Below, piece by piece: positions 1 to 64,000 of a stretch of DNA of 64,000 nt. Within the stretch, counting starts at the first letter, position 1. Each line of letters opens with the position of its first letter. Both the position numbers and the translations under genes were made by a program. The notes beneath the pieces are model-generated. The model saw nothing but the letters and a program-made list of their open reading frames with translations. It ran no database searches and was not told where the DNA came from. Source of the stretch: an uncultured bacterium. GTDB taxonomy: Bacteria; Fidelibacterota; UBA2242. The stretch is taken from NCBI GenBank assembly GCA_964605705.1, contig CAZSDW010000002.1, forward strand, positions 64,145 through 128,144, written 5' to 3'.

Positions 1-545
1 CAGCAACAGGTACTGATCCTTAAATTCCGATACGTCGATTTCAAAAATTCGATAATACCATTTCTGGTCAACTACCTTTTTAATCTCAAATTGAAGTTCT
101 TTAATCAAAACTGAATGTTCCGGTGATTTAATCCGGATGCGGATAGTGCCGATCTCGATTGGAAAGCGATGGGCATCCTTGATCAGAAACAGAACCGGAA
201 TTGTCCCGGTCTCGGTCCGGTAGGGTAAATCAAAAAGGATTTCCGGTTGATTTTTAAAAAGAATGCCTTTAAAAAATGGCAGACGGTAGTGCATCTCTGC
301 ATATAGAATAACCGGGAGTAGCCCTGCCAGCGATTCCAGTATATTTTTTAAAAAATATGATCCGTCAAATCCATGTATAACAATCATGATTAAAAGATAA
401 GTGAAAAATTCTGTTATCCCCAAGTAATAAAAGAATGATTTAATGCCGCAATCATTACTGCTCAGCAGGGAAAATTTGGTTGACACTAATAACGAAGGGC
501 GCTAAATTCAACCTCACAATTATGTGATTTTTGAAGGGAGAATGT

Positions 546-1109
546 TTGGCATCGACAGCAGATATCCGTAATGGATTGGTGATAAATTTAAACGGCGAAT
601 TGGTAAAAATTATCGAGTTTCAACACGTGAAGATGGCACGCGGCGGGGCTCGAATTCGCACAAAATTCAAAAATATCCGAACCGGTCAGGTTGTCGATAA
701 TACCTTCCGGTCCGGTGAAAAAATTGATATTGTCCGGCTTGAAGCGATAGAAATGCAGTATTTATATCACGACGGCAATAATTATATTTTTATGAATAAC
801 GAAACTTACGATCAGATTCCAATCAGTGATGAATTGTTTAAGGATGCTTCACTGTATGTTAAGGAAAATGAAAACGTCAAGGTCCTGTTTCACGGGAACG
901 AAGCCGTGGATATTGAGATCCCTCCCCATGTCAATCTGGAGATTGTCGAGACCGAACCCGGTATGAAAGGCGATACCGTGACCGGGGCGAGTAAAGCCGC
1001 GGTCATGGAGACTGGCGTCACTATTCCGGTGCCGCTGTTCCTGAATGTCGGTGACAAAGTGCGAATCGACACACGCACCGGATCCTATGTTGAGCGGATA
1101 AAAGAATAA
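546..1109 (+). CDS. efp: Elongation factor P. Start likely TTG at 546 after SD AAGGGAG, giving MASTADIRNG...; the ORF track starts at 531.
   Basis: Full-length similarity to EF-P (KOW-like N-terminus, FMNNETYDQ, LEIVETEPGMKGDT motifs). The loop-tip residue at position 32 is Arg (KMARGGA), not Lys. Confidence 0.9.
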   Translation: MASTADIRNGLVINLNGELVKIIEFQHVKMARGGARIRTKFKNIRTGQVVDNTFRSGEKIDIVRLEAIEMQYLYHDGNNYIFMNNETYDQIPISDELFKDASLYVKENENVKVLFHGNEAVDIEIPPHVNLEIVETEPGMKGDTVTGASKAAVMETGVTIPVPLFLNVGDKVRIDTRTGSYVERIKE

Positions 1110-1121
1110 TAAGAGAAATAC

Positions 1122-1598
1122 ATGAAATCAAACAAGATACTCGATCTGGTGAAAATCCTTGAATCTCATGATATCAGTGAGATTGAGGTCTCGCGCTGGG
1201 GACAGAAAATCAGAATTACCAAAAATATAAACAATAGTTCTGATGTCATTCCGGTTCCCCAGGCGCCTCAAATAAAAAACGTCAATCCTCAGTTTGTCGA
1301 AGTTGCCGGAATTTCCGAGGAACATATCGAGGGAAATGGAGAATCCCTCCCCGGCGGAGTCGAGATCAAATCGCCGCTGGTCGGGACATTTTACCAGGCG
1401 CCGGCGCCGGACGCAGAGCCGTATGTGAAAATTGGAGATCACATTACCGTGGGACAGCCGCTGTGTATTATAGAGGCAATGAAGATCATGAATGTGATCG
1501 AATCGGAAGTTATCGGGAAGCTGGTTAAAATCCAGGCAAGTAATGCCCAGTCGATTGAATATAATCAGACTTTGTTTATTGTTGAGCCTGCTAGTTAA
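1122..1598 (+). CDS. accB: Biotin carboxyl carrier protein of acetyl-CoA carboxylase
   Basis: C-terminal biotinyl domain with EAMKIMN motif; directly upstream of accC. Confidence 0.9.
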   Translation: MKSNKILDLVKILESHDISEIEVSRWGQKIRITKNINNSSDVIPVPQAPQIKNVNPQFVEVAGISEEHIEGNGESLPGGVEIKSPLVGTFYQAPAPDAEPYVKIGDHITVGQPLCIIEAMKIMNVIESEVIGKLVKIQASNAQSIEYNQTLFIVEPAS

Positions 1599-1627
1599 TG
1601 TCTAATTTGTAAGAATACAGTACCATC

Positions 1628-2971
1628 TTGATTGAAAAAATTCTAATTGCCAACAGGGGCGAAATTGCATTAAGAATTATCCGGGCATGTAAAGAGCTCG
1701 GTATTTCCACCGTTGCGGTATATTCGACGGCTGATTCATTATCGTTGCATGTCCGCTTTGCTGATGAGGCGGTCTGTATCGGACCGGCAAATAGTCAAAG
1801 CAGCTACCTGAAACAATCCCAGATTATCAGTGCTGCCGAGGTCACCAATTCCGATGCCATTCATCCGGGTTATGGATTTCTGGCAGAAAATCCGGATTTT
1901 GCCCAGATGTGCCTCGATAATGAGATCCTGTTTATTGGACCATCACCCAATGTGATCAAACGTATGGGAGATAAAGCCGAAGCCCGGGCAACTATGCTGA
2001 AAGCCGGGGTTCCGGTTATTCCCGGCAGTGAAGATGTCATTGGGGATTTAAAAACAGCCATTAAGGTCGCCAGTGATTTGGGTTATCCGGTGATGCTGAA
2101 AGCAGTAGCCGGTGGCGGTGGGCGCGGCATGCGAATTGTGCGTGAACCCGCCCAGCTGGAAGAGGCTTTTTCCTCTGCCCGTGAGGAAGCCAGGACTGCC
2201 TTCGGGAATCCGGCGATGTATATGGAAAAACTCATCGAAAAAGCGCGCCATATTGAAGTTCAGATTATGGGTGATAATTTTGGCGATGTCGCCTATCTGG
2301 GTGAACGGGAGTGTTCGATTCAGCGACGGCATCAGAAACTTATTGAAGAATCACCATCCCCGGCGGTAAATGAGGAGCTGCGGGAAAAATTCGGGAAAAT
2401 CGCGGTCCGGGCAGCCAAAGCGGTCAAATATTCCGGGGCTGGTACGGTTGAATTTTTGCTGGATAAGCACCGTAATATTTACTTTATGGAAATGAACACC
2501 CGGATTCAGGTCGAGCATCCCGTGACGGAAATGGTTACCGGTTTTGATTTATTGAAAGAGCAGATAAACTTGGCAAATAACCTGCGTCTGCCGAAGTGGT
2601 TGAAAAAATTCAAGCTGCGGGGTCATGCCATCGAATGTCGGATCAATGCCGAAGATCCCTATAAAAATTTCATGCCCTCACCGGGCAAAATTCAGGCATT
2701 TCATGTCCCCGGTGGACCGGGAACCCGGATGGATACCCATGTCTATGCCGGTTATGAAATTCCGTCGAATTATGATTCTCTCCTGGGAAAATTGATTACC
2801 CATGGTAAAAACCGGGAGGAAGCGATTGCCCGAATGGAACGGGCGTTGGAGGAGACAATTATCGAAGGAGTCTCAACTTCGATACCCTTTCATCAGGCGA
2901 TTTTGAAAGACCCGGCATTTCGGGCGGGTGATATTCATATTGATTTCTTGAAAGATTTTAAATTTCAATAA
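1628..2971 (+). CDS. accC: Biotin carboxylase subunit of acetyl-CoA carboxylase (TTG start)
   Basis: ATP-grasp biotin carboxylase hallmarks ([35 protein letters not shown]). Confidence 0.93.
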
Positions 2972-2996
2972 TTTATTATATCGAGGAGGAGCGTTG

Positions 2997-3371
2997 ATGA
3001 ACGTACCTGGAAATTTAAAGTACACAAATGATCATGAATGGGCACTGGTAGCAGACGGGATTGCCACGGTCGGAATTACCGAATATGCTGCCGGTGAATT
3101 GGGAGATGTCGTCTATGTTGAACTGCCTGGTGTTGGTGATACTGCCACCAAAGGCGATTCAATCGGGACCATTGAAGCGGTGAAGACAGTTGCCGATCTT
3201 TACAGCCCGGTATCCGGTGAAATTATTGAGGTAAATGAGGCACTGAACGACCGTTCCGAATTGATCAACAGCGATCCTTTTGGCGATGGCTGGATTGTTA
3301 AAATAAAACTTTCTGATCTAAGTGAACTTGATGATTTGTTAAGCCCGGAAAATTATAAGAAACTCGTATAA
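2997..3371 (+). CDS. gcvH: Glycine cleavage system H protein
   Basis: LKYTNDHEW N-terminus and lipoyl-lysine region EAVKTV. Confidence 0.9.
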   Translation: MNVPGNLKYTNDHEWALVADGIATVGITEYAAGELGDVVYVELPGVGDTATKGDSIGTIEAVKTVADLYSPVSGEIIEVNEALNDRSELINSDPFGDGWIVKIKLSDLSELDDLLSPENYKKLV

Positions 3372-3376
3372 AATAA

Positions 3377-4717
3377 ATGCATTATATTCCTAATACCGAG
3401 GAGATCGAAAGAGAACTCCTGAAAGCAATCGGCGTTGAACGCTTTGAAGATTTAATTCAGAATATCCCGGATAATTTTCTGAAGAAATGCCGTATTAACT
3501 TGCCGGTGCCATTGTCTGAACTGGAAGCCAGTCAGAAACTGGGCGAAATGGCGGGGCGGAATGGTCATACGGACAATCTGGTGTCATTTCTGGGCGGCGG
3601 CAGCTACGACCATTTCATTCCGGCGGCGGTGGATTTTCTGATCAGCCGATCGGAATTTTATACTGCTTACACCCCTTATCAACCGGAAGTAGCCCAGGGA
3701 ACATTGCAGTCGATTTATGAATACCAGTCGCTGATCTGTTATCTCATGGATATGGAAGTTGCCAATGCCTCGATGTACGATGGGGCGACCGCCCTGGCAG
3801 AAGCGGCAATCATGGCGGTCAATAAGACCCGCCGGAACAAGATCCTTGTCTCGCCGCTGATTAATGCAAATTCTCTGAAAGTGCTGGAAACCTACCTCTT
3901 GACCAAAGAGATAACGCTTGAATATCTGCCGGATGCAGATGGTCTGACCAATTTTTCGAATTTGGATGTCCTTCTGGATGATCAGACAGCAGGGCTGCTG
4001 GTGCAATCGCCCAACTTTTTCGGGTGTATCGAGAACCTGAATGGAATTGCCGGAAAACTGCACGAAAATAATTCCTTACTGATTGTCTCGGTCAATCCGA
4101 TCGCTGTGGCACTTTTAAAAACGCCGGGTGAACTGGATGCCGATATCGCCGTGGCAGAGGGACAGGCGTTGGGAATCCATCAGTCTTTTGGTGGTCCCTA
4201 CCTGGGGATTTTTACCGCAAAAAAATCACTCATTCGAAATATGCCGGGCAGAATAGTCGGAGAAACAGTTGACCTCGATGGCAAACGGGGGTATGTCCTG
4301 GTACTTCAGACCCGGGAGCAGCATATCCGTCGTGAAAAAGCCACTTCAAATATTTGTACAAATCAGGGTTTAATGGCACTGGCAGCCACTATTTATCTGT
4401 CTTTACTGGGTAAACAGGGCTTGAAACAGGTTGCTAAACTTTGTTTGAGAAATGCTCATGATTTGGCAGAAAAAATTTCGGCATTACCAAATTTTTCACT
4501 AACTTTTCCCACATCACCGTTTTTCAATGAATTTGTCGTTGATACACCGGTGCCGGCAAATGAAATAATCGAATCTGCATTGAAGCAGCAGATATTTGCA
4601 GGAATTGATTTGGCAAGATTCAATTCTAAGTGGGGAAAAAGGATGTTGATTGCGGTCACAGAAAAACGCAGTCAGCAAGAAATAGATGACTTTATCAAAT
4701 TTTTAATTAAATTTTGA
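3377..4717 (+). CDS. gcvPA: Glycine dehydrogenase (decarboxylating) subunit 1
   Basis: 446 aa with conserved TAYTPYQPEVAQG and GGPY regions of the P-protein N-terminal subunit. No gcvPB follows. Confidence 0.88.
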   Translation: MHYIPNTEEIERELLKAIGVERFEDLIQNIPDNFLKKCRINLPVPLSELEASQKLGEMAGRNGHTDNLVSFLGGGSYDHFIPAAVDFLISRSEFYTAYTPYQPEVAQGTLQSIYEYQSLICYLMDMEVANASMYDGATALAEAAIMAVNKTRRNKILVSPLINANSLKVLETYLLTKEITLEYLPDADGLTNFSNLDVLLDDQTAGLLVQSPNFFGCIENLNGIAGKLHENNSLLIVSVNPIAVALLKTPGELDADIAVAEGQALGIHQSFGGPYLGIFTAKKSLIRNMPGRIVGETVDLDGKRGYVLVLQTREQHIRREKATSNICTNQGLMALAATIYLSLLGKQGLKQVAKLCLRNAHDLAEKISALPNFSLTFPTSPFFNEFVVDTPVPANEIIESALKQQIFAGIDLARFNSKWGKRMLIAVTEKRSQQEIDDFIKFLIKF

Positions 4718-4721
4718 GCGT

Positions 4722-5474
4722 ATGAAAATTGTCGATAGTTTAAGTGCCATTGCACAAAGAAGGGGCGGTGCCTATTTTGTTCTGATCGATCCGGATACCC
4801 GGAAAGGTGCGGAATTAAAAGATTTTGTCCGGGAAATCTGTCATCAGGGTGCTGATGCAATTCTGGTTGGCGGCAGCCTGATTATCGATATGGATTTTCA
4901 GAATTCCATGAAAATTGTCAAAGAAAACAGTAGCCTGCCCATTATCATATTCCCGGGTTCTGTACAGCAACTGTCCTATGACGCCGACGCTATCCTTTAT
5001 CTGTCACTGATTAGTGGACGCAATCCCAACTACCTGTTCGGTGAACATGTAATCGCCGCGCCTTTCATCAAAAAGATGGGAATTGAACCGATATCGACGG
5101 GTTATATGCTGTTTGAATCGGGTAGTATGACGACGGCTGAGTTTATGAGCAATACGAAACCGTTACCAATCAACAAACCCGAAATTGCGATGGCGCATGC
5201 TTTGGCTGCTCAGTATTTTGGGATGAGTGTTATATATATGGAAGCGGGCAGTGGTGCCAAGCATTCGATTCCCAGCCCGGTCGTCAAAGCGGTCTCCGGC
5301 TATGTTGATATTCCTGTAATCGTAGGGGGCGGTATTCGAACTCCTGAAGACGCCCGCTCAAAGATAGAAGCGGGAGCAAGCTTCATCGTCACTGGCAATA
5401 TCTACGATAATTCCGAAAATATCAAACTCATCAGTGAATTCTCCCGGGCAATTCATATCAAAGAACAATCTTAA
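4722..5474 (+). CDS. Geranylgeranylglyceryl/heptaprenylglyceryl phosphate synthase family protein (PcrB/GGGPS, glycerol-1-phosphate prenyltransferase)
   Basis: TIM-barrel family blocks match B. subtilis PcrB from memory: VLIDPD, DAILVGGS, YMEAGSG, IVGGGIRTPEDA, FIVTGNIYDN. Confidence 0.75.
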   Translation: MKIVDSLSAIAQRRGGAYFVLIDPDTRKGAELKDFVREICHQGADAILVGGSLIIDMDFQNSMKIVKENSSLPIIIFPGSVQQLSYDADAILYLSLISGRNPNYLFGEHVIAAPFIKKMGIEPISTGYMLFESGSMTTAEFMSNTKPLPINKPEIAMAHALAAQYFGMSVIYMEAGSGAKHSIPSPVVKAVSGYVDIPVIVGGGIRTPEDARSKIEAGASFIVTGNIYDNSENIKLISEFSRAIHIKEQS

Positions 5475-6073
5475 TGAATGTTATCACTGGCAAAGATGCT
5501 TTATTGTTGGATATAAAGCAACAACTTCGCGAGAGTGCCGAAGTCAAGGAAATGCTGGCATCGGATTATACTGACATTATCTGGCAAGGTTCGGAAATAC
5601 TGGTCAATGCGATTCGAAACGGATCGCAAATCTTGTTTTGTGGAAATGGCGGCAGCGCTGCAGATGCTCAGCATCTTGTTGCCGAATTGGTGTCCCGGTT
5701 GCGTTTTGAGCGTCGGGCAATTCCGGCAATGGCATTGACCGTAAATACCTCGATCCTGACCGCGATTGCCAATGATTATGACCATTCCAGTGTCTTTGTC
5801 CGACAGTTGGAAGCCTTTGCCCATAAGGGTGATGTGCTGGTTGGAATCAGTACCAGTGGTAATTCTGAAAATGTGATCAAAGCGCTTCAATATGCCAAGG
5901 ATCATAAAATAACGACAATCGCATTGACCGGTGGAAGCGGCGGGAAAATGGCAGAACTGGCTGATTTCAGTATCATCGTTCCTTCGGAAAATGTCCAGCG
6001 GATTCAGGAAGCCCATATAACCATTGGTCATATTTTGTGTGATATTCTGGAACAATCGGTCATTAACCAGTAA
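5474..6073 (+). CDS. SIS-domain protein, probable D-sedoheptulose-7-phosphate isomerase (GmhA/DiaA family)
   Basis: 199 aa; single SIS domain with CGNGGSAADAQH and GISTSGNS motifs. Confidence 0.75.
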   Translation: MNVITGKDALLLDIKQQLRESAEVKEMLASDYTDIIWQGSEILVNAIRNGSQILFCGNGGSAADAQHLVAELVSRLRFERRAIPAMALTVNTSILTAIANDYDHSSVFVRQLEAFAHKGDVLVGISTSGNSENVIKALQYAKDHKITTIALTGGSGGKMAELADFSIIVPSENVQRIQEAHITIGHILCDILEQSVINQ

Positions 6074-6091
6074 CGATCCCCGATACCGTGA

Positions 6092-6985
6092 ATGCAACAT
6101 TTAGTCCGAGATTTTATAAATTACCTGAAAATAGAACGCAATCTGTCCGGAAATACTATCGATGCGTATCGTAATGATCTGGAGCGCTACTGCCAGTTTC
6201 TGCAAGAGCATGATATCAAGCGTCCCGATCAGATAGATATCAAAATTATACAAAATTTTATCAGTACCCTGGCGGAAGTTGGATTGGTAGCCAGCAGCCT
6301 GTCCCGGAACTTTTCGTCAATTCGCTCCTTCCATAGGTTTATGGTTGGAGAAAATATTATTAAGACGAATCCGACAGAGCTTATCCAATCACCGCGATTA
6401 CCGGCGAGATTGCCGAAAATCCTGGACCTGCATGAAATCGAAGCGATTATGGAAGCAATAGATACCGATACCAACAAGGGTATTCGGGACCGTGCTATTA
6501 TCGAAACACTGTATTCGACGGGAATCCGTATTTCTGAACTGATCTCATTACCCATGCAGAGTATTTTTTTCCAGCATAAAGTCATCCGGGTTTTTGGCAA
6601 GGGTTCGAAAGAACGGATTGTTCCTTTTGGCGAACGGGCGCATAAATATCTGAAGAATTATATTTCCGCGGTGCGATCCCTGCTGGTGCGGGCGGGGCAA
6701 AGTGGTGATATACTGTTTTTGAATATGCGTGGTGCGCCGCTGTCCCGGATGGGTGTCTGGAAAATTATCCAGGTTTATGTAAAACTCGCCGGAATCAAAA
6801 AACAGGTCAGTCCGCATGTGTTTCGGCACTCCTTTGCGACACATTTGCTTGAAGGAGGCGCCAACCTGAGAGCGGTCCAGGAAATGTTAGGACATTCCAA
6901 TATTACGACAACCCAGATCTATACTCATCTTGACCGGGAGTACCTGATCGAGCAACATCGAACTTTTCATCCGAGGTGGCAATGA
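6092..6985 (+). CDS. Tyrosine site-specific recombinase XerC/XerD
   Basis: Phage-integrase fold with R...HxxR...Y catalytic residues (RHSFATHLLEGGANLRAVQEMLGHSNITTTQIYTHL). Confidence 0.85.
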   Translation: MQHLVRDFINYLKIERNLSGNTIDAYRNDLERYCQFLQEHDIKRPDQIDIKIIQNFISTLAEVGLVASSLSRNFSSIRSFHRFMVGENIIKTNPTELIQSPRLPARLPKILDLHEIEAIMEAIDTDTNKGIRDRAIIETLYSTGIRISELISLPMQSIFFQHKVIRVFGKGSKERIVPFGERAHKYLKNYISAVRSLLVRAGQSGDILFLNMRGAPLSRMGVWKIIQVYVKLAGIKKQVSPHVFRHSFATHLLEGGANLRAVQEMLGHSNITTTQIYTHLDREYLIEQHRTFHPRWQ

Positions 6986-7617
6986 ACCTGCAAGTCCTGA
7001 TTTTACTGGCGCCCCCAATTCTGCTGGCGTTGACCTTTCATGAATTCTCGCACGGCTGGGCAGCTTATAAATTGGGTGATCCGACTGCGAAAATGGCAGG
7101 ACGGCTGTCCATGAATCCTTTAGTTCATCTGGATCCTTTTGGGACGATCATGATTTTTCTGGTACGCTTTGGCTGGGCGAAACCGGTACCCGTCAATCCC
7201 AGCTATTTCAGACAACCCAAGCGAGACATGCTGCTGGTATCCCTGGCAGGTCCGGGCGCTAATATGCTATTGGCTTTTATCAGCGGATTACTTTTTCGGG
7301 CATTTCATGCAGGCAGTTTTAATTTTATCCCGGTAGCGGTGCTGCAGCCGCTTTATATCATGGTGAAATTCAGCCTCCAGATCAACCTGGCTCTGGCGAT
7401 TTTCAACCTCCTTCCGGTACCTCCACTGGACGGATCCAAAATTCTTTACGGACTTCTGCCGCCACAATATGAATATATTTATGAATATCTGGAACGCTAT
7501 GGTCCATTTGCATTGATGGGATTGATTCTGTTCGGCATGCTGACCGGTATTTCAATCCTTGGTGCATTTATCTATCCTTTCGTAAATTTCTTTTCGAGAC
7601 TTTTTGGAGGAGGATAA
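6976..7617 (+). CDS. Site-2 protease family (M50-like) membrane zinc metalloprotease
   Basis: HEFSH motif in first TM region, multiple TM helices, LDGSKIL motif. Confidence 0.7.
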   Translation: MAMNLQVLILLAPPILLALTFHEFSHGWAAYKLGDPTAKMAGRLSMNPLVHLDPFGTIMIFLVRFGWAKPVPVNPSYFRQPKRDMLLVSLAGPGANMLLAFISGLLFRAFHAGSFNFIPVAVLQPLYIMVKFSLQINLALAIFNLLPVPPLDGSKILYGLLPPQYEYIYEYLERYGPFALMGLILFGMLTGISILGAFIYPFVNFFSRLFGGG

Positions 7618-7799
7618 TGGTTAAATATCAAAAGCGTGGTTTTTCGATCAGGGACAAACGCGCCGAGCGGAATAATGGTAAAATTCATTTTGAACGTTTG
7701 CGTCGAATGCCCCGAAAAATGGGTCGTCCACTGTGGTGGTTGTTCGTTTTATTGGTCGTTATTGTCGTGATTCTGCTATATTTAAACGGTGTCCGCTGA
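7617..7799 (+). CDS. Small hypothetical membrane protein (60 aa; basic N-terminus plus one TM helix)
   Basis: ORF start overlaps the M50 gene stop (ATAATGG); hydrophobic C-terminal helix; no family assignable. Confidence 0.3.
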   Translation: MVKYQKRGFSIRDKRAERNNGKIHFERLRRMPRKMGRPLWWLFVLLVVIVVILLYLNGVR

Positions 7800-7820
7800 T
7801 CCAGATAATGAGTTGATTTA

Positions 7821-9662
7821 ATGTCGAAGATAAAAATTCTTTCCGATCAACTGACAAATAAGATCGCCGCCGGCGAGGTCGTCCAGCGCCCGGCTTCACT
7901 GGTGAAGGAGCTGGTGGAAAACAGCCTGGATGCCGGTGCGAGTGACATTACAGTCATTGTCAGAAGTGGCGGAAAGACCTTGTGCCAGGTCGTTGATAAT
8001 GGTGAAGGCATGGGCAAGGACGATCTCCTGCTCGCATTCGAACGCTATGCCACCAGTAAAATTGCTACGACCGAAGATTTGATGGCAATCCGAACTCTTG
8101 GTTTCCGGGGTGAAGCACTGGCGAGTATTGCCGCGGTTGCGGTTGTTTATGCAATCAGCACTGAAAAAGGTGCTGAAAGCGGTCACGAATTAAGAATCGA
8201 AGGTGGCAGCTTCCGTGAAATAAAACCGGTCGCGGCGACGCAGGGTACGAATATATGCGTTAAAAACCTGTTTTTCAATGTGCCGGCGCGGCGGAAATTT
8301 CTGAAAAGCACCGAAGTGGAATTTCGTCATATTGTCGATGTGATTCGTAAATTTTCGATGATTCATCCGCAAGTTCAATTCAATTTAATCCATAATGATA
8401 AAGAAGTATTTCGTCTCAGATCGGAGTTGTTGGCTGATCGAATTGTCAACCTCTATTCCAGTGAATACAAAGAGAATTTGATAAAAATCGATGAGACCGT
8501 AACCGGGATGAAACTTTCCGGATATATCGGGAACCTGAACCTTGTCAGAGCCCGCCGTGGTGACCAGTATTTTTATGTCAATCAACGCTTCGTTACCGAT
8601 CGCCTGATGAATTATGCGATCAGCTCAGCTTATTCGAATCTCATCAGCCGTGGTGAATATCCCTTTTACTGTCTGCATCTGCGGTTGGATCCGGGCGAAG
8701 TGGATGTCAATGTGCACCCAGCCAAAATGGAGGTGAAATTCCGTGAGCAGAACTCGGTTTATCGCTTCCTGGAAGATACGGTCAAAGCGGGATTGAAAGA
8801 AATAACCGAGGTCATCCCGGATCTTGCCCGTTTCGCACCGGAACATTATTATAAACCGATGCCGGCTCCCCAGCCCCGGGATATTCAAAAAAATATCGAA
8901 GAGGATTCTGCTCTCACACCACTTGATCAGATTGATGGTTCCGAAGGAAATTCAATCGAAAAGTCCACTATTTCACCATTATCACAAACTGAGATGCCAT
9001 TACATTTTTCACGCCGGAGGGCTAGTGAACAATGGACAGAACGAGCAAAACGCTTTGTGGAACAGGGCATTCCGGAACCCCAAACGGAATACCATTCGGA
9101 TGTACCCCTCTATCAGGTTCATAACAAATATATTATTACCCAGATTAAAAGCGGTTTGGTGATTATTGACCAGCACGTTGCCCATGAGCGGATTTTATAT
9201 GACACCGCCATGAAAGCGATGTCGGAACAATCCTGGAAAGCGCAACAACTTCTGTTTCCCCAAATTGTTGAACTGTCTGTGACGGATTTTTCATTGCTGT
9301 TGGAGGTTCTGCCATTCCTCGAGAAAATCGGTTTCAGTATTCGTGAATTTGGTAAAAACACGGTTGCCCTTGAAGCGGTTCCTGCCGGAATGACCTGGGG
9401 AAATGAATCGACCATTATCAAAGAAATTCTCGATCACTATCATGAATATGGAACCAAGGATACCAGTATTCAGTCCAGAGTGGCAGCCTCATATTCCTGC
9501 AAAGCAGCCATTAAATCCGGTGACCGGTTAACCAATGAGGAGATGCATAATCTGGTGGATAATCTCTTTGCCACCCAAAATCCATATTATTGTCCCCACG
9601 GGCGCCCGATTATCATTAACCTGACGCTGAAAGAACTGGATAAACGGTTTGAAAGGGTATAG
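7821..9662 (+). CDS. mutL: DNA mismatch repair protein MutL
   Basis: GHKL ATPase N-terminus (IAAGEVVQRPASLVKELVENSLDAGA) and C-terminal dimerisation domain. Confidence 0.93.
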   Translation: MSKIKILSDQLTNKIAAGEVVQRPASLVKELVENSLDAGASDITVIVRSGGKTLCQVVDNGEGMGKDDLLLAFERYATSKIATTEDLMAIRTLGFRGEALASIAAVAVVYAISTEKGAESGHELRIEGGSFREIKPVAATQGTNICVKNLFFNVPARRKFLKSTEVEFRHIVDVIRKFSMIHPQVQFNLIHNDKEVFRLRSELLADRIVNLYSSEYKENLIKIDETVTGMKLSGYIGNLNLVRARRGDQYFYVNQRFVTDRLMNYAISSAYSNLISRGEYPFYCLHLRLDPGEVDVNVHPAKMEVKFREQNSVYRFLEDTVKAGLKEITEVIPDLARFAPEHYYKPMPAPQPRDIQKNIEEDSALTPLDQIDGSEGNSIEKSTISPLSQTEMPLHFSRRRASEQWTERAKRFVEQGIPEPQTEYHSDVPLYQVHNKYIITQIKSGLVIIDQHVAHERILYDTAMKAMSEQSWKAQQLLFPQIVELSVTDFSLLLEVLPFLEKIGFSIREFGKNTVALEAVPAGMTWGNESTIIKEILDHYHEYGTKDTSIQSRVAASYSCKAAIKSGDRLTNEEMHNLVDNLFATQNPYYCPHGRPIIINLTLKELDKRFERV

Positions 9663-9665
9663 CGA

Positions 9666-10625
9666 TTGGTCCATACCCCTGAAAAGCATCTTATTAAATC
9701 CTCACAAGTAATTCCCATGATTGTCGGTCCTACTGCCGTCGGTAAAACAGCTACCGCTATCGAATTGGCAAAACGGCTGGACGGTGAAATAATTTCCATC
9801 GATTCACGGCAGGTTTATAAAGGCATGGATATTGGTACGGCTAAAGCAACCCTGCGCCAGCAAAAGGAGATCCCCCATCATCTGATCGACATTCTTGAGC
9901 CCACCGAACAGATCAGCGCCGGTGCGTATCGTGAATTAGCCTTGAAAGCGGTCGATGAGATTCAAGCACGTGGTAGATTGCCGATTTTTGTCGGTGGCAG
10001 CGGATTGTATGTCAAGGTCATGGTTCAGGGGATTTTTCAGGAAAGTGTCACCGATGATCGAGTACGGGAAAAAATCCAGTCCGAGCTGACGACAATAGGT
10101 GCCGCGGCTCTCTATAATCGCCTGCTGGATATTGATCCGGAACTGGCAGTTAAAACCCATTTGAATGACACAAAGCGTATTACCAGAGCCCTGGAAATCT
10201 TTGAGATAACCGGTAAAGCACCCAGCGAACATTATCAGGATCAAGAAGCCGAACCACCCTTTCCACACAAGATATTTGTTCTGACGACAGATCGTGAAAG
10301 ACTGTACGAGAGTATCAATGAACGCGTTGATGAAATGATTGCCGATGGACTGGTCGAAGAGGTTGTAAACCTGCTCGATTCCGGACTGCGGGAAAACCTG
10401 GATTCCTTACTGACGCTGGGATATCAGGAAGTTGTCGCTTATCTGGATGGCGATTGCACTCATGCCGAGATGGTGGAAAATATCAAGCGTAATACGCGAC
10501 GCTATGCCAAGCGGCAGTTGACCTGGTTTCGCAATCAGCTGGATGCGATCTGGATACATGTACCGGAAAACCGATCAATCCCGGAAGTAGTAGAGCAGAT
10601 TACTGATCATTTACGGTTAAAATAA
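9666..10625 (+). CDS. miaA: tRNA dimethylallyltransferase (TTG at 9666; an alternative start is ATG at 9711)
   Basis: P-loop GPTAVGKT followed by SIDSRQVYKGMDIGTAK; classic mutL-miaA linkage. Confidence 0.9.
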   Translation: MVHTPEKHLIKSSQVIPMIVGPTAVGKTATAIELAKRLDGEIISIDSRQVYKGMDIGTAKATLRQQKEIPHHLIDILEPTEQISAGAYRELALKAVDEIQARGRLPIFVGGSGLYVKVMVQGIFQESVTDDRVREKIQSELTTIGAAALYNRLLDIDPELAVKTHLNDTKRITRALEIFEITGKAPSEHYQDQEAEPPFPHKIFVLTTDRERLYESINERVDEMIADGLVEEVVNLLDSGLRENLDSLLTLGYQEVVAYLDGDCTHAEMVENIKRNTRRYAKRQLTWFRNQLDAIWIHVPENRSIPEVVEQITDHLRLK

Positions 10626-10638
10626 ATCGATCTAAATA

Positions 10639-12087
10639 ATGTTATTCAACTCTTTTCAGTTCCTGATATTTTTCCCGATTGTCGTTGTATTCTATTTTGC
10701 GATTCCCTATAAATATCGCTGGATACTGCTCCTGCTCGCCAGTTATTATTTTTATATGTGCTGGAAGGCTGAGTACCTGTTTTTAATTATTGCTTCCACA
10801 TTGGTCGATTATTCTGCCGGTCTGAAAATGGGCAAAATCCCGGATAAACGGGGACGCCGGATGTACCTGATTCTGAGCCTGATTGCCAACCTTGGGCTGC
10901 TTTTCACGTTCAAATATTTCAATTTCTTCAATGCCTCATTCCAGCAATTATTCAGGCATTTTAATATCATGGTTTCCATACCGACGCTGAAAGTCCTGCT
11001 GCCGGTTGGGATCAGTTTTTACACGTTTCAAACCTTGAGTTATACGATTGATGTCTATCGCGGGAATCGGGAACCTGAAAAGCACCTGGGGATTTTCGCG
11101 CTGTATGTTTCATTTTTTCCGCAACTGGTTGCCGGACCGATTGAACGCTCGACGCGGCTGCTGCCCCAGTTTTTTGAAAAAATGGCATTCGATTCTCAAC
11201 GAGTGAAAGACGGACTACTGCTGATGACTTGGGGCTTTTTCAAAAAAATCGTCATTGCCGACTGGTTAGCGGTTTTTGTCAACCAGGTTTACAATCACCC
11301 GACAAATTATCCGGGATTAGCAGTGATCATTGCGACCTATTTCTTTGCATTTCAGATATATTGTGATTTTTCCGGTTATTCGGATATTGCCATTGGGGCG
11401 GCACAGGTGATGGGCTATAGCCTGATGCTCAATTTTAATCGCCCCTATTTTTCCAAATCCATTTCCGAATTCTGGAAGCGTTGGCACATTTCGCTCTCCA
11501 GCTGGTTCAGGGACTATCTCTATATTCCTCTGGGAGGTAATCGGGTTGTCCGTTACCGGATGTATCTGAATATTTTTATTGTGTTTCTGGTCAGTGGTTT
11601 ATGGCATGGTGCCAACTGGACCTTTGTCGTTTGGGGCGCGTTGCATGGATTTTACCTGTTGACGTCAATCTGGACAAGCTCGCTCCGGGACAGGATTTCC
11701 GATATAACCGGCATCAGTCGATTCCCCGTGTTTCGGCGGTATTTTAAAGTATTTATCACTTTTCACCTGGTGATCTTTTCGTGGATTTTTTTCCGGGCGA
11801 ATTCCCTTTCCGAGGCATTTTTTATCATTACAAACCTGTTTTCATCTTTTGACCTTGCTGCGATTTTGTCCATTGAGGGGTTTACCTTGCAGCATCTGGT
11901 CTTGTCGATGATTTCGATCCTGATTTTACTGGGAGTGGAACTATTTCAGCGGAATCACGATATCCGGGTCTGGTTGGGAAGTCGTCCAAAACTTATCCGC
12001 TGGCTGGTCTATTATGGCATCATAATGTTTATTTTAATATTTGGCGCTTACGATAATTCCAACGCGTTTATCTATTTTCAATTTTAA
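10639..12087 (+). CDS. MBOAT family membrane O-acyltransferase (AlgI/DltB/PatA-like)
   Basis: 482 aa polytopic membrane protein with the MBOAT region including the WHISLSSWFRDYLYIPLGG conserved His. Confidence 0.85.
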   Translation: MLFNSFQFLIFFPIVVVFYFAIPYKYRWILLLLASYYFYMCWKAEYLFLIIASTLVDYSAGLKMGKIPDKRGRRMYLILSLIANLGLLFTFKYFNFFNASFQQLFRHFNIMVSIPTLKVLLPVGISFYTFQTLSYTIDVYRGNREPEKHLGIFALYVSFFPQLVAGPIERSTRLLPQFFEKMAFDSQRVKDGLLLMTWGFFKKIVIADWLAVFVNQVYNHPTNYPGLAVIIATYFFAFQIYCDFSGYSDIAIGAAQVMGYSLMLNFNRPYFSKSISEFWKRWHISLSSWFRDYLYIPLGGNRVVRYRMYLNIFIVFLVSGLWHGANWTFVVWGALHGFYLLTSIWTSSLRDRISDITGISRFPVFRRYFKVFITFHLVIFSWIFFRANSLSEAFFIITNLFSSFDLAAILSIEGFTLQHLVLSMISILILLGVELFQRNHDIRVWLGSRPKLIRWLVYYGIIMFILIFGAYDNSNAFIYFQF

Positions 12088-12092
12088 ATTCT

Positions 12093-13019
12093 ATGGTCTG
12101 GAAACTCACAAGAAAAATACTTCTGTTGATGGTGCTGATTTTCGGTACAATTCTGCTTATTCTGTGGATTCCAATCAACCAACCAAACCATTATTTGCTG
12201 GCATCCATAGATAAGGAGAAACGGCTCGCCGAGACGGAATCACCCAAAATTGTTATCATTGGTGGTTCGAATACGGTTTTTAATGTCAACAGCCAGATAA
12301 TCCAGAAATCAACCGGATTCTCAGTAATCAACATGGGACTGCATGCGGGATTGGGATTAAAATATTCACTGAATGAAATCGAGAATTATATCCAATCAAA
12401 TGATGTCGTCATCATCATGCCGGAGTATGACCAGTTTTTCAGTAATCTCTTTTTTGGTGGCAGAATTGTCACCCGTTTGGTTTCACTGCGTCATGATGCT
12501 GTCAAATATATCAAGCACTATCGTCAATGGCTGGGATTGATCAAAAGCGCGGGTCTGGAAGTTCGTAGTAAATTGGTGGCTTTACTCGGGTATCAAAGTG
12601 ATGATGAAACCTACAGCCGCGATGCCTTTAATGATTATGGCGATATAAGGACTGATCTGATTGGTTTTGAATCCAATCCGGAATTGGCAAAAACTGATTA
12701 TGAAATTCGGTCAATGGACGAGTTAAGTACCGCGGCAATCAGTGAATTGAATAAATTTAATGATAGAATAATGCAAATAGGCGCTCGTGTGTACTTAGCA
12801 TTTTCGGCTGTTCCACGGGAGAAATACGGATCTTGCAGCTCACAAATAACCGGGTTATACGATTATTTACAGACTCACCTGGATTTTCCCATATTATTCG
12901 AGCCCGAAGAAACTTTATTCAGTTTAAACGATTTTTTTGATACATTATATCACTTAAATGACAACGGCAGACAACGATACACTGAAATACTTGTCAATTA
13001 TTTATTGAACTCACTTTAA
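12093..13019 (+). CDS. Membrane-anchored DltD/AlgX/PatB-like (SGNH-like) partner protein of the MBOAT acyltransferase
   Basis: N-terminal TM anchor, IVIIGGSNTVF block, C-terminal YHLNDNG (D-x-x-H-like), immediately downstream of the MBOAT gene. Family assignment is tentative. Confidence 0.45.
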   Translation: MVWKLTRKILLLMVLIFGTILLILWIPINQPNHYLLASIDKEKRLAETESPKIVIIGGSNTVFNVNSQIIQKSTGFSVINMGLHAGLGLKYSLNEIENYIQSNDVVIIMPEYDQFFSNLFFGGRIVTRLVSLRHDAVKYIKHYRQWLGLIKSAGLEVRSKLVALLGYQSDDETYSRDAFNDYGDIRTDLIGFESNPELAKTDYEIRSMDELSTAAISELNKFNDRIMQIGARVYLAFSAVPREKYGSCSSQITGLYDYLQTHLDFPILFEPEETLFSLNDFFDTLYHLNDNGRQRYTEILVNYLLNSL

Positions 13020-13041
13020 TTCAAAATATTTTTGAGGTTGC

Positions 13042-13935
13042 ATGCAGAGTGGAATGAGTGTTTTAGTGAAGTCCTATTTAGGACTTGTCCGTAGTTTCCG
13101 TCGGGGACGAGCCTTGACTCTGACAGATCAGCGGGAACGTCTGGAACATTTTGCACAGAATTTCAAAATTCCCGCGCTGGTTCAAATTGAACCGGTCAGG
13201 GTGGGTAAAATAGCTGCTGAGTGGATCATTCCACATGAAATCCGTCAAAGTGCAGTGGTTTACTACCTGCATGGCGGTGCATATTGTGCCGGCTCGCTGA
13301 ACACTCATCGGGCTTTTCTGGGTAACCTGGCACTGGTTTGTGGCTGCAAAGTATTGATTATTGACTATCGTCTGGCGCCGGAAAATCCCTTTCCGGCTGC
13401 ATTGGATGATGCCTATCAAGCTTATCGCTGGTTGATTGAACATCATTCCGCGCAGAAAATCATAGTAGCCGGTGACTCCGCCGGTGGTGGATTGACATTG
13501 GCATTAATGCTGAAACTCAGAGATGACTCTATTGATCTGCCGGCTGCCGGAGTATTGATGGCGCCCTGGGCGAACCTGACCTGCGACGATGAGAATTACC
13601 AGAAGGTTGGTAAAAAAGATGTGCTTCTTGATCAGGACCGTTTGAAACGGAATGCTCGAATGTATGCTGGGGATGAGGATTTGAAAAATCCACTGATCTC
13701 GCCAATATTTGCTAATCTGTCAAATTTACCACCGATTCTGATTCAGGTTGGTACCCATGACCTGTTGCTCGGTGATGCCAGGAGAATTGCCGCGAATATT
13801 GAAAAAAACGAAGGTAGTGTCGAGCTGAGTATCTGGGAAAAAATGATGCACGGCTGGCAGATTTTAGGAAACATGTTGCCGGAATCGCATAAAGCCATCT
13901 GGAAAATCAACCGCTTTATCGAGAAGAATACATAG
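13042..13935 (+). CDS. Alpha/beta hydrolase, hormone-sensitive-lipase-type esterase/lipase
   Basis: HGGG oxyanion motif (YLHGGAY), nucleophile elbow GDSAGG, C-terminal DxxxxH. Confidence 0.8.
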   Translation: MQSGMSVLVKSYLGLVRSFRRGRALTLTDQRERLEHFAQNFKIPALVQIEPVRVGKIAAEWIIPHEIRQSAVVYYLHGGAYCAGSLNTHRAFLGNLALVCGCKVLIIDYRLAPENPFPAALDDAYQAYRWLIEHHSAQKIIVAGDSAGGGLTLALMLKLRDDSIDLPAAGVLMAPWANLTCDDENYQKVGKKDVLLDQDRLKRNARMYAGDEDLKNPLISPIFANLSNLPPILIQVGTHDLLLGDARRIAANIEKNEGSVELSIWEKMMHGWQILGNMLPESHKAIWKINRFIEKNT

Positions 13936-13937
13936 TT

Positions 13938-14996
13938 TTGCGAAAATCACCTGTCCTTATATTATTGTTATTCTCAATCGCCTTGTCGGCAATGCCGAAG
14001 CTGGATTTCAATAAATTTTTCACTAAATCCAAATTTAATATTAATGACTTTATTGCCGATACATTGCTGGTGCCACTACCTTTGGACTCCATTGTCCTGA
14101 GTGGGAAAACCGGTGTAAAAACGATTGATGATCGGGCAATATCGGGGCGAATCCTGGACATTCAGCATAGTAAAAAATGGAAATACATACCGATTGACCA
14201 ATACATAATCATTCAGGATGATTTAGCAACGACAATGGGTAAGTATTTCGGGCGGGATTCTGTGCACTCCGCCGGTACGGTTTATATTAAAAATTTCTAT
14301 TTATGGTACGATGGCAAACCGGTGTTCAATAAAGGGCGAAAACTGAATGCCTATACAGTCCTTGAAGATTCAAGCGGTAATATTGTCAGCGACTGGATCT
14401 GGGAATTTACATTGAAGCCAAAAAAGAAACAGAAAAGCGAAGTGGTGATTGGTATTTTGATGGATCAATGGTTGACCAGGCAAGCGACGTCCCTGAAGGT
14501 CGAAAATTTTCACCGGAATGTCTATCCCTATCTATTCCGGCGGCAATTAATCAACTGGTGGGATTTTGTCCTTTTGCAGGATGGTTATATTCTGAATGGG
14601 CATTTGACGCTCGACTTTCCAGCTGACCAGGAAAAATCCTGGGTGCGCGGCTCAGCGGGAATTTTTTACCGAAAAGCGAAACACCACGAGTCAATTGCTG
14701 TTGGTGGTATGGACCAACAATGGTACAGCCGGATAAACCAGCAATTCATACGCCGGATGAATTTTACCTATCGCTTCGGTTTTAATAATTTCGACGCCGA
14801 TAAATATGCTCACCTCGATCCCTGGAACCTTTTCTTTGTAAATATCAGTGTAAACGCGGCAGTTGAATACCGTCCTGTTTATCTCAGGGGTTTATTTGCT
14901 GGAATCGGTCTGCATGGCTCGATCAATATTCTGCCGGATGTTATCAAGCGGATTGAGCCAGGTTTACTGATGACAATTGGGGTAATTCTGCCATGA
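13938..14996 (+). CDS. Hypothetical secreted protein (signal peptide), 352 aa
   Basis: N-terminal hydrophobic signal; no recognisable domain; translationally coupled (ATGA overlap) to the downstream TonB-dependent receptor. Confidence 0.5.
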   Translation: MRKSPVLILLLFSIALSAMPKLDFNKFFTKSKFNINDFIADTLLVPLPLDSIVLSGKTGVKTIDDRAISGRILDIQHSKKWKYIPIDQYIIIQDDLATTMGKYFGRDSVHSAGTVYIKNFYLWYDGKPVFNKGRKLNAYTVLEDSSGNIVSDWIWEFTLKPKKKQKSEVVIGILMDQWLTRQATSLKVENFHRNVYPYLFRRQLINWWDFVLLQDGYILNGHLTLDFPADQEKSWVRGSAGIFYRKAKHHESIAVGGMDQQWYSRINQQFIRRMNFTYRFGFNNFDADKYAHLDPWNLFFVNISVNAAVEYRPVYLRGLFAGIGLHGSINILPDVIKRIEPGLLMTIGVILP

Positions 14997-17314
14997 AGCG
15001 CATAATACATATATTGCTGCTAATGTTTTTGGCAAGTCCTCTGACAGCGGTGAATATATCGGGTTACGTGGTCGATCAGGAAACCGGCGAGACAATTATC
15101 GGTGTCAATGTCATGGTCGAGGGCAATGGACAGGGCGCGGCGACGGATGTTAAGGGATTTTTCATTATCCGTAATTTGGAAGAAGGTCAGCATAGCTTAC
15201 GATTTTCTCATATTGCCTATAAACCGTTAATCCAAACTTATACACTCTTTCGGAAGGACCTGCATCTCGGTGAAATTCCATTAGAGCCACAATCAATCCA
15301 GACTGAAGCGGTCGAAGTACTTGGACAGCGTGGCTCCATTATTCAGAAAGATATGGATATTGCCAGTTTTGAGATGGACCCGATTATCCTCACCGAGATA
15401 CCGCAGCTCGGCAAAGATGTTTTTCAGATGGTAAAACTGTCACCAAGCGTGACGGTTTCTGATCCATTTTCACCGCAATATTATGTGCGGGGCAGCGATC
15501 CCGGTGAAAATCTTGTCCAGTTGGATGGAATGACAATCTACAATCCGCAGCATTTTATGGGGTCAAATGCGATTTTCAATCCCTATGCCATCAAAAACAT
15601 TGAAATGCTGGTTGGTGGCTTCGATGCCGAGTACGGAGGACGAAATTCATCGATTTTAAATATCAGCTCAAGGGAAGGTCACCAGAGTGAAGTCCATGGA
15701 GAATTCAGACCGTCGATTTCGGGGCTTTCGGGAGCGCTGGAATTTCCTGCCGGACAAAATGCCACTGCGATGGTTTCCGGTAGAATGCTGACCGATGTGA
15801 GTTTTACAGTGATGATGGGATCACCAAATCTGATGGCGGATTTCAATGGCGCTTATCAGAAGAGCTTTCGTAAAACCAAACTGCGGTTATCAGCATTTTA
15901 TGCCCGGGATTATATGGATTACAGTATTGATGCCTTGATACTGTTTTTCCCCGAGACAATATTTGAGGATTTCAAAGAAGGATATATTGCCAATACAAGC
16001 AATAAGGCTTTGGGTGTTCAAAGCAGCACGGTCCTGACGCCGAACCTGCTCCTGGAATCACATCTCTACTATTCTGGCTCGGAGGTTGACAATAAAACCG
16101 CCTTTAGCTATTCCTTTAAGGATTCGACTTCCGAGACGGACTTTGCCATGGATTACAGGACCCGGATCGAAAATTCCATTAATGATGTTACCTTTAAATC
16201 GCATCTGTCGTGGTTTACATTCTGGAACCAAAGCCTGAAACTGGGAATAGAAATCAACCGCCTGCGGTTCATGAATCGGCTGGGCAGTTTTGATATTCAA
16301 TCTGAGAAGTCGATCTATTTCACGACATTTCAAGCCTTTTTCCTGCAGGATAAAATTGAATTTGGGAAATTGTTATTCAAAATCGGTGTTCGTAATTCGA
16401 GGGAGATTAATACAACTAAGTGGCGTCAGGAACCACGGATTTCAGCAACATTGAAGGTTTCAGACCTGACATTCAAATTGGCTTATGGTCACTATTATCA
16501 GTATTTGACGACATTGGATTCTAAAAACAATGAATTTGTTCAGTTCCTGGATTACTATAATCCACTTGTGGGACTGGACCCACTCTTTTCAATTCACCAT
16601 ATATTTGGGATTGAGGGTAAAATTACTGAACGTCTCGATTATTCTTTTACGGCATATTATAAAGATTTACGGACACTTTACCGGTCCAGTTATGAATCCG
16701 GCGGAATGGCGGTCAATCACCAAAGTCATTTTGAAAAAGGGAGCGGTGAATCCTACGGATTCGAACTCCTGTTTCGGGGTGAAATCGGGAAATTATCCGG
16801 ATGGGTAGGGTACACCTATACTCATGGTACCAGAAATTACCCAATGGTCCTGAATGGAAAAACCGTGCTCTTCGATGGCGACCAACCTCATAATTTCAAA
16901 TCTGTTCTGCTTTATAAACTTACTGAAGATATCACTGCCAGCTCGACACTGCAGTTCACCTCTGGTTTTCCGAGAACCTGGGAAACCGGTATGTTGATGC
17001 ACTATTATTATGATCCGTTGTGGAATGGTCTGGGTGCTGCGCCAACGAATATTACACCGGTTAAAAATAATGTCCGCTACCCGCCGCGACTGATCTGGGA
17101 CATCGGCTGGAAAAAGAAACTGCGGGATGGATTCGGTTACCATCTGGCTGAATATCTGGGCGCTGATGACGCCATTTTTGCAATGACAATACGTAACCTT
17201 CTGTTTCTGCACCGGGACCCGCAATATTACTTCTATTTCCCGAATTATGGTTATTATGGTTTTGATTTTCAATTTCTGCCCAGCATATCAGCAGGTTACA
17301 GTATCAGGTTTTAA
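14993..17314 (+). CDS. TonB-dependent receptor with N-terminal carboxypeptidase-regulatory-like domain
   Basis: Signal peptide, CarbopepD_reg-like region (ISGYVVDQETGETIIGVNV), plug motifs (VRGSDPGENLVQLDGMTIYNP) and a long beta-barrel ending in an aromatic residue. Confidence 0.8.
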   Translation: MKRIIHILLLMFLASPLTAVNISGYVVDQETGETIIGVNVMVEGNGQGAATDVKGFFIIRNLEEGQHSLRFSHIAYKPLIQTYTLFRKDLHLGEIPLEPQSIQTEAVEVLGQRGSIIQKDMDIASFEMDPIILTEIPQLGKDVFQMVKLSPSVTVSDPFSPQYYVRGSDPGENLVQLDGMTIYNPQHFMGSNAIFNPYAIKNIEMLVGGFDAEYGGRNSSILNISSREGHQSEVHGEFRPSISGLSGALEFPAGQNATAMVSGRMLTDVSFTVMMGSPNLMADFNGAYQKSFRKTKLRLSAFYARDYMDYSIDALILFFPETIFEDFKEGYIANTSNKALGVQSSTVLTPNLLLESHLYYSGSEVDNKTAFSYSFKDSTSETDFAMDYRTRIENSINDVTFKSHLSWFTFWNQSLKLGIEINRLRFMNRLGSFDIQSEKSIYFTTFQAFFLQDKIEFGKLLFKIGVRNSREINTTKWRQEPRISATLKVSDLTFKLAYGHYYQYLTTLDSKNNEFVQFLDYYNPLVGLDPLFSIHHIFGIEGKITERLDYSFTAYYKDLRTLYRSSYESGGMAVNHQSHFEKGSGESYGFELLFRGEIGKLSGWVGYTYTHGTRNYPMVLNGKTVLFDGDQPHNFKSVLLYKLTEDITASSTLQFTSGFPRTWETGMLMHYYYDPLWNGLGAAPTNITPVKNNVRYPPRLIWDIGWKKKLRDGFGYHLAEYLGADDAIFAMTIRNLLFLHRDPQYYFYFPNYGYYGFDFQFLPSISAGYSIRF

Positions 17315-17315
17315 G

Positions 17316-18095
17316 ATGATGAAGCAATTAAAAATACTATTTTTTATCCTGGCGGTTTGCCTGATAGGGATGAATACCTGTGATTTGCCGACTGATCCGG
17401 GACCGATGCCCAAAGATTTGATCGATACAAGATTTGAACCGGGACTGAATATTTTTGGTGTTTTGCGGGCGGACAGCGTCAGCGGCAGCTCCTTTATCCA
17501 TGTGGAGAAAGCGCTCCTGACAGAAGAGATGTATAGCGAATCGGATATATTTGATTCGACAGTTATTGTTCAGGTAACTGACACGCTGACCGGTGAAACG
17601 TTTGATTTTAATGCAATTGAGGATACAACGCATCGCGGATACTATTATAATGATGAATTTTATCCCGAGCCCGGACATTATTACACGATTGAAATCCAAT
17701 CGGACAGTTTGCCAACACTGACCGCCGGGACGACAGTTCCGATGCAGCCACAGATCACTTCAAGTACTCTTTCAATTGAAACTAACAAAGTATGCTTTGA
17801 TCTGCAGCTGACTGCGGATACTTATCAATATAACTTTTACCTGTTCGTGGGCGAAGATATCATTGAAAAACAGATTGCCAATGACAAATCCGGTACGACC
17901 ACAGTAAGCATTGATTTTCCCGAATCCGCAGGTTCCCCAACCGGATTGGTTATCATCGGATACGACCGGAACCTGACGGAGTATTTGAATTCCTCACCAG
18001 CTTTTATACCCCAAACCTTTCACGAAATGGTCAATACAGTTAAAAACGGCTACGGATGTTTTGGGTCGCTGGCGGTGATGACAATTGGATTATAG
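17316..18095 (+). CDS. DUF4249-like lipoprotein commonly paired with CarbopepD_reg TonB-dependent receptors
   Basis: Signal peptide plus lipobox-like NTCD, ~260 aa, position immediately after the receptor; the family call is from memory. Confidence 0.5.
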   Translation: MMKQLKILFFILAVCLIGMNTCDLPTDPGPMPKDLIDTRFEPGLNIFGVLRADSVSGSSFIHVEKALLTEEMYSESDIFDSTVIVQVTDTLTGETFDFNAIEDTTHRGYYYNDEFYPEPGHYYTIEIQSDSLPTLTAGTTVPMQPQITSSTLSIETNKVCFDLQLTADTYQYNFYLFVGEDIIEKQIANDKSGTTTVSIDFPESAGSPTGLVIIGYDRNLTEYLNSSPAFIPQTFHEMVNTVKNGYGCFGSLAVMTIGL

Positions 18096-18124
18096 ATGAC
18101 TTCAAATATTCTCCCCGGAGAGTT

Positions 18125-18164
18125 GAAACCTTCACAAGGATAAAAATTATCCTTCTGAAGGTTC
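18125..18164. repeat. Imperfect palindromic repeat, copy A (gaaaCCTTcacAAGGATAA-aaa-TTATCCTTctgAAGGttc); candidate bidirectional terminator / insertion boundary
   Basis: ~18-bp arms with a 3-nt loop, seen directly; a related copy lies at 20227..20297. Confidence 0.6.
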
Positions 18165-18190
18165 AGAGTTCGGAAATGCTAAACTGGGAA

Positions 18191-18643
18191 TTATTTTCTT
18201 AATTTCAGTCTGTTGATTTCCTGCTGGATTTCGGGGATTACTTCCTGATTATGGATGACTTTTTTCCCGTCATGTTTGATTGAGAACAGGTAAAAAACTT
18301 TGCCACCAAATTCTTGGGTGAATTTTTTGTGGGTTTCTTTTTGAAATCCTTTTTCTTTGTAGATTTGGGAAATATGTGTGACTCCACTGACCGGTTTGAT
18401 TTGTAATCCAATGTACTTGTCGAAGATTTTTATAAAGAAATCAACGTTGTACAATCGATCCCAGTTGTCCGGCGCCGGTTCGATTTTAACTTCGAGTAAT
18501 TTTTGTAATTGTCCGTATATTGTATTTATTTCAGTAGTATAGCCGTCAAATGTTCGATCAATAACTAACTGGTATATGTAATTGATGCAATCATCTTCGG
18601 TGATGTTTTCCACTTCAGCAGCGATGACTTCTGTAATTTTCAC
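18191..18643 (-). CDS. Hypothetical 150-aa protein, candidate cognate restriction endonuclease or specificity partner of the adjacent methyltransferase (GTG start)
   Basis: Co-directional and 180 bp downstream of the MTase in an AT-rich island. A possible degenerate PD-...QxK arrangement (NVD...LQIK) is only suggestive. Confidence 0.35.
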   Translation of the reverse strand: MKITEVIAAEVENITEDDCINYIYQLVIDRTFDGYTTEINTIYGQLQKLLEVKIEPAPDNWDRLYNVDFFIKIFDKYIGLQIKPVSGVTHISQIYKEKGFQKETHKKFTQEFGGKVFYLFSIKHDGKKVIHNQEVIPEIQQEINRLKLRK

Positions 18644-18822
18644 ATAGAGTTTGCGTCCGAGTTCTTCGATATGGTCACGTGTTCTGACGTTTTTAAATTA
18701 TATGTTCGCCATGTATCAATATCTCTTTGGGAGAACATTTTCGGATTTCTTCGGAAACGGCGCCGACATTCCGCTTAAAATTCAATTGAAAGCGGTTCAT
18801 TGCCGAGTTAAGGATCCATTCT

Positions 18823-20124
18823 TTAGCCATGAGCTGCTCGCAGATAGTCATGAAATTTGTTCATATATTTGTAATCATAGTGGTCGTCCACATCCGTCAG
18901 ACCATTTTTTAACAAGTGGGCGTTGATAAAGGTTTTATTTTTCAGATAAAGGTAACAAAGTAAATTATTTTCTTCGTCGTGTTTTATTTTGTCGAATTTT
19001 AAAAATACTTTCTGACCATTTAATTTTTCTTTAAGATAATTGACTGCCTTACCGTTTTGTGATTTATCTTCTTTTATACCAAGTAATCGGACGGTTAATC
19101 CATTATTTAATAATATTTTTTCAGGAGAAATAACCTCTTTTACGGTATAATAATCTTCCCGTTCATGGTTACTATTCGTGTCAATCCGTGAACCGAAATT
19201 CAATTTTTTAGGATCAATTTTTTTATCCAGATCATGGGGGTCTTTAAAAATGTAGGTAAGTTTTTGAATTTCTTTTTTGAAGTCGATTTTAAGATTAGAC
19301 TGTTCGAGAAAATCAAAGCTTGTTCCGAATATATCAGACTGATCCATATTTAATTTTTTCCTGATAATTGGAATAAACTCTTTGTTTATTTCATATCCAA
19401 TTGAACTTCTTCCGGTATTTAATGCTGCCAGGGAAGTAGTCCCACTACCCAGAAAAGGATCGAGGACGATATCGCCGACAAAGGAAAACATTCTCAATAA
19501 GCGCCGTGGTAATTCCTCAGGAAACATTGCTATATGTCCATCTTGTTTCGCACCTCCGAAATTCCAGTGTCCTGAAAAGTAGTTATTCCATTCCTCCTTG
19601 GTTAATCTGGATAATTCCTTATTTTCACGGCTTGGTTTTTTGGATGTTCCCAATTTTTTAAAAATTAGAATAAATTCATAATCAATTTTTAGGATTCCAT
19701 TCCTTGGAAAGGGGAAGCTGCCCATTATTGTCGCTCCGCCGCTTGTGTTGGTAGTAGTCACTTTTTGCCAGATAATAGCTCCCATATAGTCGAATCCAAT
19801 ACTTTCACAGAATTTTATAATTTCGGTTCTGATTGGAATGACTTTGTATCTACCATAGTAAATCGACCTTGCGAATTGGTCTCCAATATTGATGCAGAGT
19901 CGGCAACCATTATCTAAAACACGATAACATTCTTTCCATACAAGGTTTAAATTATTTATATAATTTTCGTAAGTATCGTTGTAACCTATTTGTCGTTTAG
20001 TACCATAGTCCTTTAATTGCCAATACGGAGGAGAAGTAATTACTAAATGTACTGATTTTTCGGGCAATTCTGCCATTTGTCGGCTATCGCCGTTGATTAT
20101 TTTATGATGGGTTTTCACGTTCAA
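18823..20124 (-). CDS. Beta-class DNA methyltransferase (N4-cytosine/N6-adenine type) fused to a C-terminal staphylococcal-nuclease-like OB-fold domain
   Basis: SPPY (motif IV) precedes DPFLGSGTT (motif I), the beta-class order. C-terminal ~100 aa (TVRLLGIKEDKS...VFLKFDK...LLCYLYLKNKTFINAHLLKNGL) mirrors the SNase fold pattern but lacks the DTPE/Arg catalytic residues. Confidence 0.8.
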   Translation of the reverse strand: MNVKTHHKIINGDSRQMAELPEKSVHLVITSPPYWQLKDYGTKRQIGYNDTYENYINNLNLVWKECYRVLDNGCRLCINIGDQFARSIYYGRYKVIPIRTEIIKFCESIGFDYMGAIIWQKVTTTNTSGGATIMGSFPFPRNGILKIDYEFILIFKKLGTSKKPSRENKELSRLTKEEWNNYFSGHWNFGGAKQDGHIAMFPEELPRRLLRMFSFVGDIVLDPFLGSGTTSLAALNTGRSSIGYEINKEFIPIIRKKLNMDQSDIFGTSFDFLEQSNLKIDFKKEIQKLTYIFKDPHDLDKKIDPKKLNFGSRIDTNSNHEREDYYTVKEVISPEKILLNNGLTVRLLGIKEDKSQNGKAVNYLKEKLNGQKVFLKFDKIKHDEENNLLCYLYLKNKTFINAHLLKNGLTDVDDHYDYKYMNKFHDYLRAAHG

Positions 20125-20226
20125 AATTTAGCTTCGTACTTAGATTGTATTTTTAATATAATGAAATTCGAAATGATTCACAACAGTCGCTGTGCTCTCT
20201 CATAATGACTGGAAATTTTGGATTTG

Positions 20227-20297
20227 GAACCTTTAGAAGGATAACAATAAATTTGCAGTTTGTCAGAAAATCGGTCAAATATCCTTCTGAAGGTTCC
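20227..20297. repeat. Palindromic repeat, copy B (gaaCCTTtagAAGGATAA - 35 bp spacer - TATCCTTctgAAGGttcc)
   Basis: Same arms as copy A, in direct orientation, separated by a 35-bp insert; directly abuts the DUF2804 stop. Confidence 0.6.
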
Positions 20298-20313
20298 CCG
20301 TTAGTTTATATTC

Positions 20314-21363
20314 CTACCACCGGTTCATGACCTTTTCCGCAAAGCCGAGGAAATCGCTCATGATGATTTCCTTTCCGTCATCCAGAATTGCTTTTCCGGA
20401 AAACCTGCCAATGACCTGGTGCTGATCGGATTGCAGAAACAGCAGGTTGGTGTTGGAATGACGATCAAGAATGGGCTGAAAATCCATCTCAAAGCGGCTG
20501 TCATTGCTGCTGAAAGTCCAGGATTTCAGGTAGCTGTCGGCGGGAATGTGAAATTCCACCTGGTCGAGTTTATGGACCTTACCATTGAAGAATAGCAGGT
20601 TTTCGGTGGCTCTCGACGTATCGCCGAAGCCGTAACCGATATTGAAGCCGAAAAGATCATTGCCGACTTTTCCTGAAGCGGAGCCCCAGTACCAGGTGTT
20701 ATTATAAGTCCAGACGCCGCGTCCCCAGTCGAGCACACCGAAGGATTTCCGCGGATCGAAAGGTATTGTTCGGTCACCGAGCGTCAACTTACCTTCGGCA
20801 GGCATGCAGTTAACTTTCTGGTTATAGTAAAAGGCGTGCTTATTTTTCGGAAAGGGCGTTGCTATGACCATAGTTTCATAACGATCCGGTTGATTTAGCC
20901 GGATATTCGCCTCCAGTGTCTGCTTATCTTTGAAGTTCCTGAAGGCAACTTCGATAAGCCGCTCTTCTTTCTTCCTGATAAATTTCATCGAAACGGTTTT
21001 GTTTTCAAAAAGGACATCGCCGGTTTTTGATGATACGGGCATCTTGAATTTTCCCAAGGGGAATAGGGTAATCAGGTCTTTGGATATCTCTTCCGGTTTC
21101 TCAAAATCAAAGACTGTGGCAGCAATGAATCCCATATAACCATTATCAGCGATGGTAAAGGACACTCCGGCATTATCCGAAAGAATACAGTAGTAATCCC
21201 ATTCCTTGATTTTAAATCTGGGTGCTTTTATATCATTCCGGCTATACTCAAGAATTAGATCTCTCGACCAGCCGGGATTGTTCGGAACGCCATCGGAATT
21301 GAGCAGTCGTGCGGGAGAGATAATTTCAGTTTGCATAGTGCCTCTTTTTCTATTTATAGCCAT
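20314..21363 (-). CDS. DUF2804-like hypothetical protein
   Basis: ~340 aa with Trp/Gly-rich blocks (NNTWYWGSASG, FGFNIGYGFGD) remembered for DUF2804; start may be the internal Met at 21334. Confidence 0.45.
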   Translation of the reverse strand: MAINRKRGTMQTEIISPARLLNSDGVPNNPGWSRDLILEYSRNDIKAPRFKIKEWDYYCILSDNAGVSFTIADNGYMGFIAATVFDFEKPEEISKDLITLFPLGKFKMPVSSKTGDVLFENKTVSMKFIRKKEERLIEVAFRNFKDKQTLEANIRLNQPDRYETMVIATPFPKNKHAFYYNQKVNCMPAEGKLTLGDRTIPFDPRKSFGVLDWGRGVWTYNNTWYWGSASGKVGNDLFGFNIGYGFGDTSRATENLLFFNGKVHKLDQVEFHIPADSYLKSWTFSSNDSRFEMDFQPILDRHSNTNLLFLQSDQHQVIGRFSGKAILDDGKEIIMSDFLGFAEKVMNRW

Positions 21364-21503
21364 CTGGAGTCAAATATTCATCAGAAAGGAATGAATGTCA
21401 ATGATTTTGCACGTGAATAATTGTAATTACTTTAGATGCAAATAAATCAGAAATTGTTTAAGTTTGAATTGTTAAAAGATTATAACAAGGAGAGAGGATT
21501 GCT

Positions 21504-21734
21504 ATGGAAAATAGCCTGAAGTTCAAACTGATTATTGGGCTGGTCATTGCCGCGCTGGTTGTCGTTTTTATCGTACAGAATGTTGCCGTCGTTGACATTA
21601 AATTTTTATTCTGGAAACTGTCTATGTCCCGGTCTTTAATGATGTTTTTCCTGGTCATTATCGGGATGATCGCCGGCTGGTTCTTAAAAGGAGCAGCTGT
21701 TCGCCGGAAGAATGAGCATCTTGATAATTCATAA
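21504..21734 (+). CDS. LapA-domain (DUF1049) small inner-membrane protein
   Basis: 76 aa with two TM helices matching the LapA-type pattern. Confidence 0.55.
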   Translation: MENSLKFKLIIGLVIAALVVVFIVQNVAVVDIKFLFWKLSMSRSLMMFFLVIIGMIAGWFLKGAAVRRKNEHLDNS

Positions 21735-21760
21735 GGGATATTCCGTAGAAGGATAATAAT

Positions 21761-23131
21761 TTGAAAGCAGTACTTCTAAGCATTGTTCTTGCGTTGATAT
21801 ATGGATTGTGTTATCTCGCTGGTCTTGATTTTTTACATACCTGGGTGACGCTGGTTTTTTCCGGATCAATTCTGGGAACCCTGCTGTTCTGGGATTTGCG
21901 GCTCAGCTTCATGTTTATCGGCAGCGCCTTACTGTTTCTCGGTGGAAATGTCGATCTGGGGCATTTTATTCAGTATGCCTCCTTCGATGTTATCCTCTTT
22001 CTGGTCGGGATGATGATTGTTGTCGCGATGGTAAAAAATTCCGGAATATTTCATTTAACTCTGCAACATCTCATGCGACTTCCGAAAATGAACGGATTAT
22101 TTCTATTCGTTATTATACTGGGTACCGGAGCGCTTCTTTCGGCATTAATGGGAGAGATTGCGTCAACCCTGATCCTGATAGTAATTATTTTTGATATTTG
22201 TGCTCAACTCGATTTAGATCCGATTCCGCTGGTCATTGCCTCGGTTGTCACCACTAATATTGGATCAGCCGCAACGCTTTTAGGTAATCCGGTCGGCGTT
22301 TTGATTGCGCTCAGGGCAAATCTGTCGTTTGTGGATTTTTTAACCCATGCCCTTCCGGTAACGTTAATCGTTTTGTTAATTACGATTGCCATATTATTCA
22401 TGTGGTTTAGAAAATATGTCAAGGAATTGTCTATAAAATTAGTGGACCAACGATCCCGGTTGGTTTCCATGCCAATGACCGAAATTGATCGGGATTCGAT
22501 TGCCAGCCTGATTGTTTTTGGGATTACGATTCTTGCGATTTCGATCCATTCGGTTTTGGAAAGATGGTTGCATGTTGCGGATAATGACCTGCTGATAATG
22601 ATCCCTGTTTGTGCCGCCGGAGTTGTGATGGCAATACGCAAAGAGCAGGTTCACCAGTATATCGAAAAAGAAGTTGAATGGACATCATTACTGTTTTTCA
22701 TTTTTCTGTTTGCCGAAACCGGTGTGCTGCAGGCTTCTGGACTGGCGGATAAAGTTGGGCAGGGGATATTAAACATTGCAGGAGAATCGACCCGCTTATT
22801 GCAGGGAATCACCCTCGTCGCGACCGGTCTCCTCTCCAGCGTGCTGGATAATACAGTAGTTGTTGCAACATTTATTCCCTTGGTAAAAGGCATGGGTGAT
22901 GCCGGAATTCAAATCGGTTCGTTGTGGTGGTGTATCCTGTTTGGCGCCTGTATCGGAGGTAATATCACCACCATTGGTTCAGCCGCCAATATTGTCGCAA
23001 TCGGATTACTGGAAAAGGAAAAGAAATTGACCATACCATTCATGAAGTGGTTGTGGATCGGTTTGCTGACCGGCTTCATCGGATTTCTGGTCAGTTTCGG
23101 TGCGGTCTTACTCTTTCCGGTATTTCGATAG
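21761..23131 (+). CDS. ArsB/NhaD-superfamily anion permease (polytopic transporter)
   Basis: 456 aa, ~12 TM helices, duplicated permease halves. Confidence 0.6.
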   Translation: MKAVLLSIVLALIYGLCYLAGLDFLHTWVTLVFSGSILGTLLFWDLRLSFMFIGSALLFLGGNVDLGHFIQYASFDVILFLVGMMIVVAMVKNSGIFHLTLQHLMRLPKMNGLFLFVIILGTGALLSALMGEIASTLILIVIIFDICAQLDLDPIPLVIASVVTTNIGSAATLLGNPVGVLIALRANLSFVDFLTHALPVTLIVLLITIAILFMWFRKYVKELSIKLVDQRSRLVSMPMTEIDRDSIASLIVFGITILAISIHSVLERWLHVADNDLLIMIPVCAAGVVMAIRKEQVHQYIEKEVEWTSLLFFIFLFAETGVLQASGLADKVGQGILNIAGESTRLLQGITLVATGLLSSVLDNTVVVATFIPLVKGMGDAGIQIGSLWWCILFGACIGGNITTIGSAANIVAIGLLEKEKKLTIPFMKWLWIGLLTGFIGFLVSFGAVLLFPVFR

Positions 23132-23189
23132 TTATTGCCGGGTATTGAGCATACCGGAGAGGATAAAGTTTATTAATGAGGAGCTTCTT

Positions 23190-23654
23190 ATGATTAAAAA
23201 ACATTTGCATTTCGGCATAATGTTCGGTTTAATCTGTATAATTTGTGTGCAATTTTCCTGTGATCGGAGGGAGTCTGGCGCTGCTCAGAAAAATGAGGAA
23301 AAATTTTTCGCTCTAACCCATTTTCTGAATGAAAATATTGATGAGGGGATTGTGTTTGTTTCCATGGATGGAATGATTCAGGAGGCGAATCAGAAATATC
23401 TTGATCTCATCGGCTATCCATTGGAAGAAGCCCGTCAATTGACCTACGAGCAGATTACACCGGAAAAGTGGCATGCCATGGAAAATGACCTGAGAATCAA
23501 CCAGGTCATGAAACGCGGCTTCTGTGATGTTTATGAAAAGGAATATATCCGTATGGATGATTCGCTTGTATCGATCATGACCCAAGCCTGGCTGATTAAA
23601 GATGAAGCCGGAAATCCCTGGCGCTTGATGGGAATTATCCGTCAAATTGATTGA
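23190..23654 (+). CDS. PAS-domain protein with N-terminal signal/lipobox-like segment
   Basis: SD GAGGAG 7 nt before ATG 23190; hydrophobic N-terminus ending in FSC; PAS-like core (VFVSMDGMIQEANQKYLDLIGYPLEE). Confidence 0.55.
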   Translation: MIKKHLHFGIMFGLICIICVQFSCDRRESGAAQKNEEKFFALTHFLNENIDEGIVFVSMDGMIQEANQKYLDLIGYPLEEARQLTYEQITPEKWHAMENDLRINQVMKRGFCDVYEKEYIRMDDSLVSIMTQAWLIKDEAGNPWRLMGIIRQID

Positions 23655-23687
23655 TAATAAGCTCGATTCGGTTTCAGTTATATTTTG

Positions 23688-24863
23688 ATGAAGAAGATTT
23701 TCCCGTATTTTGGAGTACTTGTATTTTTTCTGTCCGGTTGCGCCCCGACCATTAAAGAATTTCGTTACAATGAAAATATTCATGCCTATGAGGCGACGAC
23801 CCAAAAGAAATCAGTATCCTCCAAAAACTGGTTTGTTCTCCGGCAGGGCACGGATCGGAAAAAGGTGGATAATTATGAAATTGCCGAAGCGCTGGTTGGC
23901 AATTATAATGGATCTTTTTTTCGGGATATTATAAATATCAGCCTGCACGGCAACCAGTTGCCGCCGATTGCCAAACCTTATTTATCCGGGAAAATATATT
24001 TCAAGGCAATTGATTTGTATAAACAGCGAAATTATCCCGCTGCGCTCCATGAATTCAGAAAAGCATTATGGTCCTATAATGATCTGAATTATATCTCCGA
24101 TGTCAATTACCTGATGGGATTATGTTCGAAAAATTCGGGAGATTTGGAATCGGCGGAATTTTACTTTCAGCAGTTTATGGATTATTCAGAAAGCATCTGC
24201 CCTAAAACCTTCAATCTTGATTATCAAAATAGCCAGAACTTTGATACGCTGCTTATAAAGGCAGAAATCCCGGAGGATCACTTTTCCTGTCACTACGATC
24301 GACCGGCTTTATACCAGCATTATTTTCCCGGTTATATCAGCCCTTATGGAAATCGAATAAATATTGGATTGCGGATTGGCTATATTTATCCGGGAAAAAC
24401 TGTCGGACTGATTGAACTGCGTAGTATTTTATGGAAAGACCTGCAGTACCGATTCGGGATGGGTAATATTTATCAATACTTGCGAGTTGACTATCAATTT
24501 TATAAAAATTCCGATAATACGGTTGGCATTTTACCATTTGTCGAATTTTCATCACAAGACGTCACTTTTGATGATGGTAATAAAATTGTCTTTTATCAGG
24601 TCAATCCGGGGATCGAGATCGGATACTTTCCGTACCCTCGTCTGGGATTATACGGCGGCGCCCGTTATTATCGCTGGAACGAGGAGAACAAATATTCCGA
24701 ATTGAACGAAAGTGGTTCGTATCAGGTGTGGAATAATAATGAACTGTTTGCCGGCGCGGGTATTTTCCTCCTGGACCATTTCGGGCTGCTTATTGAACTG
24801 ACCCATCGGGGTGATATTCACATGGGAATTTATATGAGTGGGGGACAGTTCTGGTTTCGATAA
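23688..24863 (+). CDS. Lipoprotein with TPR-like helical repeats followed by a predicted beta-barrel-like region
   Basis: Lipobox LSGC; TPR-like Y/A/L periodicity in residues ~90-170. Confidence 0.45.
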   Translation: MKKIFPYFGVLVFFLSGCAPTIKEFRYNENIHAYEATTQKKSVSSKNWFVLRQGTDRKKVDNYEIAEALVGNYNGSFFRDIINISLHGNQLPPIAKPYLSGKIYFKAIDLYKQRNYPAALHEFRKALWSYNDLNYISDVNYLMGLCSKNSGDLESAEFYFQQFMDYSESICPKTFNLDYQNSQNFDTLLIKAEIPEDHFSCHYDRPALYQHYFPGYISPYGNRINIGLRIGYIYPGKTVGLIELRSILWKDLQYRFGMGNIYQYLRVDYQFYKNSDNTVGILPFVEFSSQDVTFDDGNKIVFYQVNPGIEIGYFPYPRLGLYGGARYYRWNEENKYSELNESGSYQVWNNNELFAGAGIFLLDHFGLLIELTHRGDIHMGIYMSGGQFWFR

Positions 24864-24896
24864 ACGATGAGATTTCGAATTAACTGAGAGTCTGGC

Positions 24897-25247
24897 ATGA
24901 AAAATAAAGGAATTGTTTATTCGACCGATCAGGGCAGAATGTGTCCCGATTGTGGTCGCCCGAAGGACCAATGTGATTGCCGGCAGAGTCACTCCGTGCA
25001 AATTGGTAATGGAATCGTTCGAATCAGCCGGGAAACCAAAGGTCGTAAGGGTAAAGGCGTAACATTGATCACCGGAATTCCGATGAACGAAATAGAGTTA
25101 AAATTTCTGGCAAAGGAGCTGAAAATCAAATGTGGTTCCGGTGGAACCGTCAAAAATGGTATCATCGAAATTCAGGGCGATCAGCGGGACAAACTGGTCG
25201 AAGAATTACAGGTTAGAGGCTGGACTGTTAAGCAGGTTGGAGGATAG
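24897..25247 (+). CDS. SUI1/YciH family translation initiation factor
   Basis: 116 aa; N-terminal Cys cluster, GRKGKGVT and SUI1-fold C-terminus (CGSGGTV...IQGDQRDKL). Confidence 0.8.
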   Translation: MKNKGIVYSTDQGRMCPDCGRPKDQCDCRQSHSVQIGNGIVRISRETKGRKGKGVTLITGIPMNEIELKFLAKELKIKCGSGGTVKNGIIEIQGDQRDKLVEELQVRGWTVKQVGG

Positions 25248-25385
25248 TGTTTTCAGAAAAGACTCCCAAAGGATTTTCCAAAAAAGTCTTGTTTGACAAA
25301 CCTGGAGAAGATTATCGGAACTTGACAATAATCCTAAAGCATATTAGTTTTTCGAGTTAATAAAAATTATTCAAGGAGGAAATCC

Positions 25386-26504
25386 ATGAAACGGTATGAT
25401 AACATTTTTTTATTGTTCTGTTTGTTGATGATCACGGCTGGAATACTTCACGCTGAAAATTTGCAGGTCAGTTTTATCAATCTGACCCACGGCAGTCGTA
25501 TCCCGGAATGTCAAAATAAACTTATCAGACTCAACGCATCTGTCGATAGCAGCAGTATTGATAAAATTGAGGTTTATGCAAGTGGGAGTCGGGTGTTCAC
25601 AGCCCGGAGTGAACCCTGGGAAGGTGAATGGGCTAATCCGCTCTCCGGATATTACCAGGTCTGGGCAAGAGTGGAAGATGTAAACGATAATGTGGCTTTT
25701 TCCGATACTATTGGTGTTGTTGTTGGCGATTTGATTGATGGCGATCTTATCTTGAATGGTACGTTCAATTGTGCCTCCAGATATTGGAATAAACAGGATA
25801 ACGCCGGTGCATCGAGTACAATGACCAGGGTGGAAGATGCTGAAATAGCCGAAGGTGCGGCAATGTTAATAGATATCATTAATCCCGGAACGGAAGACTG
25901 GCATGTTCAACTGCTTCAGAATTTTCCAATTGATTCGGGACATATCTACGAAATCTCCTTTGTGGCTGAAACCGCCGGGAGCCGGGATATCCAATATGTT
26001 TTCCAGGAAAATACCGGTGAATACACCTTTCACAGAGGGGAGCAGGTTACATTAACCGGGAATGGCTTTTATGGGCCCTATACCTGGGAATGTAATGTTA
26101 CCGATCCGAATTGTGCGTTTCGATTTTATCTCGGTAACAGTACGGCTTATGTTTATTTTGATGATATTTCAATCATTGATCTATCCGTAGAATTTCCGGA
26201 CGAGGCATCGGCAATAAAAGCTGAAGCTATCAAAGCCGATAAATATCAACTCGGATTGAAAAACTATCCCAATCCATTCAATCCATTTACTACTATTGCC
26301 TATGAACTACCGGTTAAATCCAATGTCACCCTGGCTGTCTATGACATTACAGGTCAATTAGTTGAGACGCTAGTGAGTCGTTACCAGAATTCAGGACAGC
26401 ATTTTATCCAATGGGATGGCACCGATTACAGCTCCGGTGTTTATTTATATCAGATTGAGACAGCTGATTTTCGTCAGGTCAAAAAGATGATTTTGATGAA
26501 ATAG
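25386..26504 (+). CDS. Secreted protein with CBM4/9-like carbohydrate-binding region and T9SS C-terminal sorting domain
   Basis: Signal peptide; C-terminal ~80 aa (NYPNPFNPFTTIAY...VYDITGQLVETL...WDGTDYSSGVYLYQIE) matches the type-A T9SS sorting-domain pattern. Confidence 0.7.
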   Translation: MKRYDNIFLLFCLLMITAGILHAENLQVSFINLTHGSRIPECQNKLIRLNASVDSSSIDKIEVYASGSRVFTARSEPWEGEWANPLSGYYQVWARVEDVNDNVAFSDTIGVVVGDLIDGDLILNGTFNCASRYWNKQDNAGASSTMTRVEDAEIAEGAAMLIDIINPGTEDWHVQLLQNFPIDSGHIYEISFVAETAGSRDIQYVFQENTGEYTFHRGEQVTLTGNGFYGPYTWECNVTDPNCAFRFYLGNSTAYVYFDDISIIDLSVEFPDEASAIKAEAIKADKYQLGLKNYPNPFNPFTTIAYELPVKSNVTLAVYDITGQLVETLVSRYQNSGQHFIQWDGTDYSSGVYLYQIETADFRQVKKMILMK

Positions 26505-26512
26505 GTTTTCAA

Positions 26513-26617
26513 ACCTTGCGAAGGTAGAACTTCGTGCTTATACTGAAGCCGGAAATTAATCCGGATCAACCGGTTATTTATGAAGGCGATCAGATTGTGT
26601 TATCCCGTCCATAAATG
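26513..26617. repeat. Upstream member of an imperfect inverted-repeat pair flanking the GH2 gene (contains ACCTTGCGAAGGT hairpin and TTATCCC motif)
   Basis: Its reverse complement aligns at ~60-65% by eye with 29694..29776, including the exact 13-mer ACCTTCGCAAGGT. Confidence 0.5.
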
Positions 26618-26741
26618 TTTAAGTTATTTAGTCATTTTCAACGGAAAAATATTGATAAAAATATTTACAAGAATTCCATGCTTAATTTGATGCTGGTTAT
26701 TCCGGTGCTAACAATGTCAAACTAACAGAAATAATTTTATT

Positions 26742-29633
26742 ATGATTAAAAAAATATTTTGCACGATAATTGTTATGTTCCTGATTGTAAATTCTTTTTG
26801 TCAGGGAAAAGACAGTTCTGAAGAAACAAACAACAGGGAACACATCCTAATGGATTCCGGATGGTTGTTCGCCTATGGCAATTCTTTTGATGCATCAAAA
26901 GATTTCAATCACGGGACAGCTTATTTTTCCTACTTTGCCAAAGCAGGTTACGGCGACGGCGCTGCCGCTCAAAACTTTGACGACCGCGCCTGGCGGAAAC
27001 TTGATCTTCCCCACGATTGGTGTGTTGAACTGCCCTTTGATTCATTGGGAGGGCATAGCCATGGATATAAAGCTATTGGAAGGAATTTTCCTGAGAACAG
27101 CGTTGGATGGTACCGTAAATCTTTTTTTATTCCTGAATCTGACCTTGGCAAACGGATATCCATTGAATTTGACGGGGTGTTCCGTAATTCCATCGTCTGG
27201 GTAAACGGATTTTATTTGGGGACCGAACATAGCGGCTATATAAGTTTCAGATACGATATTACCGATTACCTGAATTATGGAGGCATCAATGTTATTGCTG
27301 TTCGTGTTGACGCTACAATGGAAGAGGGGTGGTTCTATGAAGGAGCGGGAATTTACCGGCATGTCTGGCTTTCAAAAACATCTCCTTTGCACGTCAAACG
27401 ATATGGTACCTTTGTCACAACAGAATTGAAGGATAAATCCGCGTTCATAACTGCCAGAACAACCGTTGTAAATGAATCCAGCAAAAACGCTGTCTTCGAT
27501 ATAGAAGAAACAATTGTGGATTCAACTGGAACAGCTATTGCGACCGGCGATCATAAACAATTGACATTAGCTGCCGGTGGCGAGAACGAATTTTTCAGCG
27601 AGTACAAAATTGACAATCCCAAATTGTGGTCTATCGAAATGCCTTACCTGCATAAACTAAAAACCGTAATCCGCTCTGCTGGAAAAGTCGTAGATAGTTA
27701 TGAAACTACTTTTGGGATTCGTACGGTAAGATTCGATGCGAATGAAGGTTTTTTCCTAAACGACAAACATGTAAAAATTATGGGTGTATGTCTTCACCAG
27801 GATCATGCCGGTGTTGGAGTTGCCATACCCGATGCTTTACAGGAGTACCGCGTTAAAAGGTTAAAAAGTATGGGCGCTAATGGCATACGCACATCGCATA
27901 ATCCGCCTGCACCGGAATTATTGGATGCCTGTGACCGCCTGGGTATGCTTGTCCTCGATGAGAACAGATTAATGGGCAGTAATGAAGAACATTTCAGTTG
28001 TCTCGAACGCCTTATAAAAAGAGACCGGAACCATCCCAGTGTAGTCTTATGGTCGTTCGGCAACGAAGAATGGGGTATTGAATCAAATATCAAGGGCGCC
28101 CGGGTTACAACTTCTATGCAAAATTTTGCCCAACTCCTCGACTCTTCGCGTGCTTTTACAGTTGCCCTTAGCGGCGGATGGGATAATGGAAGCGGAATGA
28201 TTCCACAGGTAATTGGATACAATTATATCTTTCATGGCGACATTGATGAACACCATGCAAACTTTCCCTGGCAGGCAAGTGTTGGAACAGAAGAAACCAA
28301 TACTCATCAAACACGGGGTATTTATATAACTGACGAAAACAAATCTTTTGTAGCGCCGATCGATGAACCGCCGCGAAATCTCGGAGCCGAATTCGGTTGG
28401 AAATATTACACTGACCGCCCATTCCTTTCCGGATTATTTTACTGGACTGGATTTGACTACCGGGGTGAATCGAATCCTTTTAACTGGCCTGCCGTTATCA
28501 ATCAATCCGGTAGCTTCGATTTATGCGGTTTGCAGAAAGATATTTACTATTACTATAAATCATGGTGGGGAAACGAACCGGTATTGCATATTCTGCCTCA
28601 CTGGAACTGGAAAGGAAATGAAGGCAAGGAAATAAATGTTACCGTATATAGCAATTGCGAGCAGGTAGAATTGTTCCTGAACAATAAAAGTCAGGGAAAA
28701 CAAACTATGCCGATTAACGGGCATCTCGCATGGAAAGTTAAATATCAACCCGGGATTTTACTTGCACGTGGATACAAAGGTGGTAAAAAAATTATCACGG
28801 ATAAAGTTGAAAATACTGGCAATGCCTCAAGTGTTCAACTTTCTGCTGATCGGAATATTATTAATGCTGATGGTGAAGATGTGTCCGTCATTACTGTAAA
28901 AGTTTCCGATGCCGGTGGTTTGACAGTTCCAACCGCAGATAATCAAATCAATTTTACATTGGAGGGACCGGGAAAAATAATTGGTGTTGGGAACGGCGAC
29001 CCTACTAGTCATGAACCTGACAGGTTCTTTGAGTCGGTAAAAGCGGTAAAGATTGAAAACCTGAAAGAGCTGGCTGTTGACAATCTTAATAACAGACCGG
29101 GAGTTAATCCCGGAATTGATGATTCGTCATGGAAACCGGCGTTTAAAAGCAGCAGAAATGATGATTGGCAATTATACAAGGACACTCTTCTTGTGGTTCG
29201 CGGAACTGTTGAGTTACCGGCTTTTACCGACCGCACCCAAATTAATCTTTTTACGAAAAGTATTGTTGAAGGACAATCGATTTATATAAATGGACATTTA
29301 ATTGCTGCCAATATTAAACGTGACGATCCAAATCAATCATTCCGGCTCGACCATTCCATTATAAAACCGGGTAAAAATATTTATGCTGTGGTAGGTAAAA
29401 GGTTCAGGAAAACCTATCAATGGGATGAACCGAATACCGATCCGGGGTTAATTCAAGTTATCGATCCTGCAGGTCAATGGAAAAGGAAGTTATTTAACGG
29501 TTTGGCTCAGGTACTTGTTCAATCTTCAAAACAACCCGGAGAAATAATATTGTCTGCGGTTTCATCCGGATTAAAACCGGCAGTAATTAAAATTAAAACA
29601 CAAGAAGTAGTATTAAAAGATACTCAATGGTAA
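26742..29633 (+). CDS. Glycoside hydrolase family 2 (beta-galactosidase/beta-mannosidase/beta-glucuronidase-like), secreted
   Basis: 963 aa, signal peptide, sugar-binding N-terminal region, TIM-barrel acid/base motif WSFGNEEWG. Confidence 0.8.
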   Translation: MIKKIFCTIIVMFLIVNSFCQGKDSSEETNNREHILMDSGWLFAYGNSFDASKDFNHGTAYFSYFAKAGYGDGAAAQNFDDRAWRKLDLPHDWCVELPFDSLGGHSHGYKAIGRNFPENSVGWYRKSFFIPESDLGKRISIEFDGVFRNSIVWVNGFYLGTEHSGYISFRYDITDYLNYGGINVIAVRVDATMEEGWFYEGAGIYRHVWLSKTSPLHVKRYGTFVTTELKDKSAFITARTTVVNESSKNAVFDIEETIVDSTGTAIATGDHKQLTLAAGGENEFFSEYKIDNPKLWSIEMPYLHKLKTVIRSAGKVVDSYETTFGIRTVRFDANEGFFLNDKHVKIMGVCLHQDHAGVGVAIPDALQEYRVKRLKSMGANGIRTSHNPPAPELLDACDRLGMLVLDENRLMGSNEEHFSCLERLIKRDRNHPSVVLWSFGNEEWGIESNIKGARVTTSMQNFAQLLDSSRAFTVALSGGWDNGSGMIPQVIGYNYIFHGDIDEHHANFPWQASVGTEETNTHQTRGIYITDENKSFVAPIDEPPRNLGAEFGWKYYTDRPFLSGLFYWTGFDYRGESNPFNWPAVINQSGSFDLCGLQKDIYYYYKSWWGNEPVLHILPHWNWKGNEGKEINVTVYSNCEQVELFLNNKSQGKQTMPINGHLAWKVKYQPGILLARGYKGGKKIITDKVENTGNASSVQLSADRNIINADGEDVSVITVKVSDAGGLTVPTADNQINFTLEGPGKIIGVGNGDPTSHEPDRFFESVKAVKIENLKELAVDNLNNRPGVNPGIDDSSWKPAFKSSRNDDWQLYKDTLLVVRGTVELPAFTDRTQINLFTKSIVEGQSIYINGHLIAANIKRDDPNQSFRLDHSIIKPGKNIYAVVGKRFRKTYQWDEPNTDPGLIQVIDPAGQWKRKLFNGLAQVLVQSSKQPGEIILSAVSSGLKPAVIKIKTQEVVLKDTQW

Positions 29634-29693
29634 TAAAGAAAAAGCCGGAAAACGGTTTTTAAAATAAGCTTCATCATAAGTTGTTAATTACAA

Positions 29694-29776
29694 TTTATCA
29701 GGATAACAATAGTTTTATGACCAACCCGATTATCCATGGATATTTTGCCGATCCTATCGGGAAACCTTCGCAAGGT
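29694..29776. repeat. Downstream member of the inverted-repeat pair flanking the GH2 gene (GGATAACAAT ... ACCTTCGCAAGGT)
   Basis: Shares the GGATAACAAT 10-mer with the R-M flank at 20239..20248 and the CCTT-N3-AAGG core with all four repeat copies. Confidence 0.5.
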
Positions 29777-29784
29777 CGAAGTAT

Positions 29785-32184
29785 CTATTCGTATCGCAAC
29801 GCTCGCGCCGGATTGATCAAGGCGGTTTTAATTGCCTGGTAACTGACTGTCAGGAATGCGATGACCAGAGCAGCAAAGGCAGCGATAACGAAGGCAGTAA
29901 CTCCAATGCCCGTGCGATAGGCAAAATTCTGCAGCCATTTGCTCATGACCCAGTAGGATAGTGGAATTGCAATGACATTTGACAGTAGAACCAGGCTCAG
30001 AAAATCTCTGGAAATCAGGTAAACCAAGCCGGGAACAGTCGAACCCAGCACTTTTCGAATGCCGATCTCTTTCGTCCGTTGAGTTGCCAGAAATGCGGTC
30101 AGTCCGAACAGTCCCAGGCAGGCGATAATGATTGCCAGAATTGTCAAGACAACGCTCAGCTGTCCGAATTTCTCTTCGTTATTATACAGGTTATAGATTT
30201 CCTGGTCCAGGAATGAATATTCAAAAGGACGGTCGGGCTCAAATTCCCGCCACTTCTCCTCAAGAAAAGGAATTACTTCCTGATAATTATCGGTATTAAC
30301 CCGGACACCGATGTAGCGCATAAATCCACGAAAGCGCGGCGGTACTATATCCAGAATAAAAGTTGATTCCGGTTTGTGCAGCGACATGGCTTTGAAGTTT
30401 TTGAATACACCGATTACTCGTTCATTACCGTTGCTGCGGATACTGCGACCAATGGCGTTTTCATTGGTCCAGCCGAGATGCTGTACCATGGCTTCATTGA
30501 TCATTATGGCTTCCGTCGTGTCAGCCGGAAACTCCCGGGAAAATGATCGACCGGAAACGACTTCGATGTCAAAGGTTTCCAGAAAGTCATATTTTACAAA
30601 AAATCCCGGATAGTAGAGTGGTTTATCGGGATCATATCCTTCAATAAAAAACTGGCGGGTGTTATGGTCAACGCCGAGCAGGTCTTCCATACCAACCGCA
30701 TTGACGACCTTGGGATGCTGTTTGACTTCATTGATAAAGGCTTCGTACTGGCGCAGAATTCCGGTATTGAACACTGGCATCGTAATGATATGGTCTTTCG
30801 TGAATCCCAGATCGGCGTTGCGCATATATCGAATTTGTCTGAATACGATTAGCGTTCCTATGATCAATGCGATCGAAATAGTGAATTGCACGATGACGAG
30901 TATTTTTCGGGACAATGCGCTCTTGCTGCCTTTGGATAGTGTACCTTTTAGAACCTTAACCGGCTGGAACGCGGAAAGAAAGAATGCCGGATAAAGACCG
31001 GAGCTGATTCCTAAAATGATTCCCAATCCTAACACCAGGATAAGATTTCCGGGTTTCAGGAATATCGCTGGTGTGAATAATTTGCCCGCAAAATTGTTGA
31101 ATGGTGTCAGAAGAATCAGCATGAGAATCAGGGCGACTATCAGGGCGAGGTAAGCAGTGACGATGGATTCTCCAAGGAACTGCGTAATTAACTGTGGACG
31201 ATTGGCACCCAGGACCTTTTTAATGCCGATCTCTTTGGCTCTGCCAGCCGATGCGGCAGTTGCTAAATTCATAAAATTAATGCTGGCAATTACCAGGATG
31301 AAAACCGCGATTGCCGATAAGAGATAGATGTAAGTAATGTTGCTGTTCTGCCGGATTTCGTAAACAAGGTTGGAGTGCAGGTGGATATCCGTAAGTTTTT
31401 GCAGATGAAGAGTGATATCCTGGTTAGGAAAATCAAAATAGTGATTTTGATGAAATTCAGGAAAACGTTCGACGAGTTGGGCTGGATCAACGCCATCTTC
31501 GAGTACAATATAGGTCCAGCAGGGATTCCAGATCCAGGTTTGGGGATATTGACCACCGAATATCTGGGGAATTGTGTTCATGGATGCCAGGAAATCAAAT
31601 ATAAAATGAGATTGGGTTGGCAGATCTTTAATGACTCCCGTGATCTCAAATTCGCCTTGACGCTCAACGGTTAACCTTTTTCCGAGCGGGTTCTCGTCAC
31701 CAAAATATTTCCGGGCTGTACTTTCGGTGACCAGGACGGTGAATGGTCGATCGAGAGCGCCGTCAGGATTACCAAGTATGAATTCATAATCAAATACATC
31801 GAAAACAGTGGAATCCGCCAGGAAAAACCGCCTCTCATTGAATTTTTTCTGTTCGTGCTCCACCATCAGTTTGGGTGTCTGAAAATTGAAAAACCGCACA
31901 ACATTTTTAATCATTGCCGGATAAGCTGCCTGAAGCGCAGGTCCCGCAGGCCAGGAGAGAGTCGCGGCATCTTCTTCAACACCATTGGCAATATAGAGTC
32001 GGCAAACCCGATAAATCCGTTCGGCTTTACTGTGGTATTTATCATAAGAGATTTCATCGACGATATAGAAAAGAATGAACAGAAAACTGGCAATGCCAAT
32101 CGCGAGCCCGCCGATATTTAAAAATGAATAAATCTTATATCGGAAAATACTCCGCCAGGCGATTTTCAAATAATTTTTAAACAT
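29785..32184 (-). CDS. FtsX-family ABC transporter permease (MacB/LolE-like, duplicated FtsX domains)
   Basis: 799 aa; two 4-TM FtsX modules each preceded by a large periplasmic domain; no ATPase gene adjacent. Confidence 0.85.
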   Translation of the reverse strand: MFKNYLKIAWRSIFRYKIYSFLNIGGLAIGIASFLFILFYIVDEISYDKYHSKAERIYRVCRLYIANGVEEDAATLSWPAGPALQAAYPAMIKNVVRFFNFQTPKLMVEHEQKKFNERRFFLADSTVFDVFDYEFILGNPDGALDRPFTVLVTESTARKYFGDENPLGKRLTVERQGEFEITGVIKDLPTQSHFIFDFLASMNTIPQIFGGQYPQTWIWNPCWTYIVLEDGVDPAQLVERFPEFHQNHYFDFPNQDITLHLQKLTDIHLHSNLVYEIRQNSNITYIYLLSAIAVFILVIASINFMNLATAASAGRAKEIGIKKVLGANRPQLITQFLGESIVTAYLALIVALILMLILLTPFNNFAGKLFTPAIFLKPGNLILVLGLGIILGISSGLYPAFFLSAFQPVKVLKGTLSKGSKSALSRKILVIVQFTISIALIIGTLIVFRQIRYMRNADLGFTKDHIITMPVFNTGILRQYEAFINEVKQHPKVVNAVGMEDLLGVDHNTRQFFIEGYDPDKPLYYPGFFVKYDFLETFDIEVVSGRSFSREFPADTTEAIMINEAMVQHLGWTNENAIGRSIRSNGNERVIGVFKNFKAMSLHKPESTFILDIVPPRFRGFMRYIGVRVNTDNYQEVIPFLEEKWREFEPDRPFEYSFLDQEIYNLYNNEEKFGQLSVVLTILAIIIACLGLFGLTAFLATQRTKEIGIRKVLGSTVPGLVYLISRDFLSLVLLSNVIAIPLSYWVMSKWLQNFAYRTGIGVTAFVIAAFAALVIAFLTVSYQAIKTALINPARALRYE

Positions 32185-32615
32185 CTTCCACCTTTTGAAT
32201 ATTTAATAATGCTACCATCCATCACAATAGTCCTTTTGACGAGTTGATATCCAATGTGGTTGTCCGGAAAAAATCAAACAAGAAATATTTTGAAATCAGG
32301 GAACAATTATCATAGCCACAAAATTGTAATATGGTATATATTGCGCGACAATATTGTAGATAATCGCTCCACGCGCGGCGTTTTTTTGTTGATTGGTAGT
32401 TGCCGGTTAAGTCTGTTGAAATGCTATTTTCTGGGATTTTTGAATCAAATAATAAAAGAGTGAATACATATTCGGTTTAATCAAGTATAGCGCGACAATT
32501 ATGTATTGTAGCCTATAATATATTACGAATTTGTAAGAATACTGCTACATATGATTTTATTAATTATTAACGTAAATAATTATATAACAAGTATATAAAT
32601 AGAGTAAATGACAAT

Positions 32616-32631
32616 TGGCATAGCACTTGCC
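32616..32631 (+). promoter_or_regulatory. Sigma-54 (-24/-12) promoter for glnK-amt
   Basis: TGGCAT-agcac-TTGCC matches TGGCAC-N5-TTGCW with correct spacing, ~70 bp upstream of the glnK ATG. Confidence 0.6.
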
Positions 32632-32701
32632 TTTTGACTTACTGACATTTGAGTGAAGTCAATTTATAATGCTGAATCATCTGTTATAAGGAGGATTAAA
32701 G

Positions 32702-33043
32702 ATGAAACTTATTATTGCTTATATCCAACCAGCGCGATTGAATGCTGTGAAACAGGCACTTTATGAACGTGAAGTTTATAAAATGTCGGTTACAAACGCA
32801 CTTGGCTGCGGGCAGCAGAAAGGGTATCATGAAACCTATCGCGGGGCTGATATTGAGGTCAATTTACTGAAAAAAATTCGACTGGAAATCGCAGTCAATG
32901 AAAACTTTGTCGAACAGACAATTGAAGGGATAATTGTAGGTGCGAAGACTGGTAATGTCGGTGATGGTAAAATATTTATTCAATCGTTAGAGGAGTGTAT
33001 CCGAATCCGAACCGGTGAAACTGGAAAACCGGCAATTGGTTGA
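32702..33043 (+). CDS. glnK: Nitrogen regulatory protein P-II
   Basis: 112-aa P-II fold with T-loop ([15 protein letters not shown]) and B-loop GDGKIF; adjacent to amt. Confidence 0.9.
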
Positions 33044-33061
33044 TTAAAAAGGAGAAGAAAA

Positions 33062-34414
33062 ATGAAATTCACGTTAGCTAAAATAATTCTTATTGTATCA
33101 TTAATAATTTTATGTTCTTCGGTGTTCAGTTTTGCTCAGGAGACCGAAGAATCTTACAATCCTGACGCGGTTTTGGAAGTGCTTCAGAACAACATTAATA
33201 TCGTCTGGACTTGTGTCGCGGCGTTTCTTGTATTTTTCATGCAGGCAGGATTTGCTACAGTGGAAGCCGGATTTACCCGTGCAAAAAACACCGTCAACAT
33301 CATGATGAAAAACCTGATGGATTTTTCGATTGGCTCATTGGTATTTTTTCTGATTGGTTTTGGATTGATGTTTGGAGCAACGAATGGACTGTTTGGTACT
33401 ACCAATTTTGCTATGGCTGGATCGGATGTCGCCGGAAAGGACTGGGATTGGACATTTCTGATTTTTCAGACTGTGTTTGCCGGAACCTCCGCCACGATCG
33501 TATCCGGCGCTATGGCTGAGAGAACCAAGTTCTCCGGGTATTTGATTTACAGTGTATTTATTTGTGCATTTATTTACCCGATTTTTGGTTCATGGGCTTG
33601 GGGGTCATTATTTAATGGCGGTGGTTGGTTGGAAAATCTTGGTTTTACAGACTTTGCCGGTTCCACAGTAGTTCACTCAATCGGAGGCTGGCTGGGATTG
33701 GCTGGTGCTGTTGTTCTTGGACCGCGTATCGGTAAATATGGTCCGGACGGAAAAGCCCGGGCAATTCCGGGGCACAACATTGCCCTGGCTGCTTTGGGTG
33801 TGTTTATTCTATGGTTTGGATGGTTTGGTTTCAATCCCGGATCGACGACATTGGGCGACGGTGATATCGGACGGATTGCGATAACCACAAATCTTGCCGC
33901 GGCAGCGGGGGCAGTTGCTGCAATGTTTGCAGCCTGGATTGTCCTTGGGAAACCCGATGGCTCAATGGCATTGAATGGCACTCTGGCTGGACTGGTGGCA
34001 ATAACCGCCGGTTGCGCCAATGTAAGCCCGATTGGTGCCATCATTATTGGACTTCTTGCCGGAATCCTGGTCGTGCTAAGTGTTTTGTTCATTGATCGAG
34101 TATTAAAAGTTGATGACCCGGTTGGTGCGGTTAGTGTACACGGTGTCTGTGGCGTTTTTGGAACTTTGGCGGTTGGTCTGTTTGCCGTTGATGGTGGTTT
34201 GTTTTACGGCGGTGGTCTGCACTTACTTAGTATACAGACGCTGGGTGTTTTGGTGGCATTTGCCTGGGCATTTGGCATAGGGATGATTCTGTTCACGGCA
34301 ATTAAAAAAACCATTGGATTAAGAGTTACTGAGGAAGAGGAATTGTCAGGTCTTGATATCGGTGAACACGGTATGGAAGCTTACAGCGGATTCCAGATCT
34401 TCACCACTCAGTGA
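33062..34414 (+). CDS. amt: Ammonium transporter (Amt family) with signal peptide
   Basis: 11-TM Amt signature regions (FGFNPGS, twin-His region). Confidence 0.9.
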   Translation: MKFTLAKIILIVSLIILCSSVFSFAQETEESYNPDAVLEVLQNNINIVWTCVAAFLVFFMQAGFATVEAGFTRAKNTVNIMMKNLMDFSIGSLVFFLIGFGLMFGATNGLFGTTNFAMAGSDVAGKDWDWTFLIFQTVFAGTSATIVSGAMAERTKFSGYLIYSVFICAFIYPIFGSWAWGSLFNGGGWLENLGFTDFAGSTVVHSIGGWLGLAGAVVLGPRIGKYGPDGKARAIPGHNIALAALGVFILWFGWFGFNPGSTTLGDGDIGRIAITTNLAAAAGAVAAMFAAWIVLGKPDGSMALNGTLAGLVAITAGCANVSPIGAIIIGLLAGILVVLSVLFIDRVLKVDDPVGAVSVHGVCGVFGTLAVGLFAVDGGLFYGGGLHLLSIQTLGVLVAFAWAFGIGMILFTAIKKTIGLRVTEEEELSGLDIGEHGMEAYSGFQIFTTQ

Positions 34415-34479
34415 TGGCATTTAATGTTTTTTTAGTATAGCTAATTCTAACTATCAATTTATTATTAAGGAGAGAAACA

Positions 34480-35115
34480 ATGAAAATTCGAATAATAAGC
34501 TCATCAATGATTGTATCTGTGTTACTAAGTGTCATGACATTTGCACAGCTTGACTTTGGTGGTGATATCGTCAGCCGATATGTCTGGCGTGGAACAGATT
34601 TCGGTAATGCGGTTTCGGTACAGCCCTATTTGTCAGTTGCTATCGGTGGTATGGAGATGGGCGCCTGGGCATCCTACCCGGTTTGTGCAACTGTTGGAGC
34701 AAATGAAAATGATCTTTACATTTCATATGTTTTTGGAAATTTCGGAGTCATGATTAATGACTATTATTTCCCGGAAGGATTGGACCTTTTTAATTTCGCG
34801 GATGACGGCGCACATATTCTGGAAGGAATGTTATCGGTAGAATTCGGTGCTATTTCTGTCATGGGTGCAATGAATTTCCGGGGTGATACCGATAATTCCA
34901 TGTATGCCGAAGCCGGGTACGGTATTTGTGAAAAAGATGACATTAGTGTCTCGGCGTTCGCCGGTTTAGGTAATGGATTGTATGTGACTGATGGTGGATT
35001 TAATTTTGTCAACCTGGGAATATCTGCTTCGAAAGGTGCTTTTTCAATTGCATTTATTGTGAATCCGGAAGCGGAGACGGATTTTCTGGTTCTCGGATAT
35101 AATTTATCTTTTTAA
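34480..35115 (+). CDS. Small outer-membrane beta-barrel protein (hypothetical porin-like)
   Basis: Signal peptide, alternating hydrophobic strands, C-terminal ...GYNLSF ending in Phe. Confidence 0.45.
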   Translation: MKIRIISSSMIVSVLLSVMTFAQLDFGGDIVSRYVWRGTDFGNAVSVQPYLSVAIGGMEMGAWASYPVCATVGANENDLYISYVFGNFGVMINDYYFPEGLDLFNFADDGAHILEGMLSVEFGAISVMGAMNFRGDTDNSMYAEAGYGICEKDDISVSAFAGLGNGLYVTDGGFNFVNLGISASKGAFSIAFIVNPEAETDFLVLGYNLSF

Positions 35116-35312
35116 CAATCTGTTTAGCGGCAAGACTCGTATAATGAGATCGGATGGGATTTGAGTTTCATCCAGTCTCTTTTTTTATTGATAAGGATTA
35201 AAATCCGAGAAAACTACTGGACTTTTTAAGAATCTTCGTCTAAATTTCCGCAACGTAAACAAAGGAGCCTTTTAATCCTAACCCGTGAGTTGGAAAGGGC
35301 ATAAGAAGAAAC

Positions 35313-35348
35313 GATCCGCCTTACAGCAGGTGGATTTTTTTTATTTTT
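35313..35348 (+). terminator. Intrinsic terminator / attenuator immediately upstream of pyrR (PyrR-type pyr leader)
   Basis: Hairpin ATCCGCC-ttacagca-GGTGGAT followed by TTTTTTTTATTTTT; candidate PyrR-binding loop AAUCCUAACCCGUGAG upstream at ~35269..35300. Confidence 0.55.
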
Positions 35349-35358
35349 GGAGAGTGAA

Positions 35359-35919
35359 ATGAATTTTAAAACGAGATCCTATCTGATGGACGAACTGGCG
35401 CTGAAACGGACGGTGACCCGCTTAGCCCATGAAATCGTCGAGCGCTGTAAAGGAACGGAAAATATTGCGATTATCGGTATCCGCACCCGGGGTGAATTTC
35501 TGGCAAAACGAATTGCAAAAAATATCGAAGAGGTCGAAAAAGTTCAGATACCGGTCGGAGTCCTGGATACGGTGATGTACCGGGATGATTTTCGAATGAA
35601 AAAACATCTGCCGGCGATGGAAATTACCGAGATACCCTTTGATGTCGATGATAAAATCCTGATTCTGGTGGATGATGTCATTTATACCGGCAGAACAATT
35701 CGAGCCGCTATGGATGCCCTCATGGATTTCGGGCGACCGTCATCCATCCAATTAGCGGTATTAATTGATCGCGGGCATCGGGAACTACCGATTAAAGCGG
35801 ATTATATTGGAAAAAATGTCCCCACCGCCAAGAATGAAGAGGTACGGGTTCGTATGAAAGAAATTGATGATAAAGATGAAATCCTTTTAGTGGAGGTCGA
35901 GCATGAATCTGAGCATTAA
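35359..35919 (+). CDS. pyrR: Bifunctional pyrimidine operon attenuation regulator / uracil phosphoribosyltransferase PyrR
   Basis: PRTase fold with PRPP-binding VLLVDDVIYTGRT; SD GGAGAG before ATG 35359. Confidence 0.88.
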   Translation: MNFKTRSYLMDELALKRTVTRLAHEIVERCKGTENIAIIGIRTRGEFLAKRIAKNIEEVEKVQIPVGVLDTVMYRDDFRMKKHLPAMEITEIPFDVDDKILILVDDVIYTGRTIRAAMDALMDFGRPSSIQLAVLIDRGHRELPIKADYIGKNVPTAKNEEVRVRMKEIDDKDEILLVEVEHESEH

Positions 35920-36823
35920 ACATCTTTATGGTCTGGAGGGAGTTCCGAAAGAGGATATTAATGCGATCCTTGATAATGCCAACTCCTTTCGTGAAGTACT
36001 GGAACGCCCGATAAAAAAAGTCCCGACCCTGAAAGGTGTTACCGTCGTCAATCTCTTTTTTGAAAATTCGACCCGGACGCGGATTTCTTTTGAATTGGCT
36101 GAAAAGCGCTTGTCAGCGGATACGGTGAACTTTTCCGCTTCCGGCAGCAGCCTTAGTAAAGGTGAAAGTCTGCGGGACACAGTCCAGAACCTGTTTGCCA
36201 TGAAAATGGATGTCGTTGTCATGCGACATCCAACACCTGGATCAGTGAAATTACTATCCCGATTTATCGATGCGGTGGTTATCAACGCAGGTGATGGTAC
36301 CCATGAACATCCTACCCAGGCGTTGCTGGATATAATGTCGCTCAAGGAAAAAACCGGTTCGCTGGAGGGACTCAATGTGGCAATTATCGGCGATATTCGA
36401 CACAGCCGGGTAGCACTGTCGAATATTTATGGTTTAAAAACCATGGGTGCCAACGTGCTCCTCTGTGGACCACCGACATTTATTCCGTATGGCGCGGAAT
36501 CATTGGGAGTGACAGTGACCCATAATCTTGATGAAGCGCTGGCGTTTGCCGATGCAATTAACGTACTGCGGATCCAGAAGGAGCGACAGGGGAAAGGGAT
36601 GATTCCGTCCATGCGTGAATATCGGAATGTTTATGGCATTACTCAGCAACGACTGAGCAAACTGAAACGTCCCATTATCATAATGCATCCGGGTCCCATT
36701 AACCGGGGTGTTGAAATCGACACTGACGTAGCGGACAGTGAGCATTCAATTATTCTGCACCAGGTACTGAATGGTGTTGCAATCAGAATGTCAGTTTTAT
36801 ATTTATTAGCAGGTGGGAGGTAG
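35903..36823 (+). CDS. pyrB: Aspartate carbamoyltransferase catalytic subunit
   Basis: STRTR carbamoyl-phosphate motif, HPTQ and HPGP motifs. Confidence 0.92.
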   Translation: MNLSIKHLYGLEGVPKEDINAILDNANSFREVLERPIKKVPTLKGVTVVNLFFENSTRTRISFELAEKRLSADTVNFSASGSSLSKGESLRDTVQNLFAMKMDVVVMRHPTPGSVKLLSRFIDAVVINAGDGTHEHPTQALLDIMSLKEKTGSLEGLNVAIIGDIRHSRVALSNIYGLKTMGANVLLCGPPTFIPYGAESLGVTVTHNLDEALAFADAINVLRIQKERQGKGMIPSMREYRNVYGITQQRLSKLKRPIIIMHPGPINRGVEIDTDVADSEHSIILHQVLNGVAIRMSVLYLLAGGR

Positions 36824-36833
36824 GAGAGCGATT

Positions 36834-38126
36834 ATGCAGACACGAAAAATAGATACAAGCATACTTTTTAAAAATGCAACCATCGTTGATCCCTTCAAAG
36901 AGGAAATATATGAAGCCGATCTTTTAATAGAAAAGGGAAAGATCAGTAAAATTGACCGCGATATCCCGGATAAGGAAGTCAGGGAAAAGGTAAATTTAAA
37001 GGGATTCTATATAGCACCCGGATTTGTCGATCTGCACGTCCATTTCCGGGAACCGGGCTATGAAAACAGCGAGACGATCGAGACCGGATGCCGGGCAGCC
37101 CTGGCAGGTGGATTTACTCAGGTCTGCTGTATGCCGAATACCGATCCCGCCATTGATACGCGTGAAACCGTTCGGTTTATCTATGAAAAAGCTGAAAAAG
37201 AGCTGGTCAATGTCTATCCGATTGCGGCTATCACCAAGGAGCGAAAGGGCGATGAACTGACTGAAATGGTGGAACTTGCCGAAGCCGGAGCTGTCGCGTT
37301 TTCGGATGATGGTTCACCCTTAAGCAATAGTCAGATTCTGCGCTATGCCCTGGAATATTCAAAAATTACCGGAAAGCCAATCATCAATCATTCCGAAGAT
37401 CCCGGCTTAAAAGGGGATGGAATTATTAATGAAGGAATCGTATCGACCCAGTTGGGGATACCGGGCAATCCGGGTATTGCCGAAGAGGTCATGATAGCCC
37501 GGGATTTGAAGATTGCGGAATTTGTCAAAGCCCGAATGCATGTGCCGCATGTTTCGACTGCCGGATCGGTGGAGTTAATTCGTCAGGCAAAAGCCCGGGG
37601 AATCGCGGTAACAGCCGAGGTGACTCCGCACCATTTTTCCCTGACCGATGAGTATATGCGGAGTTTTAATGCCAACGGTAAAGTCGCGCCACCCCTCCGG
37701 ACGGAAGCAGATCGCCAGGCACTCATCGCCGGGTTAAAAGACGGAACGATCGATGCCATCGCTACGGACCACGCACCCCATGTCGTCGATGCCAAGGAAA
37801 CCTCTCTTGACCTCGCAGCATACGGTTTGATCGGGCTTGAAACGGCGTTTGCCCTGGCACTGACTCACCTGGTTCATCCGAAATTGCTGACATTGATGGA
37901 GCTGGTCAAACTGCTGACAACGAAACCCGCCGCGCTGATGCAACTGCCCTTATCGGAGATCAAGATCGGTACTGATGCTAATTTCACGATCTTCAACATC
38001 AATGAATGGTGGGTGTTCGGTGCTCAGAATATTTACTCGAAATCGCACAATTCACCCTTCATTGGGAATGAGTTTACAGGACGGGTAAAGGGAGTCTTCA
38101 CAAAGTCCCATTATACCAGTATTTAG
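36834..38126 (+). CDS. pyrC: Dihydroorotase (ATG at 36834 after SD GGAGGTAGGAGAG; the ORF track starts at 36813)
   Basis: Amidohydrolase metal ligands DLHVHFREPG, zinc-ligand His/Asp pattern. Confidence 0.9.
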   Translation: MQTRKIDTSILFKNATIVDPFKEEIYEADLLIEKGKISKIDRDIPDKEVREKVNLKGFYIAPGFVDLHVHFREPGYENSETIETGCRAALAGGFTQVCCMPNTDPAIDTRETVRFIYEKAEKELVNVYPIAAITKERKGDELTEMVELAEAGAVAFSDDGSPLSNSQILRYALEYSKITGKPIINHSEDPGLKGDGIINEGIVSTQLGIPGNPGIAEEVMIARDLKIAEFVKARMHVPHVSTAGSVELIRQAKARGIAVTAEVTPHHFSLTDEYMRSFNANGKVAPPLRTEADRQALIAGLKDGTIDAIATDHAPHVVDAKETSLDLAAYGLIGLETAFALALTHLVHPKLLTLMELVKLLTTKPAALMQLPLSEIKIGTDANFTIFNINEWWVFGAQNIYSKSHNSPFIGNEFTGRVKGVFTKSHYTSI

Positions 38127-38215
38127 CTCAAGCTCTCGCCTTAAAAAAATCTTGATTATGTAATTGTCGGATTGTAAGTTTACCCGCTGTTTTAACTGAA
38201 GGTATGAGAGAAGGA

Positions 38216-38653
38216 ATGTACAAGACATATTATCCGAAACTTAATGAAATTAATCAGAAATGGTATGTAGTTGATGCCGAGGGCAAAGCACTGGGTCGTC
38301 TTTCCAGCCAGGTTGCCTCAATCCTCAGAGGCAAAAATAAACCATATTATACTCCACATATGGATACCGGTGATTTCGTGGTGGTGATTAACGCCGAGAA
38401 GATCAGAATGACCGGACGTAAAGCCGAAACCAAAAAGTATTTTACCCATTCCGGTTATATTGGTGGCGGGCGATTTGAGAGCTACCGCGAAGCAATGGGA
38501 AAACATCCGGAAGAAATTATCGGTCGTGCCGTCAAGGGAATGCTGCCGCGGAATACATTAGGCAGGAAGTTATTCAGGAAATTAAAAGTCTATGCCGGTC
38601 CGGAACATCCGCACGAGGCTCAACAACCCGAACCACTTGAAATAAAAGGATAA
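38216..38653 (+). CDS. rplM: 50S ribosomal protein L13
   Basis: MYKTYYPK...WYVVDAEGKALGRL... Confidence 0.93.
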   Translation: MYKTYYPKLNEINQKWYVVDAEGKALGRLSSQVASILRGKNKPYYTPHMDTGDFVVVINAEKIRMTGRKAETKKYFTHSGYIGGGRFESYREAMGKHPEEIIGRAVKGMLPRNTLGRKLFRKLKVYAGPEHPHEAQQPEPLEIKG

Positions 38654-38660
38654 TCAGAAT

Positions 38661-39053
38661 ATGCCAAAATTAGAATATGTTTCGCTTGGACGTCGGAAAC
38701 GCGCGGTTGCCCGTTTAAGAATGTCAGCCGGCGACGGGAATATCATCATCAACAAACGCTCTATTGATGATTATTTTGGACGCGAGAACCTGAAGCAGAT
38801 TATCCGGCAGCCCCTTGAAATTTGTGATGCTGTTGGACAGTTTGATATTCGGATTAATGTCAATGGCGGTGGTCTTGCCGGTCAGGCTGGGGCGATAAAA
38901 TTAGCCGTTGCCCGCGCTCTGGAAAAATTTGATCCTGAATTACGCCAGAAATTAAAACCAGCCGGATTTCTGACGAGAGACGCAAGAGTTACCGAACGAA
39001 AGAAGTACGGTCTTGCCGGTGCTCGTCGGGCATACCAGTTCTCCAAACGTTAA
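38661..39053 (+). CDS. rpsI: 30S ribosomal protein S9
   Basis: GRRKRAVARL N-terminus and C-terminal ARRAYQFSKR. Confidence 0.93.
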   Translation: MPKLEYVSLGRRKRAVARLRMSAGDGNIIINKRSIDDYFGRENLKQIIRQPLEICDAVGQFDIRINVNGGGLAGQAGAIKLAVARALEKFDPELRQKLKPAGFLTRDARVTERKKYGLAGARRAYQFSKR

Positions 39054-39073
39054 TAGAAGAAAGATAGACTTTA

Positions 39074-39810
39074 TGAGCAACGTAACATTCGAACAACTCT
39101 GGAAATCAGGCGCCCACTTTGGTCATTTGACCCGAAAATGGAATCCCAAAATGAAAGAATATATCTTCATGTCCAAAAACGGGATCCATATTATTGATTT
39201 AAAAAGAACTGTAGAATGTCTTGATGAAGCCAGCCGTTTTATTCGTGAAACCGTTCGCAAAGGTGGCGATGTCCTTTTTGTTGGCACCAAGAAACAAGCG
39301 AAAGATATTATTCAGAAAGAAGCCGACCGCGCTGGTATGTTTTATGTCGTTGAGCGCTGGTTGGGTGGCACTCTGACAAACTTTTCGACAATCAAAAAAA
39401 GTATCCGCCATCTGCAGAAACTGGAAAAGGATAAATCATCCGGATATGGTGAAAATTTTACCAAAAAAGAAAAACTTTCACTCGAGAGAGAACGAGTAAA
39501 ATTAGCCGATCTGCATCGTGGTATCAAAGATATGAAACGTATTCCGGATGTTCTGATCGTTGTCGATATTTTACATGATGATATTGCGGTCAAAGAAGCC
39601 AAACGTCTTGATATTCCGGTTGTTGCCATTCTGGATACCAATGCTGATCCAAGCGAAGTGGATTTTCCGATTCCGGCGAATGATGATTCTATTCAGACGA
39701 TCCAGTTGCTGATCACTGAATTGGCAAATGCGATCCTGGAAGCCAAAAGTTCACGACTGGTCGATGTGCCTTCAGCCGCCTCAGAAGAACCGGGAACATC
39801 TGCTAGTTAA
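39074..39810 (+). CDS. rpsB: 30S ribosomal protein S2
   Basis: MSNVTFEQLWKSGAHFGH N-terminus; start placed after the rpsI stop. Confidence 0.93.
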
Positions 39811-39832
39811 TTCTGAAAGGATACGATAGAAA

Positions 39833-40435
39833 ATGCAAATTTCTGCAACACAAGTTAAAGAGCTGAGAGATAGAACCGGTATCGGTATGATGGATTGTAA
39901 AGCCGCTCTTGTTGAATCCGAAGGGGATATTGAAAAAGCGATCGATATCCTGCGGAAAAAAGGAAAAGCCAAAGCTGAGAAAAAAGCCAGTCGTGCCGCG
40001 ACTGACGGTCTGATCTGGTCTTATATTCACCCCGGTAACAAACTGGGTGTACTCATCGAAGTCAACTGTGAAACCGACTTTGTTGCCAAGACTGACGATT
40101 TTCAAAACTTCGTAAATGATGTCGCCATGCATATTGCCGCGACCAGCCCGGCGGCTATCCGGCGTGAGGAAATCGATGCAAATATCGTTGCTAAGGAACG
40201 GGAAATCTACCTGGAACAAGTCCGTAACCAGAATAAACCCGAAAATATTCTCGAGAAAATCGTTGATGGGAAAATGAATAAATTTTACCAGGAAAATTGT
40301 CTCCTGGAACAGGCTTTTGTTAAAGATCCGCAAAAATCAATCAAAGATTACCTGACCGAAACAATTGCCCGAATTGGTGAAAATATCAACATTACGCGTT
40401 TTGTTCGCTTTCAATTGGGTGAAAATCTCCAATAA
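39833..40435 (+). CDS. tsf: Elongation factor Ts (short ~200-aa form)
   Basis: UBA-like N-terminus VKELRDRTGIGMMDCKAAL. Confidence 0.92.
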   Translation: MQISATQVKELRDRTGIGMMDCKAALVESEGDIEKAIDILRKKGKAKAEKKASRAATDGLIWSYIHPGNKLGVLIEVNCETDFVAKTDDFQNFVNDVAMHIAATSPAAIRREEIDANIVAKEREIYLEQVRNQNKPENILEKIVDGKMNKFYQENCLLEQAFVKDPQKSIKDYLTETIARIGENINITRFVRFQLGENLQ

Positions 40436-40464
40436 AAATTCCTGTTTAAATAATTATTATTTAA

Positions 40465-41190
40465 ATGTCTAAATCTAAATACCAGCGTGTGTTACTGAAA
40501 TTTTCAGGAGAGGCGCTTGCCGGTGAAAAAGGCACGGGTATCGATCCGGCTACTCTGGATTATCTCTGCACCGAAATTATTTCCGCGAAGGAACTCGGGC
40601 TGGAGATAGGTATTGTCCTCGGAGGCGGTAATATATTCCGTGGTCTTGCCGCAAGTGAACGTGGTATGGATCGAGTTAAAGCGGACTATATGGGCATGCT
40701 GGCGACGGTGATCAATGCCCTTGCAGTTCAGGATGCGCTGGAATCCAGAGGACAGAAAGTCATTGTCATGTCTGCCATCCAGATGATCGATGTCGCCGAA
40801 CCAATGGTTATTCGTAAAGCGGTTAAATATTTGCAAAGTGGTTACTTAGTCATTTTCAGTGCCGGGACCGGACGACCTTTTTTCAGCACGGATACAGGAG
40901 CAGCACTGAGAGCGGTCGAGATTCATGCCGACGCAATTATCAAAGCCACCAAAGTCGATGGTGTCTATGATAAAGACCCGGTGAAACATGCTGATGCAAA
41001 ATTTTATCGCGATCTCAGCTATCAGACCGCTGTAGAGAAGCAACTGAAAGTGATGGACCTGACAGCGATCACTTTGTGTCAGGATAATAAATTGGATATC
41101 CTGGTCTATAATATGAAAAAAAAGGGCAATCTTCGCCGATTATTAATGGGAGAAAATATAGGTACAATAATTTCCGGGAGTAAGTCATGA
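40465..41190 (+). CDS. pyrH: UMP kinase
   Basis: RVLLKFSGEAL and amino-acid-kinase fold motifs. Confidence 0.92.
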   Translation: MSKSKYQRVLLKFSGEALAGEKGTGIDPATLDYLCTEIISAKELGLEIGIVLGGGNIFRGLAASERGMDRVKADYMGMLATVINALAVQDALESRGQKVIVMSAIQMIDVAEPMVIRKAVKYLQSGYLVIFSAGTGRPFFSTDTGAALRAVEIHADAIIKATKVDGVYDKDPVKHADAKFYRDLSYQTAVEKQLKVMDLTAITLCQDNKLDILVYNMKKKGNLRRLLMGENIGTIISGSKS

Positions 41191-41744
41191 TAGACGAAAT
41201 TTTAAAAGATGCTGAACACCGTATGCGGAAAAGTGTCGAAGCAACACACCATGAACTGGCTGCAATCCGTACCGGCAGGGCAAATCCCGGAATCCTTGAT
41301 TCGATAAAAGTTGATTATTATGGATCCCTGACTCCACTGAAGCAAATTGCGAATGTCGCAGCACCTGATCCACGGCTGCTGGTAGTCCAGGTATTTGATA
41401 GAAATGCCATAGCGGCTGTCGATAAAGCGATTAAGGCGGCTGATCTTGGATTAAATCCGCAGGCGGATGGTAATCTGTTGCGGCTGCCGATTCCACCCTT
41501 GACTGAAGAACGCCGGCGGGAGCTGGTCAAATTTGGTCACAAAATTTCTGAAGAGGGGAAAATCGCCGTTCGTAACATACGTCGGGATGCTAATGATTTA
41601 ATCAGGGAACTGGAAAAAGAGAGCGAAATTTCCAAGGATCAGAGCCACGATGCACAGGAAAATATTCAGGAAATCACCGATGAGTTTATCGGGGAAATCG
41701 ACACTCTATTCAGGGAAAAAGAGAAAAATATTATGGATGAATAA
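41187..41744 (+). CDS. frr: Ribosome recycling factor
   Basis: 185 aa, conserved RRF core (VRNIRRDAND). Confidence 0.92.
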   Translation: MIDEILKDAEHRMRKSVEATHHELAAIRTGRANPGILDSIKVDYYGSLTPLKQIANVAAPDPRLLVVQVFDRNAIAAVDKAIKAADLGLNPQADGNLLRLPIPPLTEERRRELVKFGHKISEEGKIAVRNIRRDANDLIRELEKESEISKDQSHDAQENIQEITDEFIGEIDTLFREKEKNIMDE

Positions 41745-41760
41745 GATTTCGACTGATAAT

Positions 41761-41795
41761 AAAAAAGGGCTTCTGCAGAAGCCCTTTTTTATTTT
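41761..41795. terminator. Bidirectional intrinsic terminator between convergent frr and nrdJ
   Basis: AAAAAA-GGGCTTC-tgca-GAAGCCC-TTTTTTATTTT. Confidence 0.8.
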
Positions 41796-41810
41796 AATGG
41801 AATTATCACT

Positions 41811-44225
41811 TTAGCATTTTGAGAAGCCGCAAGAAGTACAGGTTACACAGCCGCTTTCATGATAGACGGAGGCACCGCAATCCGGACAGGTTGTGATGGT
41901 TTTTTTATTGTCAACCTGTAATTTATTACCACTATTCAGCGATACCTTTTCAGCAGCATTTTCAGGAACAACATCTTTAAATACAAATTGTGGTTGTGCA
42001 GGGGCTCCCTTTTTCTTGCCTTCACGTTCTTCCAGGTACCACTCGAGTGCTTTTGCAATGGCATCCGGTGTGGATAAAATTTGAGTACCGTTTTCCCAGA
42101 TCGGGCTTGGTCCGCCAATTCCTTTCAGCTGTTTAATAACATCGCGCGTATCGATACCGGAACGGAGTGCCAGCGATATCAGACGACTGATGGCTTCGGA
42201 TTCAACCTGTGCCTGGCTACCGGCTTTGCCGATATTTGTGAATACTTCACAAAGACCGGTTTCATCTTCGTTGATTGTGACATAGAGTGTCCCCAGTCCG
42301 GTTCTGATGCGTTTGGTTACGCCGCGCGTATCCTGTGGACGAACACGGGGGTGAATCTGGTTATCATGATAGATCACTTTTGTTATAGTTTCGGTCGCAC
42401 TGGACTTTTGAGTCGCTTTATCACCAATATAAAGGACCTGTTCATCCCGGCTGCCGTCGCGATAGATTGTGATACCCTTACAATCGGCTTCATAAGCTAA
42501 CCAGTAAGCGTCCATAACATCCTGAACAGATGCGGATTTTGGGAAATTACAGGTTTTTGAAACAGCTGCATCCGTCCATTTTTGAAATGCTGCCTGCATC
42601 CGTACATGCCATTCCGGAGTGATATCGTGGGCAGTGACAAAAAGTTTTTTAATCGCGTTGGGGATTTCTTCCATGTGCTGAATCGTTCCCTTTTCAGCAA
42701 CTTTCTTCATCAGTTCTTCTGAATAGATACCGGCATCTTTGCAGGCTTGTTCAAAGTATGGGTTAACATAGAGTAGATTCGTTCCATCCATAACCCGCTT
42801 GGTAAATACCAGAGAAAAAGCCGGTTCGATTCCACTACTACAATCTGCCAGCATGGAAATTGTGCCGGTCGGTGCGATAGTCGTAAAAGTGGAATTCCGC
42901 AGTTTTGGTCCGTCCGGGAAATAGATACTGTCATTCCAGGCTGGAAATGTTCCCCGACTTTCTCCGAGCCGGATGCTTGCATCACGGGCTGATTTATAAA
43001 CATGACTCATCATTTCATCGGCGAGTTGCAAAGCTTCTTCCGAATTATAGGGAATTTTTAATTTGAAAAGCACATCGGCAAATCCCATCACTCCTAAACC
43101 GATTTTACGACTTTTTTTGACCATCGTATCGATTTTTTTCAATGGGTATCGGTTCACGTCAATGACATTATCGAGAAAGTGGATGGTCGTATCAATGGTT
43201 TCAGTCAGGCGGTCATAATCAATTTTTCTGTCGGTAACAAAATTTGCCAGATTAATCGATCCCAGGTTGCAGGCTTCGTGGGGCAGAAGTGGTTGTTCTC
43301 CGCAGGGATTGGTGGCTTCGATGTCGCCCAGCTTTGGGGTGGGATTCATTTTATTAATTTTGTCAATAAATACCACTCCCGGGTCACCATTCGCCCAGGC
43401 ATTCCGCGCGATCAGTTTGAACACATCCGCGGCATTCAGAGTACCGGCGACACTTCCATCGGTCGGATTGATTAACTCATATTGCTCGCGTTTCCTGACC
43501 TTTTCCATAAAGTCATCAGTCACAGCGACGGATATATTGAAATTTGTCAGATCGGTATTATTTTTTTTACAGTCAATAAATTCGAGAATGTCCGGGTGAT
43601 CGACACGCAGAATACCCATATTGGCGCCCCGCCGCGTGCCGCCCTGTTTGACTGCTTCGGTGGAAGCATTATAGACTTTCATAAAGGAGACCGGACCGCT
43701 GGCAACTCCACTGGTCGTTTTGACAATACTCTTTTTGGGACGAATACGACTGAATGAAAATCCGGTACCGCCGCCACTTTTATGGATTAACGCAGTATCC
43801 TTAAGTGTCTGGAAAATAGATTCCATGGAGTCGTCGATTGGTAAAACAAAACAGGCAGATAATTGACCCAGCTCGCGACCGGCGTTCATAATAGTAGGGG
43901 AATTGGGCAGAAAATCCTTATTAAACAGCATCTGGTAAAATTTTTCAGCGGTCTTTATAACATTGGATTTGCTGGTATAGGCAGCGTCGGCTTCGGCGAT
44001 CGCATTTGAAATTCGACGCAGCAAATCATCCGGTGTTTCAATTGGTTTACCGGCTTTGTCTCGCATCAGGTAGCGACGTCTGAGCACTTCAACGGCATTC
44101 TCAGAAAAAACAGGTTCCGGTTCTGCGACCGATTTAGGAACGGAAACAGATACATTTGCCTGAGAAATGTCGCCTGAATTGTCCGTTTTTGAAGATTCGA
44201 AATTGAGTACAATTGGCTCAGACAT
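41811..44225 (-). CDS. nrdJ: Class II (adenosylcobalamin-dependent) ribonucleotide reductase
   Basis: 804 aa monomeric RNR with catalytic NPCGE and C-terminal Cys zinc-ribbon (TCPDCGAS...CVTCTSCGFSKC). Confidence 0.88.
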   Translation of the reverse strand: MSEPIVLNFESSKTDNSGDISQANVSVSVPKSVAEPEPVFSENAVEVLRRRYLMRDKAGKPIETPDDLLRRISNAIAEADAAYTSKSNVIKTAEKFYQMLFNKDFLPNSPTIMNAGRELGQLSACFVLPIDDSMESIFQTLKDTALIHKSGGGTGFSFSRIRPKKSIVKTTSGVASGPVSFMKVYNASTEAVKQGGTRRGANMGILRVDHPDILEFIDCKKNNTDLTNFNISVAVTDDFMEKVRKREQYELINPTDGSVAGTLNAADVFKLIARNAWANGDPGVVFIDKINKMNPTPKLGDIEATNPCGEQPLLPHEACNLGSINLANFVTDRKIDYDRLTETIDTTIHFLDNVIDVNRYPLKKIDTMVKKSRKIGLGVMGFADVLFKLKIPYNSEEALQLADEMMSHVYKSARDASIRLGESRGTFPAWNDSIYFPDGPKLRNSTFTTIAPTGTISMLADCSSGIEPAFSLVFTKRVMDGTNLLYVNPYFEQACKDAGIYSEELMKKVAEKGTIQHMEEIPNAIKKLFVTAHDITPEWHVRMQAAFQKWTDAAVSKTCNFPKSASVQDVMDAYWLAYEADCKGITIYRDGSRDEQVLYIGDKATQKSSATETITKVIYHDNQIHPRVRPQDTRGVTKRIRTGLGTLYVTINEDETGLCEVFTNIGKAGSQAQVESEAISRLISLALRSGIDTRDVIKQLKGIGGPSPIWENGTQILSTPDAIAKALEWYLEEREGKKKGAPAQPQFVFKDVVPENAAEKVSLNSGNKLQVDNKKTITTCPDCGASVYHESGCVTCTSCGFSKC

Positions 44226-44330
44226 TAAAAAAAACTCCTTAGAAAGATTTATATAATTTGGCGATTGCCATTAAACGCATTTATCAACCATTGTGAATAT
44301 AAAAATATGCGTTTAATATGTCAAGGCAAA

Positions 44331-44346
44331 ACACAATATTTTGTGT
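44331..44346. promoter_or_regulatory. Candidate NrdR box upstream of nrdJ
   Basis: ACACAATATTTTGTGT, one mismatch from a perfect 16-bp palindrome of the acaCwAtATaTwGtgt type, ~105 bp upstream of the nrdJ start. Confidence 0.45.
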
Positions 44347-44512
44347 TTATCGACGAGCAAAACCCCAAATTCTTGTTAATATTCAATTAATAAAGTTTGT
44401 GTAAAATTGGACGAATATTTTAGCGTCGAGGAGAAAAGAATACTTTGATCAAATCCTTAAAATGATTTTGAAAATAGTTAGATACTATTAAATTATTTTC
44501 GCTCTTTAAAAT

Positions 44513-44586
44513 GCGGGTGTAGTTCAATGGCAGAACACCAGCTTCCCAAGCTGGACACGAGGGTTCGATTCCCTTCACCCGCTCCA
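44513..44586 (+). tRNA. tRNA-Gly (anticodon CCC), CCA encoded
   Basis: Cloverleaf folds by hand: acceptor GCGGGTG/CACCCGC, D-arm GTTCAATGGCAGAAC, anticodon stem CCAGC/GCTGG with loop TTCCCAA, T-arm GAGGG-TTCGATT-CCCTT. Confidence 0.85.
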
Positions 44587-44644
44587 ATATTCACAACTGA
44601 TGTCTTCAATTTTAATATACAATAGACTCTTATAAGAAATTCCA

Positions 44645-45931
44645 ATGCTGAAAATAACTTCAATTGAAAGTGGCGGCTTGGCAGAATTTTCCGGTCTCCG
44701 GGAAGGGGATAAGCTGATTTCGATAAATAATCAGGCTATCAATGATCTGCTGGACTTTTATTTTCATCAGGCTGACGAACACCTGGATATTATTTACGAT
44801 CGGGAGCGTCAACGCCAACAGGTGACAATTCAAAAAAACTATGAAAACAATCTGGGCATAGATGTTGAAGATTTCAAGATTAAACGTTGTTCAAATAATT
44901 GCATATTTTGTTTTATTAAGCAGAATCCGAAACACCTGCGCCGACAGATATACTTTTGCGACGAGGACTACCGCTACTCATTTCTCTATGGTAATTACAT
45001 AACCTTGACCGATATTGGGGCAGAGGAGCTGGATCGGATTGTTACCCAGCGGCTGTCACCCTTATATATTTCAGTGCATGCCACGGATCCGGATGTCAGG
45101 CGTTTGATTTTCAGACTTGAAAACGATGACCACTTGATGAAGAAAATCGAATTTTTAACCAGACACCGAATCGAACTCCACACCCAGGTAGTGCTGGTGC
45201 CGGATGTAAATGATGGTGACATCCTCAATCGAACGATAAAAGACCTTTACCATTATAAACGTTCGATAAAAACGCTGGCGATTGTGCCGGTGGGATTGAC
45301 AAAGCATCGCAAACATTTGCCGTCGATTCATCCGGTTTCAGCGGAATTGGCAACGACGCTGGTTGAACTTTCCGAATCATGGGATCGGAGATTTCGGAAT
45401 ATTGACGACGAGCCGTTTGTCTATCTGTCCGATGAATTTTACCTGCTGGCGGAGCGCTCTTTTCCGCTGACGGAACATTATGGTCCTTATCACCAGATTG
45501 AAAACGGTGTCGGGCTCTGCCGTCAGCTGATCGATACGATTAAGGAAAGCAGTCAGGATTTTCCCAAAGCGCTAGCTGAACCACGAAAAATTGCCCTGAT
45601 AACCGGCAAATCCGCGACACCGGTGCTCCGGGAATATGTATTGCCATATTTAAATAAGATTACTAAGCTTACAGCCGAGCTGATTACGGTTACCAATAAT
45701 TTCTTTGGTGAAACTGTAACAGTGTCGGGATTATTGACAGCCGGTGATATCATCGCTCAGTTTCCCGAGAAGGGCAGTTATGATTGTATCTATTTACCAC
45801 CGAACTGTATCAATGATAATGGTGTGTTGTTAGATGATAAAAAACCGGTTGATATTGAAAAATTTCTTGGCATACCGGTCAAAATCGGTAGCGATGATTT
45901 TTATAGAATTGTGAGAGACGGTGAAAAGTGA
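44645..45931 (+). CDS. PDZ-domain radical-SAM protein (DUF512-type) upstream of der
   Basis: N-terminal PDZ-like region, CSNNCIFC (CX3CX2C) cluster motif, C-terminal DUF512-like region; conserved neighbour of der in several lineages. Confidence 0.65.
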   Translation: MLKITSIESGGLAEFSGLREGDKLISINNQAINDLLDFYFHQADEHLDIIYDRERQRQQVTIQKNYENNLGIDVEDFKIKRCSNNCIFCFIKQNPKHLRRQIYFCDEDYRYSFLYGNYITLTDIGAEELDRIVTQRLSPLYISVHATDPDVRRLIFRLENDDHLMKKIEFLTRHRIELHTQVVLVPDVNDGDILNRTIKDLYHYKRSIKTLAIVPVGLTKHRKHLPSIHPVSAELATTLVELSESWDRRFRNIDDEPFVYLSDEFYLLAERSFPLTEHYGPYHQIENGVGLCRQLIDTIKESSQDFPKALAEPRKIALITGKSATPVLREYVLPYLNKITKLTAELITVTNNFFGETVTVSGLLTAGDIIAQFPEKGSYDCIYLPPNCINDNGVLLDDKKPVDIEKFLGIPVKIGSDDFYRIVRDGEK

Positions 45932-47237
45932 ACCAGTTGTGGCAATTATTGGACGTCCGAATGTCGGAAAATCGACACTGTTCAACAGGATTGCCCAAAA
46001 GCGAAAATCGATCATTCATCCTCAGGCAGGAATAACCCGTGACCGGGTTTATGAGACTGTTAACTGGAGCGGGAGACAATTCCGGTTAATTGATACGGGT
46101 GGATATATTCCGGAAAGTCTGGATACCATCGAAAGTGCCATTCGTACACAAGTCGAACTGGCAATTGAAGAGGCGGACCTGATCCTTTTTATTGTTGATG
46201 CGAATGACCAGTTGATGCCAATGGATAAGCAGATTGCCGAGTTGTTAAGGACAATCGATAAACCAATCATTGTAATTGCGAATAAATGTGACAATCTGCT
46301 TCGCGAACATAATCGGTATGAATTTTTTCAGCTGGGATATGGTGAGGTTGTTCCAATCTCAGCCCTGAATGGCAGACGCATTGGTGACTTGCTTGATTTG
46401 ATTTATGAAAAATTACCAGGGGAGGCGCCTGAAGAGCAGGAGGCATCCGATCATTTACGTCTGGCAATCGTTGGAATGCCCAATGCCGGTAAATCCTCCA
46501 TTGTCAATGCAATATTGGGGGTGGATAAACTGATTGTCACAGACATTCCTGGCACGACACGCGATTCAATTGATTCCGAGCTTAAATATTATGGTCAGCC
46601 GGTCACTCTGATAGATACCGCCGGACTTCGTAAAAAGAAAAACGTCAAGGACAGCATCGAATTTTACAGTAACGTGCGGACGAATCGGGCTATCGATCGC
46701 TGCAATGTTGTGATTCTGGTAGTTGATGCTCAAAAGGAATTCAACCGCCAGGATGCGAATATTGTTCGGGCAATTATTGACCGCAAACGGGGACTTGTGA
46801 TAGCCATTAACAAGTGGGATCTTGTTCAAAAAAGTGCTAATACAATGAAATTGTATAAAGAAGAAATCATCTACCGATTTCCAGAATTAAGTCATTACCC
46901 GATTATTTTCATCTCAGCGTTGACCAGGCAGCGTATCGGTCAGGTTTTAGATACTGCAAAAGAGGTCTTTGAATCCAGCAAAAAGCGGATCACGACAAAC
47001 CAGTTAAATAAATATTTTCAGACAGTGATTGACCGAACACCTCCACCGGCGGTTATGGGAAAGCATATTCAGATAAAATATGTCACACAGGTCAAAATCG
47101 ATCCACCGGTTTTCATCTTTTTCTGTAATGATCCTAAAAATGTCAAGGAAGAATATCGACGTTTCCTGGAGAATAAACTCCGTCAGGAATTCGGTTTTTC
47201 CGGGATTCCGATTACCCTGTTATTTCGCCAAAAATAG
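45921..47237 (+). CDS. der: Ribosome-biogenesis GTPase Der (EngA), tandem GTPase domains plus KH-like domain (GTG start)
   Basis: Two G-domains (GRPNVGKST, GMPNAGKSS). Confidence 0.92.
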   Translation: MKSEPVVAIIGRPNVGKSTLFNRIAQKRKSIIHPQAGITRDRVYETVNWSGRQFRLIDTGGYIPESLDTIESAIRTQVELAIEEADLILFIVDANDQLMPMDKQIAELLRTIDKPIIVIANKCDNLLREHNRYEFFQLGYGEVVPISALNGRRIGDLLDLIYEKLPGEAPEEQEASDHLRLAIVGMPNAGKSSIVNAILGVDKLIVTDIPGTTRDSIDSELKYYGQPVTLIDTAGLRKKKNVKDSIEFYSNVRTNRAIDRCNVVILVVDAQKEFNRQDANIVRAIIDRKRGLVIAINKWDLVQKSANTMKLYKEEIIYRFPELSHYPIIFISALTRQRIGQVLDTAKEVFESSKKRITTNQLNKYFQTVIDRTPPPAVMGKHIQIKYVTQVKIDPPVFIFFCNDPKNVKEEYRRFLENKLRQEFGFSGIPITLLFRQK

Positions 47238-47240
47238 TGT

Positions 47241-48926
47241 ATGAAAATCCTAAGTCCAATGTTCGTCAGTTTATGCCTGTTTTTAATTCCATTAAAAGCA
47301 GAAGATTCATACAGCGCCGTAATGAATTATCTGCAATCTCAAAAATCCCGGAAAACGACGTTGAACAGTACCCAATCGTCAGATATCAAAACAGTCAAAT
47401 CCCTGCTGATCCACCCGGCTGAGCGTGAGCGGATTTTAGGGAAAGCAATTTATTCTCGCCCTGTCCTGTCTAATAGCTATATCAGTGAGAACAACCATTT
47501 CAATATTCACTATGACACCACTGGCAGTAACGCTGTTGATAATAGTTCGACTCTGGAACCCGGAGTACCGGACTATGTGGTGGAAGTCGCCAGAACGGCG
47601 GAATATTCCTGGCGGATTCTCATGGACACTCTTGGATTTGATCCTCCCCCCATTGATAACGCATTGAGTCCGCAAACGGATATATATGTTACTAATTTAA
47701 GTGGTTTGGCATATGCTTATACTTATCCCGAGAATTCGGTCAGCTCGACTCCTGATCAACCCAAAGACTATACGGCTTATACCACTATAGACAACGATTA
47801 TAAAGAGTCGGGCTATTTGACTAGTGGGCTGGATGGGATGCGGGTTACCGTTGCCCACGAGTTTTTTCATGTAGTTCAATTGGGATATAATTGGTGGGAT
47901 TCGAATGGATTGCCCGGAAGTAGTGGTGGGGACCAGTATTTTCTGGAATGGTCATCGACCTGGTTTGAAGAGCGGGCATACCCGGAGGTTGATGATTACA
48001 TTCAGTACCTGGATGCGTTCTTCTATCGTCCCAACAAATCAATCTGGGATTTTGATGATTATGCTTATGCTCTCGGTCCGTTTATCAGATACCTGACCGA
48101 TGTTTATAATGACGAAAGCTTTATCCGGAAGGTTTGGGAAAAGATCAAACACGAGTATGCCCTGCAGGCGTTGATGGAAACCATCGAATCGTATGATGGG
48201 GACCTGGTATTGCGCTATAATAATTATGTCACGGCGTGTTATTTTACCGGTTCACGCTATGATGCCCGATACGCTGTTACTCCGGACGCCGTCGATTTTC
48301 CATTGTTGTCGATTTCCGATGAAAATTTTGTGAATAACACTCTGATTAAAAACAGTATCAATCCACTGGCGACGCAATGTGTCGCCATCGTTTTTTCCGA
48401 TGATCAATTTCTGGACATGACAATTATTTCCGTTGACGATGAAGATTTTAAAACCAGTTACGTTATTGATAAATTTACTACTCCGGATTTTCAGCGCCAT
48501 AGCGGCAGTGATACCGAGGTGTTTATAGGAGAAACCCGACAGGATGATCGTCTGCTGGTATTTATTACGAACAGTTCAATAGAATCTAAAATTTATCCCG
48601 ATTTAATCCTCACCGAAACGGAGGTGTTTCCATCAAAGATTTTGGCAATCTATGCAAATCCGTATTCAAGGATGGATCCAAATCCACTCCATATCCGACT
48701 GCAATTGGGAAAGTTCATCAACAGCATAAGTTACGATATTTACAATATACGGGGACAGCAAGTCTATCGCCTGATAACCGATGCCAAGGACCTGAATCCG
48801 GGGATAATTGATCTGGAAATTCCCGCCGATGTCTTCCGAACCAGAAACCTCAGCTCCGGTGTTTATATCCTTCAATTGGGTATCGATAAAAACCGTACAA
48901 GCTATAAGTTTACAATAATCAACTGA
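47241..48926 (+). CDS. Secreted HExxH zinc-metallopeptidase-like protein with T9SS C-terminal sorting domain
   Basis: Signal peptide; VAHEFFHVVQL motif; C-terminal IYANPYS...YDIYNIRGQQV...SGVYILQL sorting-domain pattern. Confidence 0.55.
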   Translation: MKILSPMFVSLCLFLIPLKAEDSYSAVMNYLQSQKSRKTTLNSTQSSDIKTVKSLLIHPAERERILGKAIYSRPVLSNSYISENNHFNIHYDTTGSNAVDNSSTLEPGVPDYVVEVARTAEYSWRILMDTLGFDPPPIDNALSPQTDIYVTNLSGLAYAYTYPENSVSSTPDQPKDYTAYTTIDNDYKESGYLTSGLDGMRVTVAHEFFHVVQLGYNWWDSNGLPGSSGGDQYFLEWSSTWFEERAYPEVDDYIQYLDAFFYRPNKSIWDFDDYAYALGPFIRYLTDVYNDESFIRKVWEKIKHEYALQALMETIESYDGDLVLRYNNYVTACYFTGSRYDARYAVTPDAVDFPLLSISDENFVNNTLIKNSINPLATQCVAIVFSDDQFLDMTIISVDDEDFKTSYVIDKFTTPDFQRHSGSDTEVFIGETRQDDRLLVFITNSSIESKIYPDLILTETEVFPSKILAIYANPYSRMDPNPLHIRLQLGKFINSISYDIYNIRGQQVYRLITDAKDLNPGIIDLEIPADVFRTRNLSSGVYILQLGIDKNRTSYKFTIIN

Positions 48927-48930
48927 AATT

Positions 48931-49527
48931 TTGTTGAATTACCAGATTAAACAAGCTGCGGAAGTCACCCGAAAAATTAAAGGCTCCAAATTTATTGCCC
49001 GGGTATATTCGGTAGATACCCGCGAAGCCGCCCTATTGATTATTAAAAATAACGAACAGGAACATCACAAAGCCTCCCATGTTTGCTGGGCTTTTCGCCT
49101 ATCTCAAAGTCCAGATGTGCCTGGATATTGTTCAGATGCCGGCGAACCACACGGATCTGCCGGATCACCGATTTTAGCCAGTCTTGAAGGTCGCCGACTT
49201 GTCAACACTTTGTGTGTCGTCGTCCGTTATTTCGGAGGGACAAAGCTGGGGATTGGTGGCTTGATTCGTGCATATGGTGGTGTGGCTGCCGAAGCGCTTG
49301 ATCAGGCAGAGAAGAAGCCATTTCAGGAAATGGTAAATCTGAAGATTCGGGTTGAGCAGTCTCAGTATTCTGAACTAATGCGGGTATTCAGGAAATACCG
49401 TCTGTCGGTAAAACCGAGATTTGAAGTGGAATCAGTGCTGGTTTTTTTGGTATTAACACCCAGAAAATTCGAAAGTTTATCAGCAGCTATTCAGCAAATA
49501 TCCTCGGCAGAAATTATCATTGATTAA
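48931..49527 (+). CDS. YigZ/IMPACT family protein
   Basis: GSKFIA...SHVCWAFRL N-terminal IMPACT motifs. Confidence 0.7.
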   Translation: MLNYQIKQAAEVTRKIKGSKFIARVYSVDTREAALLIIKNNEQEHHKASHVCWAFRLSQSPDVPGYCSDAGEPHGSAGSPILASLEGRRLVNTLCVVVRYFGGTKLGIGGLIRAYGGVAAEALDQAEKKPFQEMVNLKIRVEQSQYSELMRVFRKYRLSVKPRFEVESVLVFLVLTPRKFESLSAAIQQISSAEIIID

Positions 49528-49546
49528 GATTAGGCGAATATAATTA

Positions 49547-49708
49547 ATCCTGCAATGGCAGTACGTTCTTAGAACCGTGTTTCGCACGGTGGGCACCTCT
49601 CGAACGATTCAAGTTTCCCCGACTAGGAGGCATGCTTTCCACGCCCGAAGTCCAGCTCCCATATTTACAGTGTTGGTTCTAAAAATATAGGATATGCCAT
49701 TGCAGGAT
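49547..49708. ncRNA. Structured ncRNA candidate with 6S-RNA-like architecture (strand undetermined). The alternative reading is a MITE-like element with 14-bp terminal inverted repeats.
   Basis: Termini ATCCTGCAATGGCA/TGCCATTGCAGGAT pair perfectly; a second stem pairs TTAGAACC with GGTTCTAA; internal local hairpins; lies in the gap between convergent yigZ and mazG. Confidence 0.35.
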
Positions 49709-49802
49709 AAATTTCAAAAACCTTACAATTCAATATAAACCTTAGGATACTATTGTTCAAGGCTTATTTTAAAAGTGTGATTTGGATTAAGTATCAGTGA
49801 TA

Positions 49803-50597
49803 CTATTTTGGGGTGCTATCTGCTGAGCGAATTTCGTCCCAGAGTTGATCCATCTCCTCAAGTGTGGCATCTTTGAGTCTTTTATTTTTAGCCGATAATT
49901 TTTTCTCAATATATCGAAAGCGATCAACGAACTTTTTTGATGTCAGTGAGAGTGCTTCTTCCGGATTAATTTTCAGAAAGCGGGAGAGATTGACCAGCGA
50001 AAAAAGCAAGTCGCCGAATTCCAGTGAAATTGATTTTTTGTCAGAAAATTTTAAAGCACTCTTAAGCTCTTCTAATTCCTCATGAACCTTGTCCCAGACA
50101 GCATCAATCTTATCCCAGTCAAAACCAACCTGTGCCGCCCGTTCCTGAATCCTGCGAGCCAACAGGAGCGCCGGAAGTGTTTTGGGCAGTCCTTCCATCA
50201 GGGATTTGCGCCCCTCCTTGAGTTTGATCTCTTCCCAGTTTTGACCGATTTCCCGGATGTCTTTGACGCTCACATTGCCGAACACATGCGGGTGGCGCCG
50301 TTCCAGTTTATCATTAATATTTTTCAGCGAATCCGTTAAGGTAAAAGTACCATTGTCAGCAGCGATGTCTGCCTGAAAGACAATATGCAGCAGGAGATCG
50401 CCCAGTTCTTCCTTGAGTTTTTTTTCATCTCCCTCGTGTATCGCTTCGATAGTTTCATAAGCCTCTTCCATAAAGTAGGGGGTCAGGGAATTTGAGGTCT
50501 GCGCGCGATCCCACTCGCAGCCTGACGGACCGCGCAGCGTTTTCACAATTTTCAGTAACCTTTCGAATTCCCCGATGAGTGCTGATTTTTCCGCCAT
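49803..50597 (-). CDS. mazG: Nucleoside triphosphate pyrophosphohydrolase MazG
   Basis: Tandem MazG domains (EEAYE...E..GDLL motifs). Confidence 0.88.
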   Translation of the reverse strand: MAEKSALIGEFERLLKIVKTLRGPSGCEWDRAQTSNSLTPYFMEEAYETIEAIHEGDEKKLKEELGDLLLHIVFQADIAADNGTFTLTDSLKNINDKLERRHPHVFGNVSVKDIREIGQNWEEIKLKEGRKSLMEGLPKTLPALLLARRIQERAAQVGFDWDKIDAVWDKVHEELEELKSALKFSDKKSISLEFGDLLFSLVNLSRFLKINPEEALSLTSKKFVDRFRYIEKKLSAKNKRLKDATLEEMDQLWDEIRSADSTPK

Positions 50598-50603
50598 ATA
50601 CTG

Positions 50604-51056
50604 TCACTTATTTTCTATTGTTTGGAAGAGTTGCACTATTTTCAACTGCCTGATATATGCCTGTTCCAGCCGGTTCATTTCCTCTTTTTCCTCAATGGTC
50701 TGATCATCATATCCAACCAGATGAAGAAAACTATGGAGCAGTACCAGGATCAATTCCTGTTCGAAGCTGGTTTTAAAATTCCGGGCATTATCCCGGATAC
50801 GGTCGATACTGATGTAAATTTCGCCTTCGATCGGCTGTTCGCTGTCATTCAGATTAAAACTGATCGTATCGGTGAGCACATCTTCATCGAAGAATTGCTT
50901 TTTTAATCGATTGACGGCGTCGTCATCTGTGACGATCAGCCGGACGTCTTCAAAAACAACCTTTTCTCCGGTGGCAACTATCTCGAGAACAGTCTCAGTT
51001 GCCGGAGTTAATAATTGAATATCGGGATGAAGGTTGAAGATAGTGAGCTTCGACAT
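50604..51056 (-). CDS. ybeY: Endoribonuclease YbeY (rRNA maturation)
   Basis: HSFLHLVGYDD zinc-binding motif. Confidence 0.9.
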   Translation of the reverse strand: MSKLTIFNLHPDIQLLTPATETVLEIVATGEKVVFEDVRLIVTDDDAVNRLKKQFFDEDVLTDTISFNLNDSEQPIEGEIYISIDRIRDNARNFKTSFEQELILVLLHSFLHLVGYDDQTIEEKEEMNRLEQAYIRQLKIVQLFQTIENK

Positions 51057-53446
51057 CAGGAATTGGTTTTGACAGGCTTTGCTTTCACTGATTTTGTCGG
51101 AATCTCTTTATCCTGCCCGGGATATTCCACCCGTAAATGATGAATACTTTTCAGAATGGGTAAAATTCCGGTATTTGTCTTAATGTCACCTTTGATTCTA
51201 TTCAAATCAGCAAAGGTCAGCGGGCATTCATCCAGCTGTCCTTCCTGGAGCCGTTTGTCAATAATGGAATCAAGAATTTTTTCGATATTACCGAGTGTCG
51301 GTTTATCCAGCGATCGGACCGCGGCTTCAATCGTTTCACAGATCATCAGAATGGCGGTTTCCTTTGTCTGCGGTTTAGGTCCGGGGTAGCGGAAATCATT
51401 ATCATTGATCATCGTCGAATCGCCTGCCTGTTCCTTGGCTTTCGAATAAAAATATTCGACACGGGTGGTGCCGTGATGGGTTGGAATAAAGTCGATAATT
51501 GCCTTAGGGAGTTTATATTCCTTAGCGAGCCGTAATCCCTCTTTGATATGATTAATGATGATAATTGCACTGAGATTTGGTGTCAGATTATCATGTTTAT
51601 TACTGTTAAATGCCTGATTCTCAATGAAATATTCGGGTTTTGTTATTTTTCCGATATCATGATAATAGGCACCAACCCGAACCAGTAGCGCATTGGCACC
51701 GACTGCATCTGCGGCAGCCTCTGCCAAATTTCCCACGGTGACACAATGAGTGAAGGTTCCGGTCGCCTCTTTGGAGAGTGCCTTTAATAACGGATGATTG
51801 AAATCTGCCAGTTCCAGAAGGGTCAAATCGGTAGTAATGCCGAATAGCAGTTCCAGCAGGCTGACGATACCGTAAGCGAGAATGGGTGATAATATTGCAT
51901 TTAGACCGGCATAAATCAGATTATCCGTCATTTCGGAAACCGTCGAGTATTTTAATAACTCAGTTACGCCAATGCCGATCAGATATCCCAGTAGAATATA
52001 AATAATAGCCTGGAAAACCTGGCTGCGTTTGCGGAGTTTTCGCACCGAATAAATTGCAAATGAATTCACGAAAACAGACGTGATGATAAAATCCAGATTT
52101 CCCCGTAGTTGGGCACCGACCATTAGTGTTATTGTTGCGGCGCCGACAAATGCGATTTTGCTGTCGAATAAAATCGTAAGAGTCATTGCAGCGATGGTAA
52201 TCGGGATGGCAAATTCTGAAATATTAAGTTTATCCACAAAAACAGCAGTAAAAATAGACTGAATGATAATAATAATTCCAAGGAGGAGCACCATCTTCGG
52301 GTCCTGGAGAATCGACGGGCGGTAAGTCATAAGATAAGTGACAAAAAATGACAAAATGATGACGATCAGAAGAATCTGTCCCCCGAATATTATCGGATCG
52401 CCTATGAGTGGTAAACTTGTTCGGATACCTCCGCGGATGTTTGCGCGACGGGCTCGTTCCTTAGACATGGAATCCAGTTTACGGAAAATCTCAGGAGTGA
52501 TTTTGGTATTGGCATCGACAATCTTTTCGTTTTCGAGGACGATACCTTTACTGATCGGAACTTTGTTGATCGCATCGCGCTGGCGGGATTCAGTAATTTC
52601 TTTTTGATAAACCAAATTCGGTTTCAGAAACTGGATGATAATTTCGTAGCCTGTATTGATAACTTTAGTATCCTGCTCCGGAAATTTCGCCTGCAGATTA
52701 AGTTTGGCATTTGTCCAGGCTTCTTCCAAGGTGAGCAACTGATCGAGGTTTTCGGTGAGTTCGTCGGATTCTTCCCTGATAATGATATTGTCACTGATAA
52801 TATTACTCTTTGGAATATCCATGATCAGATGGGCATATAAATCACTCAGTAATTGTTTAAGGGGCGGGAAGAAGTTAACCGGTGAGGTTATATTTCCGTT
52901 GTTGCCGGTATTTAAAAGTAACTCATTATAGACAATTGAGTTTTTTTCAAATTTATAGTGTTCCTGAATTTGAGAGAGAAGATTTTTATAGGAAATTGAA
53001 TCCATCTGGGTCATTGATAAAATTTCGTCGTAGCGCTTGGAATACTTATAACGATCCAGCAGTCTCATGGAATCTTCAAATTTGGTCTTGGCGGTTCTGA
53101 CTTTATCGATATCTTTAAAAAACGCTTCGAGATTGGCAAGTTCGGTGGACGGGATATCATTATTCTGACGGAATACAAAGGGGATCTGTTTGAGCACTTC
53201 GTTTCGATCCTTGGTCAATTCCTGGACGGATTTAAGAATCGGAAAATCGAATGGCGCGATAATCGTTGAGCGGGTTATATCGTTGATTTTGTAATTATAG
53301 ACGCTGTAGCGGTTTTTTGGGAAAAGCAGTGCGATTATCAGGATAATCAACGTTGTCCAGATAATCGTCCAGGTTTTGCGTCGCTTTGCTAATTGCGGAT
53401 CAATTCGGTCGGGATCTTTTGTCGTCAGAAAACTTAAGTTGGTCAA
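51056..53446 (-). CDS. 7TM receptor with intracellular HD hydrolase (PgpH-family cyclic-di-AMP phosphodiesterase-like)
   Basis: Large extracytoplasmic N-terminal domain, 7 TM helices, C-terminal HD domain; position upstream of ybeY. Confidence 0.75.
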   Translation of the reverse strand: MTNLSFLTTKDPDRIDPQLAKRRKTWTIIWTTLIILIIALLFPKNRYSVYNYKINDITRSTIIAPFDFPILKSVQELTKDRNEVLKQIPFVFRQNNDIPSTELANLEAFFKDIDKVRTAKTKFEDSMRLLDRYKYSKRYDEILSMTQMDSISYKNLLSQIQEHYKFEKNSIVYNELLLNTGNNGNITSPVNFFPPLKQLLSDLYAHLIMDIPKSNIISDNIIIREESDELTENLDQLLTLEEAWTNAKLNLQAKFPEQDTKVINTGYEIIIQFLKPNLVYQKEITESRQRDAINKVPISKGIVLENEKIVDANTKITPEIFRKLDSMSKERARRANIRGGIRTSLPLIGDPIIFGGQILLIVIILSFFVTYLMTYRPSILQDPKMVLLLGIIIIIQSIFTAVFVDKLNISEFAIPITIAAMTLTILFDSKIAFVGAATITLMVGAQLRGNLDFIITSVFVNSFAIYSVRKLRKRSQVFQAIIYILLGYLIGIGVTELLKYSTVSEMTDNLIYAGLNAILSPILAYGIVSLLELLFGITTDLTLLELADFNHPLLKALSKEATGTFTHCVTVGNLAEAAADAVGANALLVRVGAYYHDIGKITKPEYFIENQAFNSNKHDNLTPNLSAIIIINHIKEGLRLAKEYKLPKAIIDFIPTHHGTTRVEYFYSKAKEQAGDSTMINDNDFRYPGPKPQTKETAILMICETIEAAVRSLDKPTLGNIEKILDSIIDKRLQEGQLDECPLTFADLNRIKGDIKTNTGILPILKSIHHLRVEYPGQDKEIPTKSVKAKPVKTNS

Positions 53447-53465
53447 GGATTCTCACTCCATTTTT

Positions 53466-54458
53466 TTACCAGATGATGGCTGCCGATGCCCAGGTAAATC
53501 CGGATCCAAATGCTGCGAGGATCAGTTTATCTCCTCTTTTAAATCTACCTTCGGCTCGAGCGTCAGCCATTGCCAGGGGAATCGATGCAGCAGTCGTATT
53601 CCCGTATCGATGTATATTACTATAAACTTTTTCAGAAGGCAACTCAAGTCTTTTCGTAATTGCCTCGGTGATTCTCATATTTGCCTGATGGGGGATAACT
53701 AGAGTGATATCTTCCTTCGTCCAATTGTTCGCCGCTAGAGCGACTTTAACAACTTCCGGAAAGCGGGTAATCGCATGTTTGAATACCTGTCTGCCATTCA
53801 TTTTAGGATATTGGCGATTTTCATCGAGCATCTCTTTTGAAATTCGCGGTGATGCGTAACCAACCGGTGCTTCCACCCATAAATCATCGGCATGGATACC
53901 GTCGGCAAATAGATGTGTGGATACTATTTCGCTTTCATCGTCGGATCGACTGATAATTGCAGCACCGGCACCATCGCCAAACAGAACCGCTACATCCCGT
54001 CCTTCGGTGGACAGGTTGAGTCCTACGGATTGAACTTCAACTCCGACGAGTAAAATATTCTGATACTGTCCGGTTTTAATAAATTGGTCTGCGATTGACA
54101 AGCCATATACAAACCCCGAGCATTGTACACGAATGTCTAGGGTCGGAACAGGAGTCAGTTCTAACAGTGCCTGTAAATAACTGCTGCTACCCGGAGCTTG
54201 GTGTTCAGGTGTTGTTGTAGCGACAATGATAAAGTCGATATCTTCTTTTTGAATACCAGCATCCTGAATAGCATCCAGGCAGGCTGGCAGGGCTAATTCA
54301 GCAGATCCACAGGGCTGAGTTACGAAACGTCGTTCTTGGATTCCGGTGCGCTCAAGAATCCACTCGTTGCTGGTATCCATCATTTTTTCGAGATCAAAAT
54401 TGCTGATGATGTTCTCGGGAACACTTTTACCCAATCCGGATATTTTTACTCGATACAT
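53466..54458 (-). CDS. fabH: 3-oxoacyl-ACP synthase III
   Basis: Cys-His-Asn thiolase-like residues (SGFVYGLS Cys region, HQAN, GNTTAASIP). Confidence 0.9.
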   Translation of the reverse strand: MYRVKISGLGKSVPENIISNFDLEKMMDTSNEWILERTGIQERRFVTQPCGSAELALPACLDAIQDAGIQKEDIDFIIVATTTPEHQAPGSSSYLQALLELTPVPTLDIRVQCSGFVYGLSIADQFIKTGQYQNILLVGVEVQSVGLNLSTEGRDVAVLFGDGAGAAIISRSDDESEIVSTHLFADGIHADDLWVEAPVGYASPRISKEMLDENRQYPKMNGRQVFKHAITRFPEVVKVALAANNWTKEDITLVIPHQANMRITEAITKRLELPSEKVYSNIHRYGNTTAASIPLAMADARAEGRFKRGDKLILAAFGSGFTWASAAIIW

Positions 54459-54479
54459 ATTTGCACCCCTCCAATTAAG

Positions 54480-56192
54480 CTAATATAAACCATTCGAATA
54501 ATGAATATCTTTAATATTTAATTGAATATCTTTAACACCGTTCCATTCATTTTCTTCAATGACAAATGCCAAATCCAGGGGACGATTACTGATCAGCATT
54601 TCGTACAATGTGCCCAGCTTCCAACCGATCGCACTGATGACTGTTTTGTCTTTACTGGCTTTGAATTTCAAATGGTTTTCGCCGACGATTCGGGGCATCC
54701 CCGTAATATTGATATGACGAGCAACAAAGACCGGGCGCATATTTCCCGGACCGAAGGGAGCCAGTTTTTTCAGATGGTTTATTAAATTCCGGGAAATTTC
54801 TGTGAATTCTATCTCACATTCGATGGACATTCTAGGCTGAAGCATCTCATCGGTAATCAGCTTTTCGGAGATTCTTTTGAGTTGCTGCTGAAATTTTGGC
54901 AGATTCTCTTTACTGATCGTAAGACCGGCAGCCATTTTATGCCCACCGAAATTATCCAGCAGATCGGCACATTCGGTAAATGCATTATAGAGATCAAAGT
55001 CGGGAATACTGCGGGCGGAGCCTTTGCCGATGTCGTTTTGAAAAGAGATCATGACAACGGGGCGGTTGTAAATTTCTTTTAATTTTGAAGCCACGATTCC
55101 AATGACGCCCTGATGCCAGTTTTCACCGGAAAGGATGAAAATTTTATCTTTATAAATGTCGTGTGTAGCGTTCAGCTGTAAAATTGCCTGATCAATGGTT
55201 TTCTTTTCGATATTCTGCCGGTCGCGGTTTTCACGTTCGAGTAGTGAAGCAAGTTCGCGGGCTTCGCGCTGATTGAAAGAACTCAGTAATTTTACCGCCC
55301 GGCTTGCCTGACCCAGACGACCGGCGGCATTTATTCGGGGTGCCAAACCAAATACAATATTAACAACATTCAGGACTTTACTGGTAAATCCCGCCACTTT
55401 GAGCAACGAATTAACGCCGATCTTATTGGTCCGATTCAGATACTCCAGTCCTTTAGATACCAGGATCCGATTTTCATCCAGAATCGGGACGATATCCGCG
55501 GCGGTTCCGATCGCTACAAGGTCGAGATGTTTGTACAATTTTTCGATAGGGATATTATTTTTCTGAGAAAAACCCTGCAACATTTTGAAAGCCACACCGA
55601 CACCACTCAGCTCCTTGAAGGGATAGCTGTCATCTTCACGCTTTGGATTTAAAATCGCAAGGGCTTTTGGCAGTGTTTCAGCCGGTTCATGGTGATCGGT
55701 CACAATCATATCGAGACCATTGGCATTCACATAATCAATTTCATCGATGGCGTTAATTCCGCAATCACAACTAATGATGAGGTTGGCACCATTTTCAATG
55801 GCGACATCAATTCCGTTCTTCGAAAGTCCGTAGCCATCTTTTTCACGATCAGGAATATAATAAAAAGTATTGAGTCCGATTTCATACAGAAACAGGTAGA
55901 GTAACGATGTGGCGGTTATTCCGTCAACGTCGTAATCGCCGTAGATCATGACTTTTTCTTTGTTCATCAGAGCCGTCTGGATTCGCTCGACCGCTTTATC
56001 CATATCCTTGAGTATAAATGGATCATATAAATCCTGGAGGGTAGGATTGAAAAACTGCTCGATCTGTTCCAGATTGGTAAATCCGCGATTGTATAAGACA
56101 GTGGCAATCGAGATTGGAAGCGCTTTTACCTTCGCGATCTCAGTCACTTTTGAGAGAGAATATTCTTTAAAAATCCATTCAAATTTCATCAT
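54480..56192 (-). CDS. recJ: Single-stranded-DNA-specific exonuclease RecJ
   Basis: DHH and DHHA1 motifs (YGDYDVDGITA, TDHH). Confidence 0.9.
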   Translation of the reverse strand: MMKFEWIFKEYSLSKVTEIAKVKALPISIATVLYNRGFTNLEQIEQFFNPTLQDLYDPFILKDMDKAVERIQTALMNKEKVMIYGDYDVDGITATSLLYLFLYEIGLNTFYYIPDREKDGYGLSKNGIDVAIENGANLIISCDCGINAIDEIDYVNANGLDMIVTDHHEPAETLPKALAILNPKREDDSYPFKELSGVGVAFKMLQGFSQKNNIPIEKLYKHLDLVAIGTAADIVPILDENRILVSKGLEYLNRTNKIGVNSLLKVAGFTSKVLNVVNIVFGLAPRINAAGRLGQASRAVKLLSSFNQREARELASLLERENRDRQNIEKKTIDQAILQLNATHDIYKDKIFILSGENWHQGVIGIVASKLKEIYNRPVVMISFQNDIGKGSARSIPDFDLYNAFTECADLLDNFGGHKMAAGLTISKENLPKFQQQLKRISEKLITDEMLQPRMSIECEIEFTEISRNLINHLKKLAPFGPGNMRPVFVARHINITGMPRIVGENHLKFKASKDKTVISAIGWKLGTLYEMLISNRPLDLAFVIEENEWNGVKDIQLNIKDIHYSNGLY

Positions 56193-56247
56193 TAAAAAAA
56201 TAGCTGAAGTTGGTCGATAAGCCGAATTCTGTACCCCGCCGCAGCGG

Positions 56248-56582
56248 GATGGCAGTCATTTATCTATCCACGACTTTACAGCCGGGATTAAGCGATCTAC
56301 CCGAGAACTTAACGGAACGGGCGATTCCAATTCTCTGCTTGATCTTGCTCCAGGTGGGGTTTACCCGGCTCCCGGTCTCGCGACCCGGACGGTGCGCTCT
56401 TACTTTAATCCCGCTTAATTGCAGGACGCACCATTTCACCCTTGACCACCGAAGGTGGACGGTATCGTTTCTGTGGCACTTTCCTTCTTCCGAATAATCG
56501 GAAGACTCCGTGTTACGGAGCACCCTGCCCTGCGGAGTTCGGACTTTCCTCCCCGATAAGGATCGGGGCGACTGCCTGACCA
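56248..56582 (-). ncRNA. rnpB: RNase P RNA (bacterial type A)
   Basis: Reverse complement contains GGAGGAAAGTCCG-AACTCCGCAGGGCAGGGTGCTCC, CACAGAAA, AGGGTGAAATGGTG, GTAAGAGCGCACC and GGTAAACCCCACCTGGAGCAAG blocks; P1 pairs GGCAGTC with GACTGCC. Confidence 0.9.
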
Positions 56583-56585
56583 ACT

Positions 56586-57386
56586 TCAGATTAATTCCTC
56601 CTCAATATCGGATCGAATTTCACTGGCGTCTGAATCCCAGTAAAGCAGACGACCGCAAAATTCACAACGGTTTAAAGAAGATCCAGATCGAATTTCAACA
56701 ATTTTTTGCGGGGGTACAATTTTATGACAACCTCCGCAAGAAACCTGAGCGGGAATATATTCAATATTTCCCTTTTTATCTAATTTTTCATCAAATATCT
56801 GATTAATCGGGACGATGGCAACACCGTCTTTCGCTCTGCTGATCCGATCATATTCACGGATATAACGCAGTGAAATCAACTTATGGACCTTTTCGCGTTC
56901 TGCTAATAATTTATTTTGGACGGCGTTGGTTTGCTGATTGGTTTTTTCCAGCTGTTCCCGGCGGGTTTTAATGTCACTTGATTTATCGATAAGAGTCAGG
57001 TCTTTACTTTTAATAGATTCTTTCAAACTTTCAAGTTCTTCGTTTAATTCAAGAATCTTATATTCCGCGGCATCAATTTTCTGGCGAACCGAGTCGATCT
57101 CTGTCGTCAAAGCATCATATTCTTTATTGGAGGTGACCAGGTATAATTGATCCTGATATCGTTTTAGATGTTCTTTATTATCTTCAATATCGGCTTGGAG
57201 ATTCTTTTCCTGGAGAACGATTTCCTTTTCACGATTCCGGTCTCTTTCCAGCTCTTTCTCGAGAGTATCAATATTTTTCTTTAAAGTATTCACGACCTGA
57301 GGCAAATCACCCTTCATCTGATTGATCTCAAGCAGCTTGTTATCAATTTTCTGTAGCTTTACCAGATATTCTAACTCTTTGAGCAT
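56586..57386 (-). CDS. Coiled-coil protein with C-terminal C4 zinc ribbon (COG1579-like); start placed at ATG 57386 after SD GGAGG
   Basis: Long heptad-repeat region and C-terminal CGGCH...CEFCGRLL; the longer ORF-track start would read through a terminator hairpin. Confidence 0.65.
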   Translation of the reverse strand: MLKELEYLVKLQKIDNKLLEINQMKGDLPQVVNTLKKNIDTLEKELERDRNREKEIVLQEKNLQADIEDNKEHLKRYQDQLYLVTSNKEYDALTTEIDSVRQKIDAAEYKILELNEELESLKESIKSKDLTLIDKSSDIKTRREQLEKTNQQTNAVQNKLLAEREKVHKLISLRYIREYDRISRAKDGVAIVPINQIFDEKLDKKGNIEYIPAQVSCGGCHKIVPPQKIVEIRSGSSLNRCEFCGRLLYWDSDASEIRSDIEEELI

Positions 57387-57400
57387 TGGACCTCCGTTCT

Positions 57401-57435
57401 CTTTAAAATGAAAATTGCACCGTAATCGGTGCAAT
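57401..57435 (-). terminator. Intrinsic terminator following tRNA-Val
   Basis: Minus strand: ATTGCACCG-auua-CGGTGCAAT then UUUCAUUUU. Confidence 0.6.
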
Positions 57436-57493
57436 TTATATTTTTATATATGTGTTGTACGTTTATTGACGCTTTCAAGACCTAACCTTCCTG

Positions 57494-57567
57494 TGGGCGA
57501 TATCCGATTTGAACGGATGACCTTCCCGATGTGAACGGGACGCTCTGACCAACTGAGCTAATCGCCC
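57494..57567 (-). tRNA. tRNA-Val (anticodon CAC); CCA not encoded
   Basis: Hand-folded cloverleaf: acceptor GGGCGAT/ATCGCCC, D-arm GCTC-AGTTGGTCA-GAGC, anticodon stem TCCCG/CGGGA with loop TTCACAT, T-arm ATCCG-TTCAAAT-CGGAT. Confidence 0.85.
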
Positions 57568-57669
57568 CGTGATCCTTGTGAAGAAAAAGCGTGAAAATTT
57601 ATCTAAAAAATGGCATTAAATCAACAGGATTCATTACTAATGTTGAATATAAATTTGTCGAATTTGACT

Positions 57670-59067
57670 TTATCGTCGGAAAAATGTCTTAAGAATATTT
57701 GGAGTATAGATAATTAATGAGATAAATAATCCTAAAAAGAATGGTTGAATATTAAAGGGATATTCAGGTGTTGTCAGATTGCCCCGGGTAATTCCGATAA
57801 TTAACCAGATTGCGGTTCCTCCAAAAGTTGATATCATTGAAGTAACCGTCGCGTGTTTTGATGCCTTCAATTTTTGAAAAAATACTGAAACAAGTGGAAG
57901 CAGAAGACTTGGAATAATCAATGATCCCATAAAATACCAGATTTTGACAACCGATGGCACCAGCGACAGGAGGATAACAGAAAAGACCAATGTCAATCCC
58001 AAACCGACCTGGGTGGCGATGGTCACATCAGTATTTTTCCTGATGCGCCAGACAATATCTCTGCCGAAGCTGACCGCAGCCAGGAAGGAATTTGAATCAA
58101 GCGTGGACATGATTGTTGCTAGTAAAGCGATAAAAAATAATCCGCTGAGGATAGGTGGGAGAATCTGTTCGCCCAGGAGCGGGAATGCCATTAAACCGGG
58201 GATGTCTTTGAAAATTGCGCGGGCATATAATCCGGCAGTTGTGGTAAAAAAATCAAATGTAATCCAGAAGCCCACTGAAATAATGATTCCGTTACGGGCT
58301 GTTTTAGGAGTCTTAGCCGCATAACAGCGTTGGTAAAATCCCGGATCGACAAAAGTCCACAGCGCTATGAAAAACCAGACAAAAATGTATTGAAAATTCT
58401 GACCGCCGCTCAATTGCAGGTGTGCCCGGGGTAGGTTCTCTCTCAGAAAAGTGATTCCGCCGAACCGGCTGACCAGGGTAACAACCAGAATGGCGAATCC
58501 GATGAACATCAGGATAAACTGAACGATGTCGGTTTTAACGACCGAATTAAATCCACCGAAAAAGACATACACTGTCGAGAAGATTATTCCGACTAATACA
58601 CCGATCCAGAGCTGAATACTGAAAATCGAGCTGAGTATTATGCTGATCATCAAAAGATAGGAGGCAGGGGAGACCAGTAAAAAAATTAAAATACTGCCAA
58701 TCAATCCTGCGGTTCGACCGAAATTATTATACAGTTGATCGGGAATAGTAAAGAGGTTTGTTCTGCGAATTTTCGGGGCAACAAAAACAGCAAACAGGAT
58801 GGCGAAGAGATAATAGGGCAATGCCTGAGTCACCCAATTCAGTAATCCATAACGATACGTGAATTCCCCGATACCCAGAATGCCACCATACCAGGTTGAC
58901 ACCAGTGTTGCTGTGAATGCGGGTAGGGATAATTTTCGCCCTGCTAAAAGAAAATTTTCAGGATTATCACGCTGCTGCCGGGAAGACCGCAATCCGATGA
59001 TTAGAATTGCTGCCAGGTAGATCAGGATCAGGAGTTTATCAATTGGCGCGAGGTGTACAGGATTCAT
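57670..59067 (-). CDS. Sodium:solute symporter family transporter
   Basis: 465 aa, 13-TM SSF topology pattern. Confidence 0.7.
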   Translation of the reverse strand: MNPVHLAPIDKLLILIYLAAILIIGLRSSRQQRDNPENFLLAGRKLSLPAFTATLVSTWYGGILGIGEFTYRYGLLNWVTQALPYYLFAILFAVFVAPKIRRTNLFTIPDQLYNNFGRTAGLIGSILIFLLVSPASYLLMISIILSSIFSIQLWIGVLVGIIFSTVYVFFGGFNSVVKTDIVQFILMFIGFAILVVTLVSRFGGITFLRENLPRAHLQLSGGQNFQYIFVWFFIALWTFVDPGFYQRCYAAKTPKTARNGIIISVGFWITFDFFTTTAGLYARAIFKDIPGLMAFPLLGEQILPPILSGLFFIALLATIMSTLDSNSFLAAVSFGRDIVWRIRKNTDVTIATQVGLGLTLVFSVILLSLVPSVVKIWYFMGSLIIPSLLLPLVSVFFQKLKASKHATVTSMISTFGGTAIWLIIGITRGNLTTPEYPFNIQPFFLGLFISLIIYTPNILKTFFRR

Positions 59068-59732
59068 AGAGAACGAAGCGGTGTAATTAAGATCAGCTGC
59101 CCTTTATCAAATGAAAGTTCGACAGTATCGGTTGTAGTACTGTTACTCACCCCGCGCGAACCCTCCGATAGGTCTTCCTGATCCAGATTCCATTTTAATC
59201 CCTGAGTCCGAACATTATACGCCACAGGCAAACCAAACAGTGAAACAGAGTAATTTTTTTTGAAACCGATCGAATACGATCCGGGCGGTAAAAGAATATA
59301 TTCAGAATTTATTGAGTATATCTGAATGGTCATAATCCGGCTGAATTTTTGGGCGATCTGTAAAGTAGCAAAACTTTGATCGTCCCGGTCGCCCAGAAAT
59401 CCAAGTAATAAAATATTTCGATAAACGGTCTCCTGGAAAATGTAGTTAAATCCCTTTTCAAGATCATTTTCCTGTTGAGAATCAACGGATCTGATCATGA
59501 CTCCATTGGCTGAGAAGAACTTGTGGGAATCTTTACGGATGGAATCAAGATCACCAATGATCAGATGCGGGGTGATCTGATGATCGTATGCATAATTTGC
59601 TCCACCGTCGGTACAGATAATGAATTCGGCTTTCGCTAGAATTTTGTCACATAAGTCTTTCCGGGGAAATTCAGCATTTCCCATCAGAACACAATAGGGA
59701 TTTTCAGGAACCTGATATATCGGGTTGATCAT
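59064..59732 (-). CDS. Thiamine pyrophosphokinase
   Basis: LIIGDLDS motif and ~220-aa size. Confidence 0.7.
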   Translation of the reverse strand: MINPIYQVPENPYCVLMGNAEFPRKDLCDKILAKAEFIICTDGGANYAYDHQITPHLIIGDLDSIRKDSHKFFSANGVMIRSVDSQQENDLEKGFNYIFQETVYRNILLLGFLGDRDDQSFATLQIAQKFSRIMTIQIYSINSEYILLPPGSYSIGFKKNYSVSLFGLPVAYNVRTQGLKWNLDQEDLSEGSRGVSNSTTTDTVELSFDKGQLILITPLRSL

Positions 59733-59752
59733 TTAAAATTACCGGATGGAAT

Positions 59753-60673
59753 TTAAAATAGTTTCTCGTACAAGGGGATATTGTTTTTTTGGGTACATTT
59801 CAAAAATTTACTAATATCGATAATGAAATTGAATTGGCGCATTTCATCGATGACAGCCTTCTGGTACTCTTTGGAATTGAAATATTTCAGAAGATATTTT
59901 TCGAGAGGCAGGATGAGATACTCGGTGTCCCAGACCAGTGTTGTTCCTTTGACATGATTGATAATACAGTCAAAATGAGCTGCCCAGGCGACGGTGTGGA
60001 ATTTATATTTTGACAGAAGATCGCGATTAATTGATTGCAGAATCGCATGGTTGCGGGGATTGGTGAAGATAAAATCCTTGGTAAACATGAACGCCGTATG
60101 ATAATAGCGCGGTTTATTGATCATACCCTCCAGGTGAAGCCGACGGGTCAGCAGAATTAAAATCTGGAGCATACGCTCGCCTATTCCTAATCCGGGGTAA
60201 AGTTGTCCGGGTAATTGCGGTCGCCTTTCATCGAAAGTCATTTTCGGATTCTGAAGTAACAGCCATTCCACCTGAAGTAAATTGGGATTGCGGTGCGGAA
60301 ATTGGGGAAGTGAACTCTGTGGAAATGTAACCGGTCCCTTTTTTAGCACCATTTCACAAATTTTATGATCGTCGGATTCTTTTCCGGTATAAACAAACAT
60401 CCGATGAGCATGGGGATCACTGGTGTCAATCTCGACCAGTAAATCTGTTAGACCCACTCTTGCCAAAGCTTCGGTAAGCCCAAATGCATCGATGACGTTC
60501 TTGAGTCCCTGCTTCGAGAAGATGCCCATAAAGAATGAAGAACTCTGAGCCACCCTGCCATCCGTAAAAATATCATCCATGCTCAGATCTTCAGAATTGC
60601 CACCCGCCTGCAAATCGGATAAAGTCATCTTGCGAGCAATTTTTACATACTGTTTACGGTATCGGCTTTTCAT
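59753..60673 (-). CDS. Hypothetical protein, 306 aa, no recognisable family
   Basis: Intact ORF with coding-like composition; downstream of and co-directional with the NifS-SelD fusion. Confidence 0.5.
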   Translation of the reverse strand: MKSRYRKQYVKIARKMTLSDLQAGGNSEDLSMDDIFTDGRVAQSSSFFMGIFSKQGLKNVIDAFGLTEALARVGLTDLLVEIDTSDPHAHRMFVYTGKESDDHKICEMVLKKGPVTFPQSSLPQFPHRNPNLLQVEWLLLQNPKMTFDERRPQLPGQLYPGLGIGERMLQILILLTRRLHLEGMINKPRYYHTAFMFTKDFIFTNPRNHAILQSINRDLLSKYKFHTVAWAAHFDCIINHVKGTTLVWDTEYLILPLEKYLLKYFNSKEYQKAVIDEMRQFNFIIDISKFLKCTQKNNIPLYEKLF

Positions 60674-60713
60674 TTGGTTATTTTTTTTAGGTTACTAAGT
60701 TAGTGAACTTCGA

Positions 60714-62918
60714 TTAACGATCAATAAAAATCTTGCTCCGATCTGATTCTTCGAAAGTTCCAATCCGACTCGCCGGGTGTATCCCGGATTGCTCTAATTC
60801 CCTGATAATATTATCCGCATTTGATTCCGGTACTGCCACAAGCAGACCACCCGAAGTCTGGGCATCGGATAATATGATTCGTAAATAGTTTGTGACTTTA
60901 TCATCCCAGATGACCCTACCTTCCAGGAATTCCATATTTGCATCAGTCCCGCCGGGAATGACATTACGGCGAACCATTGCGATGGTATCCGGAATGATCG
61001 GAACCTGGGAACTATTTACTCTCGCTGATATGCCGCCGGCTCCCAGCATTTCCGACAGGTGTCCCAGTAAGCCAAAGCCGGTTACATCGGTGCAGGCATG
61101 AACAGAATAGTTTTTGAGAATGCCAGCCGCTTTTGCGTTCAAGGTGGACATGATGCGAATGATTAATTCTTTGGTTTTATCGCTTAAGAGTCCGCGCTTC
61201 AATGCCGTTGATAAAATACCCAGTCCGATCGGCTTGGTTAAAATAAGGGCATCTCCCGCTTGTGCGCCGGTATTGCGCCAGATTTTATCGGGATGAACGA
61301 TTCCGGTTACAGACAGACCGAATTTGGGTTCATTATCCTCGATAGTATGTCCGCCAAGAATCGGAATTCCGGCTTCCCGGGCGACCTGCCAGGCACCTTC
61401 CAGAATCCGTTCCAGCACCTTCATGGGAAGTCGTTTTTCCGGAAAAGCGGCGACGTTCAATGCAAATAGCGGTTTCGCGCCCATAGCATAAATATCACTG
61501 AGTGAATTCGCGGCTGCAATGCGTCCGAAATCAAAGGGATCATCGACAATCGGTGTAAAAAAATCGACTGTTGCCACCAGGGAAATTTCATCATTCAGAC
61601 GAAATACGGCGGCGTCATCGGAAGTTTCAAAACCTACCTGGGTAAACTCCGATGGAATCACACTGAATTTTTTCAGGATTTCTTCCAGGTTCTGTGGACG
61701 AATTTTACAGGCACAGCCCAAACCGTGTGTATATTGGGTCAGGCGGATATCCGATATATTGCTGATTGTTACTTCCGTTAACATATTTTCATTCAGGTGA
61801 AGGTAGGTGTCCGTAATCTTGCGGACTGCGATGTTGACCTCCTCCAGACTGGTTGTTCTCCCGATGGAAAACCGAACACTGCCCAGAATCCGGTCGTTGC
61901 TGAATCCCATTGCATGCAAAACGTGAGATGGTTCCGTGCCGTCCGCGTGGCATGCCGCACCGGCTGATGCGGCAATATCGGGCAAATCCGATAAGAGAGT
62001 GTTCGTATCGATACCGGGGAAATAGACATTGACTGTGTTTGGAAGTCGCTTACTAAGATGACCATTCAACTGGATTTGCGGAAGTGCTTTTTTCAGCTTA
62101 TTCCAGAAAAGTGCACCGGTCTTGGTCAATTCCTGAACGATGCTTTGTTCGTTTGATGAAAAGAGTTCGGCAGCGGCTCCCAGCCCGACAATTTCGAGGA
62201 CATTTTCAGTCCCGGGGCGCAATCCATGCTCGTGACCGGCGCCATGGATTAAAGGAATGAGTTTTGTCCCGGTTTTCACATACAAAGCGCCAATACCTTT
62301 GGGAGCGTTCATTTTATGTCCGGCGACAGAGAGCAGATCAACCCCCAGATCCCGGACATCGACATGTATTTTGCCAACCGCCTGAGCGGCGTCGGTATGG
62401 ATTAGAATTCCATTTTTGGTGGCAATTTGGCTGATTTCTTTAATTGGCTGGATCGTCCCGACTTCATTATTTGCCAGCATAATACTGATCAGGATAGTAT
62501 CCGATCGCAAGGCTTTTTGAATATCGTCGGGATTTACCATGCCGCATTCATCAACCGGGAGATACGTGACCGAAAAACCTTTTTTCTGCAGGTAGCGACA
62601 GACCTCCAGGACGGCGGGATGTTCGACTGTGCTGGTGACTATGTGCCCGGTACCATGTAAATCTGCAATCCCTTTGATTGCCAGATTATTCGATTCACTG
62701 CCACCGCTGGTAAAGATCAGTTCTTCGGCTTTACAATTGAGCAGTGTTGCCAGTTGATCCCGGGCAGTTTCAATTGCATTTTTGGCTGCCTGTCCGTAGG
62801 TGTGGCTGCTGGATGGATTGCCATAATGATTCTTTAAATAAGGTGTCATGGCACTGATGACTTCCGGCAACAGTGGTGTGCTGGCATTATGGTCCAAATA
62901 AATCGGTTTGTCAGGCAT
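60714..62918 (-). CDS. Fusion protein: N-terminal NifS/IscS-like cysteine desulfurase (PLP) plus C-terminal selenide, water dikinase (SelD, Cys form)
   Basis: N-terminal half: SVAGHKM PLP-Lys and SAGAACH active Cys. C-terminal half: LTQYTHGLGCACKI (SelD N-terminal Cys/Sec loop), AIR-synthase-like fold with TDVTGFGLLGHL. Confidence 0.85.
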   Translation of the reverse strand: MPDKPIYLDHNASTPLLPEVISAMTPYLKNHYGNPSSSHTYGQAAKNAIETARDQLATLLNCKAEELIFTSGGSESNNLAIKGIADLHGTGHIVTSTVEHPAVLEVCRYLQKKGFSVTYLPVDECGMVNPDDIQKALRSDTILISIMLANNEVGTIQPIKEISQIATKNGILIHTDAAQAVGKIHVDVRDLGVDLLSVAGHKMNAPKGIGALYVKTGTKLIPLIHGAGHEHGLRPGTENVLEIVGLGAAAELFSSNEQSIVQELTKTGALFWNKLKKALPQIQLNGHLSKRLPNTVNVYFPGIDTNTLLSDLPDIAASAGAACHADGTEPSHVLHAMGFSNDRILGSVRFSIGRTTSLEEVNIAVRKITDTYLHLNENMLTEVTISNISDIRLTQYTHGLGCACKIRPQNLEEILKKFSVIPSEFTQVGFETSDDAAVFRLNDEISLVATVDFFTPIVDDPFDFGRIAAANSLSDIYAMGAKPLFALNVAAFPEKRLPMKVLERILEGAWQVAREAGIPILGGHTIEDNEPKFGLSVTGIVHPDKIWRNTGAQAGDALILTKPIGLGILSTALKRGLLSDKTKELIIRIMSTLNAKAAGILKNYSVHACTDVTGFGLLGHLSEMLGAGGISARVNSSQVPIIPDTIAMVRRNVIPGGTDANMEFLEGRVIWDDKVTNYLRIILSDAQTSGGLLVAVPESNADNIIRELEQSGIHPASRIGTFEESDRSKIFIDR

Positions 62919-62929
62919 AATAATGAGAG

Positions 62930-63883
62930 TTATTTGGTTTCAATGAGTAAACTGTAATCGGCGCTTTTAACTGAATGGGTCAACGCGCCGACCGAAATGA
63001 CATCCACACCGCTTTCAGCATAGGTTCTGATTGTCTCGAGCGAAATATTGCCGGAAGCTTCAAAAAGAATGTGGCTGTAGAGTTTTTTCTTTTTGGCTTC
63101 GGCAACCAATTGGGTGATTTCATTCGGTTCAAAGTGATCGAACATGATGACAAAGGGAAAAGGTGCGGTAATGTTATCCAGGTAACCGAGCATTTCCCGG
63201 TATTCATCCGGATTTGTCACTTCAATTTCAATAAATCGTAAATAGGGGTAGGCTGCAATTATTTCCGTAACCGCATTTTTCAGGCTGTCCGGATTGTTCG
63301 ATTCCCGCAAAATCGCCAGGTGGTTTTCCTTTAACATCGCAGCATCATGCAATCCGAGCCGGTGTGTCAAACCGCCGCCGCACTGAATTGCCCGTTTGTC
63401 CAGTAAGCCCCAGAGTGTTTTCCGGGTGCCAACAACAAAAGAGTGTAATCCGGCAATTTTTTCAACATATTCGCAGGTGGTCGTGGCAATTCCGCTGAGC
63501 CGCTGCAGGACATTGAGGATCGTTCGCTCCAGCGATAAAATCTGAGCAGCCGGACCCTCGATTTTCAGAAGTATTTCGCCATTATTGATTTTTTCACCAT
63601 TTTTAAAAACAGTGGTAGTGGTCAATCCGCGCCGCGTACTGAAAAATATTGTTTCATCCAATCCCCCGATTATAGTCGGGGATTTTGCGACAATTTTTGC
63701 ATAGAGGTTTTTGTGATAGGATTGGAGCGGTGTCAGGGATACATCACCACTGTCGATGTCCTCATCCGCCAGATGAGAGAAGGTACTGTAAACGGTATCC
63801 TGATAGGAAGAGCGATTCAGATCCAGATCTTCAACAGCATCAAAGGCATTTCTGATTACGATATTTCTGTCAAGCTGTTTCAT
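62930..63883 (-). CDS. nadC: Nicotinate-nucleotide pyrophosphorylase (quinolinate phosphoribosyltransferase)
   Basis: GTRKTLWGLLDKRAIQCGGGLTHRLGLHDAAMLKENH block. Confidence 0.85.
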   Translation of the reverse strand: MKQLDRNIVIRNAFDAVEDLDLNRSSYQDTVYSTFSHLADEDIDSGDVSLTPLQSYHKNLYAKIVAKSPTIIGGLDETIFFSTRRGLTTTTVFKNGEKINNGEILLKIEGPAAQILSLERTILNVLQRLSGIATTTCEYVEKIAGLHSFVVGTRKTLWGLLDKRAIQCGGGLTHRLGLHDAAMLKENHLAILRESNNPDSLKNAVTEIIAAYPYLRFIEIEVTNPDEYREMLGYLDNITAPFPFVIMFDHFEPNEITQLVAEAKKKKLYSHILFEASGNISLETIRTYAESGVDVISVGALTHSVKSADYSLLIETK

Positions 63884-64000
63884 CGGTTCTAATTTAGGTC
63901 ACACCATGTAATAATGGAAATAATTTAGTCGTCCTAAAATTCTATTTGTGCCTTTGTATATTCCAATGAGTTGTATTCCAGTGCGACGGACGACTGAATG

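Follow-up and report, generated by a model that had tools for sequence, protein, structure and literature searches.

The locus considered here lies in a window of 64,000 nucleotides (the whole stretch of DNA analysed) and encodes a DNA methyltransferase (MTase) whose C-terminal segment resembles staphylococcal nuclease (SNase). It raises the question of whether this segment is still a nuclease and, if not, what role it would play on an enzyme which modifies DNA.

The methyltransferase and its cassette

The gene and the parts of its product, in window positions, are as follows.

18823..20118, (-) strand: methyltransferase gene, 431 aa from the probable GTG start at 20118 (ORF list and homologue starts)
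19360..20052, (-) strand: beta-class N6/N4 amino-methyltransferase domain, residues 25-255 (Pfam PF01555, E 5e-44)
19234..19344, (-) strand: extension at the C-terminal end of the MTase domain, residues 261-297, with one strand and one short helix predicted
19153..19233, (-) strand: Lys-rich linker DLDKKIDPKKLNFGSRIDTNSNHERED, residues 298-324, conserved and predicted to be disordered
18826..19152, (-) strand: catalytically degenerate SNase-fold domain (OB-fold plus three helices), residues 325-433 (Pfam, phmmer, AlphaFold2 (AF2), Foldseek and hhalign)

The mechanical ORF extends over 18823..20124 (-) and contains 433 aa from a TTG at 20124. The true start is probably the GTG at 20118, as homologues begin with MKTHHKI and a 100% identical protein of 431 aa (P0121) is on record. 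Residue numbers throughout are those of the 433-aa ORF from the TTG.

The protein matches PF01555 and carries motif IV, SPPY (residues 31-34, 20023-20034 (-) of the window), ahead of motif I, DPFLGSGTT (residues 222-230, 19435-19461 (-)), the order found in class beta. The preliminary description had placed the nuclease-like segment on a beta-class MTase, and these features bear it out. The N-terminal 260 residues are classified as a beta-class SPPY (N4-cytosine-type) DNA methyltransferase. The SPPY motif is common to the MTase, M.MthZI and TTHA0409, and the PDB matches of the MTase include N4C MTases.

In the full-length AF2 model the core contains long loops of low confidence at residues 82-99, 120-150 and 183-197. 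Low model confidence is usual for loops which become ordered on DNA, and beta-class enzymes read DNA at such loop positions (PMC6787082). The extension at residues 261-297 is modelled with a pLDDT of 69-86, with a strand at 268-274 and a helix at 282-287.

Of the solved structures, that of TTHA0409, a putative DNA methylase of Thermus thermophilus HB8 (PDB 2zie/2zif/2zig; E 3e-59 over residues 7-258), comes closest to the core; it shares the SPPY motif and superposes with a Foldseek TMt of 0.73-0.77. At 297 residues, TTHA0409 has neither the SNase-like domain nor the Lys-rich linker. TTHA0409, like other class beta MTases, is a dimer (PMC7544214).

The MTase gene is followed by a restriction (R) gene, and the pair is bounded by two copies of a palindrome.

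18191..18833, (-) strand: MjaI-family restriction endonuclease gene, disrupted (Pfam RE_MjaI, tblastn)
18120..18164, no strand: palindromic element of ~45 nt at the R-gene (downstream) end, arms 18127-18143 and 18147-18163
20221..20297, no strand: second copy of the palindrome, immediately upstream of the MTase gene; its arms, 20226-20243 and 20280-20297, are separated by a 36-nt spacer

The ATG of the R gene overlaps the stop codon of the MTase (ATGGCTAA). Two ORF pieces are hit by the RE_MjaI profile, the one over its positions 1-34 and the other over 59-159; once repaired in silico, the gene matches positions 1-159 with 145 bits. The pieces were found in two frames by tblastn. The frame shifts twice at about 18694-18730, with the N-terminus to ...CSPKE in one frame, IDTWRTY in a second and FKNVRTRDHIEELGRKLYVKITEV... 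in a third. Compared with intact relatives of 210 aa, the gene carries +2 and -1 indels inside about 35 nt. A single sequencing-type frameshift was considered and rejected, as the middle segment IDTWRTY reads in a third frame that matches the intact relatives.

The relatives carry a 431-aa M gene and an intact R gene of 210-232 aa, which point in the same direction and share 8 nt. An intact R gene is present at 60 of the 72 loci with enough downstream room, drawn from the best 80 of at least 596 genomes. The R genes form subtypes which are ~36% identical to each other.

The cassette is 2.1 kb long with a GC content of 35.5%, against about 43% around it. The 17-mer of the palindrome occurs in the 64-kb window solely at the four arms (0.27 expected), and the flanks of the cassette share nothing with the 80 related genome loci. 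The neighbour of the cassette is the gene of a DUF2804 protein, and RNase P of the bacterial class A and a 6S RNA are also encoded in the window.

From its sequence context, the MTase gene is identified as the M half of a horizontally acquired, R-defective MjaI-type cassette. A single-chain modification and recognition system had been suggested for this protein; the two-gene organisation, with its broken R gene, speaks against it. With the R gene broken by two indels, the MTase is probably now solitary in the genome. For the host this is an ordinary mobile restriction-modification (R-M) cassette in decay, with R broken and M intact.

MjaI cuts CTAG (PMC2615612), and both MjaI and MthZI recognise this sequence (PMC2615612; PMC7708080). 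From the MjaI-type partner family and the SPPY motif, we infer that the MTase targets CTAG and that its methylation product is m4C. The observed/expected ratio of CTAG in the window is 0.41, a value which is not diagnostic.

CTAG-specific methyltransferases of R-M systems of the MjaI family include M.MthZI and M.MjaI. The characterised M.MthZI of plasmid pFZ1 is a beta-class MTase which is 36% identical over the catalytic domain, contains SPPY and adjoins an MjaI-family gene. It differs in the convergent orientation of its M and R genes, those of the relatives of the window MTase being co-directional with the 8-nt overlap. M.MthZI is 355 aa long and ends in a tail of ~80 residues with no SNase match. 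As it methylates CTAG without an SNase-like domain, such a domain is not needed for either the chemistry or the target.

The SNase-fold domain and its lost catalytic residues

The preliminary description had reported a degenerate SNase-like OB-fold at the MTase C-terminus, in the interval 18850-19152. The domain delimited here, residues 325-433 (18826-19152), matches that interval, and the similarity was recovered by four independent routes. In the full protein, Pfam SNase (PF00565) matches residues 358-426 with 28.5 bits (E 2e-6), and the isolated C-terminus reaches 32.1 bits (E 2e-7); the gathering score of this family is 21. The sole other C-terminal matches are to NCBIfam staphylococcal thermonuclease models. 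Their scores lie far under the equivalog cut-offs, as is expected for what the sequence indicates to be a distant relative. A phmmer search of PDB sequences returned staphylococcal nuclease chains only (best E 0.0055). The profile search of the PDB with the whole protein returned methyltransferases only and nothing further on the SNase-like domain.

Profile-profile comparison and structure prediction had both been proposed as checks on the similarity. In the former, a family profile built from 70 diverse members was aligned by hhalign with a canonical SNase profile at a probability of 99.6% (E 3.8e-24, 110 aligned columns). In the latter, an AF2 model of residues 285-433 gave the domain a pLDDT of 87-94 and the succession of elements E-E-E-H-E-E-H-H seen in SNase. 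A Foldseek search of the PDB with this model placed SNase at the top, with a probability of 1.00, TM scores of 0.65/0.73 and an rmsd of 2.2-2.6 Å over ~119 columns. In the full-length model the domain has a pLDDT of 86-94 and matches SNase apart from the MTase core; no PDB structure found by Foldseek with that model spans both parts. The C-terminal 109 residues are assigned, on sequence and model together, to a true staphylococcal-nuclease fold.

S. aureus nuclease A (PDB 1stn, 1snc) is a protein of ~135 residues, compared with ~109 in the fused domain. Residues R35, D77, D83, Y91, Y93 and N100 are common to both, as is the alpha2 motif (F/V)-x-N-x-x-L-(I/V)-(K/R)-x-G-L. Unlike SNase, the fused domain is not secreted and is joined to a methyltransferase.

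The catalytic residues have largely been replaced. The substitutions of DTPE by KEDK and of TDKYGR by HDEENN, given in the preliminary description, were reproduced in the hhalign alignment. SNase D40-T41-P42-E43 corresponds to K351-E-D-K354 (19063-19074 (-)), and T82-D83-K84-Y85-G86-R87 to H-D-E-E-N-N387 (residues 382-387, 18964-18981 (-)). The segment D19-G20-D21-T22 is replaced by S-P-E-K, with E335 (19120-19122 (-)) in the place of D21, and the omega loop is deleted, a loss of about nine residues. The Ca2+ ligands D21, D40 and T41 are replaced by E335, K351 and E352. Of R35, E43 and R87, the first is retained as R346 (19087-19089 (-)), while E43 has become K354 and R87 has become N387.

The same pattern runs through 121 close homologues: 120 have K or R in place of D40, 109 have N or H in place of R87, 113 have E for D21, and all 121 have R or K for R35. 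Among 70 representatives of clusters at 50% identity, no family member keeps the D40/T41/E43/R87 set, and nearly every one has R or K in place of R35. P0371, the one canonical SNase in the 50%-cluster table, keeps the entire catalytic set. On this comparison, the loss of catalytic residues is common to the whole family and not peculiar to the gene in the window. The remote matches P0349, P0369 and P0371 are ordinary SNases with DGDT...GVDAPE...GRLLAY motifs, from which the family is taken to descend from active nucleases.

Conservation and spread of the family

With the C-terminal 137 residues as query, 408 proteins were retrieved at 57-70% identity, many with both PF00565 and PF01555. The full-length protein as query yielded at least 8000 database proteins. 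The best 120 of these are proteins of ~430 aa, 70-77% identical, nearly all with both Pfam domains and named just ‘DNA methyltransferase’, ‘DNA methylase N-4’ and similar. When 1.84 billion cluster representatives were searched exhaustively, 738 clusters matched at E <= 0.001.

With one genome taken per species, a relative is encoded in at least 596 genomes. The best 80 of these are 67-75% identical. Their hosts belong to Bacteroidota, Ignavibacteriota, Chlorobiota, Desulfobacterota, Gamma- and Campylobacterota-type Proteobacteria, Nitrospirota, Elusimicrobiota, Calditrichia, Marinimicrobia, Fidelibacterota and CPR bacteria, and also include Desulfotomaculum (Firmicutes) and one Methanobacteriota archaeon. 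An identity of 67-75% across phyla is read as the signature of a highly mobile gene. In the plasmid collection, no record covered at least 80% of the protein, the matches being relatives of the MTase core only.

Conservation is uneven along the protein. Averaged over pairs within the family, identity reaches 84% in the MTase core and 75% in the linker, with 68.5% in the SNase-like domain and 60% in residues 261-297. The linker is modelled with a pLDDT below 50 at residues 298-322 of the full-length model and of 57-61 in the domain model. It is more conserved than the SNase-like domain despite this disordered model. Its consensus is DKKIDPKKLQFGSKID, with K301, K302, D304, K306, K307, F310, G311, S312, I314 and D315 near-invariant.

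Across residues 298-433, 18 positions are K or R in at least 90% of the family. The SNase-like domain has a net charge of only about +4 and contains 16 invariant positions. Every one of the 80 genome loci examined (the best 80 of at least 596) retains it in full. This retention, together with the conservation, points to constraint and speaks against a relic in decay.

The invariants that most strongly set the family apart, N396-K397-T398 and H403, fall on the beta5-alpha2 turn of SNase (residues 95-102) in the alignment. In SNase, strand beta5 separates this turn from the old nucleotide cleft, which lies at its other end. Given this distance from the ancestral cleft, the functional surface may be new; it could be a protein-protein interface instead of the ancestral surface.

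Proposed role of the domain

Nucleic-acid binding by an SNase fold without canonical catalytic residues is known from the SN domains of Tudor-SN (SND1/p100). That protein is eukaryotic, combines tandem SN repeats with a Tudor domain, acts in an RNA context and contains no methyltransferase. The arrangement of the whole protein resembles that of CcrM of Caulobacter (PDB 6pbd), in architecture only: an MTase, a flexible linker and a C-terminal accessory domain. CcrM is a beta-class MTase whose C-terminal domain binds DNA non-specifically (PMC6787082). Within the dimer, this domain contacts the non-target strand in trans, and the activity of the enzyme depends on it (PMC6787082). The accessory domain of CcrM has a SAND/PWWP-like fold (PMC6787082), that of the window MTase an SNase fold. 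CcrM is also a DPPY adenine MTase for GANTC, as opposed to the SPPY of the window MTase. Against the NCBIfam CcrM model the window MTase scores 47.8 bits, the cut-off being 830, which places it outside CcrM.

The reading favoured here, with moderate confidence, is that the protein is the MTase of an MjaI-type (CTAG) mobile Type II R-M cassette, in which the dead nuclease domain would serve as an accessory DNA-binding module. The domain and the linker would jointly form a non-catalytic accessory which binds nucleic acid, and the domain would raise the affinity of the MTase for DNA and/or hold the non-target strand in the MTase dimer. The arguments for DNA binding are the retained equivalent of R35, the conserved lysines, the Lys-rich linker, the precedent of CcrM and the absence of co-variation with the R gene. 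Points that count against this reading are the low net charge of the domain, the place of the N396-K397-T398 and H403 invariants, and M.MthZI, which does without such a domain.

A further reading, considered rather unlikely, is that the domain is an exapted single-strand grip, giving strand separation of the CcrM kind with another fold. While one subunit flips the target base and methylates it, the other would grip the displaced non-target strand with its domain and linker, so that a CcrM-like mechanism would have been reinvented for a 4-bp palindrome. If this were true, methylation of single-stranded DNA entering the cell might be possible. It would also follow that a nuclease site became a non-cleaving strand clamp and was spread with one R-M cassette through dozens of phyla.

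A role in protein-protein contacts without DNA binding, whether in homodimerisation of the MTase or in docking of a partner such as the MjaI-type endonuclease, is judged somewhat improbable. It would suit the dimeric state of class beta MTases, including TTHA0409 (PMC7544214), and a linker whose modelled disorder would permit domain swapping; the invariant N396-K397-T398/H403 also aligns away from the nucleotide cleft. The known dimer interfaces of the beta class are, however, made by the MTase cores (PMC6787082). Docking to the endonuclease is further opposed by the comparison of loci with the same and with different R subtypes, themselves ~36% identical. The domain and linker are equally conserved with either, the identity of the SNase-like domain between loci being 0.661 for the same and 0.658 for different subtypes. 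The domain is likewise kept at three of the 80 loci (L033, L035 and L063) where no R gene was detected. The conserved phosphate ligand equivalent to R35 and the many conserved lysines also sit poorly with a surface that does not bind DNA.

It is clearly unlikely that the domain is a TRD which gives the MTase its CTAG specificity. [quoted passage not shown] Yet the core, at 84%, is conserved as well, recent horizontal spread may explain the high identity, and the core has loops of its own (82-99, 120-150 and 183-197) at the positions where DNA is read. M.MthZI, which belongs with the same R family, has no such domain.

Two remaining proposals concern the fate of the old active site. The first is a nuclease which works through non-canonical residues, making the protein a methylase-nuclease, an option that the preliminary description had raised. 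E335 at the D21 position, an acid in 113/121 close homologues, and R346 for R35 would fit it, as would the invariant D378 and D383. The last two nevertheless correspond to SNase D77 and D83, outside the tabulated catalytic set, which we take to be structural residues. A Ca2+-ligand position, that of D40, is occupied by K or R in 120/121 homologues, E43 and R87 have gone, and with the omega loop the general base has been deleted as well. Remoter family members vary freely even at the D21 and D40 positions, and no substitute acidic cluster is conserved at the vestigial site across the family. The cassette, moreover, already has a dedicated endonuclease. Non-canonical catalysis is accordingly rated as very improbable. 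The opposite proposal is that the segment is a functionless relic of an old fusion, or resembles SNase by chance. The disappearance of the catalytic residues could be read in this way, as could the automatic naming of fragments as ‘thermonuclease family protein’, an annotation which rests on fold-level similarity only. Against this, the homology is statistically strong in Pfam, Foldseek and hhalign, and a relic would hardly be kept at full length at 80/80 loci in many phyla, with 68.5% mean identity and 16 invariant positions. A relic or chance resemblance is barely credible.

On the favoured reading of a DNA-binding accessory, the family would be a widespread case of an enzyme fold recycled as a non-catalytic accessory. 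Beside CcrM, it would form a second, independent case for the role of C-terminal accessory domains in class beta MTases. The two-domain architecture is already tagged in public databases, and a full-text literature search found no paper describing or testing the MTase-SNase fusion. Its wide distribution and clean loss of catalysis recommend it for experimental study.

The public name ‘thermonuclease family protein’, given to fragments, is misleading, since the whole family lacks the catalytic residues. Short matches of 126-240 aa could be taken for stand-alone domain genes. Most of them are fragments on contigs of ~1 kb, and one on a long contig (L088) is a broken MTase gene. Another on a long contig (L089) is an ORF of linker and domain without the MTase part, and may be a remnant or a stand-alone gene.

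The restriction gene and the ends of the cassette
The MjaI-family (CTAG) restriction endonuclease gene (R gene) beside the methyltransferase (MTase, M) gene is, judged from its reading frames, a pseudogene. A +2 and a -1 indel lie within about 35 nt of each other and three frames are in use. When repaired in silico, the gene gives a full match to the Pfam profile RE_MjaI (145 bits). In intact relatives the product has 210 aa. The gene and the elements that border the 2.1 kb M and R cassette are as follows.

18120-18164: palindromic element, copy 1, about 45 nt
18191-18833, minus strand: MjaI-family restriction gene, predicted pseudogene, frame changes near 18694-18730
20221-20297: palindromic element, copy 2, with a 36-nt spacer within the loop

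The cassette is flanked on both sides by copies of one palindromic element of about 45 nt, a pairing which suggests that a hairpin site was inserted into, or duplicated. The 17-mer arm of this palindrome is confined, within the 64-kb window, to the four arms of the two copies, against 0.27 occurrences expected. The GC content of the cassette is 35.5%, compared with approximately 43% for its surroundings.

The M and R genes also appear to have been reshuffled, since MTase similarity was found to bear no relation to R subtype across loci L007-L086, the best 80 among at least 596 species genomes with relatives of the MTase. The MTases of these loci share approximately 70-80% mutual identity. Among their MjaI-family partners, at least three subtypes can be distinguished; identity between two of these is only about 36%, and a further, more divergent group is at 25-31%.

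Chromosomal setting and probable restriction pressure
Since it carries the three RNA genes below, the window is, on sequence grounds, a segment of a bacterial chromosome.

44513-44583, plus strand: tRNA (one)
49543-49711, minus strand: 6S RNA
56202-56587, minus strand: bacterial RNase P RNA, class A

The near-absence of GGCC from the window (1-64000) suggests that the lineage is under strong pressure from restriction specific for GGCC (HaeIII-type). Only 3 sites are present, against approximately 180 expected under a second-order Markov model (O/E 0.02). This depletion far exceeds that of every other 4-bp palindrome in the window; the O/E of CTAG is 0.41.

Start, linker and other forms of the SNase-like domain
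The mechanical ORF of the MTase opens with the TTG at 20124. A true start two codons downstream, at the GTG at 20118, is indicated by homologues and by an identical database protein; this gives a protein of 431 aa.

19153-19233, minus strand: inter-domain linker, residues 298-324, from conservation and models

Pairwise identity is higher in the linker (75%) than in the degenerate SNase-like domain (68.5%). The linker is disordered in both structure models and is probably ordered only upon binding of DNA or a partner subunit.

At a further locus (L088:2118-3420), the homologous MTase gene is split into ORFs of 177, 71 and 139 aa, and no MjaI-family gene was found downstream of it. At another (L089:3001-3456), a 151-aa ORF, with unrelated genes upstream, consists of the linker and SNase-like domain alone, perhaps as a remnant, perhaps as a stand-alone form of the two. 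A metagenomic protein of 1096 aa, P0350, carries nine tandem degenerate SNase-like units of a similar kind (…RLIGIR/VRLKQ.AD…VNEHLL…) and has no methyltransferase; towards the N-terminus it resembles an anti-sigma/FecR-type region.

Follow-up and report, generated by a model that had tools for sequence, protein, structure and literature searches.

Fusions of a NifS-like protein with selenophosphate synthetase (NifS-SelD, or NifS-SPS) were described by Zhang et al. 2008 (PMC2398784) and Mariotti et al. 2015 (PMC4561486). They are known from Geobacter sp. FRC-32 and a second prokaryotic case and, among eukaryotes, from Naegleria gruberi and Acanthamoeba castellanii (PMC2398784, PMC4561486). The genomes of the published cases also carry selenoproteins or other Sec machinery, and the fusions have been read as selenium delivery coupled to selenophosphate synthesis (PMC4561486, PMC2398784). 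Selenocysteine lyase (SCLY) has been proposed to pass selenium straight to selenophosphate synthetase, and Asp146 of the human enzyme (hSCL) was reported as required, and by itself enough, for selenocysteine specificity (PMC3266270).

The window, i.e., the whole 64-kb stretch of DNA that was analysed, contains a complete nifS-like/selD fusion gene on the minus strand (60714..62918). Translation of the ORF from its ATG start gave 734 aa with no internal stops, and the gene ends with a stop codon of the TAA/TAG type at 60714-60716. Pfam assigned Aminotran_5 to aa 6-362 (E 1.3e-78), AIRS (PF00586) to aa 434-541 and AIRS_C (PF02769) to aa 553-732. Together with the NCBIfam assignments and the alignments described below, this divides the protein into an N-terminal group-I NifS/IscS-type PLP domain (aa 1-378; 61785..62918, minus strand), an inter-domain linker of 13 residues, MLTEVTISNISDI (aa 379-391; 61746..61784, minus strand), and a C-terminal SelD (selenide, water dikinase) domain (aa 392-734; 60717..61745, minus strand). 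A NifS-like domain (COG1104/PF00266) is thus placed N-terminal to SelD in one polypeptide, as in the published fusion class. The original prediction of a single polypeptide joining a complete NifS-like PLP enzyme to a Cys-type SelD agrees with this uninterrupted two-domain ORF, and the sizes it gave for both domains were correct, as were the motifs it named: AGHK with Lys202, SAGAAC with Cys323 and THGLGCACKI with Cys402, Cys404 and Lys405. We consider it likely that a Marinimicrobia/Fidelibacterota bacterium has here a working gene in its chromosome, whose product is predicted to be a two-enzyme polypeptide converting organically bound selenium into selenophosphate. The gene is largely ordinary, a further case of an already published fusion type that is common in its bacterial group.

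The protein search returned full-length fusion homologues in at least 120 protein clusters, with 54-100% identity, and full-length copies were present in 68 species-level genomes (one genome per species) of Fidelibacterota, Bacteroidota and other groups, in a species-representative set that does not include the window's own genome. The fusion has a wide distribution that takes in Fidelibacterota, Bacteroidota, KSB1, Zixibacteria and Calditrichota. Its earlier description as rare is therefore outdated and reflects only the literature of 2008-2015.

The original prediction had pointed to a position near 61750 as the place to look for a frameshift or an assembly chimera. This position falls in the linker (61746-61784); the NFS1 alignment stops ahead of it, at aa ~369-378, and E. 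coli SelD begins to align at aa 389. The junction measures 22-23 residues in 64 of 69 full-length homologues from independent assemblies, and the GC content is uniform along the gene; therefore, a frameshift or chimera is effectively excluded. The chance of an artefact, a read-through of two neighbouring genes included, is negligible also in view of the same unbroken architecture in the at least 120 clusters, which come from NCBI, JGI, ENA and Logan assemblies, the identical architecture in the 68 species-representative genomes, and a 100%-identical protein (P0001) on record in a 147-kb contig. Pairwise identities of the two halves co-vary (r = 0.895), and 122 alignment columns are invariant across the fusion family. 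The correlated halves, the fixed junction and the invariant columns argue that the fusion is of single ancient origin and has been kept under constraint.

The SelD domain scored 392.6 bits against NCBIfam TIGR00476 (cutoff 125; aa 392-700) and 380 bits against NF002098 (cutoff 299). E. coli SelD (3u0o) matched it over its residues 4-317 (E 1.3e-83), and Aquifex aeolicus SelD (2yye/2zod) with E 3.6e-68. The glycine-rich N-terminal loop His398-Gly-Leu-Gly-Cys402-Ala-Cys404-Lys405 (61704..61727, minus strand) aligns with E. coli HGAGCGCK, so that Cys402 corresponds to Cys17 (the Sec/Cys site) and Lys405 to Lys20; G399-K405 are invariant in 75 fusions. E. coli SelD has the segments DDAAV, TVDFF, AAANSLSDIYAMG and TDVTGFGLLGH in the same or nearly the same form. 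Asp435, Asp452, Asn471, Asp475 and Asp611, which we take to be the metal/ATP-site residues of SelD, are likewise invariant in the 75 fusions, along with Cys402, Cys404 and Lys405. With all catalytic residues present, we infer that the domain is capable of the ATP-dependent formation of selenophosphate predicted for it.

The best solved relatives of the PLP domain were NFS1 (E 7e-97) and IscS (3e-91), ahead of selenocysteine lyase (2e-73). Foldseek gave target-normalised TM-scores (TMt) of 0.91-0.94 to the NifS/IscS group of structures, with 0.91-0.92 for NFS1/IscS, and 0.88 to selenocysteine lyase. Both the Schiff-base Lys202 and the loop Cys323 expected of a fold-type I PLP enzyme of this kind align with NFS1. 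The domain stayed below the following cutoffs: 445.7 bits against NifS TIGR03402 (cutoff 530.75), 385.5 and 390.9 bits against the IscS models TIGR02006 (cutoff 643.2) and NF010611 (cutoff 548), respectively, and 129.9 bits against the bacterial selenocysteine lyase SclA (NF040779, cutoff 525). The window contains no gene for a NifU/IscU scaffold partner. In a related Fidelibacterota locus (L009), a second, stand-alone NifS scored 577.8 bits against TIGR03402, above the cutoff, and has an Rrf2 regulator on one side and a NifU scaffold on the other. Scores and context support the view that the fused desulfurase is a specialised paralogue rather than the housekeeping Fe-S desulfurase.

The closeness to NFS1 and IscS could also be taken to mean that the NifS-like domain works as a plain cysteine desulfurase and supplies sulfur, for instance for the 2-thiouridine that MnmH (tRNA 2-selenouridine synthase) later turns into 2-selenouridine or for Fe-S clusters, and that it is fused to SelD only through a common tRNA modification pathway or co-regulation. 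We regard this as unlikely. A regular Rrf2-NifS-NifU operon exists apart from the fusion in the related genome, and every member of the fusion family has the SelD acceptor loop right after the desulfurase, an arrangement that offers no rationale for delivery elsewhere.

The active site bears on the same question. In the segment Glu99-His100-Pro101 (62616..62624, minus strand), identified from the NFS1 alignment and the comparison with a primer-derived hSCL sequence, Pro101 occupies the position of hSCL Asp146, where IscS and NFS1 have Lys. In Ala199-Gly-His-Lys202 (62313..62324, minus strand), aligned with SGHK of NFS1 and IVGHK of hSCL, Lys202 is the PLP Schiff-base lysine and Ala199 stands at the hSCL Val256 position, which is Ser in desulfurases. 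The mobile catalytic loop Gly320-Ala-Ala-Cys323-His324 (61947..61961, minus strand; GAACHS in hSCL) holds the persulfide/perselenide Cys. Its GAACH is that of hSCL and differs from GSACT of IscS/NFS1, and the His324 that follows the catalytic Cys corresponds to hSCL H389, with Thr in IscS/NFS1. Pro101 is at least 90% conserved in the 75 fusions and present in all 72 fusion genes of the loci compared; A199, G200, H201, K202 and G320-H324 are invariant in the 75 fusions, the PLP Lys202 and Cys323 among them. The EHP...CH pattern was found in 126 of 130 fusion-length proteins.

At the three positions that set hSCL apart from cysteine desulfurases, the fusion thus has Pro101, Ala199 and His324. 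Two SCLY-type features, His324 and a residue other than Ser three positions before the PLP Lys (Ala199), are found here, and at the Asp146 position Pro101 matches neither SCLY, with its Asp, nor IscS/NFS1, with their Lys. The replacement of the Lys and Ser typical of IscS/NFS1 and the lyase-like loop speak against sulfur supply. On the side of sulfur supply are stand-alone genes that share the active-site signature: two NifS-like proteins with the Pro/Ala/His combination (P0180 and P0181), the informative ones among three cases looked at, had no selD nearby, and EHP...CH also occurs in 35 single-domain representatives. We had considered the signature as a possible exclusive mark of selD-linked genes, and these proteins rule this out. 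At the Pro101/Asp146 position, the bona fide L009 NifS carries His instead of Lys. Because Asp146 is replaced by Pro, because the signature is not exclusive to selD-linked genes and because of this His, the signature is suggestive of a preference for selenocysteine and non-diagnostic.

The fusion gene is flanked by nadC and by a group of thiamine-related genes. The spacing is tight: 11 bp separate it from the preceding nadC and 40 bp from the gene that follows. Scans for sigma-70 promoters and terminators around it gave counts no higher than those of shuffled controls, with FCB-group promoters lying outside the models scanned. The conserved gene of 306 aa directly downstream (59753..60673) was considered as a new selenium partner and rejected: it is Marinimicrobia-specific, has no Pfam or NCBIfam match and, in distant members that lack the fusion, still accompanies the genes for thiamine pyrophosphokinase and the SSF symporter.

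The only RNAs found in the window were tRNA-Gly, tRNA-Val, RNase P RNA and 6S RNA. A Pfam search of all non-nested ORFs from 120 aa upwards revealed no SelA, SelB, MnmH/YbbB, YqeB or YqeC in the window, tblastn with MnmH gave no match there, and no plausible gene with an in-frame UGA was seen. The statement of the original prediction that selA, selB, tRNA-Sec and ybbB are absent from the window is borne out. Within 10 kb on either side of the fusion (~20 kb per genome), none of 24 syntenic Marinimicrobia loci carried a selenophosphate consumer, so that mnmH, whose proximity to selD marks a 2-selenouridine cluster, is found neither in the window nor in these loci. The selenium-utilisation trait that was read into the fusion is a reasonable expectation, and no consumer of selenophosphate was found in the window or in the 24 loci. 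Zixibacteria, KSB1 and Calditrichota likewise showed no selenium genes next to the fusion, the neighbours being unrelated to selenium.

Other relatives differ in this respect. Among 41 non-Marinimicrobia loci whose flanks extend for at least 1.1 kb on either side, 23 carry mnmH on the same strand near the fusion, and 18 of these 23 have it directly upstream, the gap ranging from -8 to 439 bp (identification by NF008750, 374.5 bits, cutoff 241). In Paenibacillus qinlingensis (L077), unfused selD, mnmH and nifS-like genes form one operon, and the selD-linked NifS-like protein, with 432.8 bits against TIGR03402, is also below the cutoff. The mnmH linkage seen in these relatives suggests a functional link of the fusion to selenium. 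It would also fit a sulfur supply within a common tRNA wobble-uridine pathway, because MnmH acts on 2-thiouridine; however, the neighbour clusters examined contain neither mnmA nor an Fe-S scaffold gene with the fusion.

Literature searches on selenium traits of Marinimicrobia (= SAR406) yielded only a table of orphan-SelD organisms, in which three SAR406 and two KSB1 single-cell genomes appear (PMC5029168). Accordingly, the Marinimicrobia gene might be such an orphan SelD, making selenophosphate, or a sulfur counterpart such as thiophosphate, for a pathway outside Sec, 2-selenouridine and the Se-molybdenum cofactor. The same work mentions a gene resembling a cysteine desulfurase close to orphan selD genes (PMC5029168), and the lack of known selenium genes in the 24 Marinimicrobia loci and the 64-kb window is what this classification would predict. 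However, single-cell genomes are incomplete, so missing genes are weak evidence, and only ~20 kb per genome was covered here. Moreover, in Bacteroidota and Bacillales this protein family shares operons with mnmH, KSB1 MAGs were reported with selA and selB (PMC9012183), and the SelD domain is above the curated equivalog cutoffs. Taken together, we find an orphan role quite improbable.

The known selenophosphate pathways are four: Sec, 2-selenouridine, the Se-molybdenum cofactor and selenoneine. In a speculative reading, to which we give little credence, the fusion clade would be a bacterial lyase of group I that prefers selenocysteine and is permanently joined to SelD, and in Marinimicrobia it would feed a fifth pathway dependent on selenophosphate or thiophosphate.

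For the preferred reading, a coupled conversion of organically bound selenium into selenophosphate, we propose four steps. By homology, the PLP domain would act on L-selenocysteine, and possibly also on cysteine, stripping off the chalcogen and leaving a perselenide on Cys323 of the mobile loop. The architecture suggests that the selenium would then pass directly to Cys402 on the flexible glycine-rich SelD loop; as this loop starts only ~25 residues past the desulfurase (24-27 residues past the domain end), free selenide would never be released. SelD, again judging by homology and its full set of catalytic residues, would use ATP to form selenophosphate, which would go to 2-selenouridine via MnmH and/or to Sec-tRNA, a step seen in relatives only. 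In the AF2 model of the fusion, pLDDT falls below 50 at segments 321-328 and 380-385; both Cys-bearing loops and the linker are the parts of lowest confidence and the remainder is confident, so the loops and the linker are presumably mobile. The monomer model, which cannot capture the expected dimers, showed no defined inter-domain contact and left the orientation undefined (pTM 0.58), and we therefore infer the direct hand-over from the architecture only.

NifS-SelD fusions, together with the selenium hand-over presumed for them, have been on record in print since 2008, so the conceptual gain is small. In much of the FCB group, however, the fusion is the form that SelD normally takes, which makes it a matter for annotation, since NCBI labels it simply 'SelD'. 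The fused NifS-like clade, with its GAACH loop and without the Lys and Ser of IscS, is a testable candidate for a group-I bacterial enzyme tuned to selenium, and the frequent operon linkage to mnmH suggests tRNA 2-selenouridine as one of the main uses of selenophosphate. Marinimicrobia are abundant in the dark ocean.

Compared with the known systems, the PLP domain has the fold of IscS, NFS1 and NifS, with ~40% identity, and like them contains the PLP lysine, the motif HTDAAQAVGK and the loop with the catalytic Cys. It differs from IscS/NFS1 in having Pro/Ala/His where these have Lys/Ser/Thr and in lacking their C-terminal tail of ~25 residues, the chain running on into SelD instead, and from group-I desulfurases generally in its sub-cutoff NifS/IscS scores and the absence of an adjoining scaffold gene. 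With mammalian SCLY (PDB 3gzc, 3a9x) it has in common the fold (TMt 0.88, ~40% identity), the GAACH loop and a residue other than Ser before GHK, whereas the specificity-determining Asp146 is Pro and the fusion is overall nearer to IscS than to SCLY by sequence.

The SelD domain has the HG-G-C-x-C-K loop and the conserved Asp/Asn residues of E. coli and Aquifex SelD. Those enzymes stand alone and receive selenium from separate proteins or as free selenide, whereas the acceptor loop of the fusion is covalently tethered to its donor. The Paenibacillus qinlingensis operon encodes the same three activities, and its NifS-like protein shares Pro/Ala/His. As regards selD-mnmH pairs, the Bacteroidota fusions lie directly downstream of mnmH, unlike the Marinimicrobia loci, which have no mnmH nearby. 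Set beside the published fusions by their descriptions, the gene shows the common domain order and the common proposed role, and its SelD is of the Cys type, as in all of them but Geobacter, where Sec is present in the SelD loop (reported CxxU) in place of the Cys-Ala-Cys-Lys found here and in E. coli. The published fusions were treated as isolated cases, whereas the present one belongs to a large conserved clade of the FCB group that is absent from those descriptions.

The gene at 60714..62918 on the minus strand of the window is a single reading frame with an ATG start, 734 codons and no internal stops, and its GC content (0.47-0.50) is uniform along the length. In translated sub-coordinates, the N-terminal domain occupies 61785-62918, the linker MLTEVTISNISDI 61746-61784 and the SelD domain 60717-61745, all on the minus strand. 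Pfam assigned a class-V aminotransferase domain to residues 6-362 (E 1.3e-78) and two AIR-synthase-related domains to residues 434-541 and 553-732. The C-terminal part passes the NCBIfam cutoffs for SelD in both TIGR00476 (392.6 bits, curated cutoff 125) and NF002098 (380 bits, cutoff 299). The N-terminal part is similar to NifS, DndA and IscS, yet it stays under each NCBIfam cutoff (445.7 against 530.75 bits for NifS and 385.5 against 643.2 bits for IscS). Together with the residue alignments, these results confirmed the original prediction of a NifS-like/SelD fusion, and each of the motifs quoted there was found in the translation.

The SelD part aligned with E. coli SelD (3u0o) at E 1.3e-83. 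The segment IRLTQYTHGLGCACKIRPQNLE aligned without gaps to a 22-residue stretch of that enzyme, and therefore Cys402, Cys404 and Lys405 correspond to Cys17, Cys19 and Lys20 of E. coli SelD. The blocks DDAAV, TxDFF, AAxNxxSDIxAMG and TDVTGFGLLGH are also kept. The N-terminal domain was aligned with the human cysteine desulfurase NFS1 (E 7e-97), including the blocks HTDAAQAVGKI, GHK (Lys202) and the catalytic loop (Cys323), and its fold gave Foldseek TMt values of 0.91-0.92 to NFS1/IscS and 0.88 to SCLY. Structure searches found no solved chain covering both domains. The AF2 model of the fusion, built with 75 sequences, had a mean pLDDT of 87.6 and a pTM of 0.58; values below 50 were limited to the Cys323 loop (residues 321-328) and the linker (380-385), and residues 380-420, with the Cys402 loop, averaged 53-69. 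The model fits two mobile cysteine-bearing elements on a short tether, but it leaves their docked state undefined.

A large protein collection contained at least 120 clusters with lengths of 729-776 aa (query coverage 96-100%, identity 54-100%) from NCBI, JGI, ENA and Logan assemblies; those with a named taxon belong to Marinimicrobia/Neomarinimicrobiota, KSB1, Zixibacteria and Calditrichaeota. The full-length fusion was also present in 68 of the 80 fetched loci (one genome per species), chiefly in Neomarinimicrobiota/Fidelibacterota, at 62-75% identity, and in Bacteroidota, at 49-56%. The fusion is thus not rare, contrary to what had been supposed, and an assembly or frameshift artefact was rejected because the same architecture recurs in all these clusters and loci and the junction length is conserved. 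The alignment of 69 full-length fusion proteins had 122 invariant columns, the pairwise identities of the two halves were correlated (r = 0.895, 2,346 pairs), and the junction segment measured 22-23 residues in 64 of the 69. At 50% identity, the fusion clade collapsed to about a dozen representatives, followed by single-domain NifS proteins. The invariant columns, co-varying halves, fixed junction and this collapse indicate that the family is compact, old and conserved. Three longer relatives, P0170 (819 aa), P0174 (919 aa) and P0176 (814 aa), carry about 80-190 extra residues.

In the window, the fusion gene starts 11 bp downstream of nadC (62930..63883; TIGR00078, 226 bits) and is followed after 40 bp by an ORF of 306 aa (59753-60673, minus strand) with no Pfam or NCBIfam match, and then by genes for thiamine pyrophosphokinase (TPK, 59064-59732), an SSF symporter (57670-59067) and tRNA-Val, the whole row lying on the fusion strand. 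When all ORFs of the 80 loci and of the window's final 20 kb, around the fusion, were clustered, this order from nadC to tRNA-Val was kept in Marinimicrobia (19-23 loci), and selenium genes were found near the fusion in none of 24 Marinimicrobia loci. The best matches together with the gene order place the source organism in Fidelibacterota, also called Marinimicrobia or SAR406. The 306-aa family comprises only 45 clusters, nearly all from Marinimicrobia/Fidelibacterota, and its gene is always directly upstream of the TPK and SSF-family symporter genes, even at 31-34% identity (loci L082 and L083). As a selenium partner it was rejected, since in distant members TPK and SSF remain its neighbours and the fusion is missing; the protein may take part in thiamine salvage or uptake.

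The remaining non-nested window ORFs with a length of 120 aa or more are either housekeeping genes (including efp, accBC, gcvHP, mutL, miaA, rpsB-tsf-pyrH-frr, class II RNR, der, recJ, fabH and ybeY) or unannotated, with no SelA, SelB, MnmH, YqeB or YqeC among them. The ORF scan, the tRNA scan and an MnmH tblastn without a match bear out the earlier statement that selA, selB, tRNA-Sec and ybbB (MnmH) are absent from the window, which also held no credible in-frame UGA gene. An apparent restriction-modification pair (18191-20124, minus strand) consists of a 150-aa homologue of MjaI-type restriction endonucleases, which is short and matches the 164-position profile only over positions 59-159, and an N6/N4 DNA methylase with a C-terminal staphylococcal-nuclease domain. 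The 6S RNA (49543-49711, 61.3 bits) and class A RNase P RNA (56202-56587, 251.4 bits), both on the minus strand and less than 7 kb apart, are ordinary housekeeping RNAs and confirm a chromosomal context. Five plus-strand ORFs of 211-392 aa (12093-13019, 13938-14996, 17247-18095, 23685-24863 and 34480-35115) had no Pfam match at E <= 1e-5.

Outside Marinimicrobia, a same-strand mnmH gene was present in 23 of the 41 fusion loci with at least 1.1 kb of flank on each side, directly upstream of the fusion in 18 of these 23 (gaps of -8 to 439 bp), and the neighbour was identified as MnmH by a curated cutoff (374.5 vs 241 bits). In Paenibacillus qinlingensis, selD, mnmH and the nifS-like gene are unfused and consecutive. 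The only tRNA-Sec in any fetched locus was detected by ARAGORN in a Bacillota MAG (L080, 3924-4020), about 1.5 kb from an unfused selD (5558-6589), which makes the negative tRNA-Sec results meaningful. The fusion neighbours in Zixibacteria, KSB1 and Calditrichota included none related to selenium; selA and selB have been reported from KSB1 MAGs (PMC9012183). In one KSB1 locus (L085, 12482-13639), hypA and a ParA/CbiA-type (HypB-like) gene follow the fusion and several Fe-S and nitrogenase-cofactor-like genes precede it, an order that hints at a link to hydrogenase maturation. One to three tandem tRNA-Lys(UUU) copies lie immediately upstream of the fusion in three Bacteroidota loci (L021 8641-8968, L023 9277-9554 and L024 9172-9245). 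The E. coli tRNA-Lys(UUU) is among the tRNAs with 2-selenouridine; the adjacency could be a coincidence.

According to Collins et al. (PMC3266270), three positions divide the Sec-specific human selenocysteine lyase (hSCL) from non-specific enzymes: D146, V256 and H389, occupied in other group-I enzymes by Lys, Ser/Thr and Thr/Ala, respectively, and D146K is necessary and sufficient for the gain of cysteine desulfurase activity. Translation of their primers gave the hSCL motifs SVEH-D, TI-V-GHK and GAAC-H-S, to which TVEH-P101, SV-A199-GHK and GAAC-H324-A correspond in the window fusion, with Pro101 in place of the SCLY Asp. The Pro/Ala/His set occurs in all 72 fusion genes of the loci and in the selD/mnmH-linked Paenibacillus gene, and EHP...CH in 126 of 130 fusion-length proteins. 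In the Fidelibacterota locus L009, a separate operon for an Rrf2 regulator, NifS and a NifU scaffold (3639-5656) lies about 5 kb upstream of the fusion; its stand-alone NifS passes the equivalog cutoff (577.8 bits) and has the signature His/Ser/Ser and the loop GSACS, and the NifU scaffold scored 207.9 vs 187.9 bits. If this synteny holds, the counterpart would lie just past the right-hand end of the window. The Pro/Ala/His set and the separate NifS-NifU genes thus indicate that the fused domain is a paralogue distinct from the Fe-S machinery. A preference for selenocysteine is a reasonable but unproven proposal from these residues, because Pro replaces Asp, the hSCL-146 position varies among NifS-type enzymes, and selD is missing from the surroundings of two stand-alone genes that share this signature.

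The PLP domain would take selenium from selenocysteine onto Cys323 and hand the perselenide to Cys402 on the tethered SelD loop, where SelD would phosphorylate the transferred selenium using ATP, and the product would go to MnmH and/or SelA. The fusion architecture, the intact residues, their family-wide conservation and the mnmH linkage in relatives are directly supported; we infer the substrate preference, the direct transfer and the consumer in the source organism. The 'orphan SelD' organisms listed by Peng et al. 2016 (PMC5029168) include three single-cell genomes of SAR406 and two of KSB1, and the authors noted a cysteine desulfurase-like gene close to orphan selD genes. That Marinimicrobia SelD serves a pathway outside the known ones seems unlikely, given the incompleteness of these single-cell genomes and the association of the family with mnmH in other lineages.

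Fusions of this kind are already known from reports of 2008 and 2015, and a 2022 review held nothing further on them. Zhang et al. 2008 (PMC2398784) reported a single occurrence of the NifS-SelD fusion, that of Geobacter sp. FRC-32, and the GOS data yielded none. Mariotti et al. 2015 (PMC4561486) described it in two prokaryotic cases, Naegleria and Acanthamoeba, noted that every SelD fusion is an N-terminal extension, and predicted that SelD fusion proteins keep selenophosphate synthesis, with selenium delivered by NifS-like proteins.
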